DNA of 64,000 nucleotides from Takakia lepidozioides (taxonomy: Eukaryota; Plantae; Bryophyta), in NCBI GenBank assembly GCA_030704615.1, contig CM060731.1, forward strand, positions 58,094,001 through 58,158,000. The letters run 5' to 3'. Made by a program: the position numbers and the translations under genes. The notes under the pieces were generated by a model. It was not told where the DNA came from. It saw only the letters and a list, made by a program, of their open reading frames with translations, and searched no databases. This document shows, in pieces, positions 1 through 64,000 of this stretch. Each line of letters opens with the position of its first letter. The first letter of the stretch is position 1.

Positions 1-901
1 AAAATGAAAGTGCCTAATCAATTCTGTGAATTTCTTAGATTTTGGCCTAATTGCTGGGAAATTATGGGACCAAAGTGCCTAATGCCCAAAAATTCCACCA
101 AAAAAGATCAAAATTTCTTTGAACAAAAATCAATACAAATATATGCGTGCGGAAATAACTAGCCTACCAGCCTAGCACAACTCAAGAGTACCATTATGTA
201 AGAGGTTTCACCATGCACCAGCATATCAATATGAAAACGAGTGTACCCAACCCAATGACCAATGTACCGAAGTCCTGCACCAATGTGCCTACGCCAGTGT
301 GGACTATCAATATTGAACTCACCTAAAGTGTGAGAGCGAAGGGAGAGCTTGCCCACACCAACTTGAGCCTTGGAGCACCGCGCACAACAAGGAGGGGCAT
401 TTGTAGGGTTTCAAAGGAAATGAAAGGTAGCTGGAGCTTGGAAGGGCCCATGGGCATTGGGTGTCTATTTTGAAATTTTATTCTAAAGAAAATAAATGTT
501 TTCTCTTCTCATGTGCCTAATTCTAAAAAATTATAGCATGAAGATGCCTAATTTGAGAAATTGTTTTCAAAACATGCCTAATTTCTTGATTGATTGAATT
601 TATTATTAGGCGCAAAAATGCCTAAAAGATTGTCCAGGGACGGTATTGCATGCCTTGGGAAAGTGGCAATTGCATGTGGGGCCCATTTGGCAAAACCGCA
701 TTTGGCCCCTGACCACTGCCCCCTTGGAAGTGCACAGTAATATCCTTGTTCAAAGTTCGGTAAAAGCACACGTTTCTTGAGCAGAGTTTGGAGTTCGTTG
801 TTCCTCATCGTGTAGAGCCCAATGGAGCCCAACACAACTTGCATGAATGTTGTTGAAAGCTCACTAGCACCCCTCAGTAAAGGACCATGTCAACATGTTG
901 A

Positions 902-2158
902 TGCTGCCGGATTTTCGAGCACAAACCTCTACCTTGGAGCACGGAGCAGAGCTGGCATGAGTTTTTTAAAGATCCTTCACGATGGTGGGAGAACCGCAAT
1001 CGCAAGGTGTGGCTTTTTCTCAATGTACGATGTGAAGAAGTTTGTCCATCCTGCAAATGTGGGCTCTTGGCTCCTGTTAGTACCATGATTTGGTATTCTT
1101 CCTGATGTTTACAAGGTTCTTGGGAGAGTCAGCTTGGTCTTAGCAGGCCGGGTTTCAATCTCTGCCTGCTCATCTGCACCGTGGTGGTTCTCACAGACCA
1201 ATCCGAGATTACCTGACTACAGACACAAGCAGCACACACAAGAGGTCCTTTTGGGTTGATGGTCGGTCAAATCCTCCATGGGTCATGACACAAGGTCAAG
1301 GACAATGTGGTGAGGGCACCTTCTTCTTCGACCTATTTCAGCCTGTTTTGCCCTCTCATCAGACTCGGCCCTGAATTTGCATATTGAATATGGTGTCTGC
1401 ATCCAAGTTGTAGCCTTTCATTTGCCATATGTTGCAGTGGATCTGTGGTGGTTTGGAATGAATTTGACAAGTTAGTCCCGATGTGGCAGCAGGAAAGTAT
1501 CCAAAAACAGATAAGATAGATGAGGAGAAGCTTTGGAATGAACACTTCTCCGACGCCAGTCAATGGTGGGACAATGGAGACAAAAAGGTGAATGCCTGTT
1601 GGAAGCAGATGCAAGTCAGCATAGGAACTAGTGTGATAAGTATGGTTGGGGTGTTTGCTGGAAGAATTCTAGGCTGTCATTGTATGTTGCTAGCAGCAAG
1701 GCAAGGATGTATACATGATTTGTGCAGAGGCATGGATAGCTGAAGGAGCAGGATGGAGTGTGGGTCCAGATTCATCCAAGAGGGCCAGAGTTTAAGCACA
1801 AGATTATCTACGATTCCCTGTGGATCAATAGCTACAAGAAACCTGCATGGGTAGATGGTCAACTGGAAGCCGCAGCAGCAGCGGCACAATTGATAAAATC
1901 AGGCACTGCTAATGAAGGCACCTTCTTCAACACATTTCACCCTGTTTTTCCCTCTTATCAGAACCGGCCCTAAATTTTCATGTTGAATTCTGCAAGTTAG
2001 CTGGTTGAGTGAACCTTTGATAGTTGGAGTGACTTTGACATGATACTGCCAATGTGACAACAGGAAAGTATAGAGAAACAGGTAAGAGAGACGAGGAGAA
2101 GCTGTGGAAAGAATACTTTTCTGACCCCAGTCAATGGTGGGACAATCGAGGCAAAAAG
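902..2158 (+). CDS. Upstream exons of the PPR-DYW gene encoding OSB-type PDF motifs (first copy degenerate)
   Basis: Exon 902-1006 reads ..EQSWHEFFKDPSRWWENRNRK|GT; exon from 1197 reads TNPRLPDYRHK..(frameshift)WVDGRSNPPWV; 1493-1587 reads EEKLWNEHFSDASQWWDNGDKK|GT; exon from 1770 reads IHPRGPEFKHKIIYDSLW..PAWV; 2064-2158 reads EEKLWKEYFSDPSQWWDNRGKK|GT and joins 2821 in phase 0. TGA at 899-901 and a frameshift near 1230-1251 affect copy 1. Confidence 0.75.
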
Positions 2159-2735
2159 GTGGATGCCTGTTGGATTACAGAGAGTAGCAGACGCAATGAG
2201 CATAGGAACTAGTGTGATAAGCTGAGTTGGGTGTTTCCTAGAACAAATCTAGGCTGTCATTGTCACTGTCACATAGAGAATGAACTAAGCTGTATCTCCG
2301 CTTAACCTCGGTAAATTCGTGGAAGTCCCTTGATGAGGTCCCAGGTGCTCAGTTGAGTTCACTTTGCGGCTTATCCTCAGATACATAGCAGAACAAGACT
2401 AGTGACATGACATACGCAACCAACCGAATCGTCTTTGTAAACTTGATTCAAGAAACCAGTAGACGAAACCGCTACCTGCAATCAGCTTGCTCCACGGGCT
2501 GCTGGCTGAACACCAAAAGAAAGGATTAGAAGGCTGCACTTCCTCCTCGTCCAATAAACCCTCCGCCAGGTACGACATCCACTTGACCTCGTGTTCGATG
2601 GCGAGGACATTATGTCTCTCACCGGAGAAAGGTGAATGCCTGTTGGATTACAGAGTAGCAGACGCAATGAGCATAGGAACTAGTGTGATAAGCTGAGTGG
2701 GTGTTTCCTAGAACAAATCTAGGCTGTCATTGTCA
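2157..2735 (+). repeat. About 105-bp direct duplication of the intron 5' part flanking a ~365-bp unrelated insert
   Basis: AGGTG(G/A)ATGCCTGTTGGATTACAGAG...CTAGGCTGTCATTGTCA occurs at about 2157-2264 and 2630-2735. The paralogous intron 1588-1769 has a single copy. Confidence 0.8.
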
Positions 2736-2820
2736 GCTGTTAGCAGCAAGGCAAGGATGAATGCATGATTTGTGCAGAGGCATGGATAGCTGAAGGAGCA
2801 GGGGTAGAGTGTGGGTACAG

Positions 2821-5800
2821 AATCATCCAAGAGGGCCAGATTTCAAGCACAAGATTACCTATGATTCCCTGTGGATCAATAGCTACAAGAAACCTGCGTG
2901 GGTAGATGGTCAACTAAAGGCAGCAGCTGCAGCGGCACAGTTGATAAAATCAGGCACCTCAACCATGACCACAGCCTCTGGAAGAGGATCAAGAGAAGGA
3001 GTCCACAATGCCTCTTCTGGCACTTCTGGGCATGTGAAGATGCTTTGTGAGGCAGGCAGACTGAAAGAGGCTCTACAGACTTTAAACCAAGGAGGCATTT
3101 CAGCAGATTCAGAAACGTATGTCTGTCTCTTGCATAAGTGCATCAACGTGAAAGGCCTGGAAGCTGGAAAGCAGGTGCACACTCACATTATCCAAAGTGG
3201 ATTCACGCCAAATGTTTTTCTCCTCAGCACCCTTGTCAACATGTATGTTAAGTGCGGGAGCATCATGGATGCTCACCAAGTGTTCAACAGAATGCCTCAA
3301 CGAACTTTGATCACGTGGAATATAATGTTGGCAGGATTTACCAAGCATGGGTGTGGTAGGAATGCTTTGGAGACCTATGGAGAAATGATGGGGGAAGGGG
3401 TGAAGCCCAATCACATCACGTTTGTGTGCGTTTGCAGTGCATGTGCAAGCCTGGCAGCCCTGGAAAAGGGCAAAGAGGTGCATGGCGACATCGTCAGAGC
3501 TGGAATTGTACCAGATGTGATCCTGAACAATACCCTGGTGGACATGTATGCCAAATGTGGGAGCATCGAGCATGCAAAGGGAGTGTTCGACAATATGGCG
3601 GAACGAGATGTGGTGTCGTGGAACGCGATGATCACAGGATATGCACAGCAGGGGCGAGGGATGGAGGCTTTGGAGACGTATGAGCAAATGATGTGCGAAG
3701 GGGTGAAGCCCGACCGCGTCACGTTTGTGTGCGTTTGCAGTGCGTGTGCAAGCCTGGCAGCCCTGGAAAAGGCCAAAGAGGTGCATGACGACATTGTCAG
3801 AGCTGGAATTGCACCAGATGTGATCCTGAACAATACCCTGGTGGACATGTATGCCAAATGTGGGAGCATTGAGCATGCAAAGGGAGTGTTCGACAATATG
3901 GCTGACCGAAATGTGGTGTCGTGGAGTGCGATGCTCGCAGGATATGCACAGCAGGGGCGCGGTATGGAGGCTTTGGAGACGTATGAGCAAATGATGTGCG
4001 AAGGTGTGAAGCCCAACCACATCACGTTTGTAGGCATTTGTAATGCGTGTGCAAGCCTGGCAGCCCTGGAAAAGGGCAAAGAGGTGCATGGCGACATCGT
4101 CAGAGCTGGAATCGTACCAGATGCGATCCTGAACAATACCCTGGTGGACATGTATGCCAAATGTGGGAGCATTGAGCATGCAAAGGGAGTGTTCGACAAT
4201 ATGGCTGAACGAAATGTGGTGTCGTGGAACGCGATGCTCGCAGGATATGCACAGCAGGGGCGCGGGATGGAGGCTTTGGAGACATATGAGCAAATGATGG
4301 GGGAAGGGGTGAAGCCCGACCACATCACGTTTGTGTGCGTTTGCAATGCGTGTGCAAGCCTGGCAGCCCTGGAAAAGGGCAAAGAGGTGCATGGTGACAT
4401 CGTCAGAGCTGGAATCGTACCAGATGTGATCCTGAACACTGCCCTAGTGGACATGTATGCCAAATGTGGGAGCATCGAGCATGCAAAGGGAGTGTTCAAC
4501 AATATGACTGAACGAAATGTGGTGTCGTGGAACGCGATGCTTGCAGGATATGCACAGCAGGGGCGTGGGATGGAGGCTTTGGAGACTTATGAGCAAATGA
4601 TGGGGGAAGGGGTGAAACCCAACCACATCACGTTTGTGTGCGTTTGCAGTGCGTGTGCAAGCCTGGCAGCCCTGGAAAAGGGCAAAGAGGTGCTTGGCGA
4701 CATGGTCAGAGCTGGAATCGTACCAGATGTCATCCTGAACACTGCCCTGGTGGACATGTATGCCAAATGTGGGAGCATCGAGCATGCAAAGGGAGTGTTC
4801 GACCATATGGCTGAACGAGATGTGGTGTCGTGGAACGCGATGCTCGCAGGGTATGCACAGCAGGGGCGCGGGATTGAGGCCTTGGAGACGTATGAGCAAA
4901 TGATGTGCGAAGGGGTGAAGCCCGACCACATCACGTTTGTGTGCGTTTGCAATGCGTGTGCAAGCCTGGCAGCCCTGGAAAAGGGCAAAGAGGTGCATGG
5001 CGACATTGTCAGAGCTGGAATTGTACCTGATGTCATCCTGAACACTGCTCTGGTGGACATGTATGCCAATTGTGGGTGCATCGAGGACGCAAAGGGAGTG
5101 TTCGACAATATGGCTGAACGTAATGTGGTGTCGTGGAACGCGATGATTGCAGGATATGCACAGCATGGTTGTCATAGGGAGGTCGTGCAACTATTTGAAG
5201 GAATGCAAAAGAACGGCTTGAAGCCGGACAGTATCACCTTTATATGTGTCCTCTCTGCATGCAGCCACGCCGGCCTACTGAATGAAGGAAGACGCTACTT
5301 TGATTCCCTGAGTCAAGATCATGGTGTCACTCCGACAGTAAAGCATTTTGGCTGCATGGTGGACCTTCTTGGACGTGCGGGACAAATGGATGAGGCAGTG
5401 GACCTGATTAATAAAATGCCCATCAATCCAGATGCTGTGGTGTGGAAGGCCTTGCTTGGTGCCTGCCGAATCCATGGCAATGTGGAGATGGCTGAACGTG
5501 CAGCAACATCTATCCTCAAGTGGGATGAACAGGATGCCGCGACTTATGTCTTGCTCTCAAACATCTATGCTGCAGCTGGCAGGTGGGATGAAACTGCAAA
5601 GGTGAGAAGAATGATGAAGGTCAAAGGGGTTAGAAAGGAGCCAGGTCGCTGCTCCATTGAGGTTGGCAACAGGATGCACACCTTCGTTGTAGCTGACAAG
5701 TTGCATCCCAGAATTAAGGAAATCCATGCTGAGCTGAGAAGATTGTCTGGGCAGATGAAGAAGGCGGGGTATGTGCCTGACACGCGCTTTGTATTGCATG

Positions 5801-6048
5801 ATGTGGGGGAGGAGGAAAAGGAATTTTCTCTTTGCCACCACAGTGAGAAGCTGGCCATTGGTTTTGGGCTGATCAGCACGACCCCCAGGACCCCTCTCCG
5901 TCTCATCAAGAATCTTCGAGTGTGCGGTGACTGCCACACCTCCACCAAATTCATCTCAAAGATTGTTGGCCGAGCAATTGTTGTGCGGGATGCTAACCGC
6001 TTTCACCACTTTGAAGACGGGATTTGTTCTTGTGGGGATTACTGGTGA
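2821..6048 (+). CDS. PLS-class PPR protein with E1/E2 and DYW deaminase domain (organellar C-to-U RNA editing factor); large terminal exon
   Basis: Uninterrupted ORF with about 23 P/L/S motifs, PG box (PGRCSIEV), HSEKLA, CGDCH and terminal DYW. It begins after a CAG acceptor at 2818-2820 with the second half of a PDF motif (NHPRGPDFKHK..DSLW..KPAWV). The true start codon is not identified; first in-exon ATG is at 2965. Confidence 0.95.
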   Translation, partial: NHPRGPDFKHKITYDSLWINSYKKPAWVDGQLKAAAAAAQLIKSGTSTMTTASGRGSREGVHNASSGTSGHVKMLCEAGRLKEALQTLNQGGISADSETYVCLLHKCINVKGLEAGKQVHTHIIQSGFTPNVFLLSTLVNMYVKCGSIMDAHQVFNRMPQRTLITWNIMLAGFTKHGCGRNALETYGEMMGEGVKPNHITFVCVCSACASLAALEKGKEVHGDIVRAGIVPDVILNNTLVDMYAKCGSIEHAKGVFDNMAERDVVSWNAMITGYAQQGRGMEALETYEQMMCEGVKPDRVTFVCVCSACASLAALEKAKEVHDDIVRAGIAPDVILNNTLVDMYAKCGSIEHAKGVFDNMADRNVVSWSAMLAGYAQQGRGMEALETYEQMMCEGVKPNHITFVGICNACASLAALEKGKEVHGDIVRAGIVPDAILNNTLVDMYAKCGSIEHAKGVFDNMAERNVVSWNAMLAGYAQQGRGMEALETYEQMMGEGVKPDHITFVCVCNACASLAALEKGKEVHGDIVRAGIVPDVILNTALVDMYAKCGSIEHAKGVFNNMTERNVVSWNAMLAGYAQQGRGMEALETYEQMMGEGVKPNHITFVCVCSACASLAALEKGKEVLGDMVRAGIVPDVILNTALVDMYAKCGSIEHAKGVFDHMAERDVVSWNAMLAGYAQQGRGIEALETYEQMMCEGVKPDHITFVCVCNACASLAALEKGKEVHGDIVRAGIVPDVILNTALVDMYANCGCIEDAKGVFDNMAERNVVSWNAMIAGYAQHGCHREVVQLFEGMQKNGLKPDSITFICVLSACSHAGLLNEGRRYFDSLSQDHGVTPTVKHFGCMVDLLGRAGQMDEAVDLINKMPINPDAVVWKALLGACRIHGNVEMAERAATSILKWDEQDAATYVLLSNIYAAAGRWDETAKVRRMMKVKGVRKEPGRCSIEVGNRMHTFVVADKLHPRIKEIHAELRRLSGQMKKAGYVPDTRFVLHDVGEEEKEFSLCHHSEKLAIGFGLISTTPRTPLRLIKNLRVCGDCHTSTKFISKIVGRAIVVRDANRFHHFEDGICSCGDYW
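3385..5165 (+). repeat. 303-bp tandem repeat (one PLS triplet, 101 aa), about 6 near-identical copies
   Basis: GACATGTATGCCAA recurs at 3541, 3844, 4147, 4450, 4753 and 5056, an exact 303-nt period. Confidence 0.95.
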
Positions 6049-7451
6049 AAGGATGTTTTCTTGGAAAGATGCGAGTGTCTTGCTTCTGGGTTTGGGTGGT
6101 GGAGCTTCTCCAAAGCTTGAAGATGGAAGTGAATACAAATTTTGATGAGCTTGGGGCAGCCCTGTGCACAAGTTTGTTCAGCATCTTAAATTTGCAGATG
6201 TTTGTTTGTTTCTTGTGGTGTGGCTTTGGATGGAGCCCTTGACGAACTTGCATGAATATTGTCAAAAGCTATCCTTAACCCACCAAGATCCAATCCCATG
6301 GTGGCTGCTTGAAAGTTTCACATAGTGATTGTAAGGGTATTTGGGTATGTTGTTATTGATTGATGCCGCTTGACTCCCTCACAATAAGCGATACTGCCAG
6401 TATCGGTCCACCGACGCAGGTCTCTATCGCTGGTGTGACTCCCAGTGTTCTCAGTAACTACTTGAGCTGCCAATCTCAAACAAGCCAAAAAACTCTCCTG
6501 AAATCCCCTTCAAGAAAAGTGAGGTCTTTTTCTCTTACCGTCCAACATCCCAAAACCGAAGCTTTTGGTCTGTCATGTTGGTCAAATTAATATCAATAAA
6601 ATTACACCCAGCCAAGGGATATTATGTGAATAATGAGAGGAAGATATACTCACTGCCCCTCCTTTGGCTGTGAGGGCATAGTGATCAAAAGGATTTGTAG
6701 CGAGTTGTGGTGCGATGCTCAATTGTTGCGCAAAGGGTTGGGATTTTTGGGATTTTTGTTTACTCGCATGCAAGTTTTGGGATAAAGTAAACATATAGGA
6801 ATAATGCCTCTCAAGTTTGCGGGGCCATATCCATTAGAGGAAGGTTGCCCTCAAGGGTATGTCACAGCCACCGAAGTTGTTAGGACAGTCGATGTGTGGA
6901 TACCATCTCAGTATGTGATTGGCAATTGTAATTCTGCGCTGCTCCAGAGGAATCCCGGCAATGTATGTCATATATGCAGCAGCCCTCCCACCAGAGAGTG
7001 AACTCAAGATGATGAGTGGGAGTACATATCGAGGACTTTTTTTTATTATATCAGACAAGTTTGTAAAGCCATTTGTGAACACCTTCCAATCCTTTTCACA
7101 AGCTTTAGACAAAAACCAGTTGGTAGCTCAGTTGGAGAGAGCACTGACACTGATTTTGGGCTCCAGCATCCTCGGCTATACATCACTAGGAAAGAAGACA
7201 GGCACAAGGATGCAGAGAACTTGAGTGCGCCTCATTTGTGTATATGTTCAATTTGAGGCAGACTATGAACCGAGTTTTGAACGTGGCCACGACGCTAGCA
7301 ACAAGCATGGAATACTGCGACGTGTTCAATCGAGTATTGCAGACGCATGTGCTATGTACGGGATTCTGGTCGCTAAGAATGGAATGTTTTTGGCGATTCT
7401 CACCAGAAATATTTCCGTGGTGGCTGAAATGCTGGGTGAGTATAGGGACTA

Positions 7452-7574
7452 GGTAGCCGTGGAGGCGAGACCAGCTACCGGGTGTAGCCGGGCACCAGGC
7501 CGAGATGCGGTAGTGTCGAGGGATTCCTTGGTGTCCGGCTACACCCCGTAGCTGGTCAAGCCTCCCCGTCTACC
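7452..7574. other. GC-rich imperfect hairpin (~50-bp arms, ~26-nt loop); MIRNA-like or MITE-derived
   Basis: GGTAGCCGTGGAGGCGAGACCAGCTACCGGGTGTAGCCGGGCACCAGG pairs with CCTTGGTGTCCGGCTACACCCCGTAGCTGGTCAAGCCTCCCCGTCTACC with a few mismatches and G:U pairs. Confidence 0.7.
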
Positions 7575-9266
7575 GGACGTAACCGAGGTGGTGGTGGGCT
7601 CCGGCGGATGACAGGCCTGTCCAAACGATGCCACTATACGTCTCGGTCTCACACCCAGTGTTGGGCGAATATAGACCCGTCAGGATATGAGCTGGCGTAT
7701 ATCAGCCCCGCCGGACGTCAATGGATTCGGATCTGGAATTTTCTTTTTTGATATCCGGTTATTACTCATATCTGGCGGGTATGAATTGGATGATATTCGC
7801 CAAATGTATTAGAACTGGATTGATCATCCGAATCTATCAGCCAGATATAAAAAAAAAGAAAAATTATTAATAAATTAGATTTTAATTATTTTAAAAACTA
7901 AAATGTTAACCATTTTTTTAAAGTTTCTGTTGCAAATTAATTACTGTTGCTAAAACACTCTTATGTTTCCTATGAAGCACTCTAGCGTTTCTTAGTTTTT
8001 CAAGCATCTGTGGTCGAGGACATTTTTTTAATTCAAAGTGGTAGCCAGACAGATGCTTGGAAGATGTCTCCACTGGGAAAGCAATTTCTAATGGACCACT
8101 TTCTAATGGACAAGGCCCACCCAAACTTGGGGGGCTTATTTGTTACCTTTGGCTTGTTTCTTTTGCAGTGTTAGTTTTGGTTTCCTGCTGGTTCTGGGGG
8201 CTTCGGTCCCCTGCTTGGTTCTCAATGGGGCTCTCGATGGGGCTCTTTGTTGCTTATGGTGTGTGTGCATGATGGTGGGATCAGAGGTTTTATTTTTTCC
8301 CCCCTAACAATTCCAAATAAATTTTTCCAGGGCAACTTCGTCCCCGGTTCTCTTATATTTACTTAGAAGAAAAAAACACCTGGCATGGCTTAGACGCTTG
8401 GAACCTCAAGCCCACTGGCTTGAATTGGGGCTGGTGTTTCCTCTTTGGGAAACCAGGTATGCTTATAAATTGAAGGACCTCAATGCTTGGAAGATGTCTC
8501 CACTGGGAAAGCAAGACAAGTAATTATCTTAGCAACAGTGTTTCATACTGCAGGTTTCTTTACTGGAAATAATGGAAGTACGAGTGTCAGTTTTGCAGCT
8601 AAAGAGTTTTCTTGTTTAGGCTGCTTGGATTTTAGCTTGAAACTGAATGCACAGATACAACACTTTGCCCAAGGGCCAATGTAAAAAAAAAACTGATTGC
8701 CATGCTGGAGTAAAGTTACAGATGCACCCTGTTGTCCTCAATAGACGGTGTGTATGCGTGGTCCAAATCCTCTCACCTCTACAGGTATCATGAAGACAAT
8801 AATCTCTCATGGATAGTGCGCTTGCTTCACATTCACACTCATCATCTACAAGGAGACACTTTACTTGACCTTGACCTAGAGTAACAGACAGGCAAAGCAG
8901 TATTGTCACAATCGCCACTGTCCACCCACTAAGCCATGTTTTGCATGCCCTGATCTCATATTCTGTTGCAATCCTTGACGTCCAATAATCTAAATCCACT
9001 GAAACACACGACCACCATAAACATTTTTTGAATTATCCCCAAGAACAATTGGATTTGGTCGGGACATCTAACCTCTGGATATATTCGCGAGACCTGGTCA
9101 TTCAGGAGAAAAACGATTTGGAAGACATGTATTAGATTGCCTTTGGCCTAATTCTAAATCTCAGTTGCGCGGAGCATTTTCCCTCACTTCCTTGCACCAA
9201 GACACAAGCATAGGTTGTAGAGTGGGTGGTAGAGAGTAGTCACTTAGCTGGATAGAATTGATCCAT

Positions 9267-10918
9267 TTCGACTGCAGCCTGGATTGTGCCCAATCCATCC
9301 TTCACAGATGTAACGTGGGGGGTGGCAGTAGCTCTACGAGCTGAAAATAAGCTCTGGTCTACCATACTCAACCATTTGGGGTAGGAACTCAAAGAACGGA
9401 GTCCCCTTTGCCCCAAACACGGATGTTGGCACCTTCCATAGCAAAGGGAGAGCTTGGCCGGGAGTGGACTAACTGGGGTTCACCATGTGCCACACTCAAT
9501 AGACGTCGATGATGGAAAGGATCCAGCTTGTTGAAGTTAGAGCTGCTGAGTGTATTCACCAATGTAAGGGAAATGCTTAGCAGTGCAGTCACATGCGTCC
9601 CTCGCCTCCCACTGAGTTGGTCACTACCATTTCCTGCACCAAACTCCTGAATGCCCTCCAAACATGTGTCCTCGTCTGTAAGTGCTGCACTCATGTATGT
9701 TTGAATGTCACCTATCAAACTGTTGAAATTCCTGCTATTCAAATTGGTAACCAGGTAAGAGGACGTGTTAAGCTGGTCTAACGAATCACCCAGGACCTCT
9801 ATGCAAGTGTCCAAAGCTGAAGCTTCCATCCCATTCCCAGCTGTTGGCAAGCTCCTCAGATGTGAGGCTAAGGAGAGTGACTCATTTACAGCTTGCATAG
9901 CAGATCCCATGGCTAGGAGGACCAGTTTTTGAGGGCTCGCCTTCTCGGCACCTGGGGATGAGGAGAGAGTTTGATTGCACACATCTGGGTACCTGAGAGG
10001 TCACAACACCATTTTCATAAGAACACTGGCCTGGAAAAGCAGACAGAAGTGCAAATGACAACTCTGAGCCTCCATGAATCAACTACATGACATGCACAAG
10101 GGAAGTTTTGTCAGTATTGTGGCAGGGGCTTATCATTATGAACAGTGTGCAAGTGCAATGCCTTGGCCAGCACCAAATCTATGAGTTTTCCCACAAGCAT
10201 TCACTCTGGTGTCCAGCACATGCGGGGACATTGCCTCAAAATTTGCAGCCAGTGCCATAGTGTACGATTCCTCACATTCACCCTTGTGAAGTGTCTGAAA
10301 AATGCAGCTGAAGCTTCTTAGTGCCAAGCAAACCGAGATCAGCTACATAAGAAGAGGATTCGAATTGCTTGGACTCCCAACTTCGTTTAACGGACAAGGG
10401 GGTTTCTCAATGGACACTTCGATTTCACGATGGGGCACAAGTAAGAAGTTTTCAATCGTTTCAAACATTCAGCAACACCTACTATGTAGGTTGCATTACT
10501 GATACTCCGAATAGACAACTGCGAGCGAGCGAACCTTCTAATTTCCCACAACACAAATAGATTGATCAAGTGTAGAGCTCTCTTACAATGTAGTATTGCA
10601 CAGTGACGTGATTGATTTGGCACTGACTGCAAGAGGGGCGAGTGTCTCACTTTCAACTCCTCCATTCTTGTGGGAATGATTTACCCCGACTGTGATGCCA
10701 ACTGCGGCCGCTGCAGCCACCAGGAGGAGAACGGATACAGCAACAGCGATCCAACATCTTTTTCCCGAGGTCTTCGGAACAGGTGGCTCAAAATCTCCAT
10801 TTGCAAAACTGTTGGAGGACTCAACTTTTGTGTAAGATTTGGTGCCCCCTGCGCCCACTGCATTCTTGGCCTCTCTCCATATCTTCTGACCTGGAGAAGT
10901 GGATTCTGATTTCACCAT
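9267..10918 (-). pseudogene. Type-I pectin methylesterase (TM anchor + PMEI pro-domain) with frameshifted and truncated PME domain
   Basis: Exon 1 (10918-10587) has a TM segment and ends ..LCNTT L|GTAAGA. Exon 2 from 9992 reads YPDVC..ALDTCIEVL..IQTYMSAALTDEDTCLEG..RRLL and stops at 9389-9391. A shifted frame continues YPKWLS..PHVTSVKDGLGTIQAAVE, after which similarity is lost. Confidence 0.8.
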
Positions 10919-12173
10919 CGGACGCCCTTTACTCTGCCACCCAATGTAGGGCCTCCTCTCTACTCTTGTGCGATTCTTGGTCCGCCTCCCTCAGCACGGC
11001 CTTGTCCTCTGAAAGCTTCTAGAAACCCATTTGTGCATATCCAGTGCGCTATACAGTTCCTTTGTATCTCCCGTGGACGAAACAAGAAATCCCGTTCTTT
11101 CTTCTATCTTGTCTCTTTCTCTCCCCGCAATGCATCTACTTCGAAATTTCATAAACAGCGTCTCTTCGGCCGGCTCACGCTTCTCTTCTGTTCTAAAATT
11201 CAAAGTCTCGGCTTGAATTGCATCACAGCGAGAGACCCAGTCTTGTCTCTGATCTGGCAATGAATCAATCACCTGCGGTGCGCAGGCAGGAAAGGAGGGG
11301 GCCGGTGTGCACGCATCAATGACTGCCACTGCGCCATAACCACTCTGCACACTACTAACATTTCTCATCCTCTACGGACAGTGTTCATCCACAGTGTTCA
11401 TCGCCTACGTTGCCGCGCTTTTGCCGATGAAGGAGATGAGCCACTTTCTTCGATTCGATCTCCGCAAAAGAAACTCAAGAGATTAGATGAGCACTCGACA
11501 GGGACAGATTGTAGAGCACTTTGAACTCAGGTGTGGTGCACTCATTTTTCTTAGAATTGAAGGAATTTCGGGGCAGTCTGTTAGTTTGAAAGCATCCGAA
11601 GCAGTCATTCTTCTTTTTCTCTGCGTTCGGAGTATGTGCTGGAAACTGAAGGATTAGGCGAGGTTTGAGTTGCAGTCGCGTCTCCAGTAAACGAATTGTT
11701 GATACTATCTGTAAGAATATTTTTGGAATGGAAGTGTAACGTGGCCCTTGAAGAGAGAGGGACGATGTCTCTCTCCCGAGAGATTTGGAGCATGCAGTAT
11801 TTTGAGCCGGTGCATTCCCATAGGAGGCTGAATCCAATGTAGGAAAAGGCTTTCTTCAGAACGCATTTGCAATAAACCATCGTTTTGCTGGCCCTATCTC
11901 CTATTCCTTTAATGGTTCGAAATATGGTGGAATCGGCATTCCTTCCATTGGAGTTGAGACCGAGAGGGTTCCGAGCATTTAAAGCCAATTTCTCAGGATA
12001 TAGGCTTAGATAGGCTTGATTTTCGCAATCACGCCTATAAGGCTGTTAAGAACGGTACTGCTCTTTTACGGTTCTGCTTGGTTATGAGCTAAGAGGAGGA
12101 CATCAAATCTATAAAGTGGCAACATACTGTAGAAACACGAGCTTCCCGTTCTAGTTGCCTGTTGCCTGTAGAT

Positions 12174-15100
12174 ATGGAGTACGACGAAGTGATTGTCGAA
12201 GAGGCGAGGGTAGCAGGGAATTCTCAAGTGGCTAAGCGACGGACCGTGGCTGAACAATTTCTTTCCAGAACGGATGAAATCATTTTGAATGCATTTGGAA
12301 AGAGATCCGAGGGGCCAAATCCAGGGCAAGCTGTGTTGGACTACTCCCGAGCATTATTTTACTTCATGGGACCACTTGCCAAAGAGGATAGTGGCTCAAG
12401 GTCTGCAAGGCTGCTGATTCTCGCAATCGGACATGTGCTTGATTTGGTTTACTCCAGAAGGCTGTTGGTCGATAAGAAGGTGATCGATTGTCTCTCCTTT
12501 TTCTCCCAGGAGGTTGAAAGTTTACCACCACGGCTTCTTCCATCTGTTGTGGAGGCAGTTGTCTCACATTTCGAGTCTCTGGAAAACAGCGATGAAGGTC
12601 GGAGTCTTGAGCTTCTTCCAAACTGCCTGACTCTGATATTGGCCTCAATTGATCCCGCTACTGTGTCTGGAGAACAGGTACTTGTGCATTGCTCCATGTG
12701 CAGTAACTGTCACTGGTCTCCAATTTTCATGTTCAACCTTCTCCACTGCCTCACACTACAGTTAACTTCAGGAATGTTCTCCACGTTGAAATTATATGGT
12801 GGAAAGGGGCTAATTCTTTGAATTGCTCACTCATATAGGTCTGAAATGTGTGTTATTGCTGAGACATTTCTGAGTAACACAATATCTATCAGGCTCTTAG
12901 TGGCATGTTGAACCAGTGTAAGAAAGATTTTAAGAATGTCTATGAAAGCTTACGTTGTGAGCTCACAACACAACGTTATTGAAACTCCTTGTTGCAACTG
13001 CTTAAGAACATTGCTGCAAAATTCTCACAACATCTTGATTCAACCTTGATTGAGGTTATTTACAAACCTGATGGAGGTCAACGGAATTACTGTTGATTTA
13101 TCAATGGCCCATGCCTTCGTTGAAGCTTTGTTGTTAACCAAAAACCCACTCTGATCTGCCTGGAGAATAGGGAGAAGAGCTGCAAATGAGTGGCACGGAA
13201 TACAGGGACAATATTGTGGCTCGCCTTTTATCAGCTTCCTGGTCGAAAGCAATCCTCCTCAAAATGACCAGCATAATTCGAGAAATGCCCCTTGAAGCGA
13301 GCCATACTGAAGATTTTGTGACAAAGGTCTTGAGCAACATGGAGGAAGCTGAACCGCAGGACTTGCCATCACTGGTGTACCAGCTGTTGCTGCTTGCTTC
13401 AAAAGGGTACAAGCGAATAGTTCTCAATGGCATCGCAACCACCTTCAGCAAATTGCAAGGTCTGGAACATCAGAAAAGCACCACAAATGGGGACACTTTG
13501 GCTAATGGTGGTAAAAATCTTGGATCCTAGCCCCTTCGAATGAGCAGGCAAACTGAATCATTTGGATTTGAACTATGTGGTCATGCTTCCATGGTGTAGG
13601 TGTCCCTCACATTGTGTGGTGCTTATGCCAGAAACAATGTGCTGCACAAGGATCTGGTTGGTCAAGTATTGTCGTGTAGGGATGCACTCATATGGTCTTC
13701 AATGTATCCAAATGTCTGATATAATGTTCAAATAGCCCAAATTAGTCGCCAATACATTTACGTGTTAGGCTGCAAGATTGGTCACAGTTGATTCATCTGG
13801 AGACAGGTAGTCAAGTTCCAGGAATGGATGTACTCCGGCAGATCAAAGGCACTATAGTTCTTCACATCAACTTTGCGGTCAAGCAGGATCCAGCACTGGG
13901 CCTAGAGTGGCTCACACTATTGCGTATGCAGTCAGGGCTGTTGACACCATTCATGGTGTCGGTGTTGCTGTCACTAGCACGGATTCAGCGGTTTGAGCAG
14001 GGATGTTTTGACCTTCTCAAATCTGCTGCTGTTACATCCTACAAGGACTGCGAGCATTGTAGGTAATTGATCATCTTGACTTTGTTCTTTCGTTTTGAAT
14101 GATAAGGTCCTGATAAATGACCTAATAAGGACGTGACCATCTGTGACACTCACTCTGCAGACCTGACTTGGCAAAAGTAGTTTTAGATAGTCAAACATAA
14201 TATCCTTCTGTGTTTGTGCAAGATACTGATTAGACAATTTTGCGATTCTAGAGTCTCGGGATGGGCATTTTCTGTCTTGGGATCAACATGTTTGCAGAGA
14301 GCCGCGGCTATGGAGCATTCCTTCATGCGTATTGTAAGTCCCTAAACTCATAAGTATGCAGTGCTCCACAATAGGTCTGACATGCTTGTGTCAACAGGTC
14401 TGACATCACCTTTCACATGCATGTGGTCACACTGCCAACTTGACAACCCTGCCAATTGTCTGATACAGCATGTGTTTCGAATTTGAAGTGGTTTGAGGAA
14501 GCTTACCATAGTTGAAGTGGATGAGATCAGAGTATGGTGATCCTGTTGGTGTACATGGTGGTTATAACCAAATGGGAAAGCAACTTGATTGCCTCTTGTT
14601 TGTGAATTTCACTACTGACTTCTGCTCTGATAATTATACGGAGTATGCAGGTTCAGAGTAGTGCATTCGGATGGGACCATATGATTCCCAGTGTTGTGCA
14701 AATGGGGTTTATCCTGATTGAGACTGGTACAGCGGTGAGGTTTTCAGTAGGACAAGACGTGAGAAGATCAGAGACAGTTTCAGACAGCCAGCAGTTGGGA
14801 TTGCGAATGCTTGCAGCAGCCTTTGAAATGCATGAAATGGCACGCGATGAGGTTATATGCAAGAGAAAACCCTCAAAGAGAACCCTTCTTTCTTTCAGTT
14901 TTCCATGGACATCATGGATTCTCTCTCTTCTTTCTCGTGAGGTCCTTTGCGGGGTTTAGTATCTCCAGGTTCTGTCTTGTCCCATGGGCTGTCTGTGCAC
15001 GTTCTCTCTCTCCAGTAGCATGCTGACCACTTGTGCCCGGCTTGCGCTAAAGATGACAGAAGGGCGATTGAGACTGAAGAACAGTTCTTCTTTCACTCTC

Positions 15101-18100
15101 CTCTGTACCTTGTAAATCCAGGGTCATTGCTATTGCCTATTCTGGGACAGCCAATCCCTTACTGAGGTCTTTCACTATGAGGATTAGAAATGCTCGGCAG
15201 CATATCTGCTTGAGGCTTTCCATCTTAGAGAATCTGTTGATGAATAGTTGTTGTTGGGCTTCTGGCTAAGGTCCCCAATTTCTTTCTTGTATCCTGCTTT
15301 TTTTTGGTCCCACAAGCTGCTTGAGCTGCCCATGGATGTTATACAGTTTCTGTCTTTCTTTCTCCTAAATTTCTCCTTCTTTCATCATCTGAGTTGGAAT
15401 GACAGTCAAAGGAAAATGTAACTGTCTTCAATTCCTCTACCTCTTCCTCCGTATGCTGCAACAGCATCTACACACAGCAGGGAATGATAAGCTTCTTATA
15501 TCTGCTGTCATTCAGTTGTTGCAATGGTCAACTAACTCATTGTCTCAACTGTGTTTTGCTCTTTCCTTCGCAGATCATTGAGCAGAGCAAATGTCGGATA
15601 ATTGGACTTAAGCCTCAGCAAAGTATACTTTTTATCAGGCAAGTTGGAGTTTCATGAGAGGAATATAGTAGGTAGGAGGAGAGATGTTCTCATTGACCAT
15701 TCTGTGTGAATATTGTACCATTGAGGCATGTGGTCATTAACTCTCTGGAGCAGGTTGTGCAGCTTTAAACACACAAGGGGTAAAGGCAGGACAGGCTTGG
15801 ACTTCGTGCATTTGGCTGTTAGAAACTGGTTGAACAGAAAGAGAATGTACTCATAAGACATTGTTTGCCATAGCCTTGTGGCCATTGACTCTGCACCCAG
15901 TTTGAGCAGAACACAAAGGGACAGAAACTACCTTTGTCAGGGGTTGACGCCAGTAGTATGACTTACCTTGAAACAGACAATTGATCCGAGTTTCCAGATA
16001 TCCTCTAGAAATCCCTTCACACAAACATCAATCTGCTTTCTGTGATTTGCCCAATAACTAGACCCGAAAAGGGCCTGGGCTTTTGGTCAGCCTTGATTTT
16101 CAAAGTTGGTAAACAGTGGTACAGGAACAATTCCCTTGATGGATTTGGAGAGGGTGTCTCTCTGGTGAGAGTACCCAGGACAACCTGAACAGAAAGAGAG
16201 AAGGCTTACAGATTGTACTCATAAGACGTTGTTTGCCGTAGCCTTGTGGCCATTGACCCTGCGCCCAGTTTGAGCGGGAACAAAAGGGACAGAACCTACC
16301 TCTGTCAGGGGCTGACGTTGGTAGTAAGACTTACCTCCATATAAAGAATTAATCCGGGTTTTCCAGATATCCGCTAGAAATCCCTTCACACAAGCATCAA
16401 TCTGCTGTGTGTGATTTGCCCAAAAACTAAGCCTCAGGAGGGCCTGGGCTTTTGGCTCAGCCTCGAGACTTTCAAAGTTGGTAAACAGGGGTACAGGCAC
16501 AATTCCCTTAATAGATTTGAAGAGAGCGTCTCTTTGGTGAGAGAACCCCGGACAGTGTATCAGAAAATGAATACTGTCTTCAGATTGCCCACACAACGGG
16601 CAATTGCACTCTCCCTTTCCTCTCCGCTTCTGTTTGCTGTTCAAAGGTAGGCTTCCTGCCCTGAGTTTAAATTTCAGTCTAGTGCCGAGAGTGGGTAGAC
16701 CCTTGAGGTCATCCAAGATGTCCTCCCCCATGTCACAGACTGGAAACAAGTTCAGGGAAGTTTTCTGCCTAACTTCATTTTCATCAGACAATCTCATGGC
16801 AACAGACATGGCTGAGGACACTACAGCCTCTAAGTCAGATTTGTCCAGCAGGGTCAAGACTTGCGGATCCAGGTCCAGGTCCTTGAGGATCTCTTCTACT
16901 CTCTTCTGCCAGGACTTAGCCTGTTTGACAGGGCGGTCCTGTTTCCAAGATATAGAGTCGATTAATTTAGGATATCTGGTGTTGGGCATATGTTGCAGCT
17001 GACCCCACCATCTGACCTTGAATTCATCTCGTCGGGAGCTTAAGGACGGAATGCCAAACTCACCCCGAACAGCCACATTGGCTGTTTTGGAGCATGCTGA
17101 CATACACTCCTTAAGCACCCCCACTTGAATGGATTCTAGAGACTTAGCCTGGTTGGAGTTATCAACCCATATAGCAGATCCGTACTCCAAGGCAGGTCTA
17201 ATAACGCGACAAAGCATGGTTTTCTTAACCTCAGAGTTGACCCCTCTGCAGTGGAAAAATTTAGTGAGCCCCAGAGCTTTGCCCTTGCCAGTTTGAACAA
17301 CTTTCCGGATATGTGCATCCCAATTACAATTGGAGGAGAACTCAACGCCCAGGTAAGTGTAGGAAGGGAGGACCGGGATCTCTTGGCTACCCCACTGCCA
17401 CTTAAGATCACTTCCTCCCTCTCCTCTGTCGTTGAATGCTACCACTGCACATTTGCTGACATTAGCCTCTAGCCCCCAAAGATCAAAGTATCTCTTCGCG
17501 CAATCAATCAACTCCTGGAGATTGGTTGGAGTCTCCCCTATGCCTGCGAAGTCATCCGCAAACATAAGGGCTGGTATGGTGGTATCACCCACCCTTAACC
17601 GAAATCCCTCACTTTCCACATCCTCGAGGAGTTGATTGATGAAAACATTGAAGAGCAGAGGGGAGAGAGTACATCCTTGAGCTACACCTTGGTCTATGTC
17701 AAAGAAGTTGGACTTCTGTCCGTTAACAGTGACACAGCTTTTGGTGTGAGCATACAAGTTGTGGACAACTCTCCACATCTTTCCCTTGATCCCACAAGAC
17801 CAGAGGCGGAACCATAGGCCATCTCTCCACACTGTGTCATAAGCCTTTTTGACATCCAGGAAAAAGACATAAGTGGAGAAGGATTACAGAGAACAGAAGA
17901 GAGTTCGTAGTTCAGAGACTGTGAGACTCAGTTTATCTTTATCCCTCTCTCCTTGTCACCCTATATTTCATGCCATGTAGAGGTATGTGAAGTGTCTTTC
18001 TACCTGTCTTTTACGCACCAATCTTGAAGAACCATTGGAAGCATGTATTAGGATGTTGGAGCTGTTTGTACGCAAGTTCCCACGGCGAATGGTAGAGCAT

Positions 18101-21100
18101 CGTGCTCGTCTCAAAGAGTGCCTGGACTACCTCACCTACTTGCCCTGTGTGTCAGCATCGGCAATCATTCGAGCTCTGTGCCCATTATTTCAGCTCAATC
18201 GCGACATCCAGGTACGTCCAGGTGGAATGTTGATACTTGCTAACCAAGAATGTAAAGAAATCACAACCAAAATGTTTTAAGGAAGCTAATGTCTAATTAT
18301 TCACATCCATGTGAATGAGCTTTTTTGTAGGATCACATGTATTAAAGTGGTATAGTTCTCCATAGTGGCAATTATCGTGGACATCTGCATCCACAACTTA
18401 GTGTTGTGAAGGAAGTGATTCTGGATGTAACTGAATGCTCAAAGGTTTGTTTCTTTGTGACCAAGCAAACATAATGTAAATTGGTGCATCTCCTGCAAGG
18501 GCTTGCCTTCCGGTCTGCTCATCTCTTAATGGTTCTCCTGTCCTCCCTCTCTCACAGAAGAGACACTGTGAGCTTCATCACTGGTAGGGGGTCGTTGCTT
18601 CCTCTGGTCCTCTCCTCCTTCTCTTTCATACTCGGCTAGTTTTTCCATTTATTTTCTACTCGAGTTAGTCTGTGTGGCCTGGACTTGGTGGCCACACAGT
18701 CGCAGCAAGCTATGGAAGGTGGCCATTTATGCCACTCAGAAGAGTGTTGCCATTGGCAAAGCAGCTAATGTATGCGTTCTCCACCAAGGTTTCTGACGTA
18801 GAGCCTGTGAAACAACCTCTGAGAGTAGCAAGTTAATGACTCGATGTCTTCCTCTTTTCACAGGACTACACTATACTGGTGTTACGGAAGTCTATGTTTG
18901 GTCGGGAAGCAAGCACACGCATCACAGCAGTTGAAGGACTGCTGGCCATGTTAATAGCTGAGAAGAACAGCCAGCCGTTGAATAATGCAGACTCTGATTC
19001 ATGGCGACGAATGTCATCAAGTGAGGCCAGCTGTAGCCAGTCATACAGCCAGCGGGAGTTAAGACCTGGAAATGGACATCGCCGAAACCTTCTCCATGAA
19101 CTTGTTGGGATGCTGCGCCGCTGCCTCTCCCAACAGGTATCATAATTTTCTTCCCATAATACTCTTCCTCAGTAAGTTAGAGGACCATTCATTGGCAGGG
19201 CTTGCTTATGCCTGAAATCTCGTTGACAATATACTGCTTTCCTGCTTCTCTGTAGGTTGTGGTGAGGGAGACTCTGTACAGAGGGCTTCCCCAGCTGCTG
19301 CTTGCAGACCCCACTTCAGCAGATGACGTATTTGATCTTGTGTGGTCCCACTTCCGTCATTTCTACGATGAGAGAGAGGTAACGTCAATATCTCGGGATG
19401 AGGTGAAAATAGGACTAATTTGGTGAATGCTGGAGGTATCCTTTTACTCCTGGCTCCTTGGGTGTGCCTTCTGCCTGGTTGAACGAAGTTCCTCGGGTTT
19501 CCTGTATCCATGTTTTTCCAATGCCCTCTAATATTTCATCGGTAGGGTTGAGCATAAGGTGCCAATGGCAAAGACCTCAGAAAAAGATAAAGACAATGAT
19601 GATGATCCTGGCCATAGGTGTGGAGACATGCACCCCATGCCCAACTCAGACAGCCCAAAAGGTAGGAAAGGTTGGAGAAGAACTGGAGGGTAGCCCACTT
19701 CAATTGCAGAATGCTCCCTCAGTAGTGGGGATTACTCATGCTCATTTTTCAATTTAACGCGCATATTCACCACAGATAAGGGATTCAGGGAGGGCCACAA
19801 ATTTGGGCACAGTCCCAAGTCCCAACCCAGTGAGAAGAGTTGATTCCAAAGAGAGGTTCTTGTTTCAGAAGATTACCCAAAACAATGTATCAGAAAATAC
19901 TTGCTATATTCTTGGACGTTTGTGCTTCTTTTTTTCTCTTTCTGCCTCGATATAGTAGGCTATATCAGCTGGGAAAACAAGAAATGAAATGGAATGAAAT
20001 GAAATGGTACTTTATAACGTCCGCAGAGATTGTACTCATAAGACGTTGTTTGCCGTAGCCTTGTGGCCATTGACCCCGCGCCCAGTTTGAGCGGGAACAA
20101 AAGGGACAGAACCTACCTCTGTCAGGGGCTGACGTTGGTAGTAAGACTTACCTCCATATAAAGAATTAATCCGGGTTTTCCAGATATCCTCTAGAAATCC
20201 CTTCACACAAGCATCAGAGAAGGAAAGAGAGAAGGAAAGAAAGAAAGAAAGAAAGAAAGAGGGAAGACCTTTTACAAGGCCCCACAGAAAGCCCAGAGAC
20301 ATGCAAGTTTGTGTTCATCACAATGGATCTGCAGTAGAAGTACATTTCTAAACCTGGTTTTGATGCTAGGATGACTCAGCAACCCTGAAGCTGAGCGCAT
20401 GTGTGGTTGTTCGGAATGAGGCTGTATGTTTGGAAGAACCTGTCGACCACCTCCTGGATTGTGTTCACCAGCTACTCAAGTTGCAGCCAAGAGAGGGCAA
20501 TGGCCAACACTCTACAACTGCTGTAGACAACTTTGGCTTTGCATTCTCAGAGGAGGAGGATCTAAGTGATGTATGTTGTTTGTTTGGTTCTAACTTTTGC
20601 CATGGGGGTGGCAGTTGCTTTCACTGGACTAGGGTATCTGGTGTACCTCATTGGACCAGTTGGTGGTATTTGAATCTTCCATCATTATAACAGATATTGC
20701 ATAGAAATGGTTTCATGTTTAGTCATCTGATCTATGTTCTCTTGTGAGGTTGCATGGTTTTCCTGTCTTGGCAAGTAGCTTTTCTAAAGATGTCAATGAT
20801 CTTGACAAATCTATCATTCATGGAGGTGCTTTTGGTCCATTTGTGTATCCTGGACCCTCATGTTGTCTCATGGATTTCTGTTGCAGAAGGGGCAACTATG
20901 TGCTGGAGAGTTACTGGCAGCTGCTTTCCTCAAACTCCGGAAAACTGTACAGAGCAGCTCACTGGCAGGTGAGTATCTCACCACTCCAGACTTAAACCTA
21001 CCCGCACTGGTAACTCAATACTCACTGGCTCTATTTAAGTCATTATGACAGCGATCGGGTGGACCCCATAACTTGCCTCAGGAAAGTACACATCCTCTTA

Positions 21101-24100
21101 GGAACCATGCTCTTGAAGGTGAGCCATATCCAAGCTTAACATCTGATCTGCCCTTGTGCAGATTTCAATCTGGACACGACACAAAACTTTGCTCTTCAGA
21201 CTGCAGAGGGGGAACAAAAAATGGAGCAGGGCCGTCTTCTTCTAGGGGTGTTTGAGGTGCTAATGGATGCCGCTGTCATAGATATGACTAGTGCAGGGAG
21301 TGACAGTCGAAAGGTGGAAGTTCAAAATGAGCTAAAGAACTACCTTGTATTGCATGATGAATTGCAACAGATCATTGTTAGCCAAAGGCATCCTGGCAAA
21401 CCTGTTGGAAAGAATTCAGCGAAAACCGCTGCCACAGACAAAGATAAGCTTGGAAGACCATCACAGTTGGAAGAGCACATGCACAATCTGGTGCCTGGAA
21501 AGCAAGATGGCAGGTTTGCGGCCCCTCGAGCAACATTTGAAAAGCGTATGCCCTTTCTTAGCAGTGCCTGCATTGCTTACTTTCTCGACACTGTTGCCAG
21601 TGAAACAGTGGAACATTCTCTGGAAAGGAGGGCAGTGGATGGGGAGGTTAGAGGTGGGGGGAGGGAAAGGGAGGGACCTGGCAGCCAACAAAGAGACTCA
21701 CAAACTATTCAGCATGCTACTCAGGGTGCCTCTGGGGCTGTCTCAGACTCTGCACTCACTTCTTTTGCTCTTGGCAGCTGTCTCCGGCATTTACAAGCTG
21801 TTGCCAATGACACACCCGAGGAGACACACAACATACGTGATCTCAGATTGCTTTCTGGTCAAGATTGGAAAATTATTGCCGCTCCCCTATTTAAAGTGGT
21901 TACATTGTTCAAGTCGTCAAGTTTCAAGGTCAAGTTCAGCACGCAGAAGTCACAAGACAAGCAGAAAGGAGGGAAGGGGAAGAAAACATTGGAGCAAGCT
22001 GCAGAGGCATCAAAACTGACTGCTGTTAAGTGTTTGGACGAGCTTTGTAAGGTAGCACTCAACAGGGCATGCCTGTCAGAGATACTTCATTTTGACAGTC
22101 CCGAAGATGCAGATGGCGGATGGCCAGTGAGTGAGGAGGATGTTGAGGAGGATGTGGTTAATGGAGGCAATACAGATGTTCACATAAATCAAGGGGGTGC
22201 CATTGAAGGACCAGATGTGAAGCTGCTCAATAGATGGTTGGTGAAGCAGATACGACCTCTTATGCAAGAGCTATTAGTGCACTCAGCATTTAATGAGCTT
22301 GAGGTACTTTAAGCTTTGACCTATCAAGTAAAAGGGAATAATGGCCTCTGTCATATAGCAATCTATGTTCCCAAATATGGAAGGCAGAAACTATAACATT
22401 ATTACCGTCTGTTATCAGTTGATGTGTAGCTAAAGCTGGGGTTATATGCTTTTATCTGCTTAGCATCATTGAGGCCCAGAAACTTATGACACTCTTCCAC
22501 TCTGTTTCTTTCTCTCTGGTATCTAATTAGATATCAACACCAAGTCTCAACACTCAGTCTTCTGTGAGCTGTTTGACCTTGGCATTGCATTACTGCTATA
22601 CAGTCAGGGTCGGCCCTCAGAGATAGTAAGTTCACAAGAAGCAGCCAACGAGTACAATACTTGCTATGTTTATGTGTTTTTTCTCATGCCTGATATGCTA
22701 TGGGATCAGAGGGAGGTACTGCTGTCGGCATTGGGGCCCAACCGTTGTATCGAAACTGAAGAACACTTCTTCCTTTACTGCCCTCTTTACTAGGAGATTC
22801 GGAACAGACAGATGTCTGTTCCAAATCTCTCACAGAAGTCTTCCATTGTGAGGATCAGAAATGCTTTGCAGTTTATCTGCACAAAGCTTTGACCCTTAGG
22901 CAATCCCTTGAGCGGTAGTTGCTTCTGGCTTCACTGTGTCTTTTATTCCTTCTTGTTTCTTGCTTTTCTTTTTGTCCCATAAGCTCTTTGAGCTTTCTGC
23001 GGACGTTATTAAGCCCCATTTCATTTCATTTCATTTCAGTGTGGTTATTCTCTGCAGGTTGTTGCCAAAACATTTCGCTCCCTAGGAAGCAAGTTGCCAC
23101 CTGCTATGATGAAGGGACATGGGACATGGGCATTGGGTGCCTGTGAAACGCATGCTGTTTCAAACAAGGGGGCTGCTTGTGCCATGGCAGCACTGGCAGT
23201 TGATTTAAGTCCTCCACCACTGGACCTCAGTGTGGCATTGGCCATGTCCTCTGAACTCCTCAACGTGATGGGGTCCGAAGAAACGGATCCGTTGGAATTG
23301 TCCAATACCTACCCCATCATCAACAGGGCCACGCGAAATGTCATGGCTGTATTTCTGCTTCAGCACGGGGAGACAGCGTTGAAAGATGTAGGATGGTTGA
23401 TAGCGAAGATCAAGACCCAGGCACCAGCAAAGCAATCAGAGCTGAAAGAAATAGGGGGTACCCGGTTTGGTCCATCAGCTCGCCGACAAACTCAACTCGA
23501 GGAGACGTTGCATACACGTATTGAAGCAGTGGTGCTCATGCTCTCACACTTCACTACCATGACCTTGACTGGTATGCCAGGCTCAATTGCCTTCAGATAC
23601 CAACATATGAATTATAGATGGTGACTACACATAGTCACACTGCACATTGGTCAAGGCCGCAAACATAGTATGGAATCCAGAAATCTAGGCTCCTGCACCT
23701 TTGACGAAACAGATTCTACAGAGAGAGGATTACTGTTCACCATTGTGCCACTAGGCCATGATTCCTTGCTTTCAATAGCTAGAAGCTTACAAGCAAGTTA
23801 GGGTGCAGTCTCAAGAGGTTTAACACATTGTGGAGGTTTGTCTTGCCAAATCTCAAGGTGTTCTCGCTGAGCAGTTTCTCAAGGTGGCTACACATCTCTA
23901 CAAGTGCCTGGCGGCGGCTACAAAACTGTGCATTGCCACCAAAGGATCCGTTCAAGCACTCCCAAGCATCCGATTCCACAGGCTGGCAGAAGTGACCTGC
24001 AAGAAGTTGACAGCACCTCTCTACATGTTCATGGCAGCCATGCAGCGGGTAACAACTTTTGATCTGCAATCTTTCAGTCCCGTCTGTAACCGCAGCCATA

Positions 24101-25025
24101 GACTTTTACCACCCGATGCTTGGTTAGGGAGCAGAATTGTTCCTACCGTGCAGCCAAAGTTAACAAGATGATATCTGCAGCCCACTCATGGCCAAGCAGA
24201 CATGATGAATGCATTAGAGCTAGCAATAACCTGAGAGGCAGGTAATATGCTGGCTCCAAAAATGTTATGTGGCTGCTCTCTTAGCATAGGGTTGCTTAGG
24301 CTATTTGGAATGAATCTGCAGACTGACCATCTTTAGTCCACTCCTTGATGCTGGCCACATCATCGTCCATCGTGGGTATTGCATCCCTTTCAAAAGTTTG
24401 TTTCCATACTTGCTTCACCCAGTAGTGGGCGTATAGAGCAGTTTTTTGACATAGCTTATGATGTTTACGTCTATGACAGGATCAGCAGGAAAACCAAATA
24501 GGGAGGGGCTCAGTAACGAAAATCAAGAGAGAAGCCAAAACGAATCCGAATCTTATCTACCAAATGGAAGACTACGAGCGGTACCTAATACAACTGAGTC
24601 GAGCATCCAAGGTTAACCTTATGCGGCATGCTAAACGGAGCACAGCAAGAGACTTCAAGATCATCGATCAGAGTAAGAAAAGCAAGCCAAATGGCGGTCC
24701 GGAGAGAACTCAAGGGGGAGAAGGTGGAGATGAAGTTAATGATGGTGACCAAGAGAATGATGGAGAGGAATCAGACGGGGAAGAGACACAGGATGTTGCG
24801 GGGGAGGATGGAATGCCCGGTGATATTCAGGAGAGAGAGGCCAGCACTCCAGTCAGTGAAAGGCTTGCTGGGGACAGTCAAGACCGAGGGTCCACTCCTC
24901 TGTCTGGTAATCGGGGCGAGGCACGGCAACGATCACGTGTGGTTGAAGAATCGGAGGAGGAATCTGAAGGTCACGAAACTGGGTCGCATCAAATGCTGGC
25001 AAAGAGGCAGCGAAGACCATACTGA
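12174..25025 (+). CDS. FANCI: Fanconi anemia group I protein homolog, 15 exons
   Basis: Phase-consistent exons: 12174-12677, 13171-13510, 13807-14062, 14252-14333, 14651-14851, 15574-15638 (GC donor), 18052-18211, 18864-19136, 19256-19378, 20370-20570, 20887-20968, 21162-22303, 23058-23571, 23858-24048, 24480-25025. FANCI motifs include DLPSLVYQLLLL, FAVKQDP, GWDH, RRCLSQQ, TAPLY and KVNLMRHAKRSTARDFKI. Confidence 0.93.
15845..16185 (-). mobile_element. LINE 3'-end fragment (diverged copy) in FANCI intron 6
   Basis: Homologous to the 3' end of the adjacent LINE; flanked by 14-bp TSD TGAACAGAAAGAGA (15831-15844 and 16186-16199). Confidence 0.85.
16213..17875 (-). mobile_element. 5'-truncated non-LTR retrotransposon (RT + C-terminal CCHC), not L1-like; RTEX/L2-group-like
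   Basis: Open frame with LDVKKAYDTVWR, GVAQGCTLSPLLF, FADD, YLGV and CPLC..HFLIHC. Candidate TSD GAGAAGG(C/A)TTACAGA at 16198-16212 and 17876-17890. Confidence 0.92.
19981..20216 (-). mobile_element. Short 3' fragment of the same LINE followed by an (ATTTC)n tail, FANCI intron 9
   Basis: Near-identical to about 16210-16398; continues TCTGCGGACGTTATAAAGTACC(ATTTC)n on the minus strand. Confidence 0.85.
22996..23038 (+). repeat. Retroposon-type 3' tail TCTGCGGACGTTAT..(ATTTC)n in FANCI intron 12
   Basis: Same tail motif as 19981-20027, but the upstream sequence is unrelated to the LINE ORF. Confidence 0.55.
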
Positions 25026-25264
25026 GAGCATTGGAGGGGGAGGGGATAATATAATAACAGTTTCATTTATTTCCAAATGGTTCAGGATCCAAATTTTAGT
25101 TTTCTAGTAAGTGGGCCTGCTTGTAGAGCCCACCAAAAAGAGAGGCAGAATTGTAAAATCTATACATCTATACCCCTTACCCTCTATATATACTGTTTTA
25201 AGGCGGTGGTGGAGCCTTCTAGAAGAGGGCCCACCGCCTCATCCCCACCAACCACCAACTCCTC

Positions 25265-28200
25265 CCGCCATTCTGGGCCAGAACTGCCCCCCCCAAAGCA
25301 ATGCCTGATGCATCAGTGTGTACATGAAATGGCAGATCCCATCTTGGATTTATTAGAATTGGTGCTGTTGTGAGTGCCCTTTTTAGTGAATCAAATGATT
25401 CTTGGCAAGCTGGAGACCATCGGTATTCGGCATCTTTCTTCAGTAGTCTATAGACTGTGAGCATATTTGGCCATGTACCTTCTGTAATAGCTCGTCTATC
25501 CCAGAAATCTCTTGAGTTTCTTGGGATTTTCTGGTGGTGGTATTTTCTGGATAACATCCACTTTCTTTGGATCCACCAGAATTCCCTATTGGCACACGAT
25601 GTGTCCCACCAATAATCCTGAATTCACACAAAATGTACATTTTTCCGGATTAAGATTTACTCCATTGTTTCTGCAGGCGTGTAGGCAAAGTTTTAACTGT
25701 GCCAAGCGTTTGGATTTCTATCCGAAGACACTGAAATCATCCAAAATTACCTACATAAAATTGTTGAAATAATTCTTGAATATTTCAGATACTGCTCACT
25801 GAAACGTGGCTGGTGCGTTGCAAAGTCTAAATGGCATGACTTTGTAAGCATAGGCTCCCCATTCAGTGATGAATGCGGTTTTTTCTCGGTCTTCTTCTGC
25901 CATCTGCACCTGGTTGTACCCACTGAACCCATCCATGAATGAGTACATCTCATGTCCTGCCACTGTGTCCAACACTCTCTCTGTGAAAGGTAGTGGAAAG
26001 GGGTCTTTCTTGGTTCCTGCGTTTAATTTGCGGTAGTCCACACATACTCGTAATTTTCCATTCTTCTTGGGTATTATCACAATGGGTAATAACCATTGTG
26101 GTGTCTCTACTGGGTATATGAATCTTGCATCCAGTAATTTCTTGATTTCTTCCCAAACTTTAGCTGCATAGTTGGGGTTCATTCTGTAACAATTCTAACG
26201 AATTGGTTTTGTGTCAACTTCCAATTCAATTCGGTGTTGATAGATGTTGGAAGGTATATCCTTCAAATCTTTGTAGTTCCAGGCAAATACATCCTTGTAT
26301 TCAGTGAATAATGCAGTGGCTTCTTGTATAAATGATTCTTCGAGACCTGCACTTACTCGTATTATCTAGGGTTCTTCCATTGTTCCCAGATTCACTTGAA
26401 TCAATTGAGTTTCTTCCGTTATTGTCCATCCTGCAATCTCCTGTCCGCTGGTTGCAATCATGGCAGATACTTCACTGATTTTAATGTCATCTTCTCTTTC
26501 TTGATAAAAACGGGCAGGGTGTTGAGGTGTGTCCATAGCTTCTTCCTCTGGATCTTCCGTTCTCGGAGTATTCGGTTCTCCTTGGGTGTTCACCATGTGA
26601 CATCCTACTGTTGTGGTATGTCTGACCACTAATTGCCCAATAGGTTCCAACTATGGATGTGCTGCATATACCGTGGCTTCTTCTTCATCCGATAGTCCAC
26701 TGGACTAGTCGTACTCTTCCACTATGCAAGGTCCTTTCTCTCGTGGAATGGTACCTCGTTGCTTTGTAGTGATAGTGACTTGTTCTGATCCCTTTTTGAT
26801 CGTGAGGGTTTGACTTCCCCAATCGTGGTGTGATTGGGCTTGTGTTAACCATGGTCGGCCATGGTCGCTGGCAGCTACCGTCCTCTTCTTCGGGTCTAGT
26901 ACTCCCTGCCTCTGTGCTTTGTGATTCAGTAGCGAATATCCTTTTGCTACATCCTCCATTATGAGAATGGTTACCGATACTTCGTATATCAGTTCTGCTA
27001 CTTCCATTGCAAGTCGTCTGATGATACCCAACGGTTGCACTTTTCGTTGATCGGCCATTCGTACCGTGAATGGAGCAGGTTCCATGTGCCCCAATCCTAG
27101 TGACTTCTTCATCCTCTTTGTCATGATATTCACTCCGGATCCTCCATCGATGAGTACATCCGTTACCAGCTTCCGTCCAATACGTACTTGTATTACTTGT
27201 ATTACTTCGTCGTAGTCTGGAGTTTGTTGTATAGTTGTGGGTTTAATCGTGTAAACTTCTGGTGTTGGTTTTTGTTTTGGTGTGGGGGTCAATGCCTCAA
27301 TTGCCCGAAATAAAGTTTTCTTGCAGTGTGGAGCAATTTTTAATAATTGTCCAATGGTAATTTGGGTCTTGGTCTGGCAGATTACTTCAGCCAATTCTAT
27401 TTCCGTGGTTGCGTTCGTGGTCTTTGTCGTTGGTATGATTTGATTATCTGGAGTTGGCTCTCCAGAAGGTATATGGGTTCCTTCTTGCATTTGAGCTATG
27501 GCTTTTCTTACCTCCTGGTGTAAGCTCTTTTCTTCCTGCCATGCTGCACTTTCTGGATATTGTTTTCGTTCTTCTTCAATCTCCTTATCTGGAGGTTTCT
27601 GTTCTTGGCCTGAGTTCGGGTTACCGCAAGGGTATCCACTACAGGATTTACCACACTCACGGCTACACTTGGTCCGGCTTCCATATTTCCCAATTCTGCC
27701 TCATGCTTGATTCGCAACTAGCATTCATGTTTCCAGTGTCTCTCTTTCTTGCAATAGTGACATCTCGTGATTTCCTTGTTTCTGGGTTGATGTTCTCTAT
27801 CCTGTGGTGGATAGTCATCTCGTGGCCTCTGATAACGATTACCCATATTGTATCGTCTTGGTCCATCCGATCCTCCCCGTCGGACTTGGACTTGGTGTAC
27901 CTCCACCTCTCGAGTGTACCCACTCTTCTTGGCCCATTGATTGTACATACAATGGTTGGTATTATGATGTTCATATGACAAATATCATAGTATTTGTCTT
28001 TCATGTGGCATTTTGTTGCCAAGTGTCATGCAGTCCTGCATTTGTGACACCATGTTGCCTTTCGTGGCCCTTCATCTTTAAAATTCTTGATAGCCTCTGC
28101 TATCTTCTGATCCAAAGTGGTTTTGTCAATCACTTCTTTCTTCTTTTGCTTGGGTTTTTCTTCATCATCATAGTCTTCTTCTTCCAAGGAATCCTTGGAA

Positions 28201-29300
28201 TCCTTGGAATCCTTACTTCTGCTCTGATGAAATCCCAATTCCAATTTCTTTGCAGTTCCTACTGCTTCAGCCAAAGTGTTGTTAGGCATGACTATAACCA
28301 TGGTTAAATATTCAGGACGAAGTCCGTTGATGAACCATGATTTTTGCAAGTCGTCACCTGGTGCTTGAGGTAGCTTCCTGATCAGAGTCTTCATTCTCTC
28401 CAGGTAGTCAACTACCAATTCTTTCTTTTTCTGTCTCAGGTTCTGTAATAATGTGAAGATTTCAGACGTGGATTTGTTGGATCTATATCATTCTTGGAAT
28501 ACGGCTCTCATATTCCTCGGATTTTTTCCTGGTCTGTTGCTTCATTGTAAATGGTGCACATGTTCTCAAATTGATTAAGATGGATATCCGGGTCAGATTT
28601 CTCATCATATAAAGGAAACGGCGGTCTGGTTTTGCTTGCTGCTAAAGCCATTGGTGCTGTTGGTACAATTGGTGCTGCTAGTGCAACCGGCTGTCCAAAC
28701 TGGAATGGTCCCGCTGCTGCTGGCTGTGTTGGTGTTGGGATTGTCAAGGCTAGTGGTGTTGTTGGTGTTTGTCTTCCAAACAATGATTCAAAACTAGAAG
28801 GTCCTTGTCCCAAGGATAGCCGTCTTCCAACTGTTGTCCCTACTAAGCTTAATGAATCTTTAAAAGTTTTTAGTGCAGTCCTGGTTATCCTTCCTGGAGA
28901 AGTAGTTTCACTTCTTTCACCTTCTTCACTCAGAATATTCTCAAAATTTTCTTTCAATATTTCAGCAAAACCTCGATTGGGTGAGTCCACGAGGGGTGGT
29001 GGTAGCTTAGTGGGTCTTAGTGGGGATGGCATAGCACCATGGGGCGAAGACCTTGTGGTGGGAGTCGTGGGGAGTCTTCGGACTCATCACGGTCGTGGTG
29101 GGTGGGCCAAGACTCACTGCGACTCATCACTAGGAATCGAGGGTCTTTGTGGTGGTTCGCCATAAAATGATGGGTTGTTTGTGAAACCCCCACGGACAGT
29201 CACAGAAGTATATATAGGGAGTAGTAACCCCGAGAACGGTATAAGCCCGTTGGTAACCAAAAACTAGTGAGTAAGCGTGCGAGCCGGGAAGCGACCAAGG
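25265..29300 (-). mobile_element. Degenerate Ty3/Gypsy retrotransposon (gag, protease, RT, start of RNase H; integrase missing)
   Basis: Gag PDIHLNQF with zinc knuckles (CHYCKKERHWKHEC), protease VLIDGGSGVN, RT CVDYRKLN..FMDGFSGYNQ..MPFRLCNAPATFQ, RNase H FHVHTDAS; many stops and frameshifts. Confidence 0.9.
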
Positions 29301-29489
29301 TGTGGGGAGCTGTTCCAGACTGCCAACAACCAAAGGGAATTTCCACTAGGCCCAAAGTGAGCGAAGGTCTTGTGGAGGACCAAAGGGGGAACGTTATGTC
29401 CCGGTGAGCAGCCGAAGCTCCGAGTTGGCCCGACGGCCAATTTGGGAGTTAGGCGCGCGCATCAAAGCAAGTAACTATGACTTGAAGGG

Positions 29490-29576
29490 GAGCTTACCGA
29501 AGTGAGGTGCGCGACACCATGTCAAGAAGGATTGCCCAGAGAATGGCAAAGGGTTAGCCCAGGCACAGCCTGCACA
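29490..29576 (+). mobile_element. Orphan gag zinc-knuckle piece of the DNMT-Gypsy element, separated by the CACTA insertion
   Basis: Reads *GARHHVKKDCPENGKGLAQAQPA and joins 56998 in frame after removal of one ACA. Confidence 0.75.
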
Positions 29577-30527
29577 CAATATAGGAAAAGGGGGGGCCTT
29601 TGCAACGCCGCGGCGTCGGGAAAACGCCCATTTCGGGCACGGGGCATGCGCCGTATTTGCGACGCCCGGCAGTCGCATGGGTGTCACAAAAATGCAACAT
29701 ATGGGGGTCGCGAGCCCCCCGCCCCAACTCCCACGACTGCCGGACATCGCTTTTCGGGCCGTCCACGCCGATGGCAGGGGCCTCCTGCGAGCGACGTCTT
29801 GCCGTCGCTGCCCTCCAGCCGACGGCATTGGTGGGGGCGACGGCACGGCGTCTCATCCCCTTTTTTCTCTAACCTACCCAGGAGTCCCATCCTAAAACCC
29901 AAAAACACGTGGCGTAAGCCGGGTGATACGCCAAGCGACTATTGGGCGTGGCAAAAAAAAAAATGGCAGGAGCAGGAGTCGGGCTCCGCGACGCCCGGGC
30001 GTGGGTTCCCGCGACGCTCTGGCGTCGCTTTCTTTATATTCAATCAAAAAATTAAAACACATGGCGCATGCAGGGTGGTGGGCTCCGCGACGCCAAGGCG
30101 TCGCGGTTTGCGACCCCCGGACCAAAAAAACACGTCACAGGGGGTGTCGGGCGTTGCTACCTGCAAAGGGATTTGTGACGCCCGGCCGTCACGGCTTGCC
30201 ACCCCCGCCCAAAAAACACGTCGCCAATTCCAACGTCCTACAGTCGCGATGCCAGCCTGGTGGGAGGGGGGGAGGGGGTTGATTTTGGGGGTGAATTGGG
30301 GGTGGTTTTTGTTTTTGCCTGGTTTTGTTTTGGGGGATGGGAGACCTTACAGCTTCCATTTCTCTGATTTAGCAGGTACACAATTGAGCAAGCATGAATC
30401 GAGGGTGAGGATGGTGCGACACATGAATAAGATGGAAGATGGAAATATGGAAATATATTAACAAGAAATGAGCTGAAAAGCTCACAAGGGTTCAGTAGGC
30501 TGACCCTGGGACCTACATGGACTAGGA

Positions 30528-32705
30528 CTAGTCATCCTCATCCTCATCCTCAGTGGAGGATTCAGAGCTATCTGATGAGCCTGATGACTCCGCGCCCTTT
30601 GCCAGAGCACCTACAGGAGGTGGCGTTCCCCTAAGTCCCACAGAGCTCTCATCCAATCCCTGGCCATGACCCCCAACCTCATCCATACTAGTGCCCTGTA
30701 GTGCACTCATCCCCTCCATATTGGCCATGTTCTTCGTGAGGGATTGCCAACCATGCTCCTTGGCGTAGTTGTATTCTACCGGAGATGGCTTCCTCTCAAA
30801 CGCGCGTTGCTACATATGCCACAAATTAAAGTCAGTCCTTCACGATGATGGAGCCAGAAAAAAGACATAACAAAATACATAGGGAAGTACGACTTACTAA
30901 TCGCAAGATAAAACCCTTTGATCCGCCGGCACCCCACTTGTGTGTGGATTCGTGCTTGTCAAGGCGGACTGTTGTTGCTTCGCGTGCCCGCTCAAATTTG
31001 GCCTTGTTTGCCGCATCATTCTCTCCCGCAATAAGTGCATCCCACGATACCTATGCACACCCCTCCCCCCCCCCAACAATTAGTGAATTACACACATATG
31101 TTGCATCAAATCCACCTCATTAATGCACATGCGACAAATGGAAGGTGAAATGATTCAAGATTTGCCAACTTGTGTAATTCCATAAGGTGGTTTGGGTATG
31201 GCCCCCTTTTCCATTGCCCTCCGAATGATCTGTCTGGCACGGTACCTCTTGTCCTTCAAGTTTCGCCCCACCATCTCCATCACCCTTGTGTCACTCCAAT
31301 TGCCCGGAAACCAACGGTCTAACTCACGGGCATACGCTCGCTTTGCGCCAAAGTGCTGATCAGCCCATTCAATATGCAAAGGGAACCACCTCATTGCGAG
31401 TTCGAAGGCTGGCTTCTTCATAGCCTCCCAGAACGCACCGCAGGGGTCACCATGGCGATTCACCTCCACCGGTGGCACCACGATCTTTGCCAACTCCACG
31501 TCCTCTATTGCCAAGGCCATGTTCTTCTTCCCACCCTCTCCCTTCTTTGTAGCCTCCTTCCCTTGCTCCTTTGTTACCCCACTGCCCTCTGCCGCATGCA
31601 TACTCACCCCTTCCTCTCCATGGGACTTCTTCTTCTTCTTCTTCTTCTTTTTCTTCCCCTTCCCTGCTACTTCCTCTCTCTCCTTCTCCCTCTCCATTCT
31701 CTCTCTCTCATCGGCAGCCCCTTCATTGATGGTAAAAGGGATCTCGGGAGGTCGAATGAGGCCAGCCATGTTGCTGCCTCCTGAAGACAAATAACCCCCC
31801 CAAATTCAAAAAAAGAAACAAACAACAAAGAAAATCATGCATGCAAATGAAGGGACAAAACATGGAACAAGGTGCAACAGTTGTACCTTTGCAAGCTTGT
31901 CCAACTCGCCCCCGGTGTCACCCGATGTGGCAGGAGTCCCCGTTGCCGGATGTGCCCGCGATATCCCCTCCCAGAGCGCCACTGGAAGTAGATTCCAGAT
32001 GTGGAGCATAGCCGGTGGCGGCGCCCCGTACTCCAGGCCCTTCTTTGCTGACCGCTCAGGCTCAGGGGGCGGCATTGCTGTTCGGCTAGGCTGCTCCAAA
32101 CCGGCCCATACCTCCTCCCCCCCCCCCTCCCAAAAAAAAAAATGCGTAGCAGGGTAGAAGCCCTCACCCAGCTTGACTACTTCGAGGCGCTTCGCTATCT
32201 CGGCCACTTCATTGGCCCTCCTTGTCTCCTCCTCCCTCATCGACAACATTGGGCTAGCAACGACCACTTTCAAAGGGCCTTGAACCTAATGTTGGGCCTT
32301 GGCAAGTGCAGCCTTCGTTGCGGAGTAAGGGGTCGCTATGTGGGTGACATCCAAAAGTTGCCCATACCGCGCCCCCGAACGGGTGATGTGCTTGCCAAGG
32401 TACATTTCACCCGTCTTGGTGGCCGGGGTGGTGCTCAACTGAGCATCCGGCTCAGCAACAACCTCCCGAATAGGAGAGCTGGTTGAGCCGGCCCCTGGCG
32501 CATCCAAGATGGGGACAAGAGGGGGGTTACTGGCCTCGGGGGGAAGATGAGCCCTCCGGCTGCGGCTATCGACGGGGCTGGTAAACCGTGAGACGCCCTG
32601 GCGCGTCACACGTGCCGGCAGAACAAACAGATTGTCCGCCCCTTTCTTTGGGGCAAGGGACTTCTTCTCTTTCCCCATAAGTTGGCACCCGTCATGCAAA
32701 CCCAC
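30528..32705 (-). pseudogene. Spliced CACTA accessory ORF (TnpA/ORF2-like, family not recognised), outer copy
   Basis: Lys/Glu-rich segments, WFPLHIEWADQHFG and an acidic C-terminus; inverted homolog at 44230-46486. Confidence 0.55.
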
Positions 32706-35700
32706 AAGTTGGCCTCATTAGGAAACAACATCTACATTCCAGATCAAAAACAAAAAAAAACCAAGCATGTCGGGGGCTGAGAGCAGCAAGTGCTTGGGGT
32801 CTCGAGAGGGGGCAACAAAGAGTCTAAAAGAAAAATGTGGGAGGGGGGGGACTGAGCAGCAGCAGCAGCTGTTGAGCACCACGGGCTCAGTCAACCCCCC
32901 CCCCCCCCCCACCTTTTTTTTTTTTTGGTTTCCTAATCTCTCCCTCTCACTCCCTCTCACTATCCCTCTCTCTCCCTCTCTCTCCCTTTGGAAACTGGGT
33001 TTATGGAATTGTTGTCCTAACTTCCATCCTTGAAAATTTTGAAAAATTGGGTTGCAGGGAATTTAGATGTTTTTCATCCAGAATACATCCATTTTTCCCT
33101 AGTGAGACATTTCTTCATTAATACCTGTGAGGTTTTGCTTCATCCGGACATCAACCCGGAATATACTGATTGCAAAACTCCCGTCATTATTATTTTTTCA
33201 ATCCAACCTGGATGAAAAAAGGACTTCATCTAGCAAGACCTAAATACGGGACAAGACAGGTATAAATGAATAAAAAAACCCCGATGTTTTTCATCTAACC
33301 TAGATGAAAAACGGACTGCATCCGTCGAATTCAAGACAGGATGAACACACGATGTTTTTCATCTTCCATGAATGAGAAACAGACAACGTCCGTCGGGCGT
33401 ATGGGCTGGCGGATGTTTTTCATCCTAAGAAGGATGAATGACGAGCTGGACAGGGTAAAGCCCTGCGCAACCCTAATGTCTTTTTTTTTGCGCTGCGAGA
33501 GTGCGCGCGATGGCGGCTTGGAGGTGGCGATGGTGCTCGTGCTGCAGATACCATGAGCTGCCAATCCCTGGAGTGTTTAAGGCTCTTGTGAGCGCCGCCT
33601 CAGCGGGCTCTTTAAGGCGATGGCGGTGGCTTAGAGATGAGGGAAGATTCACTGTCTCATCTGTCTGTGTTTTTGCTGCACAAGGGAACCACGGCAGTGA
33701 TGGCGGAGGTACCACCTGCCTGCTTGTGAAGTTTCCCTAGGAGCCCTCCTCTGGATCTTTGATGAATGGCGGCGTCTTGGTAGAACAAGGAAGTCTCTCT
33801 CTCCCTCCCTTTATAAACCCTACCTTATGAGACAAAGCTCTTTTTTCTTGTGCTTGGCAAGACTTTGCTTTGGTTAAGGTAGCAGTGTTGTGGTATTGGC
33901 GGAGACCTCCCTGCACGGTTGGGCTTGTGGAGAGATGGTGACCATCCCCCAAACAGTAAAAAAGGTTTTTTTCTGTTTGTCTTGCTTCCCTACTTTCTTT
34001 GGCATTCTCTGCGCTTAGATTCAAGTATATTTGACCTCGATAGCAAGTGTGGAAGCCTGCTACTCACCTCATGCATCCTCACTAACTCACAATGCGTTGT
34101 GGTTGAGGGCTTCCACTTAATATGCTAAGGTCTAGGTGCTGCTGGATGTCAAGTGGGTTGCAGAGCTGGGGAAGGAATCGCTCGCCATGGACTCATCTTA
34201 AAATGTTGAAAAACTAAACTACTCTATGGTTTTTCTTGATCCTACCTCTTTCCTTCCTTTATTTATGAAGAACAAGTGTAATGCTTTCTAAGGTGGGCTA
34301 TTTCGGCCCAGCCAGTGGAAGACCTCTGCTTTGTTGTGACAGTCGGGGGTTTATGATGGCTTGTGTGAGAGGCACATCTGTTTTCCAGGCCCTAGTTTCC
34401 TTTGCTTACCTTATGGTAGTTGGAAACAAAATGAGAGGCTGCAAGGAACTGTTTGCTGCAACTACTCGGGTACCCATGATGGTAAAATGCCCCTATTATG
34501 TTCTAAGCCGTATGGCCTTATTAGCCAGATGCTTAGGCCAGGGTATGATGAAGAATCCGTTTGTGGCCATTCACCTGACACTGAAATATGTCAGCAATAT
34601 ATGTGGTGACCGGATTTTTGAGGCAGCCAGGGTGGTTAAGAGGAAATACCCCCTGGATATGGTAGAATGACATGGTCAAACGTGGAATGATGTGAATAGG
34701 GTGTGTTGACAGTGTCATATACTGTCACAAGATGTGTATGCAGTCTTTTATTTTTGCCTTGTTGTGTCATGAGATTTGATGTTCAGCTGTAGCAAGAAAT
34801 AATGGTATAGGGGTATTCTGGAAAATTCACTAGACATATCCCCCTCCCATGTGGGGGCAAGCTGTGCTACAGACCAGTTTAAACAAATACTGGCAGGGCA
34901 AGGTATTTAGATCTGCAAGTTTTCTTTTTTCTTTTGTAAAAAAAACCCTCCATGACACCCATGGGGTTTGAGTAAGTAGGCTTGGATTACAGCTTGCGGA
35001 CACCAGTCAATCTGGATTGTAAATCTGTATGACCATTTGACCTGCACCACATCAAGGCCAAAATATGGCCAAGTACCCGCCATCCCACCCAGACCTCTGA
35101 ATGTGTATCATGATCATGACTGGTGGTCAATCAACATCAGTGAAATACTCTTTGGGTTATGAATATTACTGACACGAACACATTACTGTGCATGGATGTA
35201 ATTCTGGATTTTCTAGGCTTGATGATTGATGGATGGTGCCACTGTTAAGTGGCTGATATGTCTGATTATTCTTCATATTCATGACAACAACCCTAGGGGT
35301 CATGTCTTTGTCTTGACATGACAAAAAGTATCTTCCCTCTCTTTTTTGCTGTTCACAAAAATAAACAAACCACAAGGAGAGAAGGTGCAGAAAAAGTTAA
35401 AAAGAGAGAGGGAGAGGGAGAGGGAGAGAGACAAAAGAGATGGAGAGAGTGGGTATTCATGTTATGTCAAGACATGAACAAGACCCATCAGGGTCATTGT
35501 CAATTAAAGACATAAGCAGCCCATGACAGGGCACCATCTAACACTTCCAGTCTTGTCATAGCAGACCAAGTGACAACACCCATTCGATCATGATAAAACA
35601 GGGTGGGAGGGCGGGGTTTATTCATGTTCAAATTCCTATAAGTAACCCAAGACATGCACCACGCAAGGCTCCTTTGGTAAGTAAGAACAGCCTGCCCTGC

Positions 35701-36875
35701 TACAGATTCAGGGTTGTTCATACAAGCACCTTGAAGGACCAGCCTGCAATTTACCAGATTTCCAACATGCAACCAAGTAAACTTCTTGGGCATGACAAAA
35801 CATATTGCAGCTTCACTCTTTGCTTTTTGTAAGTACCCCAAGACATGCATCATGCAAGGCTCCTTGGGTAGGTAAGAACAACCTGTCCTACTACAGACTC
35901 AGGATAGGTTCATACAACACTACAGCAAATGGGGGGGTTTGCGACGCCAGCCGCGCCCCCACACCCCGCGCGGCGTCGAGCGTGCGACGCCAACCCGCGG
36001 AGCGTGTTTGCGACACCGGGCTGTCGCAGCCAAACCCCACAGGAGTGAAACCTGGCGCCAGGGCCAGGCGGCGACGCCGGGCTGTCGCACGGAGTGATGA
36101 AGGGAAAATGGCAGCCCTTCTGTGCGACGCCCACGCGTCGCCCCCAGCGAAGGGCAGAAGGCAGCCCTTTCTGGCAATGGCCGGTCGTCGCACACCGGAA
36201 AAAAAAAAACCATTTCTTGCCTTTTCTTTCTTTGCAGCCCTTTCTTGCGATGCCCGGCCGTCGCATGGTGGCATGAAGGGCAAAAGGCCCCTGCGACGGC
36301 CGGGCGTCGCAAATTGCCCGGCTGCCCTATTCTTTCAAAACAAAAAAAACATGTCACAGTTTGCGACGGCTGGCCGTCGCCGTTTGCAACCCCTGGCCTC
36401 ATAAATCCATTCAAAAAATAGGTCGCAGTTGACGACGGTTGGCCGTCGCCGTTTGCGACCCCCGGCCTCATAAATCCAAGAAAACGCGTCGCAGTTTGCG
36501 ACGCATGGGGGTCGCAGGCGGCGACGACAGGGCTTTCTAGGTTTAGGGTTAGGGCCTTTGGGGGTTCTTAGTTTTTTTTTTTTTCACATGGTACTGGGGT
36601 AGGGTGTTTGTTTTTCTTTATGGTTTAGCTTGTTGTTGTGGACCTTCTTGTAGATTGTGACATTCATTTTGATAATTCTCTTGATACCACATCTGTATGT
36701 GTTGCTCCAACATATTCATTGCCTCTGCCTTCTTTCTTGAAAGACTACCAGCCACAGCCATATTTGATGAATCGTAGAAATAAAGTACAATATGCATGTA
36801 CATGTACATGTACAATCAATCGAAGGGATGGGTCCAGTTCGGTGCGAGAATTGTTATGTAGCTTTGATTTTGTGT

Positions 36876-39258
36876 CTAATCAACTTGAACATCATCATCC
36901 AGAGCCTCTTCATCCTCATTAAGCCGCAAGTCTTCTTCGTCATCGGAGTCGTCGTCATAAATGGCCCGGCTCTCAAAAGGCACCTCCGAATCATCCTCCA
37001 CCTCGTTGTCAGTGGCCGTGTCTTCGTCTCTTTCTCCAACATCCGTATCTTCTAGAGCTTCATCATATAGGGTCCAGGATGCATTGTCCGGGGCGTCATC
37101 ATCCTCTTCTACCCCCTCTACCCAACCTCCATCATCAGCATCATTTTGACCAGTCTCTCCGTCCACCGCAATTGTCTCACCCCATGGAGATCCGAGACCA
37201 TGATAGATACGTCTTCCTCTTGGCTGAGCATGCACAACCACCTTCCAATTCCCCTCTCTTGTTTTGTCATCGGAGAAGAAAACTTGCTCCATGTCTGAAG
37301 GCCGTGAAAAAGGCTCATCGGAGGGACAATGAGTAGGGTTGAGCCTATCTGCATTGACGCGCATGAAACCACAATCATCTTGCACTAGTGTTGCGGAGGG
37401 CTCCACAAGATGTGGCTGGAACCACCTTCCCTTGAAGAGAAGAGGCCGGTAACTTGTATACTGAAGTTGGAGTATGCTCTCAAGCTTTCCAATGTACTCA
37501 AGTTTACTCATAGCAGGTCGTGTATCTCCCTTGCCCCACATGGAGTCTTGCCAATATGTGGCACACAAGCCAGAATCAAAGGTTGTTTTGCGCTTCATGT
37601 CAAGAGCACGAATGCAGAAATGACGACCGTGAACCCAAACCGCCGTGTATGAGGTCGCGAATTGAGAGGGGCCCCTTGCAATGTCTTGCACCAAATCTGA
37701 AACCACCTCTCCTTGAGCAATGGCGTCATAAACTGAAGTCCGAAGCCACTGTTGGAATGAACTTAGAGGCTGCAATTCCATGGGCAAATTTTGTGAAGGA
37801 ACATTCCGGCGGCCCGCTCCTCGTCGTGGGCGTCTAGTAACCGGCCTTGGATGGTTCCGCCTCCATGCAAGCGTCTCCACCTCTCGTTGCTGAACAAGAT
37901 TATTGTATATTGCCTCCCACTCATGTATGGATGGGGTGTTCTTCAGTATCAATCACCAAGGTCGGCAATTTTACCCTCTTCGATTTTTTGGGCAAAACGA
38001 TGTCCTTGGTTCGTGCATCCTCCTCTTCCTTCCACATCCGAGGGGATTCCTCATCCACCCTTGCCATGTATTCCGTGCAATAGAACATAGCTTCTTGCAA
38101 CGTATACCCCTCCGCCATGCTACCCTCCGGGTGCGCCATTTGTCTTACAAATCCTTTCAAAGTCTTCATATAATGCTCAAGGAAGTACATCCACCGAAAA
38201 TGAACGGGGCCGGCTATCGAAGCCTCTTCCACTAAGTGCACTACCATCTACCGTCTCCCCCAATACTCGAACTCCACATTTTCTCGGATGGGGGTGGGAG
38301 GGTCGAGATGATTCCCCCAACAACGAGGTTGGACGGTCCTCAGTAACATAGTCCTATGCGCTTCCCATCGGGGGCGAGGATCCGGCTTAGGCCGCCCAAG
38401 CCGAAGGGGAGGAAACCTAGGGCGAAGCCGACCCCTCCTAGGGGTTCGGGGGGCACATGCACGTAGAGGTGGAGGTGGAGGTGATACTGTGGTGGAGGAG
38501 ATGAAAGTGGAGGTGGTTGAGGATGTAATGTCGGAGGTGCAGCCGGGGGTACAACGTCCGGATCAGGCAAAGAAACAGACGGGGGGGGGGGGGGGGGGGG
38601 CTGCTCGTTGCCGGCCATAACGCCTACGACACCTACGATACCCCTCGACCCTACGCATCTCATCTACGTGCTGCTGGGGGAACCAACTGGTCACATCGGG
38701 CACATGCTCTGGCACAAATTCTGCAAGTAGACCGACGTAAAATGCCTCATGTGCAATGTGATTACGAGCTTGGGCATCAAGTCGTGGCTGCATTGTCCGT
38801 AGTGAACGACGCATCAATACTTATGTCGTAATTTTGATTCATGTATGCTTACCAATCATACTATATTATTAGATAAACCTAAATGTACCTTGAATGAATG
38901 TTAATGAGAGGGGTGGGAAAAACACTCACCTTTGCCGCATCCGCAATCTTGTTCTTCTTGTAATGTTTTTCGACAACATGCGGTCGCCACCTCGGTGGTC
39001 TGGTGCCGCCCGGCGGTATCCGTTCCCAACACTTAGTGCACCAACACTCAATCCTGTCGGGGGGGTCGACGTGGTTGGACGGGGTGGCCCGCAAGGGGGT
39101 AACCCGCGGCGCGCCCGACTCGATCCCGGAGTGTCAACATCCTCCGCATCACCTGAAAATTGGCCCCGGTCCCTTCTACGATTGTGCCCGGCAGCCTGTA
39201 TTGGATCAAGTGCAATGGGTGCCTCCTCGCCACGAAAAAATGGTCGCTCTAGGGCCAC
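36876..39258 (-). pseudogene. CACTA transposase remnant (N-terminal CWCTKC segment, DUF4218/DUF4216-like region; catalytic core deleted)
   Basis: EEASIAGPVHFRWMYFLEHYMKTLKGFVRQMAHPEGSMAEGY, DSGLCA, YIGKLESI, LFKGRWF, DEPF..MEQVFF, acidic tail. Confidence 0.88.
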
Positions 39259-40458
39259 AATCGATATGTGGTACTACCTCCCCATCCTCGAGGGAGACGA
39301 GTCGATGTTTCCTCACCATCCCATCCTAATTAACACACACCACCAACACTTTCATTTCTAAAAAACCGTTGGCAAAAAAAACCCTATGCCTCAGCCTCGG
39401 GGCTTTCAAAATTGGTAACCAAAGGCGGAGCATCCCTATGGTGCTAGAGCCCAAGACAATAAATCCTTCCTCTCGTTCTATCTTCAGGATGCTCACACTA
39501 TGGAAAAATTTGTTGAGACCCAGCGCTTTGCGAATGTCAGATTGAACCACATTTTGGGTATGTGAATCCTAATTACACCGTTTATCCTTTTAACCCCAAG
39601 ACCCACAACCAAAACCGCCAATCCAAAACCCAGCACCATAAAGAAAAGCAAACACCCTAACCCAATACCATATGAAAAAATAAATAAAAAACTAAGAAAC
39701 TAAGAAACCCAAAAGGCCCTAAACCCTAAATCCAGAAAGGCCGGCCGTCGCCTCCTGCGACACCCTGGCGTCGCATTGGACGACGCATTTTTTTTTGTTT
39801 TTTACCTGGGGGTCGCACCCCACGACGGACAGTCGTCGCGGGGGGCGACGTGTTTTTTTATATTTATGGCCAGGGGTCACAAGAAACGACGGCCAGCCGT
39901 CGCAAACTTCACTTTTACATTTTGTTTTTAAAGCGGGCGCAGGCGTGCGACAGCCGGGCGTCGCACGTGGGCGCCGCGCCTTTTTTTTTCCCTAAGTGCT
40001 TGAAGCATCTCTTTCCCCTCCCTTTTTCGTTTGTTCTTTGGGAGAGAGGTAGTTCAGAGAGTGGGGTTTAAGGTGGAGGAGAAACGCACCTGCTGCTGAG
40101 CCCGAGGTGGTCGCAAGGCCCCAAGGAGTTTGCCCCAACGCCGCTCCAACGCCCAAGGTAAGCACAGCCTCCTCCCTCACTTTCTGTCTTTTTTTCTTGC
40201 CCTAAGCACGGGCTGATGTCTCTCTCCCCTGTGTGGTAGGAACGTCGTGCAGAGGCGCGACCTAACGAGCTGAAGAGAGAGAGAGCCGTGGTGAGCGGGG
40301 GAGAGATGTCCTGCACTTGCAGGCTGTCATAAAGCTTCTCCATAGCCATCAGATTCACAAGATTTGTGCTTAAATGATCCCTCTGACACCATCTCTCAGC
40401 TCCATCAGAATCAAAACGCACGAGTATCGTGCAAAGTTTAAGGGCGGAGGAAGAGATA

Positions 40459-41263
40459 GGGCAAACCTTCGCGATTTCATCCAGAATAGATGAAAAACAG
40501 GTAATGTAAAGTATTTCCCTAATTCCATCATGATGTCATCCAAAAGTAGAGTCTGGCTTTCATTAGGGTTTAGTTTTCATGACCAAACTCATCCAAAGAA
40601 CCCAGTAATCAGAGAAATTGCTATAATGGAGTTCCTCCATTTTCGTGATTACATCCATTGTGGATTAAAAAAGGTTTAGACAAAATTAGTCCAAGCCGGC
40701 CTGGGATTTGGAAAAAGTACAAGCAAATTCCTTGTACAGAGGGAGAGGGAGAGAGGGAGAGAGAGAGGAAGTGAGAGGGAGAGATCAGGAAACAAGAAAA
40801 AGAGGAAGGTGGGGGGGGGGGTGTGACTGAGTAGCAACTGCTCAGTCACCCCCCACCCTTTTTGTTTTTTCTTTGTTGCCCCCTCTCTCCCTCTCCCTCT
40901 ATAACTCTTTGGATTTCATCTGGCCTTAACCTTTTGAGGTTATTTAGTTTTTCATCCCAACCTTTTTCATCCAAATCTGGATGATATTATTATAGGATGA
41001 TGAAACTTAATGTACAGAAAGCTTGGTTTACCATCTATTTCTTTCATCTAAACTGGATGAACTACATGAATAATGGTTACCTATTTTAAAATCCAAGAGA
41101 ATAATAAAACTACCATCATAAATGATGACAGTTATTAAACCTAAGCCTATACCATAACCCTAAAAGATAATTTTTAATTGGATGTCATCCATTGACAAAG
41201 TGCTTCTCTTGATAAAATGTTATTTTTCATCCACCCTGGATGAGAAATCGGGAAGTTGTGCCC
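40459..41263. mobile_element. PIF/Harbinger (Tourist)-like MITE
   Basis: About 45-bp imperfect TIRs GGGCA(A/C)A(C/A)CTTC(G/C)CGATTTC..ATCCAG..GATGAAAAA; flanks ATA and TAA; internal CATCC/GGATG motifs. Confidence 0.5.
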
Positions 41264-43156
41264 TAAGCAGGCCGACACATTTCACAACACTGAACTCGTG
41301 CTTCAGTGAACCTTGATGATGCGCCGTGTAAACCTGCTCCCCTGCTGCTACATGATACTCGTGATGGCTGGCTCTTGGGATGCGCATTGGCGGTTAGGCA
41401 GATTCCTCTCTGGCAGACGACAAAGCGATGATCGCTTTGCTCATAAACTCATGGTTCTTTATTTTGCAGCGGCGCTTTTACTCCTCGTTGGGAAGTACTC
41501 TATCCCTATTTGGAGATGATCTGTTGGACGCCATGGCGCAGGGCATACCACAAACACTCAAGGTTTTTTGAGTTTACCCTTGCTTGAATTGTGATCTGTA
41601 CATGCTTTAGAATTCAACACTGACATGGATAACAACTGTGAAGACCTGCCACTCACCTGCTGCATCCTCACTAACACACATCGCTATGTGGTGGTTTTTG
41701 GGACGGGCACAGGTGAGGGTCTTCACTTGTCTTGATTTCTTGAAGCTTGCAGCTCCTGTTCTTGCAAATGTGGATACTGCTGCTGCCTAAGCTGCTGATG
41801 CCATTTGCTGTTTCAAACTGCCACCATGCCGCTTCAGACCTGCTCCAAGATGGCTCCAATGAGGATCTGCTTCTCTCCTTACCCCTGTTTCTGGTTTTTT
41901 ACAACCACATTTGCATGTGTAGGAGTTAAGCTATGAAGGGTACAAGGGTACAAAATAGCAGTTATTACTCTGACTGCTTTGATACTTGGCTCTGAAATGA
42001 AACTTCTTGGTATGACTTTGATGGATCAAAATGATAGGCTTTGCTTTGCTGAATCTTGCTTGTATCGTGGTTCTGAAACATCAACTTCAAACCAATACTG
42101 TTTCTTAGGGAAGTGAAATGCTCAAGACCTGGATTTTGTTTGCCTTGGCCCGTTAAAGACTTTCAATTTAAAGGCCTGGCTGCAGGTAGGGTTCTTCTGA
42201 GTTTCTTTGTTAACTCAGATCTTTGGAGGTTCTAGAATACCACTCAAGACCTAGATCTGTTTTGGAACACTCAACCTTGCATAGGTTTCATGTTTATTGC
42301 TTGTGGTTTGGCATTGATACATCACCAAACTAGCTTTGGAATGAAACCTCTCAGCTTGACTCTGTTGTGTCAAACAGGTACGCCTTGTTTAGGGAACACA
42401 CACACTCATTAAGGCTCTCATAGCAGTCTGAATTTGAGGGCTGATAGCAGGCAAATTTGAGATAATTTGCCTTGCTTCTGTTTTATGATTCCTGCTTGTG
42501 ACACGACACTGAAACGTCACCTTCAGGCCAGTAATAGCCTCTAGGGAGAAGACTTGTTCAAAACCTGGATGTTGGCATGCAGCCTCATGATATATACCAT
42601 GTCTTGAACCATGCCAATAGGGCAAGAGGAAACATGATGTAAACCAACAAATGCTTAAGGCATATTTGTTTGACTGTTTCAAACTCAACTTGAATTGTTT
42701 TTTAGCATGAGTCTTGGGGACTGTCCCAAGACCTGCAATCTGGTTTTCACAACTTCTTTTGCTAAGGTGTTGTGTCTACTTGCAAATACTTAAGGCATGA
42801 ATGGCTGGCTGTTTCAACTTGAAGTGCTATGAGCTTGATTCTGGGAAATATCCCCAAACCTGCAATCTGGTTTTTGAAATGAGTTTGAAATGAGTTTTTG
42901 AAATGATGGTGCAAACTATGGTGCAAACTATGGTGCTTTCATGATATGACTGACCTGGAATCCCACCCTCCCAGCCTGTTTTTTCAGAGGCCCTGAAATG
43001 TAATGGGGTATTCAAATGAGATTGTAAACATGAAAGGGAATGTTAGATGGTGCCCTGTAAAGGGCTGTTTTGTCTTTCAATGACAATGACCTTAGCGGTC
43101 TTGTCCATGTCTTGACATGACATGTATATCTTCCCTCTCTCTTTTTAACTTTTTCT

Positions 43157-43878
43157 GCAGAGGGGTCAACTCTGAGGTTAAGAAAACCATGCTTTGTCGC
43201 ATTATTAGACCTGCCTTGGAGTACGGATCTGCAATATGGGTTGATAAATCTGACTTAGAGGCTGTAGTGTCCAAAGCCATGTCTGTTGCCATGAGATTGT
43301 CTGATAAAAATGAAGTTAGGCAGAAAACTTCCCTGAACTTGTTTCCAGTCAGTAACATGGGGGAGGACATCTTGGATGACCTCAAGGGTCTACCCACTCT
43401 TGGCACTAGACTGAAATTTAAACTCAGGGCAGGAAGCCTACCTTTGAACAGCAAACAGAAGCAGAGAGGAAAGGGAGAGTGCAATTGCCCGTTGTGTGGG
43501 CAATCTGAAGACAATACACATTTTCTGATACACTAACCGGGGTTCTCTCACCAAAGAGACGCTCTCTTCAAATCTATCAAGGGAATTGTGCCTGTACCTC
43601 TGTTTACCAACTTTGAAAGTCTCCAGGCTGAGCCAAAAGCCCAGGCCCTCCTGAGGCCTAGTTATTGGGGCAAATCACACACATCAGTTTGATGCTTGTG
43701 TGAAGGGATTTCTAGAGGATATCTGGAAAACCCAGATTAATTCTATATATGAAGGTAAGTCTTACTACCAACGTCAGCCCTTGACAAAGGCAGGTTCTGT
43801 CCCTTTTGTTTCCGCTCAAACTGGGCGCGGGGTCAATGGCCACAAGGCTACGGCAAACAACGTCTTATGAGTACAATC
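43157..43878 (+). mobile_element. 5'-truncated, internally deleted copy of the FANCI-intron LINE
   Basis: CRGVNSEVKKTML..AIWVD is fused to KSDLEAVV; 14-bp TSD TTTTAACTTTTTCT at 43143-43156 and 43879-43892. Confidence 0.9.
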
Positions 43879-43935
43879 TTTTAACTTTTTCTACACCCTC
43901 TCTTCCTTGTGGTTTGTTTACTTTTGTGAACAGCA

Positions 43936-43987
<52 letters not shown>

Positions 43988-44229
43988 GGAGAAAGAGGGA
44001 CAGAGAAAGGGAGAGATCAGGAAACCAAAAAAAAAAAAATGGCAGGGGGGGGGAGTGACTGAGCCCGTGGTGCTCAGCAGCTGCTGGTGGTGCTCAGTCA
44101 CTCCCCCCCCATCTTTTTCTTTTCTCTTTGTTGCCCCCTCTCGAGACCCCGAGCACTTGCTGCTCTCAGCCCCCGACATGCTTGGTTTTTTTTGTTTTTG
44201 ATCTGGAATGTTCCTTATGAGGCCAACTT

Positions 44230-46486
44230 GTGGGTTTGCATGACAGGTGCCAGCTTATGGGGAAAGAGAAGAAGTCCCCTGCCCCAAAGAAAGGGGCGGA
44301 CAATCCGTTTGCTCTGCCGGCACGTGTGACGCGCCAGGGCGTCTCACGGCTAACCAGCCCCGTCGACAACCGCAGCCGGAGGGCTCGTCTCCCCCCCAAG
44401 GCCAGTACCCCCGCTCTTGTCCACATCTTGGATGCGCCAGGGGCCGGCTCAACCAGCTCTCCTATTCGGGAGGTTGTTGCTGAGCTGGATGCTCAGTTGA
44501 GCACACCCCCAGCCACCAAGACGGGTGAAATGTACCTTGGCAAGCACATCACCCGTTCGGGGGCCCGGTATGGGCACCTTTTGGATGTCACCCCCATAGC
44601 GACCCCTTCCTCCGCAGCAAAGGCTGCACTTGCCAAGGCCCAACGTCAGGTTCAAGGGCCTTTGAAAGCCTCCATTGCCAGTCCATTGTTGTCGATGAGG
44701 GAGGAGGAGGCGAGCAGGGCCAATGAAGTGGCCAAGATAGCGAAGCGCCTTGAAGAAGTCAAGCCAGGTGAGGGCTTCTACCCTCATACTCATTTGGGGG
44801 GGGGGAGAGGAGGAGGTATGGGCCGGTTCGGAGTAGCCTAGCCAATCAGCGACACCGCCCCCTGAGCCTGAGCGGTCAGCAAAGAAGGGCCTGGACTACG
44901 GGGCGTCGCCGCCGGCTATGATCCACATCTGGAATCTACTTCCAGTGGCGCTCCGGGAGGGGATAGAGCGGGCACATCCGGAAACTTGGACTCCTCCCAC
45001 ATCGGGTGACACCAGGGGCGAGTCGGACAAGCTTGCAAAGGTACAACTGTCGCACCTTGTCATATGATTTATCCTTTCTTTTGCATGCATGATTTTCTTT
45101 GTTGTTTGTTTCTTTTTTTGAATTTGGAGGGGTTATTTGTCTTCAGGAGGCAGCAACATGGCTGGCCTCATTGGTGCAGTCACGTGGGGTTGCCAATGAG
45201 GGAGAGCACGTGGTGTTCATGAAGGACCCGAACACCAAAGGTAAGAAGAAGAGGCCTCGATCTCCCGAGATCCCTTTTACCATCAATGAAGGGGCTGCCG
45301 AGGAGAGAGAGAGAAGGGAGAGGGAGAAGAAGAGAGAGGAAGTAGCGGGGAAGGGGAAGGAGATGGTCGTGGAGAAGGGGAAGGAAAAGAAGAAAAAGAA
45401 AAAGAAGTCCCATGGAGTGGAAGGGGTGAGTGTGCATGCGGGGGAGGGCAGTGGGGTAACAAAGGAGCAGGGGAAGGAGGCTACAAAGAAGGGAGAGGGT
45501 GGGATGGCCTTGGCGATACAGGACGTGGAGTTGGCAAAGATCGCGGTGCCACCGGTGGAGGTGAATCGCCATGGTGACCCCTGCGGTGCGTTCTGGGAGG
45601 CTATGAAGAAGCCAGCCTTCGAACTCGCATTGAGGTGGTTCCCTTTGCACATCGAGTGGGCTGATCAGCACTTTGGTGCGAAGCGGGCGTATGCCCGTGA
45701 GTTAGACCGCCGGTTTCCGGGCAATTGGAGTGACACAAGGGTGATGGAGATGGTGGGGCGAAACTTGAAGGACAGGAGGTTCCGTGCCAGACAGATCATT
45801 CGGAGGGCAATGGAAAAGGGGGCCATACCCAAACCACCTTATGGAATTACACAGGTTGGCAAATCTTGAATCATGTCACCTTCCATTTGTCGCATGTGCA
45901 TTAATGAGGTGGATTCGATGCAACGGATGTGTGTAATTCACTAATTGTTGGGGGGGGGGGGTGCATAGGTATCGTGGGATGCACTCATTGCGGGAGAGAC
46001 CGATGCCGCAATCAAGGTCAAATTTGACCGGGCACGTGAAGCAACAACAGTCCGCCTTGACAAGCACGAATCCACACACAAGTGGGGCGCCGGCGGATCC
46101 AAGGGTTTTATCTTGCGATTTGTAAGTCGTAATTCCCTATGGATTTTGTTATGTCTTCTTTCTGGCTCCATCATTGCGAAGAACTGACTTTAATTTGTGG
46201 CACGTGTAGCAACGCGCGTTTGAGATGAAGCCATCTCCGGTAGAGTACAACTACGCCAAGGAGCATGGTTGACAATCCCTCATGAAGAACATGGCCAACA
46301 AAGAGGGGATGAGTGCACTACAGGGCACTAGTATGGATGAGGTCGAGGGTCATGCCCAGGGATTGGATGAGAGCTTTGTGGGACTTAGGGGAACGCCGCC
46401 TCAGTGCTCTGGCAAAGGGCGCAGAGTCATCAGGCTCATCGGATAGCTCTGAGTCCTCCATTGAGGATGAGGATGAGGATGACTAG
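44230..46486 (+). pseudogene. Spliced CACTA accessory ORF, nested copy
   Basis: Inverted homolog of 30528-32705 with GT-AG introns near 45040-45147, 45853-45968 and 46120-46209. Confidence 0.55.
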
Positions 46487-47003
46487 TCCTAGTCCATGTA
46501 GGTCCCAGGGTTAGTCTACTGAACCCTTGTGAGCTTTTCAGCTCATGTCTTGTAAATATATTTCCATCTTTTCATCTTCCATCTTATTCATGTGTCGCAC
46601 CGTCCTCACCCTCGATTCATGCTTGCTCAATTGTGTACCTGCTAACACAGAGAAATGGAACTGTAAATTCTCCCATCTCCAAATACAAAACCAGGAAGAA
46701 AACAGAAAACCACCCCCAATTCACCCCCAAAATGAACCCCCAACCCCCCCACCAGGCTGCCCTCGCGACTGCAGCACGTCGCCAAGGACGACTGTTTTTT
46801 TGGGCGGGGTCGCAAGAAGCGACGGTCGGGCGTCGCAAACCCCATTTGCCGGCAGCAAACGCCGACAACCCCCCCTGCGACGTGTTTTTTAGTCCGGGGG
46901 TCGCAACCCGTGACGCCCTGGCGTCGCGGAAACCGCCACCCTGCCTACGCCATTTTTTTTTTAATTTAAAAAAAAAAAAAACGCGACGCCGGAGCGTCGC
47001 AAC

Positions 47004-49765
47004 ATGTACCATCTGATACGTCCCAGTGTAATACAAGATCAACCGAAAATCATTCGATTGTCCAATGAGGCATTCACTTGTCATCTGGTTTTTGTTCAAT
47101 ACGAAAAAGAAATCATGCAATGCGTGCACGACTATTGCACCCATTGAACGGATGTGGTTGAAGCCCCTCTTTTGCCTGCATGTGCTTGAACATGTGTGCA
47201 ACACGTGTGCGGAGACACAACAGACGAATAAATCATTTGCCTCCCCATCGACGTGCTCCCCCCTCAAGCCATTCCATAATTTAATTGAATTTAAATTTAT
47301 TTTAAGCCAATAAATAGGTTTGCACTGCCTTTCAGTGGGGGTTTCTGGCACCAACGTCCGGGGAGAACCGGCAGCCAGTTACATGCTAGCCGACTGAATT
47401 CCAGAATTTCCGAATGAAATATGAAACCTCAGGAAATGGATCCGAGGGAAAAAATGGCCGAAGCGGAAATCAACCGGGTGCCCTACTTTTAGGAAGGATA
47501 TTTGCCTTTCCATTTCATTACAGACAGGAAATCTGCCTTAGTTGGCAAGGCCTGGACGGATTCCAGCCCTTCTTATATTACAAAAAACGGAAATGGCCGT
47601 GGAAGTCCACCACATGGCAGAAATCCAACGTGCCAGGCCGGGTTACATCCGAGGAAGGGTGTTTAGGTGAAAAAATATTGAACTCAAGAGGGCGGGCCGC
47701 GGGCAAACCCTACTAAGTCTGGACGTTGCTCTCGCAGCCCCAGCCCCGCGCCTGCTTGCACTCGCTGCTTGCTATCACAGCTCACCTGTCCACGCTGGTT
47801 CAATTCTTGGCCCCATGTGGTTTGAGGGCATTGACAGGTCCAACTTCTATAAGGATACAATGTTCTTCACTTGTTTGAATTGCTTAAAACTGGTTGTGAT
47901 TATTTATTATTATTATTATTTACTTATTGTTGTGCATTTGACACTTGTATTGTAAACCGGTTGATATTTATAAGGGCCAGATTTATAGCTGAACACAAAA
48001 TAAATCATTAGGAATATTACCGGTTGTAAAGAAATTATCTCGGAAATTGACCGGTATAGTTACCACTAAGGGGCAGCAACCGAGTGCCCAACCCACTTAG
48101 CCGATTGCTGCTGGGAATGAGCGGCTACTGGCTGGTTCAACTGAAATTATTTCCCGGACGCTGTCTGGCACGTATCGATTTTGTTTTTGGCTCAATTTTG
48201 TTCTGCGGCTTCCAGCATCCCACGGCTACTCCCCCGCCAAAATTTGGACCAATCAAAAATGCCCCAAAAAAACAATGTTATCTTCGCTCACTATTGCAGA
48301 ACTCTCTATGAAGAGTTAAAAAATGGAATGAAAAAAAAAAATCTTGAGCACGTGAAACACAGTCCAACAGGTCCTAAAGCAATAGCAGCTCCAACAGAAT
48401 ACATTCAACGGGTGAACGGATGGTTGCCCATCCAAATCATTTTTGCTAGCTTCCAAACTTTGCCAGCACGTTCGAGACACCCTCTCACAGGTCTCGGACT
48501 AATATCAGATCAATCGAAATTCATTCGATGGCTCAACGAAGGTTGGCCATCGAAATGATTTTGGTTCGCTTTGAGACTTGGCCACTATGTTCAATGTGCC
48601 ATGTAAGAGGCCCCAGAGTAATATGAGTTCAATCAAAATTCGTTCAATGGGCCAACGGATGGTTGCCCATCCAAATGATTTCCGTTCGCTTTGAAACTTG
48701 GCCAGTGTGTTCAATGTACCATCTGATACGTCCCAGTGTAATACAAGATCAATCGAAAATCGTTCGATTGTCCAATGAGGCGTTCACTTGTCATCTGGTT
48801 TTTCTACAATGTGAAAAAGAAATCTTGCAATGCGTGCACGACTATTGCACCCATTGAACGGATGTGGTTGAAGCCCCTCTTTGGCCCGCATGTGCTTGAA
48901 CATGTGTGGAGACACGACAAACGAATAAATCATTTGCCTCCTATCGACGCGCTCCCCCCTCAAGCCATTCCATAATTTAATTTAATTTAACTTTATTTAA
49001 AGCCAATAAATAGGTTTGCACTGCCTTTCAGTGGGGGTTTCTGGCATGTATCGATTTTGTTTTTGGTTCAATTTTGTTCTGCGGCTTCCAGCATCCCAGG
49101 GCTACTCCCCCGCCAAAATTTGGAACAATAAAAAATGCCCCAAAAAAACAATGTTCTCTTCGCTCACTATTGCAAAACTCTCTACAAAGAGTGCATGAAG
49201 TAGACCACAAATCAAGTTTGGAGTGCAAAACAGGGAAGAAACTGTGGTTTTGGGTCCAAATGAATTTTGATCGCTCCCAAATTTGGCACGCACATTGCAT
49301 ATGGCTACATTACACGCCCCATTCAAAAACGGAATGAAAAAAAAATCGTGAGCACGCGAAACACAGTCCAACAGGTCCTAAAGCAATAGCAGCTCCAACA
49401 AAATACATTCAACGGGTGAACGGATGGTTGCCCATCCAAATCATTTTTGCTAGCTTCCAAACTTTGCCAGCACGTTCGAGACACCCTCTCACAGGTCTCG
49501 GACTAATATCAGATCAATCGAAATTCATTCGATGGCTCAACGGAAGGTTGGCCATCGAAATGTTTTTTGGTTCGCTTTGAGACTTGGCCACTATGTTCAA
49601 TGTGCCATGTAAGAGGCCCCAGAGTAATATGAGTTCAATCAAAATTCGTTCAATGGGCCAACGGATGGTTGCCCATCCAAATGATTTCCGTTCGCTTTGA
49701 AACTTGGCCAGTGTGTTCAATGTACCATTTGATACGTCCCAGTGTAATACAAGATCAATCGAAAT
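47004..49765. repeat. About 0.9-1.0-kb tandem repeat (~2 units) with internal sub-repeats
   Basis: ATGTACCAT(C/T)TGATACGTCCCAGTGTAATACAAGATCAA at 47004, 48714 and 49720. Confidence 0.85.
47352..48163. mobile_element. Non-autonomous hAT-type element (812 bp)
   Basis: TIRs CA(A/G)CGTCCGGG; 8-bp TSD TCTGGCAC at 47344-47351 and 48164-48171; empty site in the sister repeat at about 49040. Confidence 0.85.
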
Positions 49766-50213
49766 TATTTTGTGCATTGATAACTTTGTGGGTATGTTCG
49801 TAGAAAGATCATAGATTTTGTGAAATGATTATGAAATACGCAGGGACCAGGCGAAATTTGTTTGGAAGACGACCGTTCGTAACTCGTTATAACTTATTTG
49901 TTAACATCAATTTTCCTTGTCTTCAGCTTTCGGAGTTCATTGCAAATACCCACATACACGTCATGACCAAATATGACACCATTGTAAATTTGTTTACAGG
50001 GTGAACTTCTTATTCCCCATCATACGAGTATAAATGTGAAGAAATCGCTGCTCATGCAATTGAAATCGGCAGGTGCCGCACATGTGCATTGTGTATTAAC
50101 AAAATTGGTGATATACAAACTTGGTGGAATGCCATCACTGTGTTTTTCAACAATATTTAAGGTACAACAAAAATGCATATTGTATATGTTTTACGCTGCT
50201 AGTCATTAAAAGC

Positions 50214-52488
50214 CTAGTCGTCACTGTCCGAAGATGTGGAATTTGATGCTGTGGCCTGATTTGCACTGCCAATTGCCAGAGCTTGCGACCGTGATCTCGT
50301 GATCAATGAGGGGCCCAATGGCATGTGATCAATTCTGGCCTGCATTCGCCTACTTCGCGACGAAAGTTGACTTTCTTCTTCACTCTCACGACGTGGCGGA
50401 GGTGGATCGAGAACAAGTGCTCGGCAACGAGGCCGTCCACATCCGGCAATACAGCCCCCGAAACACGATGATAATGGTCTGTTCATAGTCGCCTCCATTT
50501 CTCTACAACTGACTTGATGGTACTTTTGAAACTTTCCAACTGCTTCTCGCGGGCCCTGTCCCTAATCATTGTGTCGTTTCGACGATAAGCCGTCTCGTAC
50601 GCATCATTCATTCGGCGTTGACATATTATAACATCTTCCAGTTCAGACAACAACAAATGTCTTTCAATCGGTTGTCGGTCATACAATTCGTTTTCCTCCT
50701 GCACCCATGGAACATGTGGGAGCCGGATAAACCTGGACCTTCTTTGACTCCAATGCCCTCCCAGATTGCGGCAAAACTGCTCTCTCCCACACCAATCTCG
50801 AATGCCTCCCGCACGTATGGTTATCTCCCAATCAGATGTGACCCATAAATACTGGGGATCTTTGATGTATGTCGGATTTCCGGCATGTATGCCATGCATC
50901 TCCCCGTCTGCATCCCATACCAAGTTATTTCCCCAATGCACACAATTCAGAAATGTATATGGTAGCCCATCCAATGGGAGGTTGTATCGATTGTATTCAA
51001 AACCTATGGGCATCCGATCTTCTAAGCCCACCAGCTTATAGAAACGGCGATGGATTGATGTACGACATTTTGGGCAAGCGTTCGTCCGCAAGGCTTGCGG
51101 GATAAGACATGTGAGATGAAACATATGTCCTCATGATCCAAACACATAACATCCCTCTGGGCCGTATGGATTCATACACATCGAACAAACTGTGCCATCT
51201 GATATAAACGCCTCGTGATATCTCCTCCCTCTGGGCCGGTTTGATGTGGCTGGTCATCCTTGTTGTGGTGTCTCACTCTTCCTCTATCTCCAATTCCCAG
51301 TTTATGCTTCTGTTCGACCCCGAAATTCTATGCTCACATCGATCGAACATAGAATCCACATCTGCCCAATTGGTATACCCGGTGAACACGATTGATGCGA
51401 TGCGGAGATCGTTATACCTTTGCATGTTGGCATAAATGTTATCCACGCTACGGTTCGACATGCGTGCGACACGTTGCAAGCCTAACAGTGTCCGCTCTAC
51501 CCGTGCTTCTCTGGAGGCCAAATGGGTCGCCCATTGTACCCAATGGGACCCATGCCTGAATCTCCAGCGTTTTGGACAAGCGCCATGCAGTTGTCATGAC
51601 AATGTCCCGCTCCTTTGTAACGCGGTCGACATCTAATATCGGGTTCATCTCCAATTGAATGGCGACCCTCGAGCATTCTCCGGTTTCCAGTACTGGTTCT
51701 TTTCTTTTCCTCCTTCTTTCATCCGCAATTCGCTGTTCCTCAACCATGGTTTCATCGGCCGTAATTTCCTGAATGATGAGGTTAATACTGTGATCGGGCA
51801 TCGCAAACTCCGCGTCCATGTCCACGACGTTTGTTCGATCCTCATTGTGGACAACAGTGCCTTCATTGTTTGGAGGCATGTCTTGCAATCTAGCTTCCAA
51901 CTCGGCTATGCGCAGTGTTTGCCAGTCTAGTCGGTCCTGCAGGGTCCTGATTCGCTAGTCTCTTTCCGCCAGTTATTCCTCTAACGTTACAGCCGGTTGT
52001 ATTCCGAATGTGTCCGGGATGTACTCCAAATCGTATAGCAACCTTGCGTTCCTCCTACTAGCAGTTTGTCAATTCACTGGACGTAAGAGTATGACCTCCA
52101 CGTACAACATGGCTGCCAAGGTGTACGAGATTTGACCCTTTAAGAGATGTTGACCCCACAATATGCAATGCAACTCATTCACCATATGCTGGAAATGCAA
52201 GTACGTGCAAGACCTGGACTCTGCGTAATTGTTTCAGGTTTGCACGTCATGCCTATCCAAAGGCTACAATCGATTGATGTGGTACAATTTCACGAATTTT
52301 TTGCATCTCGCCATTGGTCATCGGAACTCTTCCGGAACATCCTCCCAACCGTCTTCTGCTAGTATGCTAGGGTCACCATATACTTCCCAATTCAAGTCTT
52401 GCATTGACCATTTGATTTTCTTAGGGGGCGGTCCATGTTCATTGGGGTCATCTCTTCCATGACGGTCATCGTCCTGGCCCTCTGCCAT
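50214..52488 (-). pseudogene. Disrupted ORF (~750 codons) with RING-H2 finger, transposon cargo
   Basis: CSMC..GS*GHMFHLTC..CPKC around 51190-51060; ATG at 52488; several stops and frameshifts. Confidence 0.65.
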
Positions 52489-52857
52489 TCTGCAACAATC
52501 GGAGCAACACTAAACGAGGTTTTCTAAAAAGACGTAACTTTAAACCCTTCCCCCGTTAAGTAGGTTTGAGTAGGTGTCAAAATAGTTCCTAAAAGCTAAT
52601 TTTGTAGAATAAAATGATCCTGGAAACCAGAGGAGGGCCTATGAGAGCATTCTGCAACAACCTTACAGAAATCGCGGCAAAAAAAACCCCCACCCAACCA
52701 ATGGCATCCTTCTCCACGTGACTACGTGTAGTGGAATAATGAAATGCCACGCACACAGAAGTTGTGTGGAGAGGAAGTGAGGGGAGAATAAGCCTCCCTT
52801 GGCTTATATCCCCCCCCCCCCAATTCCTCGGGCCACGTGCAGGGCGAATCTTCTAGA

Positions 52858-54242
52858 AGCGATCGCCAACTTGGTGGTCGCTCCATTTTCCGGAAAATAA
52901 AAAAATAAGCGACCGCCAGAACTGGCGGTCGATCCATTTTTCAGGGAAAAAAAAAAAAAAAAAAAAAAACCGCCAGAACAGGCGGTCGCTCCATTTTCCG
53001 GAAATAAAATAAATCAGCGACCGCCAACATAGGCGGTCGCTTCATTTTCAAAAATTTTAAAATAAATAAGCGACCGCCAACATAGGTGGTCGCTTTATTT
53101 TCAAATAAAATAAAATAAAAGCGACTGCCAACAATGGCGGTCGCTTGATTGTCAAAGCAATTAAAATAAAAGCGACGCCAGTCATGGCGGTCGCTCCATT
53201 TCCAACAACATTTTAATAAAAGCGACCGCCAATAGTGGCGGTCGCTGGATTTACAAAAAACAAAACAATTGCGGCGACCGCCCGTAATGGCGGTCGCAAC
53301 AATTAAAATAAATGCGACCGCCACAAATGGCGGTCGCTGCAATTACAAAAACAACAATACCGGCGACCGCCCCTAATGGCGGTCGCTCCATTTTCCTCCA
53401 AGAAACAAAAAAACGACCGCCAGTAACGGCGGTCGCTTCATTTCCAAAATAATTAAAATAAAAGCGACCGCCAGTAATGGTGGTCGCTGGATTTTGTAAA
53501 AACAAAAACTGCCAGTAACGGAAGTGAGGGGAGAATGACTGGGGGCTTCTATGCCCCCCCGCCTCATTCCTCGCTCCACGCGCAGGGCAGACCTCGTAGA
53601 AGCGACCGCCACCATGGCGGTCGCTCCATTTAAAAACAAAAAGAAACGACCGCCACAAATGGCGGTCGCTCCATTTCGTCAAAAAAAAGAAAAAAAACGA
53701 CCGCCAGTAATGGCGGTCCCTGCATTTATGAAAACAAACAAAAACTTCGAGCGACCGGAAGTGAGGGGAGAGTGGCGTGACCGGAAGTGAGTAGCGGTCG
53801 CTATTTCTTTTTTAATTTTGAAAAACAAAGCGACTGCCATAATTGGCGGTCGCGTTCATTTTGTTAATTTTCAGAAATGTATTTGCCACCGTTCGAGCGC
53901 CAATACGGCAGTCACTTGTTTTTTTTTAAAACTTAGGCGACTGCCAATACGACCGCCAATCTTGACTTGAAGCGACCGCCATCATAGCGGTCGCTATTTA
54001 TTTTTTTAATTCAACAAATAAAGCGACCGCCAGTGCGATCGCCAATCTTGCTTTAAAAAAAAAAACAGTTGAAGCGACCGCCAATATGGCGGTCGCTATT
54101 TCTTTTTCTATTCCAAAAAATAAAGCGACCGCCAGTGCGACCGCCAATCTTGCTTTAAAAGAAATAAAAATTGAAGCGACCGCCAATACGGCGGTCGCTA
54201 TTTCTTTTTAAATTTCAAAAAACAAAGCGAATAGGCGGTCGT
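52858..54242. repeat. Array of about 24 short palindromes AGCGACCGCC-N3-5-GGCGGTCGCT with ~51-bp period; probable subterminal array of a third CACTA-type element
   Basis: Units start at 53972, 54023, 54074, 54125, 54176 and 54227, among others; A/T-tract spacers; followed by TTTTACCTAGTA (CACTA-like end) at about 54317-54328. Confidence 0.8.
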
Positions 54243-54469
54243 GTTCATTTTGTTAATTTTCAAAATGTATTTGCCACCGCCACCGTGTCGGCGACGTGGC
54301 TGCTTAAGTGGCAGTATTTTACCTAGTACTATTTTTATCAGAATATTCCCCGAACCTGACGTGACGGAGGTCCTGTCAGCGTCAGGTCTGTCGTGACCTG
54401 ACACTGACGGACGGACGGACGTGACGCTGATAACCGGGCCGAACACCAACTGGTTATGGGTCATCCCTC

Positions 54470-56117
54470 CGTACAAAGTTCAGCGAAGAAGACGGGGTCC
54501 ATGGTTTGAAGTCTCGTGACTACCACAATCTATTGCAAGACATCTTGCCGATTGCAGTACGTGGGACATTGATTCCCGAGGTTCATAAGACAATCTATAG
54601 ATTGGGAGGCTTGTTCCGGTGGATTTGCTCCAAAGAGTTGGAGGAAGCGGATTTTCCACGCATGAAGAAGGAGGCGGCGGATGTAATGTGTATGTTGGAG
54701 ATGCACCTTTCTCCCTCCTTCTTTGACATCCAAGTGCACTTGATAGTGCACTTAGTGGAAAAGGCTTCGATTGCCGGCCCCGTACATTCTCGGTGGATGT
54801 ACTTCCTTGAGCGTTATAGAAGACTTTGAAAGGATTGACAAATGGCGCACCCGGAGGGTACCATGGCGGAGGGATATACGTTGCAAGAAGCTATGTTCTA
54901 TTGCACGGAGTACATGACAAGGATGGATGAGGAAGCCTCTCGGATGTGGAAGGAAGAGAAGGATGCACGAACCAAAGACATCATTTTGCCCAAAAAATCG
55001 AAGGGTAAAATTGCCGACCTTGGTGATTGAGCAAGCGCATGACTTCATACTGAGGAACACCCCATCCATACATGAGTGGGAGGCAAAATACAATAACCTT
55101 ATTCAGCAACGAGAGGAGATGCTTGCATGGAGGCGGAACCATCCAAGGCCGGTTACTAGACGCCCACGACGAGGAGCGGGCTGCCGAAATGTTCATTTAC
55201 AAAATTTGCCCATGGAATTGCAGCCTCTAAGTTCATTCCAATAGTGGCTTCGGACTTCAGTTTATGACGACGTTGCTCAAGGAGAGGTGGTTTCAGATTT
55301 GGTGCAAGACATTGCAAGGGGGCCCTCTCAATTCACGACCTCATACACGGCGGTTTGGGTTCACGGTTGTCATTTCCGCATTTGTGCTCTTGACATGAAG
55401 TGCAAAACAACCTTTGATTTTGGCTTGTGTGCCACATATTGGCAAGACTCCGTGTGGGGAAAGGGAGATACACAACCTGCTATGAGCAAACTTGAGTACA
55501 TTGGAGAGCTTGAGAGCATACTCTAACTTTAGTATACAATGTACCGGCCTATTTTCTTCAAGGGAAGGTGGTTCTAGCCACATCTTGTGGGGCCCTTCGC
55601 AACACTAGTGCAAGATAATTGTGGTTTCATGTGTGTCAATGCAGATAGGCTCAACCCTACTCATCGTCCCTCTGATGAGCCTTTTTCACGGCCTTCAGAC
55701 ATGGAGCAAGTTTTCTTCTCCGATGACAAAACAAGAGGGGGGAATTGGAAGGTGGTTGTGCACGCTCAGCCAAGAGGAAGACGTATCTATCATGGTCTCA
55801 AATCTCCATGGGGTGAGGCAATTGCGGTGGACGGAGAGACTGGTCATAATGATGTTGATGATGGAGGTTGGGTAGAGGGGGTAGAAGAGGATGATGACAC
55901 CTCGGAGAATGCATCCCAGACCTTATATGATGAAGCTCCAGAAGATACGGATGTTGGAGAAGGAGACGAAGACACGGCCATTGACAACGAGGTGGAGGAT
56001 GATTCGGAGGGGCCTTTTGAGGGCCGTGCCATTTATGACGATGACTCCGATGACCAAGAAGACTTGCAGCTTGATGAGGATGAAGAAGCTCCGGATGGTG
56101 ATGTTCAAGTTGATTAG
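54470..56117 (+). pseudogene. CACTA transposase C-terminal remnant of the outer element
   Basis: GLKSRDYH, PSFFDIQVHLIVHL, GPVHSRWMY, HPEGTMAEGY; inverted homolog of 36876-38247 with extra stops. Confidence 0.88.
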
Positions 56118-58820
56118 ACACGAAATCAAAGCTATAAACAATTCTCGCATCAAACTGTACCCATCCCTTCGATTGATTGTACATGTACATGCATATTGTA
56201 TCTTATTTCTACGGTTGATCAAATATGGTTGTGGCTGGTAGTCTTTCAAGAAAGAAGACAGAGACATTGAATACGTTGGAGCAACACATATATATATCAA
56301 AATGAATGTCACAATCTACAAGAAGGTCCACAACAACAAGCTAAACCATAAAGAAAAACAAACACCCTACCCCACTACCATATGAGAAAAAAAAAAAAAA
56401 AAACTAAGAACCCCCAAAGACCCTAAACCTAAACCTAGAAAGCCTGGCCGTTGTTGCCAGCAACCCCCACGCGCCGCACGCTGTGACGCGTTTTTAGCAT
56501 ATATGCGGCCAGGGGTCGCAAACAGCGACGGCACGCCGTCGCAGGATGCGTCCTGGTTTTCTTTTTTGAAAGAATTGGGCAGCCCCTGTTTGCGACGCCC
56601 ATCCGTCGCCAATGCATTTTGCCATTCATGCCACCATGCGACGGCCTGACATCGCTAACAAGGGCTGCGATGAAAGAAAGGGCAAGAAAGGGCTGCATTT
56701 TTTGCGCTGGCGACGGCCGGCCGTCGCCAGAAAGGGCTGTCTTTGCCCTTTGCTAGGGGGCGACGCGTGGGCGTCGCACGGAAGGGCTGCCTTCTGCCCT
56801 TTATCCACCCATGCGACGGCCGAGCGTCGTCGCATGGCCCCGGCGCCAAGTGGCAACCCGCGGTGTCTGTTTGTGACGTTCGGGCGTCGCAAAAAGACGC
56901 CGTGGGGTTGGCGTCGCATGCTCGGTGCCGCGCAGGGTGTGGGGCGCGGCTGGCGTCGCAACCCTCCCCCCCCCCCCCCCCATTTGCTGTAGTAACAGTT
57001 GCAGTGTGGGCATTGTGACAAGCACGGGTATGGAGAGGCCCAGTGTTATGGTTTGCATCCTGAGTTGCGCCCAGGCCAGTTCCAAGGGAACAATGGTGGC
57101 CGGGGGCGAGGTGGAGCAGCCCATAGAGGACGAGGTGGTTAGGCAGGAGGTGCAGGCCTAGGGCAAGCTCAACATGGCAAAGACATGGAGGTCAGGGTGT
57201 TGACCAAGGCATGGCCAACCGGCTTCAGCAGCTAGAGCAGAGGCTTGCTGCTATGGCCACAACTTAGGTGGTACCGGCTCCAAGGCCGGATGGTCCACCT
57301 CCTGCACTTGAGGGAGGAGACATGGGAGGCATGAGATTCATGTGCGGGGCAACTCTACCACTAGTGAGGGGTGACACTACCACTACCACTATGGGTGGGG
57401 CACCAATACCACTAGTGCAGGGCAGCACTACCACTACCACTACCACTATGTGCGGGGCAACACTACCACTAATGCCAGTGGAGTCGGCTGCGGCAGTGAC
57501 TCGAGGAGCAGCACGAGTTCCTGAGCCACGAGGTGCAGAGGTGGAGTTGGATCCACAGCGTGGGGAGGCAAGCCGTCAGGCCAGACTTCCTCAGTCATTC
57601 ATATTGGCGGAAACAGTATCGACGCATCCATGGCACCTAGTTCTCGCCCGACTGCTACCGAGGCGGAGGTTACTATGCTGGGAGAGCCACACAAGCAGCA
57701 CCACTACCTGCTGCCAAGGCTACGGCAGCTAGTGTGCTGCTGGGGGCGGCCACATCTGTGTGCCAGGCTCCATTGTTCTTGGCTACCATGATTGCGACGC
57801 CGGGGGTAAGACTAGCTGAAGTGTTTAGGCTTGGCAGCTACACTCTGTGAGAGTGGGGATGTTACTTCATCTTCTGTGGACATAGTGGGAGGTGTAGTGC
57901 CGGAGGGATCCTCGGATTTGAGGGTCAAGACTGCCACGACGACGCCATGGCCAGCTGCAGCTACCAGGTTGGTGAAGCTGCCAGCTAGGCCAGCCATTGA
58001 GCGCGCCATGGTGATTTCTGGGGTTGTCTTGTTAGACAACCATGATGACATTTTCTGTTCAAGTGGACTCGCAGGCAAGAGGTATCGGCCACTACGGGAC
58101 TTATTGGACTCGGGAGCTCAGCCGTTGATGTTGGGTAGAGCTGCTATTGCAGGCTTGGGCCTCACGGAGGCGGACATGAAGCCTTGCCCTTTCCAGATAC
58201 AGACATCTCTGGGAAGATCAGAGCAGGCTTAGGGCATGACACGGCGTGAGTTGGCTATCAGACTACGGCCGGATCATCCTACAGATGACTCAGTGATGAG
58301 AGCCAAGGCCATTGTGACAGACGCGGTCTCGTACGATGTCCTGGTTGGTGGGGCAGTGTTGTACCCCATGGGCTTCACCCTGGATTTTTGGGAGGAGTCA
58401 TCTTCTTATAGGCCTGGATGGCAGTCAGGGGAGGGCCGGCGTGTGCAGCTCATTGTGACGTTCATAGGAGGAGTTGCGGTTGCCCAGCGGGGCAAGATGC
58501 CGTTACTAGCAGCATTCACAGCTGCAGTGAGTTGGCCTGGAGAGTTGCTTAAAGACAATGCTCATTCAGAGGATGTGTCACCTCCGGAAGATCAGGATGA
58601 CATGTATGGTATGGCGGAGTTGCATGCCATGGTTGCTCAGACTCCATTGTGGGACACGAGCAAGGATTTGCAGCGGGTTGCTGATCAACGAGTGCAACAA
58701 GCCTGGGTAGAGGCTTTTGTACCATCAGGAGATGAGGAGAGTGCGGTGATTGCACTAGGACCACCTTAGTTGTCGCCATTGGACAACACACCTATCGTGT
58801 GGCAGTATCCGGATGAAGGC

Positions 58821-59790
58821 ATTTGCCTTCTAAACTTGTTTGGCGGGATCAGCACTGGATTAGCTGCTGTATATAGGCAGGTGTACGGGTTAAGAGGTAC
58901 CTGTATATAGAGAGGGATGCAACTGCATGATGCATCTCACTTCGCCATGTTGCTTAGTTAGTGCAGCAGTACCCTGAGTGTTTGCCGGTGTCTACGGTTC
59001 GTGGATATCAGCAGACCTTGCTAGCAGACATTTTGTTGCTGGGGGCGTAGGATTTGGAGCGGGTTGGCTCCATTCACTTGGTAGTGGCAGGTTGGCCTTG
59101 TCAAGGGCATTCATCAACCGGACATGGCAATGGATTGCGAGACTCGAGGTCGGGTCTGTTTTGGGAGATGGTGCGGATTTTGTGCAATTTACAGCTTCAT
59201 CAAGCTGTATGCATACATATTGGAGAATGTGCCACTGTTGGGCGATTCTCGGGCCAGGGTGATGGCCAGTGTGCATCAAGTCTGGTCGTGGCTTGGGTCA
59301 GCAGTGTTGCTGGATGCAGCTGCAGTGGGGTCACGGGTTCATCGTCCACGGCTATGGTGGACTAACTTGATGCCACCCGCATTGCTCAAGCGTGCATTTG
59401 ATGGGGTGCAACGGCCAACACATTTGACAATGGACAACATCTTAGACACGAGGAGGCAGTCTCAGCGTGTGAGACAGGATGACCGTTCTCCTTTGGCAGT
59501 GGTCAACAAGGTGGGTCAACCACGAGTAGCACTACCTACACTGCTCAGCTTCCCAAGATCGGATGCTTTCCGGGATGGTGGACCTGGCCTCATGTGGGAT
59601 GCTTAGTTGCAGCAGTTAGTGGAGCCTAATGCCGATGAGCGCGAGCGGGCTACGGGTTTTTCTACTTGGACCACGGCGGTGCATTCTCTTTCTGAGGCAT
59701 CACGTCGTCAGGTGTTGGGGCAAGCAATGGATCTCAATTGCTTGACTTGGATCATTAGCTTGAGTATGGCTGAGCAGTGCAGGTTGCGGA
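58821..59790 (+). pseudogene. DNMT3-like C5 cytosine methyltransferase domain within pol
   Basis: Motif I LNLFGGISTG, II YIERD, IV AGWPCQGHS, V SGLFWE, VI ILENVP, VIII HRPRLWWTN, IX ERERATGF, X RRQVLGQAM; stops and frameshifts present. Confidence 0.9.
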
Positions 59791-60689
59791 CAACTTCTTC
59801 CACACATGTCCCTTGACATACTCCCTGCCTACCGAGACGGTACAGGCAGTGAGTGGGGGCGAGCAGGTGAGGACCACAGGGTGTAGACATCCATGGCACA
59901 CGTGGGAGGTGCTCGAGGTTCAGAGGGAGTTGGCAGCCAAGGCGGCGGTGATGGATGAGGTTGGGGATTCTTCTCGGATTGAGGAGGTCCTCAAGGATGA
60001 GATGATGGGCCAGGATGAGGCCTTGTCATTGACAGAGCAGGCAGTGGGCACTGCTCAAGAGGTTGCAGCATAACAACCACGGGACCGGTCTCCTACCTCT
60101 AAGTCTGCTGGACTTAAGGTTGCAGTTACGGAGGACAATTGGGAGTCTGACATTGGACCTATTGTCATCGGAGGAGAGAGACGACGTATATGGCAGTTCC
60201 TGAGGGCTTACGGGAATTGCTTTGCCTCTCGTGATACGGTGGAGGAGCATGAGAGACATGTTCAGGTGGTGCATCGACCGGGTTTGGTCAATCGGGATGC
60301 GGATGGATTGAGTCGCAATCCATGCACAAGCCAGCAGGATGACACTGGAGCTCGGTGGCATGGTGAGACAGACGAGGAGATGGTGCCAGGATGGCATGCA
60401 TCTACCTTTTTGTGTATCTTGGCATCGGGAGGTCAGGTTGGACCTACAACAAGGATGACTGTAGACGGAGTGTCTGAGGACCCTGAGGCTAGTGATGAGC
60501 CAGGTGGTGCGAGAGATATACATGAGGATTTGGTTGTGTTGGACTACCTCCGCAATGGAGACACGACAAATCACTGTGACTGCCAAGGAGAGGGATCGGA
60601 TCCTACAATGAGCCAAGAGGTTCAAGTGGGAGGGGATACACCCGCTCCGAGTATGGGAGGATGGTCGGGTGAGGATTGTGCCTCACCCA

Positions 60690-61947
60690 ACACAGCGTGC
60701 ACGGTTAGTGCGGCATGCCCATGAGGAGTTGGGGCATTTTGGAGTGCGATGCACTCATACGTGTTGTTGGCGTGGTATGCAATCAGAGGTGCAACGGTTC
60801 GTGGCTAGGTGCATGGTGTGTAACAGGGTACCTGCTTCATTCAACGCCCCTACACCCCAGTTGCATCCTCTTCCGATCATGGGATTGGGCTACATGTGGA
60901 GTCTTGACTTCGCAGGACCGTTGTCACTGACGATACGCCACCACAGATATGTGTTGGTGATAGTGGAGCACTTCTCCAAGTGGATTGAGTTGGTTCCGTT
61001 GCCTGACAAGGCTAGTGAGGGGGCTGCATATGCATTCTTGGATCATGTGCTTAGCCAATTCGGTGCTCCAGCTGAGGTACTCACAGACCAGGAAAGAGAG
61101 TTCTTGGGGGAGTTTTAGGCTTTGTGTGATAAAGCCTTGATAGACCACCGCACCACTTCTCGGGATCATCCTGAGGCCGATAGCTTGGCAGAGAGAGTTG
61201 TTCAGACGGTGAAGAGGGGTTTTGCGCAAGTATGGCTTGCAGAATGGACACCTAGGAGATTGGGATCTTCAGGTACCTTGGTTAGCCATGGGCTATAGGT
61301 TCAGTAAGCAAGCATCACTTGCCTCCTTCTCACCATATTTCCTTCTCTTTGGCCGAGAGCCGGATTTGCCTGCAGCCATTCGTAGGGACACTGCTCAAGT
61401 TCTCAATCTTGACGATCCGGACGTGTGGGTATGTGTATGTGATCATCGTGCAAAGTTGTTCAAGAAAGTCATGCCCATAGCTTTTGATAACCTTGCCATT
61501 GCATATCACCGTGATACGTTGAGGTATGTCACTATACGTGGTGGAGGATATCGTCCTGGGGTTCGGAGGTTTAGCCCTGGTGACTATGTTTATTTGCAGC
61601 AGACTGCTCATACGACCCTGGATGTGACTGCAGGGCGTGTTATTCTGAGGGTTCGAGAGGTGTTGTCCTCAGGAATCATGATCTTGGAGGGTCGGGATAG
61701 CATGACTTGAAAGGACCATATGCTTAATTGTGCGCCATGTTACCTTCCCAATGTCGATGGCAGATTTGACCCAAACTTGGCAGTGGTACCTGCAGGTTTG
61801 AGGTGCATGTTCTGTGGGTCTGCCAAAGGGGAAGCCACCATGCTGGTGTGTGATCGATGCTCAAGAGATTGGCACATGGGATGCTTGACACCACCTCTTG
61901 AGAGGGTTCTTGATGGAGATTGGTTATGTCCACACTGCTTGGGATAG
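60690..61947 (+). pseudogene. Integrase with C-terminal PHD finger
   Basis: HAHEELGHFG..CMVC, WSLDFAGPL, VLTDQ; PHD CMFC..CDRC..HMGC..WLCPHC at about 61804-61938. Confidence 0.88.
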
Positions 61948-62207
61948 TGGCAGTGGATATGATTAGTGGCAGCTAACAAGACATGCGGGGCCGAGCTCAT
62001 AGGAGTCAATACACGAGATCCCAGGCTCAAGTTCACAGGTTTCAAGACGGTGATTAACGATGGGGCGATTCTCGCACCCGACCTTTTGATCTATCGAGTT
62101 TGAGTGTAGTAGGAACAGTGCTGGAGGATTTTGTGAGGCTATGGTCACTATCACATCTTGTGGCTACCTGGACTTAGAGGGACCTAAGCACCAGCTAGGG
62201 GGGCGAT

Positions 62208-62505
62208 TGTGTAGACTAGTGACTGCCATAGTGGGCAACATAGTGGCAGCCTAGTGACTGACTAGTTGCAGCCTAGTGGTTGGACTAGTGATGGACTAGT
62301 GGTATACTAGTGTGTGGTGTCCACAGGTGTTGTGTGGTTTTGGGACAGCGATGTAGTTGTGTATGCGCACGACACTATGTTGATTAATCAGTAAAGTAAA
62401 AATGGACGCATACTTTTTGGGCACCTTTGGCTCCTGAGAGAGTGCATTTGCTGTTCAAAATAATACCCCCTAGTGGTCCATTCAAGGTTATTCCATGATT
62501 TCACA
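62208..62505 (+). repeat. 3' LTR of the DNMT-Gypsy element
   Basis: Preceded by polypurine tract AGGGGGGCGAT; termini TGTG...CACA; internal CTAGTG repeats. The partner 5' LTR is not found in the window. Confidence 0.65.
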
Positions 62506-62599
62506 TTGAGTGTTCACCAATATCACAAAGTAATTCGATTTTTTTTTAATTTAAATTTTTGCATTAAATTTCATTTCTTTGTGCGCACATCAGAAAAAG

Positions 62600-63822
62600 A
62601 ATTGACTCCATAATGAGAGAAGTTGAACAAAGAACAAGCCAAAATAGTGATGGAAGAGCTACACGAAGGAATTGCAGGAGGACACTTCAGCTCTGACCTG
62701 ACAGCAAAGAAGATATTATTAGCAGGTTACTGGTGGCTGGAGACACTTATGAACACTGTCAACAGTGTGATGTTTGCCAGAGGATGGGACCAATAGAACG
62801 AACTGGGAAGGGTGCTATGCACTACCAACAGAACCATTTCAATGCTGGGGACTAGACTTCGTGGGACCCATTAAACCTCCAGCAAGATACACACATAACC
62901 AATACATCCTCACTGCCACTGACTACACTACCAAATGGGTAGAGGCCAAGGCACTAAGAGACAACACTGCCAGGTTGACAGCCAAATTCTTATATGAAAA
63001 CATCATCACATGATTTGGTTGCCCACTGGAATTCGTTAGTGATCAAGGATCACAATTTATAAATGATGCCATAAAATGCTTAACAAAGGAGTTCATGATC
63101 ATACATCACAAGAGCACTGCTTACTATCCCCAAGGAAATGGCCAGGCCGAATCTACCAACAAGATATTATGCACTATCTTAACCAAGATAGTAAATGCCA
63201 ATCGTACAGATTGGGACACCAAAATGAACACAACACTATGGGCACTCAGGACATCATACAAGGTGACCACGAAACATACACCATTTCAACTGGTGTATGG
63301 AGCAGAGCACTATTACCCATTGAATGCATGATACCCACACTACGAACCGGAACTCATGAACGATGGGGTTTAGAGGAATCTCTACGAGTCAGGGAACATG
63401 AGTTATTTCATCTGGAAGAAGTTCGGACAGACGCTGCAGATAACATGGCACGAATTCAAGAACAACGAAGAAAAAGAATATCCGAAGGGAAAGAAAAATC
63501 TTTCCAGGATGGGGAAATTGTTTTATGGTTACCAAAAATCAAGAAAATGAAACTGGGAGGAAAATTGAAAATGCTATGGATGGGACCATTTCAAATCAAA
63601 AGGGTACATGACAATGGAATTGTTGATTTGCAGACCTTGGAACAAGAATTCGTGGGACGAATAAATATTAACAAGTTAAAAGGCTACAAAGGGATACATG
63701 ACAAAGCCCTTATACATGACGTATACGCCAACGAGGAAGACCAAACTGCAGATGAGGAGCGTGAAACCGCCAGTGCATACTACATTCATCACGACACGGT
63801 GAATCGGCATGTACTAAGATAG
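62600..63822 (+). mobile_element. Integrase remnant of a different Ty3/Gypsy element
   Basis: [52 protein letters not shown]; frameshifted. Confidence 0.88.
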
Positions 63823-64000
63823 GTGGCAATACGACTTTAGGGCACCGCTACGTTTAGACCACCATTCATTTGGAGGACAACATTACCACCTCGTATAGTG
63901 TATGGTGAACCGTGGCCAGCACATATGCCCTACAGAACCGTGAACAAATACGAAGCAGCCAACGAGTCACTGCTTGTGTTAAACTCCGAGATGTATGCTC

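Follow-up and report, generated by a model that had tools for sequence, protein, structure and literature searches.

A decayed Gypsy retrotransposon in Takakia lepidozioides carries a DNMT3-like methyltransferase and belongs to a family with split terminal repeats

Retrotransposons that carry a cytosine methyltransferase have been described in algae. According to the available text of its description (PMC5890265), the Dnmt3-type domain of KnitGypsy-Dnmt3 of Klebsormidium nitens is unpermuted, free of introns and part of a Gypsy polyprotein; its catalytic residues are conserved, it is under purifying selection, and the element joins a DIRS-like repeat layout to Gypsy domains. The same text describes two methyltransferase-bearing retrotransposons of Symbiodinium, SymbioLINE-Dnmt and SymbioDIRS-Dnmt3, the latter with A-coding-B-A-B repeats and Dnmt3 domains that methylate CG in yeast. 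The EpiLTRs of Cymbomonas and Euglena (bioRxiv 10.64898/2026.05.21.726589) also contain cytosine methyltransferases, which in the accessible part of that report are sister to DNMT4 and accompanied by a Dam methylase and a chromodomain. Chlamydomonas Gypsy-7a_cRei and REM1 (PMC9940879) are green-lineage Gypsy polyproteins with a PHD finger; the available part of that source lists no DNMT for Gypsy-7a_cRei.

We found an element of this kind in a 64,000-nucleotide stretch of the Takakia lepidozioides genome (contig CM060731.1), hereafter the window, whose gene content (PLS-E-DYW PPR, PMEI and FANCI) is that of a land plant. Its family shares all the listed features of KnitGypsy-Dnmt3, its relatives having A...B-A-B termini, but the host is a land plant. 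The KnitGypsy-Dnmt3 description, our only basis of comparison, names no PHD finger, leaky stop, target duplication or repeat junction in its available part. The Symbiodinium elements differ in having a tyrosine-recombinase DIRS or a LINE backbone, whereas a Ty3-like reverse transcriptase (RT), a DDE integrase and a PHD finger are found here. The combination is a variant of the known KnitGypsy-Dnmt3-like algal kind, now in land plants. The searchable literature yielded descriptions of algal elements only, and none from a land plant appeared in the available parts of PMC12344493, PMC11982613, 10.1101/363937, 10.1101/2021.02.12.428880, PMC6317226, PMC12885004, PMC6453930, PMC6673714, 10.1101/2021.11.30.470311, PMC13069868 and PMC13468544.

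Anatomy of the window copy

The window holds a decayed Gypsy element with a protease, a DNMT domain, an RT remnant, an integrase and a PHD finger. Its features are as follows (window positions; motifs read from the translation).

56983-56994, no strand assigned: terminus of a CACTA transposon that adjoins and truncates the element (terminal motif; DUF4218/DUF4216 upstream)
56996-57830, +: degenerate zinc knuckle (His to Tyr) and gag C-terminal linker, frameshifted (tblastn, Marchantia P0008 residues 331-547)
57996-58466, +: aspartic protease, LLDSGAQP, DSG at 58107 (homology; Asp_protease_2 on relatives P0027 and P0031)
58791-59789, +: DNMT3-like C5 cytosine methyltransferase domain (PF00145, homologues, PDB sequence and profile, fold of relative P0002)
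58836-58847, +: motif I, LFGG
about 58872 and 59205, +: methyltransferase frameshifts
59096-59104, +: motif IV, PCQ
59223-59231, +: motif VI, ENV
59340-59351, +: motif VIII, HRPR(LWWTN)
from 59637, +: motif IX, ERERATGF
59718-59732, +: motif X, GQAMD
60071-60079, +: in-frame stop TAA CAA CCA in a TMV-like read-through context, closing the gag-protease-DNMT frame (homologous position in relatives)
60092-60570, +: RT/RNase H remnant, comprising the RT start, a few residues after YIDD, the RNase H end and a linker (against L015 and L024)
60573-61710, +: DDE integrase (Pfam, tblastn)
60687-60830, +: H2C2 part of the integrase; 60891-61172, +: its core; past a frameshift near 61222, +: its C-terminal part (Pfam, tblastn)
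61804-61938, +: PHD finger (PF00628, 36.5 bits; zinc ligands all present)
62194-62206, +: polypurine tract region, conserved with relatives
62207-62374, +: terminal repeat B, ending in CGCACGACA (identical end motif in relatives)

Repeat A of the 5' end and the greater part of gag are missing, and a search for N-terminal gag elsewhere in the window gave no match at E<=1. About 410 RT/RNase H codons are deleted relative to L015; other copies in host sequencing runs extend into RT here, with loose ends at 60227, 60231 and 60261. The A-B that follows terminal repeat B in full-length relatives is also missing, leaving a single B. The H2C2, rve and PHD domains all score above their own Pfam cut-offs. 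A first-pass annotation of this DNA had called the copy a pseudogene, which is borne out by the two frameshifts and four stops within the methyltransferase domain, the RT/RNase H deletion and the lost 5' end. It had placed the 3' boundary at 62505; the element stops at 62374.

The methyltransferase motifs I-X lie in canonical order between protease and RT remnant, as had been claimed. The order I-IV-VI-VIII-IX-X lacks the circular permutation of DRM-type enzymes (VI-X before I-V), so the earlier exclusion of a DRM-type enzyme also stands. With stops treated as X, PF00145 matches 59069-59191 with 30.8 bits (E=2.6e-7; cut-off 22), a check that the annotation had proposed and whose failure it had named as refuting the claim. 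A family profile gives 324 and 129 bits for two frames of the element, against at most -1 bit for shuffled sequences (n=50, six frames). Profile comparison with known enzymes gives 92 bits for DNMT3A, 83 for DNMT3B, 52/42 for DRM and 41 for HhaI, and a far lower score for DNMT2. The model of relative P0002 (pLDDT 87) has its best fold matches in DNMT3A/B (TM 0.65/0.83), to which identity is about 20-24%. By sequence, profile and fold, the retroelement DNMT thus resembles DNMT3 more than DRM, DNMT1, DNMT2 or bacterial enzymes, and DNMT3A is the closest by profile and fold, in agreement with the initial call. The trees cover retroelement and phage rows only. Host plant and animal DNMT3 (PMC6453930, available part; PDB DNMT3A/B) shares the fold and motif order and provides the best sequence and structure matches, but the retroelement domain lacks PWWP, ADD and introns and is embedded in a polyprotein.

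A family with a conserved stop and split terminal repeats

The DNMT domain has 46 longer homologues, those with an organism name coming from Marchantia, Calypogeia fissa and three species of Sphagnum, and identity to the Marchantia, Calypogeia and Sphagnum proteins reaches 76%. Klebsormidium, hornwort, fern and lycophyte names are absent among the matches listed in the profile search for relatives. Retroelement domains adjoin the DNMT in all 66 mapped loci of at least 4 kb, 47 of which have the protease-DNMT-RT order; many loci are near-copies, so these counts overstate independence, and since loci were retrieved via the DNMT, family members lacking it could not show up. From one host run, 48,672 contigs in many variants map to 55800-63200 and cover the DNMT, their depth not being taken as copy number. 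The DNMT element belongs to an abundant family that liverworts and peat mosses also have, and the earlier view of the DNMT as a family-wide domain is upheld. The Ty3/Gypsy order protease-RT-RNase H-integrase is present with a DDE integrase, and the RT is Ty3-like, the best PDB match of the second frame of L024 being Ty3-G (E=8e-102).

In L004, L015, L024 and L028 the intronless DNMT is in one frame with the protease and, past a single stop, with RT. The claim that the DNMT lies within a Gypsy pol holds for the protease-DNMT-RT order, with the refinement that in this subfamily a conserved stop before RT interrupts pol. Of 26 close loci, 24 carry an in-frame TAR-CAA-YYN stop, as does the window; in the remaining two the stop is TAG, next to a C-to-T change. 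The context is TAG-CAA-CCA in L015 and L041 and TAG-CAA-TCA in L024, while Sphagnum-type loci mostly have CAA-CCC, short of full CAR-YYA. About five lineages have the stop, and all 38 loci from a more distantly related family lack it. The type I (TMV) read-through signal is UAG-CAR-YYA, and UAA in the same context is also read through (PMC2754532, available part). The window TAA-CAA-CCA and the L015, L041 and L024 contexts fit CAR-YYA, but the stop here follows a methyltransferase instead of marking a gag/pol or replicase boundary. An in-frame stop in a TMV-like read-through context after the DNMT implies that the enzyme would be produced at Gag level. Ribosomes would likely halt in most cases behind the DNMT, with occasional read-through, making the DNMT as abundant as Gag and far more abundant than RT and integrase. 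Splicing is an alternative route past the stop. A stop ahead of the DNMT in L033 is attributed to decay, most relatives having TGG at that site.

The element had been called an LTR retrotransposon; its Gypsy domains agree, whereas a simple LTR pair does not, because full-length relatives have split repeats. A...B-A-B termini occur in 7 of 33 relative loci tested, including L028 of the close group, and a simple pair of full LTRs was seen in none of the 33. A 4-bp target duplication is exact in four of these seven loci, has one mismatch in two and is absent in one. The duplications AAGG, GGTC, CCAA, AACC, AYTA and GYTA do not fit the NCGN insertion preference of the Phygy clade (PMC6317226, available part). 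The ends of relatives are TGTC...CACGACA (TG...CA), and all ten internal B|A junctions listed have a 2-nt spacer. Host-run contigs stop at the B end motif with varying flanks, and a second upstream context for B is present. A DIRS element was rejected, as rve, H2C2 and target duplications are present here, whereas DIRS elements have a tyrosine recombinase and no duplication.

The internal CA-NN-TG junction and the 4-bp duplications suggest integration from a circle, an unusual route for a DDE integrase. Reverse transcription would yield (B+A)...(B+A) DNA that circularises, and the integrase would open the internal CACGACA-NN-TGTC, a two-repeat circle giving A...B-A-B and a one-repeat circle A...B; we hold this scheme at even odds. 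The A...B form is equally explained by B-B recombination. Since the termini are split direct repeats, paired-LTR searches would miss or mis-cut the family, which likely explains why such finders overlook it.

Possible roles of the methyltransferase

We interpret the window locus as a defunct member of an old Gypsy family with the order gag-protease-DNMT3, stop, RT-RNase H-integrase-PHD and split repeats, whose live members likely package the methyltransferase and would use it on their cDNA prior to integration (probability about 0.7). There is purifying selection on the DNMT between lineages, where dN/dS is 0.08-0.27 for measurable dS, itself near saturation; close pairs give 0.34-0.55. The catalytic Cys is retained in 119 and EN in 131 of 136 near-full domains. 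The DNMT of live copies is probably catalytically active, with CG as its probable target. It may act on the cDNA of the element itself, inside or close to the particle, in which case new copies would arrive pre-methylated; we rate the chances of this proposal as balanced.

A one-off gain, by this copy, of part of a methyltransferase from the host, a bacterium or a phage, or a chance motif match, might be imagined from its broken, out-of-frame state and from an HRxRxWTN-like motif in phage enzymes. The domain lies at the same place in several plant genera, and relatives P0013, P0030, L015 and L024 carry it in frame, contrary to the one-off, out-of-frame insertion that the first-pass annotation had named as its refutation. 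Phage relatives are just 24-36% identical and in a quick tree fall outside the retroelement clade, a single-protein scan, which reaches close relatives only, found none in prokaryotic genomes, and the shuffled sequences score at most -1 bit with the family profile. Homologues across genera, locus architecture and dN/dS refute this explanation, which is extremely improbable.

It is unlikely, though less so, that the DNMT persists because it serves a purpose other than catalysis or other than on DNA: it might bind cDNA or RNA within the particle, methylate RNA or be a decoy that counters host silencing. Such a role would suit the replacement of PCQ by ECQ in 38 of 136 relatives and the lack of activity of the KnitGypsy-Dnmt3 domain in yeast, a result that its authors call inconclusive (PMC5890265, available part). 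It would also suit the CpG observed/expected ratio, which is 0.51 in the element and in a DNMT-less Gypsy of the window and 0.31-0.58 in host genes; equal to the former and not below the latter, it gives no compositional trace of self-methylation. Against it, lineages that are just 36-50% identical retain the Cys, the ENV, the RxR and the residues of motifs I and X, and the best structural matches are enzymes acting on DNA, DNMT2 scoring far lower.

The nearest solved structures to the window PHD finger, which has no acidic residue immediately before the first Cys, are CHD4, KDM5A/B and PHF21A, which we take to include readers of unmethylated H3K4. On this resemblance, the finger might, by a slight preference, read unmethylated H3K4 and direct integration away from active promoters. 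PHD and DNMT3 occur together in two architectures, protease-DNMT-RT and, in chlorophyte relatives, RNase H-DNMT-integrase. Both observations would also fit a DNMT that acts after integration, guided by the PHD finger to the insertion site or neighbouring chromatin like the ADD-methyltransferase pair of animal DNMT3. We consider this improbable: the protease would part the DNMT from integrase-PHD, and in the stop-bearing subfamily translation would mostly yield DNMT with neither of these.

Significance for bryophyte methylation

The role of retrotransposon-borne methyltransferases has been open since 2018 because the known hosts are hard to manipulate. The present family brings this question into Marchantia polymorpha, a genetically tractable plant in which the gag-protease-DNMT frame of some copies is unbroken (P0008, Mp4g09160). 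Gene annotations include such copies, in some cases as methyltransferases, which may distort lists of DNMTs and the interpretation of methylation mutants in which transposons are derepressed. A broader and rather doubtful reading is that a Gypsy clade not described so far spans the green lineage (chlorophytes, Mesostigma, liverworts and mosses) and has had one DNMT3 module since early green plants. This module would have moved between two polyprotein places, with its dose in bryophytes set via the leaky stop and a DDE integrase integrating a circle through an att site inside the repeat. If this is true, each new copy would be methylated on arrival, and some de novo methylation in Marchantia could come, so far unnoticed, from the element enzyme.

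The methyltransferase-bearing element and the rest of the window

The decayed Gypsy retrotransposon copy at about 56996-62374 (+) carries a protease (LLDSGAQP), a methyltransferase, a short RT/RNase H remnant, an integrase and a PHD finger, in this order (three forward frames, 56950-62600). As the first-pass annotation had read them, the C5-methyltransferase motifs stand in canonical, unpermuted order in these translations, and the PF00145 match that it had proposed to look for was obtained in Pfam with stops read as X (30.8 bits against a cut-off of 22). Integrase H2C2, rve and PHD were also matched. On the real frames, the family profile scores 324 and 129 bits, while 50 shuffles scored -1 or less. 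The copy is a pseudogene, as had been claimed: the methyltransferase is broken by two frameshifts and four stops, and the RT/RNase H is about 410 codons shorter than in locus L015. No N-terminal gag was found within the 64-kb window.

Features of the window
2794-6048 (+), PLS-E-E+-DYW PPR gene, intact-looking, 1084 aa, seven 303-nt repeats
9389-10000 (-), PMEI-domain frame
12093-25025 (+), FANCI exons
16219-17883 (-), RT-bearing, LINE-like insertion between FANCI exons
25270-29100 (-), decayed Gypsy element, no DNMT match
30354-32990 and 43966-46660, inverted pair of related transposon pieces
35918-38250 and 54741-56994, inverted pair of related transposon pieces
52870-54270, array of hairpin repeats of about 51 nt each, probably CACTA subterminal repeats
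56983-56994, CACTA terminus, where the 5' end of the element stops
60071-60079, in-frame stop with the TMV-like context TAA CAA CCA
62600-64000 (+), decayed Gypsy element, no DNMT match

One of the two inverted pairs is CACTA (DUF4216/DUF4218). The PLS-E-DYW PPR, PMEI and FANCI genes near the element identify the host as a land plant.

A retroelement family with a DNMT3-like domain

A 193-residue C-terminal piece used as a query retrieved 46 longer proteins (39-79% identity), with Marchantia polymorpha, Calypogeia fissa and three Sphagnum species among the named sources. In proteins P0013 and P0030, DNMT, RT and RNase H lie within one gene model. The metagenomic loci are the best 80 of 256 relatives from a profile scan of metagenome contigs; they were picked by DNMT and include numerous near-copies. 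Among the 66 of these that are at least 4 kb long, the order is protease-DNMT-RT in 47 and RT-RNase H-DNMT-integrase in four; in the remaining 15, which are cut short or have deletions, retroelement domains still adjoin the DNMT. Thus, the domain is not a one-off insertion. In the host sequencing run X1, 48,672 contigs map to 55800-63200, covering the DNMT with many variants and running on into RT where the window copy has its deletion. Locus L003 is a 96% match to a Sphagnum jensenii protein, and in a quick tree the window DNMT belongs to a clade of 13 rows that includes Calypogeia, Marchantia and Sphagnum-type members (SH-aLRT 99). FastTree supports the placement at 1.0.

A 24-sequence profile ranks DNMT3A first (92 bits), followed by DNMT3B (83), DRM (52 and 42) and HhaI (41); the Marchantia protein P0008 likewise ranks DNMT3A first, and the model of relative P0002 (pLDDT 87) best matches DNMT3A/B. 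The DNMT3-like assignment of the first-pass annotation is therefore upheld by both profile and model, and membership in DNMT3 is suggested by similarity; the trees are of retroelement and phage rows. Of 136 near-full domains, 119 keep the catalytic Cys (75 PCQ, 38 ECQ) and 131 keep EN. DNMT dN/dS between lineages is 0.08-0.27 where dS is measurable, and in close pairs 0.34-0.55, resembling the decay of other domains. Phage relatives (24-36% identical) are placed outside the retroelement clade. The methyltransferases of viral contigs L081-L143, at 24-36% identity, share the HRxRxWTN-type motif.

Among P0001, P0008 and L004, the Marchantia DNMT is closer to the Sphagnum-type locus (76%) than to the liverwort Calypogeia (72%). 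This order departs from the host tree, and either horizontal transfer or an old split into paralogous lineages may account for it. Many Marchantia gene models are fragments of the family's element (P0004-P0009, P0013, P0016, P0018). The NCBI record of P0026 names a DNA cytosine methyltransferase from a Candidatus Obscuribacterales bacterium, but the protein groups with retroelement locus L024 and is likely eukaryotic DNA within a metagenome bin. A more distant family (L030 and L033-L077), with DNMTs about 40% identical, shares the domain order and the split repeats. Some relatives (P0130, P0186, P0117) have a DNMT-PHD polyprotein with an additional G-patch or Tudor domain.

A second architecture, RT-RNase H-DNMT-integrase-PHD, is seen in 43 of 49 proteins with both domains and occurs in chlorophytes. 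Its carriers include P0082, P0199 (Scenedesmus), P0264 (Hariotina) and loci L056 and L078-L080. Its DNMTs form one subclade within the retroelement clade (SH-aLRT 96). Relatives are also found in Mesostigma (P0260) and Haematococcus (P0262). The ends of L056 are identical over 122 nt (1-122 and 13348-13469), indicating a circular or tandem assembly. L078-L080 have a 1900-2600-residue frame upstream of pol and another long frame downstream, which suggests tandem copies.

Split repeats and a conserved stop

Self-comparison of 33 loci revealed terminal repeats split into two parts, A and B, arranged as A...B-A-B in seven (L028, L033, L036, L039, L051, L070, L077), with partial layouts in several more. 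The elements at these loci start with TGTC and end with CACGACA. Among the seven, a 4-bp duplication is exact in four, has one mismatch in two and is absent in one. The element ends recur at the internal B|A junction, separated by two bases; this holds for 10 of 10 junctions inspected, of which four carry a single transition within the motif. A polypurine tract directly precedes B. A possible explanation is that B+A would serve as the functional LTR, with the cDNA circularising and integrase opening the circle at the internal B|A junction. The window copy and L012 retain the polypurine tract and a single B, ending at 62374 in the window. The short A...B form could also be produced by B-B recombination. 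Host-run contigs stop at the same end motif with varying flanks, and in them B is also preceded by a second context, one rich in pyrimidines (13 and 3 contigs), as the B-A-B layout predicts.

An in-frame stop lies 226-340 nt downstream of the DNMT. Among 26 close loci from the best 80 of 256 relatives, 24 have TAR-CAA-YYN in frame (18 TAG, 6 TAA), and the other two keep TAG with an adjoining C-to-T change; the stop is found in none of 38 loci of the more distant family. Lineages sharing it have DNMTs 48-67% identical, and Sphagnum-type copies have CAA-CCC, one base from the read-through consensus. PMC2754532 gives the TMV consensus as CAR-YYA after UAG and shows that plant ribosomes read through UAA there as well. 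From the sequence, the main product is probably Gag-protease-DNMT, with RT-RNase H-integrase-PHD as a read-through extension. Several Marchantia gene models stop about 90 residues past motif X, close to this stop.

Known relatives and a proposed mechanism

KnitGypsy-Dnmt3 of Klebsormidium is described as carrying DIRS-like repeats and, inside its Gypsy polyprotein, a Dnmt3 domain (PMC5890265, in part). The present family has both features, as compared by published description. A literature search that covered neither Repbase nor theses nor subscription papers gave no description of the family from land plants, and none of the RT-RNase H-DNMT form. The accessible portions of PMC12344493 and bioRxiv 10.64898/2026.05.21.726589 mention streptophyte retroelement DNMT3 with hosts unnamed, and their supplementary trees may include bryophyte rows.

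CpG is not depleted beyond background (0.51 in both the element and a DNMT-less Gypsy), and the Klebsormidium domain is reported to show no activity in yeast (PMC5890265, in part). Both observations count against methylation of cDNA by the element. The solved structures nearest to the element's PHD are the CHD4, KDM5A, KDM5B and PHF21A fingers. These fingers read unmethylated H3K4, and by analogy the element's PHD may do so. In the mechanism considered most likely, the DNMT, as a predicted enzyme, would be packaged together with Gag, be freed by the protease and methylate the element's own cDNA. New copies would then look like host heterochromatin, and the PHD carried by the integrase would steer new insertions clear of active promoters.

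Follow-up and report, generated by a model that had tools for sequence, protein, structure and literature searches.

A native PHD finger on the integrase of Gypsy-DNMT3 retrotransposons, predicted to bind the histone H3 tail, seen from a dead copy in Takakia lepidozioides

Introduction

The Ty3/Gypsy retrotransposon KnitGypsy-Dnmt3 of Klebsormidium nitens is described as carrying an intron-less DNMT3-like domain between protease and RT (de Mendoza et al. 2018, PMC5890265), and bioRxiv 10.64898/2026.05.21.726589 uses the name "Gypsy-DNMT3 of streptophytes" for it. In a published test, the isolated DNMT of a Klebsormidium Gypsy element gave no methylation in yeast, a result that its authors call inconclusive, and the "writer" role of the family DNMT is therefore only putative. 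Chromatin readers are described in other retrotransposons. In chromoviruses, for example MAGGY, a chromodomain follows the integrase C-terminal domain as a histone-reader module; chromodomains are cited as directing Gypsy integration, which is presumed to be guided by chromatin (PMC6673714, 10.1101/2021.11.30.470311). Gypsy-7a_cRei of Chlamydomonas reinhardtii is described as a large Gypsy element with a PHD in Gag-Pol, active in laboratory strains and with an intergenic insertion bias (Craig et al. 2022, PMC9940879). The EpiLTRs of Cymbomonas and Euglena join a chromatin reader and DNA methyltransferases in one LTR retrotransposon, namely a chromodomain, a DAM adenine methylase and a DNMT4-like enzyme (bioRxiv 10.64898/2026.05.21.726589).

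Here we analysed a 64-kb stretch of DNA from Takakia lepidozioides (the window), in which a preliminary description had placed a PHD finger behind the integrase of a DNMT-bearing Gypsy element. Sequence comparison places the element in the published Gypsy-DNMT3 kind: like KnitGypsy-Dnmt3, it is a Ty3/Gypsy element with a DNMT3-like domain inside the polyprotein. The Klebsormidium protein KFL_009030040 (P0032) matched the C-terminal part of the window integrase (E 7.8e-39, 54% identity), the P0032 integrase shares 50-55% identity with the bryophyte group, and the split A...B-A-B repeats given in the Fig. 4c legend of PMC5890265 also occur in the relative L046. Unlike KnitGypsy-Dnmt3, the window copy is a dead element with liverwort proteins as its nearest named relatives, and the in-frame stop between DNMT and RT seen in bryophyte lineages is absent from P0032. 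P0032 is partial and ends just before the finger, which is present in P0219 (79% identical to the P0032 integrase).

The window element is no chromovirus: Pfam found no Chromo domain in the window and just PHD families after the integrase. The reader here is a PHD finger, and the element may work in a chromovirus-like way. Compared by description only, Gypsy-7a_cRei differs in that its domain legend in PMC9940879 gives no DNMT and places the PHD ahead of the integrase. The window element also differs from the EpiLTRs as described, combining a PHD with a DNMT3-like enzyme and having no DAM. PHD-bearing Gypsy elements are thus already published and the DNMT-PHD family pattern is partly in print; the literature text searched, figures and supplements aside, names no DNMT-bearing Gypsy element with a PHD finger.

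Results

Anatomy and decay of the window copy

The features of the element are collected in Table 1. The copy is dead: it carries frameshifts and stops, and RT and most of RNase H have been deleted. An unrelated repeat upstream of it ends at 56970. The protease region has D-S-G-A at 58107-58118 and an in-frame stop at 58230-58232. The DNMT domain is split across two frames (58859-59203 and 59211-59777), its motifs I, IV (P-C-Q), VI (E-N-V) and VIII are still legible, and PF00145 matched 59051-59365 (E 9.5e-9, Pfam). Through tblastn with ORF2 of the intact relative L038, we found residues 22-70 at 60134-60268 and residues 469-571 at 60227-60559; about 400 residues, comprising RT and most of RNase H, have been lost from the window copy. 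PF17921 (E 2.6e-7) and PF00665 (E 2.6e-9) matched 60612-61118. The segment of the integrase zinc-binding and catalytic core domains shows 66% identity to L038 ORF2 residues 575-802, and the integrase C-terminal domain 62% identity to residues 797-1034. The purine-rich block is 88-92% identical to about 25 loci, compared with about 65-70% in coding sequence, and the alignment breaks off directly past GGGGGGCGA. Self-comparison of the 64-kb window found neither a repeat pair flanking the element nor a second copy of it.

Table 1. Features of the Gypsy element remains in the window
Feature	Position	Strand	Evidence
Weak gag-like segment, approximate 5' limit of the element remains	56996..57073	+	tblastn with L038 ORF1 residues 413-438, E 5e-4
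Aspartic protease region	57945..58871	+	tblastn to L038 ORF1 residues 659-955; translation
DNMT3-like C5 cytosine methyltransferase domain	58859..59777	+	PF00145; tblastn with L038 ORF1 residues 952-1259; DNMT profile; translation
Candidate leaky stop (in-frame TAA, then CAA CCA CGG) between DNMT and RT frame	60071..60082	+	Junction comparison
RT-frame start fused directly to RNase H tail	60134..60559	+	tblastn to L038 ORF2
Integrase zinc-binding (H2C2) and catalytic core domains	60570..61238	+	PF17921; PF00665; tblastn to L038
Integrase C-terminal domain (helical part and SH3-like barrel), in the frame of the PHD	61213..61707	+	L038 homology; alignment; AlphaFold model of the L038 homologue
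TGA in place of an ancestral TGG (Trp) codon, nonsense mutation	61708..61710	+	Codon comparison, 69 loci
Integrase-PHD linker with conserved P-C-H/Y-L-P motif	61711..61803	+	Translation; alignment
PHD finger, Cys4-His-Cys3	61804..61938	+	PF00628; PDB phmmer matches; pattern unique in the window
TAG stop, polyprotein end	61945..61947	+	Translation; polyprotein end near the PHD in relatives
Purine-rich block, probable polypurine tract, just 5' of the 3' terminal repeat start	62162..62211	+	Conservation

A PHD finger at the C-terminus of the integrase

The Pfam search showed that PF00628 matched residues 32-76 of a 78-residue stretch over profile positions 1-47 of 47, with an E-value of 3.8e-11 and 43.3 bits against a curated cut-off of 24. 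In the translation of 61213-61947, the finger has the spacing C-x2-C-x11-C-x2-C-x4-H-x2-C-x14-C-x2-C with W-x-C-P-x-C at its end, so the complete Cys4-His-Cys3 finger of the preliminary description was confirmed. The pattern occurs once in the six frames of the window and in 0 of 100 shuffles. Within 61213-61947, the integrase C-terminal domain, the TGA, a linker of 31 residues, the finger and the TAG follow one another in one frame. The polyprotein of P0182 likewise stops no more than 3 residues past its PHD match, and L038 ORF2 stops within 13 residues of it. The preliminary description had the TGA as the only break between integrase and PHD; this holds for the integrase C-terminal domain, but not for the zinc-binding and catalytic core (60612-61118), which is out of the frame of the PHD because of a frameshift. 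It had also likened the position of the finger to that of the chromodomain in chromoviruses, and the finger does come after the integrase C-terminal domain. The finger is a genuine PHD finger and a native C-terminal part of a Gypsy integrase.

A private nonsense mutation precedes the linker

We compared the codon homologous to the TGA among 69 related loci. It was TGG in 56, TAG in 9 and TGY in 4, TGA occurred in the window alone, and a Trp in P0002, P0004 and P0014 aligns with it. The TGA is a nonsense mutation private to the window copy. Programmed read-through, which the preliminary description had raised, was rejected because the codon is TGG in most of the loci and TGA in none of the 69.

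Intact relatives carry the integrase-PHD fusion

The full set of protease, DNMT, RT, RNase H, integrase and PHD is present in intact relatives. The Ty3/Gypsy order of protease, RT, RNase H and integrase was found in them, and the RT is Ty3-like (P0015 with Ty3 Gag-Pol 7q5b, E 2.2e-94). DNMT, RT, RNase H, integrase and PHD lie in one ORF in P0182 (2811 aa), P0184 (2391 aa) and P0223 (2358 aa), and locus L038 has the same domain set in two ORFs of equal frame. DNMT and PHD occur together in 132 of the 315 collected family proteins. The co-occurrence of the two domains thus extends to intact ORFs, and in these relatives the PHD is neither absent nor out of frame.

The fusion spans liverworts, Klebsormidium and chlorophyte algae. 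A HMMER search against 1.84 billion representatives gave 3827 matches at E<=1e-3 and 294 at E<=1e-30, and in 145 of the 150 matches listed the best stretch reached query residue 239 or further, that is, through the PHD. With a PHD-free query (Klebsormidium integrase, P0032 residues 1200-1575), 110 of the 120 relatives listed had PF00628, as tallied from the precomputed domain column. A further search found PF00628 in 27 of 34 matches, and the other seven cover just 11-76% of the query. Capture of a host exon by the window copy alone was rejected, the fusion being contiguous and stop-free in hundreds of relatives. All eight zinc ligands are kept in 272 of 290 family PHDs. The dN/dS values, computed on the single pair of intact elements L036 and L038, were 0.044 for the PHD, 0.028 for RT and 0.117 for DNMT; purifying selection acts on the family PHD (dN/dS about 0.04). 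The family also includes members with a PHD and no DNMT (P0286 and P0266, with 430-645 residues before RT) and one with a PHD followed by a chromodomain (P0288). In the sequence examined around each of L003, L036 and L038, no terminal repeats were found.

A stop lies between DNMT and RT in the lineage of the window

For the DNMT of intact L038, the best PDB matches were DNMT3A/B/C (E about 6e-8), and bacterial enzymes followed at 5e-5 or worse. Of 113 near-complete family DNMT domains, 108 retain the catalytic Cys together with the motif VI E-N. By comparing the pre-RT junctions locus by locus, we found a stop followed by CAR-YYN at the same DNMT/RT junction in 20 of 21 sequences (19 of 20 loci and the window). 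A single DNMT-PHD reader-writer protein is unlikely in the lineage of the window, because RT, RNase H, integrase and this conserved in-frame stop lie between the two domains.

The finger resembles readers of unmodified H3K4

Among the PDB phmmer matches listed, the nearest solved sequences were CHD4 PHD1/2 (CHD4, 1.6e-14), KDM5A PHD1 (2.5e-12), KDM5B PHD1, PHF21A/BHC80, ATXR5, DPF3, AIRE and UHRF1, and none of the 60 listed was a classical H3K4me3 reader of the ING, BPTF or TAF3 type. The AlphaFold model of the intact L038 homologue predicts a cross-braced two-zinc PHD fold, with pLDDT 89-94 over the finger. Foldseek superposed this model at 0.7-2.3 A on DPF2/3, BAZ2A, ATXR5, UHRF1 and BHC80, with rmsd values of 0.7-1.7 A to the fingers of DPF2, DPF3, BAZ2A, UHRF1 and ATXR5; the BAZ2A finger structure has been solved with an unmodified H3K4 peptide. 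A Tudor-PHD two-domain architecture, suggested by the Foldseek top matches PHF1 and UHRF1, was set aside at an rmsd of 13-16 A. The aromatic-cage Trp of PHD fingers lies two residues before the His ligand. It is called invariable in the review PMC3241642, and alignment to solved fingers found no residue aligned with it in the family finger, whose sole Trp near the His ligand directly precedes it, at a position taken by Tyr or Phe in KDM5, CHD4 and BHC80. From this alignment, the finger is without an aromatic cage for trimethyl-lysine, as are the solved readers closest to it. In the same review, the unmodified-H3K4 subset includes BHC80, AIRE, CHD4 and DPF3; the ADD fingers of DNMT3A/3L are likewise assigned to the unmodified-H3K4 class, in agreement with the view of the DNMT3 ADD in the preliminary description.

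The residues of KDM5B PHD1 reported to contact H3 are E321, L324-326, D328, G349 and W351 (PMC4225485), and the aligned positions in the window are E, M-L-V, D, G and W. The window V-C-D places a hydrophobic residue before the third Cys and an Asp (H3R2 salt bridge) after it; the family frequencies are 0.75 for Leu before and 0.91 for Asp after this Cys. The loop that anchors Ala1, P-x-G-x-W, reads L-D-G-D-W in the window, with Leu replacing Pro, and its family frequencies are 0.99 for Pro, 0.90 for Gly and 0.88 for Trp. An acidic residue preceding the first Cys is given as a K4-reading feature in PMC3241642. It is present in 60-76% of family fingers, depending on the architecture group, and was found at none of positions -6 to -1 in the window or its sub-lineage. 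Both this lack in the sub-lineage and the Leu of the window at a position that is Pro in 99% of the family count against H3-tail reading.

The best sequence and fold matches are PHD readers of unmodified H3K4 (KDM5A/B PHD1, BHC80/PHF21A, CHD4, AIRE, DPF3, BAZ2A and ATXR5), with which the finger shares the residues around the third Cys and the G-x-W loop. Unlike the family finger, these belong to cellular chromatin regulators rather than mobile elements, and they also differ from the sub-lineage of the window in the acidic residue.

Discussion

We consider it probable, with real room for doubt, that the finger is the native PHD of the Gypsy-DNMT3 integrase, which in active relatives is predicted to bind the H3 N-terminal tail and likely tethers the integration complex to nucleosomes. 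By its resemblance to solved fingers, it would prefer H3 tails without K4 trimethylation. Because the finger is predicted to bind the H3 tail, the integration complex is likely to be held at nucleosomes as the chromodomain would hold it in chromoviruses, and the finger would then bias insertion sites. Intergenic insertions of the PHD-bearing Gypsy-7a_cRei are given as 2.6 times the expected number in PMC9940879. The DNMT, made from the upstream gag-protease-DNMT frame, would act on its own, with the cDNA or the new copy as a possible substrate, and reader and writer would cooperate at the level of the element at most, not as one protein.

The PHD might instead serve the DNMT as the ADD does in DNMT3A, so that unmethylated H3K4 targets or activates the element DNMT, and integration and methylation take place at the same nucleosome. 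The joint occurrence of DNMT and PHD in the 132 family proteins and the kinship of the nearest solved PHDs to the class of DNMT3A/3L support this, and inactivity of the isolated Klebsormidium DNMT in yeast would be consistent with dependence on a partner domain. Of the 174 typed proteins, 123 have the chlorophyte architecture RT, RNase H, DNMT, integrase, PHD, and DNMT-integrase-PHD could be one mature protein there because the DNMT sits directly before the integrase. In the lineage of the window, however, the DNMT precedes RT and lies upstream of the conserved stop, so DNMT and PHD would be parts of separate translation products or widely spaced within the polyprotein; members with a PHD and no DNMT also exist, and we regard such direct coupling as unlikely. 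The finger might also read H3K4me3 or another active mark and so direct insertion to promoters or active genes. H3K4me3 is read by many PHD fingers according to PMC3241642, and the PHDs fused to cnidarian retrotransposons are described as PYGO-like H3K4me readers (10.1101/2021.11.30.470311). The missing acidic residue in the sub-lineage of the window would agree with it, yet no classical H3K4me3 reader appeared among the 60 PDB matches listed and nothing in the family finger aligns with the cage Trp, the Trp near the His being adjacent to it, which makes this reading very unlikely.

A few PHD fingers bind non-histone proteins (PMC3241642), which counts against H3-tail reading, and the finger might thus be a structural zinc module of the intasome or a binder of a host factor or DNA. 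Against this, the KDM5B PHD1 contacts to H3 A1, R2 and T3 are conserved across the family at the Asp, Pro, Gly and Trp positions, and a role apart from histones seems quite unlikely. The stop codon between integrase and PHD could be taken as the sign of a chance ORF, of a host exon that no other copy picked up, or of a PHD made only via programmed TGA read-through; stop-free fusions in hundreds of relatives and the codon comparison refute these, and we give them hardly any credence.

Beyond tethering by the native integrase PHD, we can sketch an epigenetic toolkit of an ancient green-lineage Gypsy clade, a speculative reading that is improbable as a whole. The H3 reader of the integrase would pick K4-unmethylated chromatin, and the DNMT3-type enzyme would methylate the new copy or its surroundings at insertion. 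The chlorophyte DNMT-integrase-PHD would be one mature protein, and in bryophytes a leaky TAG/TAA-CAR-YYN stop would set the ratio of DNMT to integrase-PHD. In this toolkit, the chlorophyte protein would mirror, within a mobile element, the way DNMT3 combines an ADD with a methyltransferase.

The window copy is an ordinary dead relic, and any value comes from the pattern across the family. Two puzzles of retrotransposon biology, the choice of insertion sites and the presence of DNA methyltransferases in some elements, meet in the Gypsy-DNMT3/PHD family. It is very large, reaches from chlorophytes to liverworts and offers natural variants, with the DNMT before RT, the DNMT fused to the integrase, no DNMT, or a PHD together with a chromodomain. 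Should the PHD be a reader of unmodified H3K4, the elements would stay away from active promoters and could mark copies of themselves, which, if true, would bear on the co-evolution of host methylomes and transposons.

The PHD finger is a normal C-terminal module of the integrase

The Pfam search matched PF00628 over its whole profile (E 3.8e-11, 43.3 bits; cut-off 24 bits), which confirmed that a complete Cys4-His-Cys3 PHD finger stands behind the integrase. The ligand pattern occurred once in the six frames of the 64-kb window, and 100 shuffles never produced it. The preliminary description had placed the integrase and the finger in the same frame; this held for the integrase C-terminal domain and failed for the zinc and core domains, which a frameshift separates from it. 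In the RT reading frame, the initial ~50 residues abut the RNase H tail directly, so that ~400 residues have been deleted, and neither a second copy of the element nor a repeat pair flanking it was found within the window. The window element is a decayed, non-autonomous, dead copy, and its finger is a genuine PHD that normally forms the C-terminal end of the integrase in a Gypsy-DNMT3 element.

Features of the window element and its PHD finger
Feature	Position	Strand	Remarks
Protease region	58107 (D-S-G-A)	+	Translation
C5-DNMT domain	58859-59777	+	Two frames; motifs I, IV, VI, VIII still legible
In-frame stop before RT (TAA in the window), then CAR-YYN	60071-60082; L036 4661; L038 5083; 17 more loci	+ (window)	Between DNMT and RT; separates gag-protease-DNMT and RT-RNase H-integrase-PHD frames
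Integrase zinc and core domains	60570-61238	+	Then frameshift, then integrase C-terminal domain
Integrase C-terminal domain	61213-61707	+	165 residues, PHD's frame; translation
TGA, single in-frame stop	61708-61710	+	Between integrase C-terminal domain and linker
Linker	61711-61803	+	31 residues, between TGA and PHD finger
PHD finger	61804-61938	+	Cys4-His-Cys3, end W-x-C-P-x-C; Pfam PF00628
TAG stop	61945-61947	+	After PHD; translation
Purine-rich block	62162-62211	+	50 nt, 3' of PHD stop

The purine-rich block shares 88-92% identity with relatives that are much less alike in their coding sequence, and the window diverges sharply from them directly beyond it; this high conservation followed by abrupt divergence suggests that the block is probably the polypurine tract, with the 3' repeat starting next. 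Directly upstream of the element lies a repeat with long ORFs (54744-56970, +), with a second, inverted copy of 80-90% identity at 38243-35931 (-). The stretch 52872-54272 holds an array of ~51-nt units, each with a palindromic GCGACCGCC...GGCGGTCGC core set in an A-rich spacer, and then a 102-nt tandem repeat. Other, unrelated decayed Gypsy elements left an integrase fragment just downstream (62600-63822, +) and an RT and RNase H fragment (25222-26194, -).

Of 80 related loci from metagenome contigs, the junction motif could be located in 69, and the codon homologous to the window TGA was TGG in 56, TAG in 9, TGT or TGC in 4 and TGA in none, counts that are not independent because some of the contigs overlap. 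A Trp aligns with this position in the closest proteins. Read-through of the TGA between integrase and PHD, which the preliminary description had listed for checking, was thus not borne out, and we rejected the codon as a recoding site; judging from its homologs, it is a G-to-A nonsense mutation of the dead copy, seen in the window only.

The integrase-PHD fusion is widespread among relatives

With the integrase-to-PHD translation, its break bridged by X (P0001), as query, a word-indexed search returned 34 proteins, and PF00628 was present in 27; liverwort proteins led the named matches, Marchantia polymorpha Mp_7g09570 (72%) first, then Calypogeia and Riccia. HMMER over 1.84 billion representatives gave 3827 matches at E<=1e-3, 294 of them reaching E<=1e-30. 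Among the best 150 of the 3827, a single stretch reached through the finger in 145, and the other five (P0098, P0130, P0148, P0158 and P0164) ended at query residues 197-230. Since both queries included the finger, we repeated the search with a PHD-free query, the Klebsormidium integrase (P0032 residues 1200-1575), and found PF00628 in 110 of the 120 relatives listed (counted from the table). Named hosts included Klebsormidium nitens, Haematococcus lacustris, Scenedesmus sp., Tetrabaena, Pleodorina and two Volvox species. All eight ligands were kept in 272 of 290 family fingers, the other 18 being mostly truncated by the protein end or having the last Cys replaced by His.

In two intact elements, L036 and L038, ORF1 encodes gag, protease and DNMT and, after one stop, a same-frame ORF2 encodes RT, RNase H, integrase and PHD. 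Between them, dN/dS was 0.044 for the PHD (45 codons), 0.028 for both RT and integrase core and 0.117 for the DNMT, ratios that are rough because dS (1.2-2.0) is close to saturation. A further relative, L046, carries split direct repeats arranged as A ... coding ... B-A-B (2255-2554, 10896-11010, 11008-11307, 11351-11465), which is the DIRS-like arrangement given in the legend of Fig. 4c of PMC5890265.

DNMT and PHD occur together in two architectures

We built our own profiles from Pfam-delimited segments and ran them on 315 collected family proteins. Both DNMT and PHD were detected in 132, PHD with DNMT undetected in 158 (many of them fragments), and DNMT without PHD in 8, so the expected co-occurrence was upheld, with P0182 (2811 aa), P0184 (2391 aa) and P0223 (2358 aa) as continuous examples. 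P0286 and P0266 truly lack a DNMT. The catalytic Cys and the motif VI E-N were kept in 108 of 113 near-complete DNMT domains, and the solved structures nearest to the L038 DNMT were DNMT3A/B/C.

In the window-type architecture, found also in these three continuous proteins and in K. nitens P0032, the DNMT follows the protease and precedes RT. The commoner one (123 of 174 typed proteins) has it between RNase H and integrase and takes in the named chlorophyte proteins; P0070, P0185 (Scenedesmus), P0026, P0050 and P0121 are examples. A FastTree built on 166 rows of the region from integrase to PHD, a quick method with several long branches flagged, separated both architectures cleanly by one change; the two positions may reflect a single capture with relocation, or two captures. 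The polyprotein P0288 (2306 aa) carries RT, RNase H, DNMT, integrase, a PHD (1923-1967) and then directly a chromodomain (1993-2043), that is, two readers and one methyltransferase.

A stop followed by CAR-YYN (CAA or CAG) stands between DNMT and RT in 20 of 21 sequences from three diverged lineages, as TAG in 15 and TAA in 5, with GAG instead in one locus. Many database ORFs of ~1030-1150 aa start ~90-210 residues ahead of RT (11 within 94-125), in agreement with this stop. It is absent from the Klebsormidium, P0182, P0184 and P0223 polyproteins, which are all continuous. In plant viruses, read-through signals of the tobamovirus type have the context CAR-YYA, and by its sequence the pre-RT stop looks like a candidate leaky stop of this type.

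The finger is predicted to bind the histone H3 N-terminus

The solved relatives nearest to the finger were CHD4 PHD1/2 (1.6e-14), KDM5A PHD1 (2.5e-12) and KDM5B PHD1, followed by PHF21A/BHC80, Lid, ATXR5, WSTF, PHF12, DPF3, AIRE and UHRF1. AlphaFold modeled the L038 integrase C-terminus as a helical part, an SH3-like barrel, a lower-confidence linker and a confident finger (pLDDT 89-94), which could be superposed on DPF2/3, BAZ2A, ATXR5, UHRF1 and BHC80 with rmsd 0.7-2.3 A; the BAZ2A structure includes an unmodified H3K4 peptide. Foldseek with the modeled barrel and PHD (m7589c1b35bb0, L038 7474-8226) ranked the Tudor-PHD cassettes of PHF1, MTF2 and UHRF1 at the top with rmsd 13-16 A, and this likeness in domain order may be superficial.

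The PHD subset that binds unmodified H3K4 (BHC80, AIRE, CHD4, DPF3 and DNMT3A/3L fingers) lacks the aromatic cage, and in it acidic residues precede the first Cys and a hydrophobic one precedes the third (PMC3241642). KDM5B PHD1 contacts H3 through D308-K4, E321-T3, L324-326 and D328-R2, and A1 through P347, G349 and W351 (PMC4225485). At these positions the window has no acid, E, M-L-V and D, then L (the Pro being lost), G and W. Family-wide, the Asp, Pro, Gly and Trp contact positions are 88-99% conserved, and an acid occurs among the 6 residues ahead of the first Cys in 60-76% of fingers. Sequence and model together predict that the family finger would bind the H3 N-terminus without favoring K4me3; selectivity for unmodified K4 appears likely in most members and uncertain in the window's sub-lineage.

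Meaning for the family

Gypsy elements with DNMT3 have been described in K. nitens (PMC5890265), a 2026 preprint names the Gypsy-DNMT3 of streptophytes and describes EpiLTRs, in which a chromodomain is joined by DAM and DNMT domains (10.64898/2026.05.21.726589), and retrotransposon PHD fingers have been termed widespread (PMC6673714; 10.1101/2021.11.30.470311). The word PHD does not appear in the text or three supplements of PMC5890265, and our text-based literature search found no passage naming the PHD-DNMT3 pairing.

At the level of the element, the reader-writer pairing is real and common. As one protein it is doubtful in the window's lineage, because RT, RNase H and integrase intervene between DNMT and PHD and the conserved in-frame stop separates DNMT from RT. 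In the chlorophyte form the DNMT adjoins the integrase, which makes one joint DNMT-integrase-PHD protein conceivable there. The element DNMT is a putative, unproven writer: the isolated DNMT of KnitGypsy-Dnmt3 gave no methylation in yeast, which its authors judged inconclusive (PMC5890265). By analogy with chromoviruses, whose chromodomain-directed integration is cited in PMC6673714 and 10.1101/2021.11.30.470311, the finger would tether integration to chromatin, a role supported by the 2.6-fold intergenic insertion bias of Chlamydomonas Gypsy-7a_cRei, in which a PHD finger is drawn (PMC9940879). The window copy contributes little more, and it is the family-level pattern that merits an experiment.
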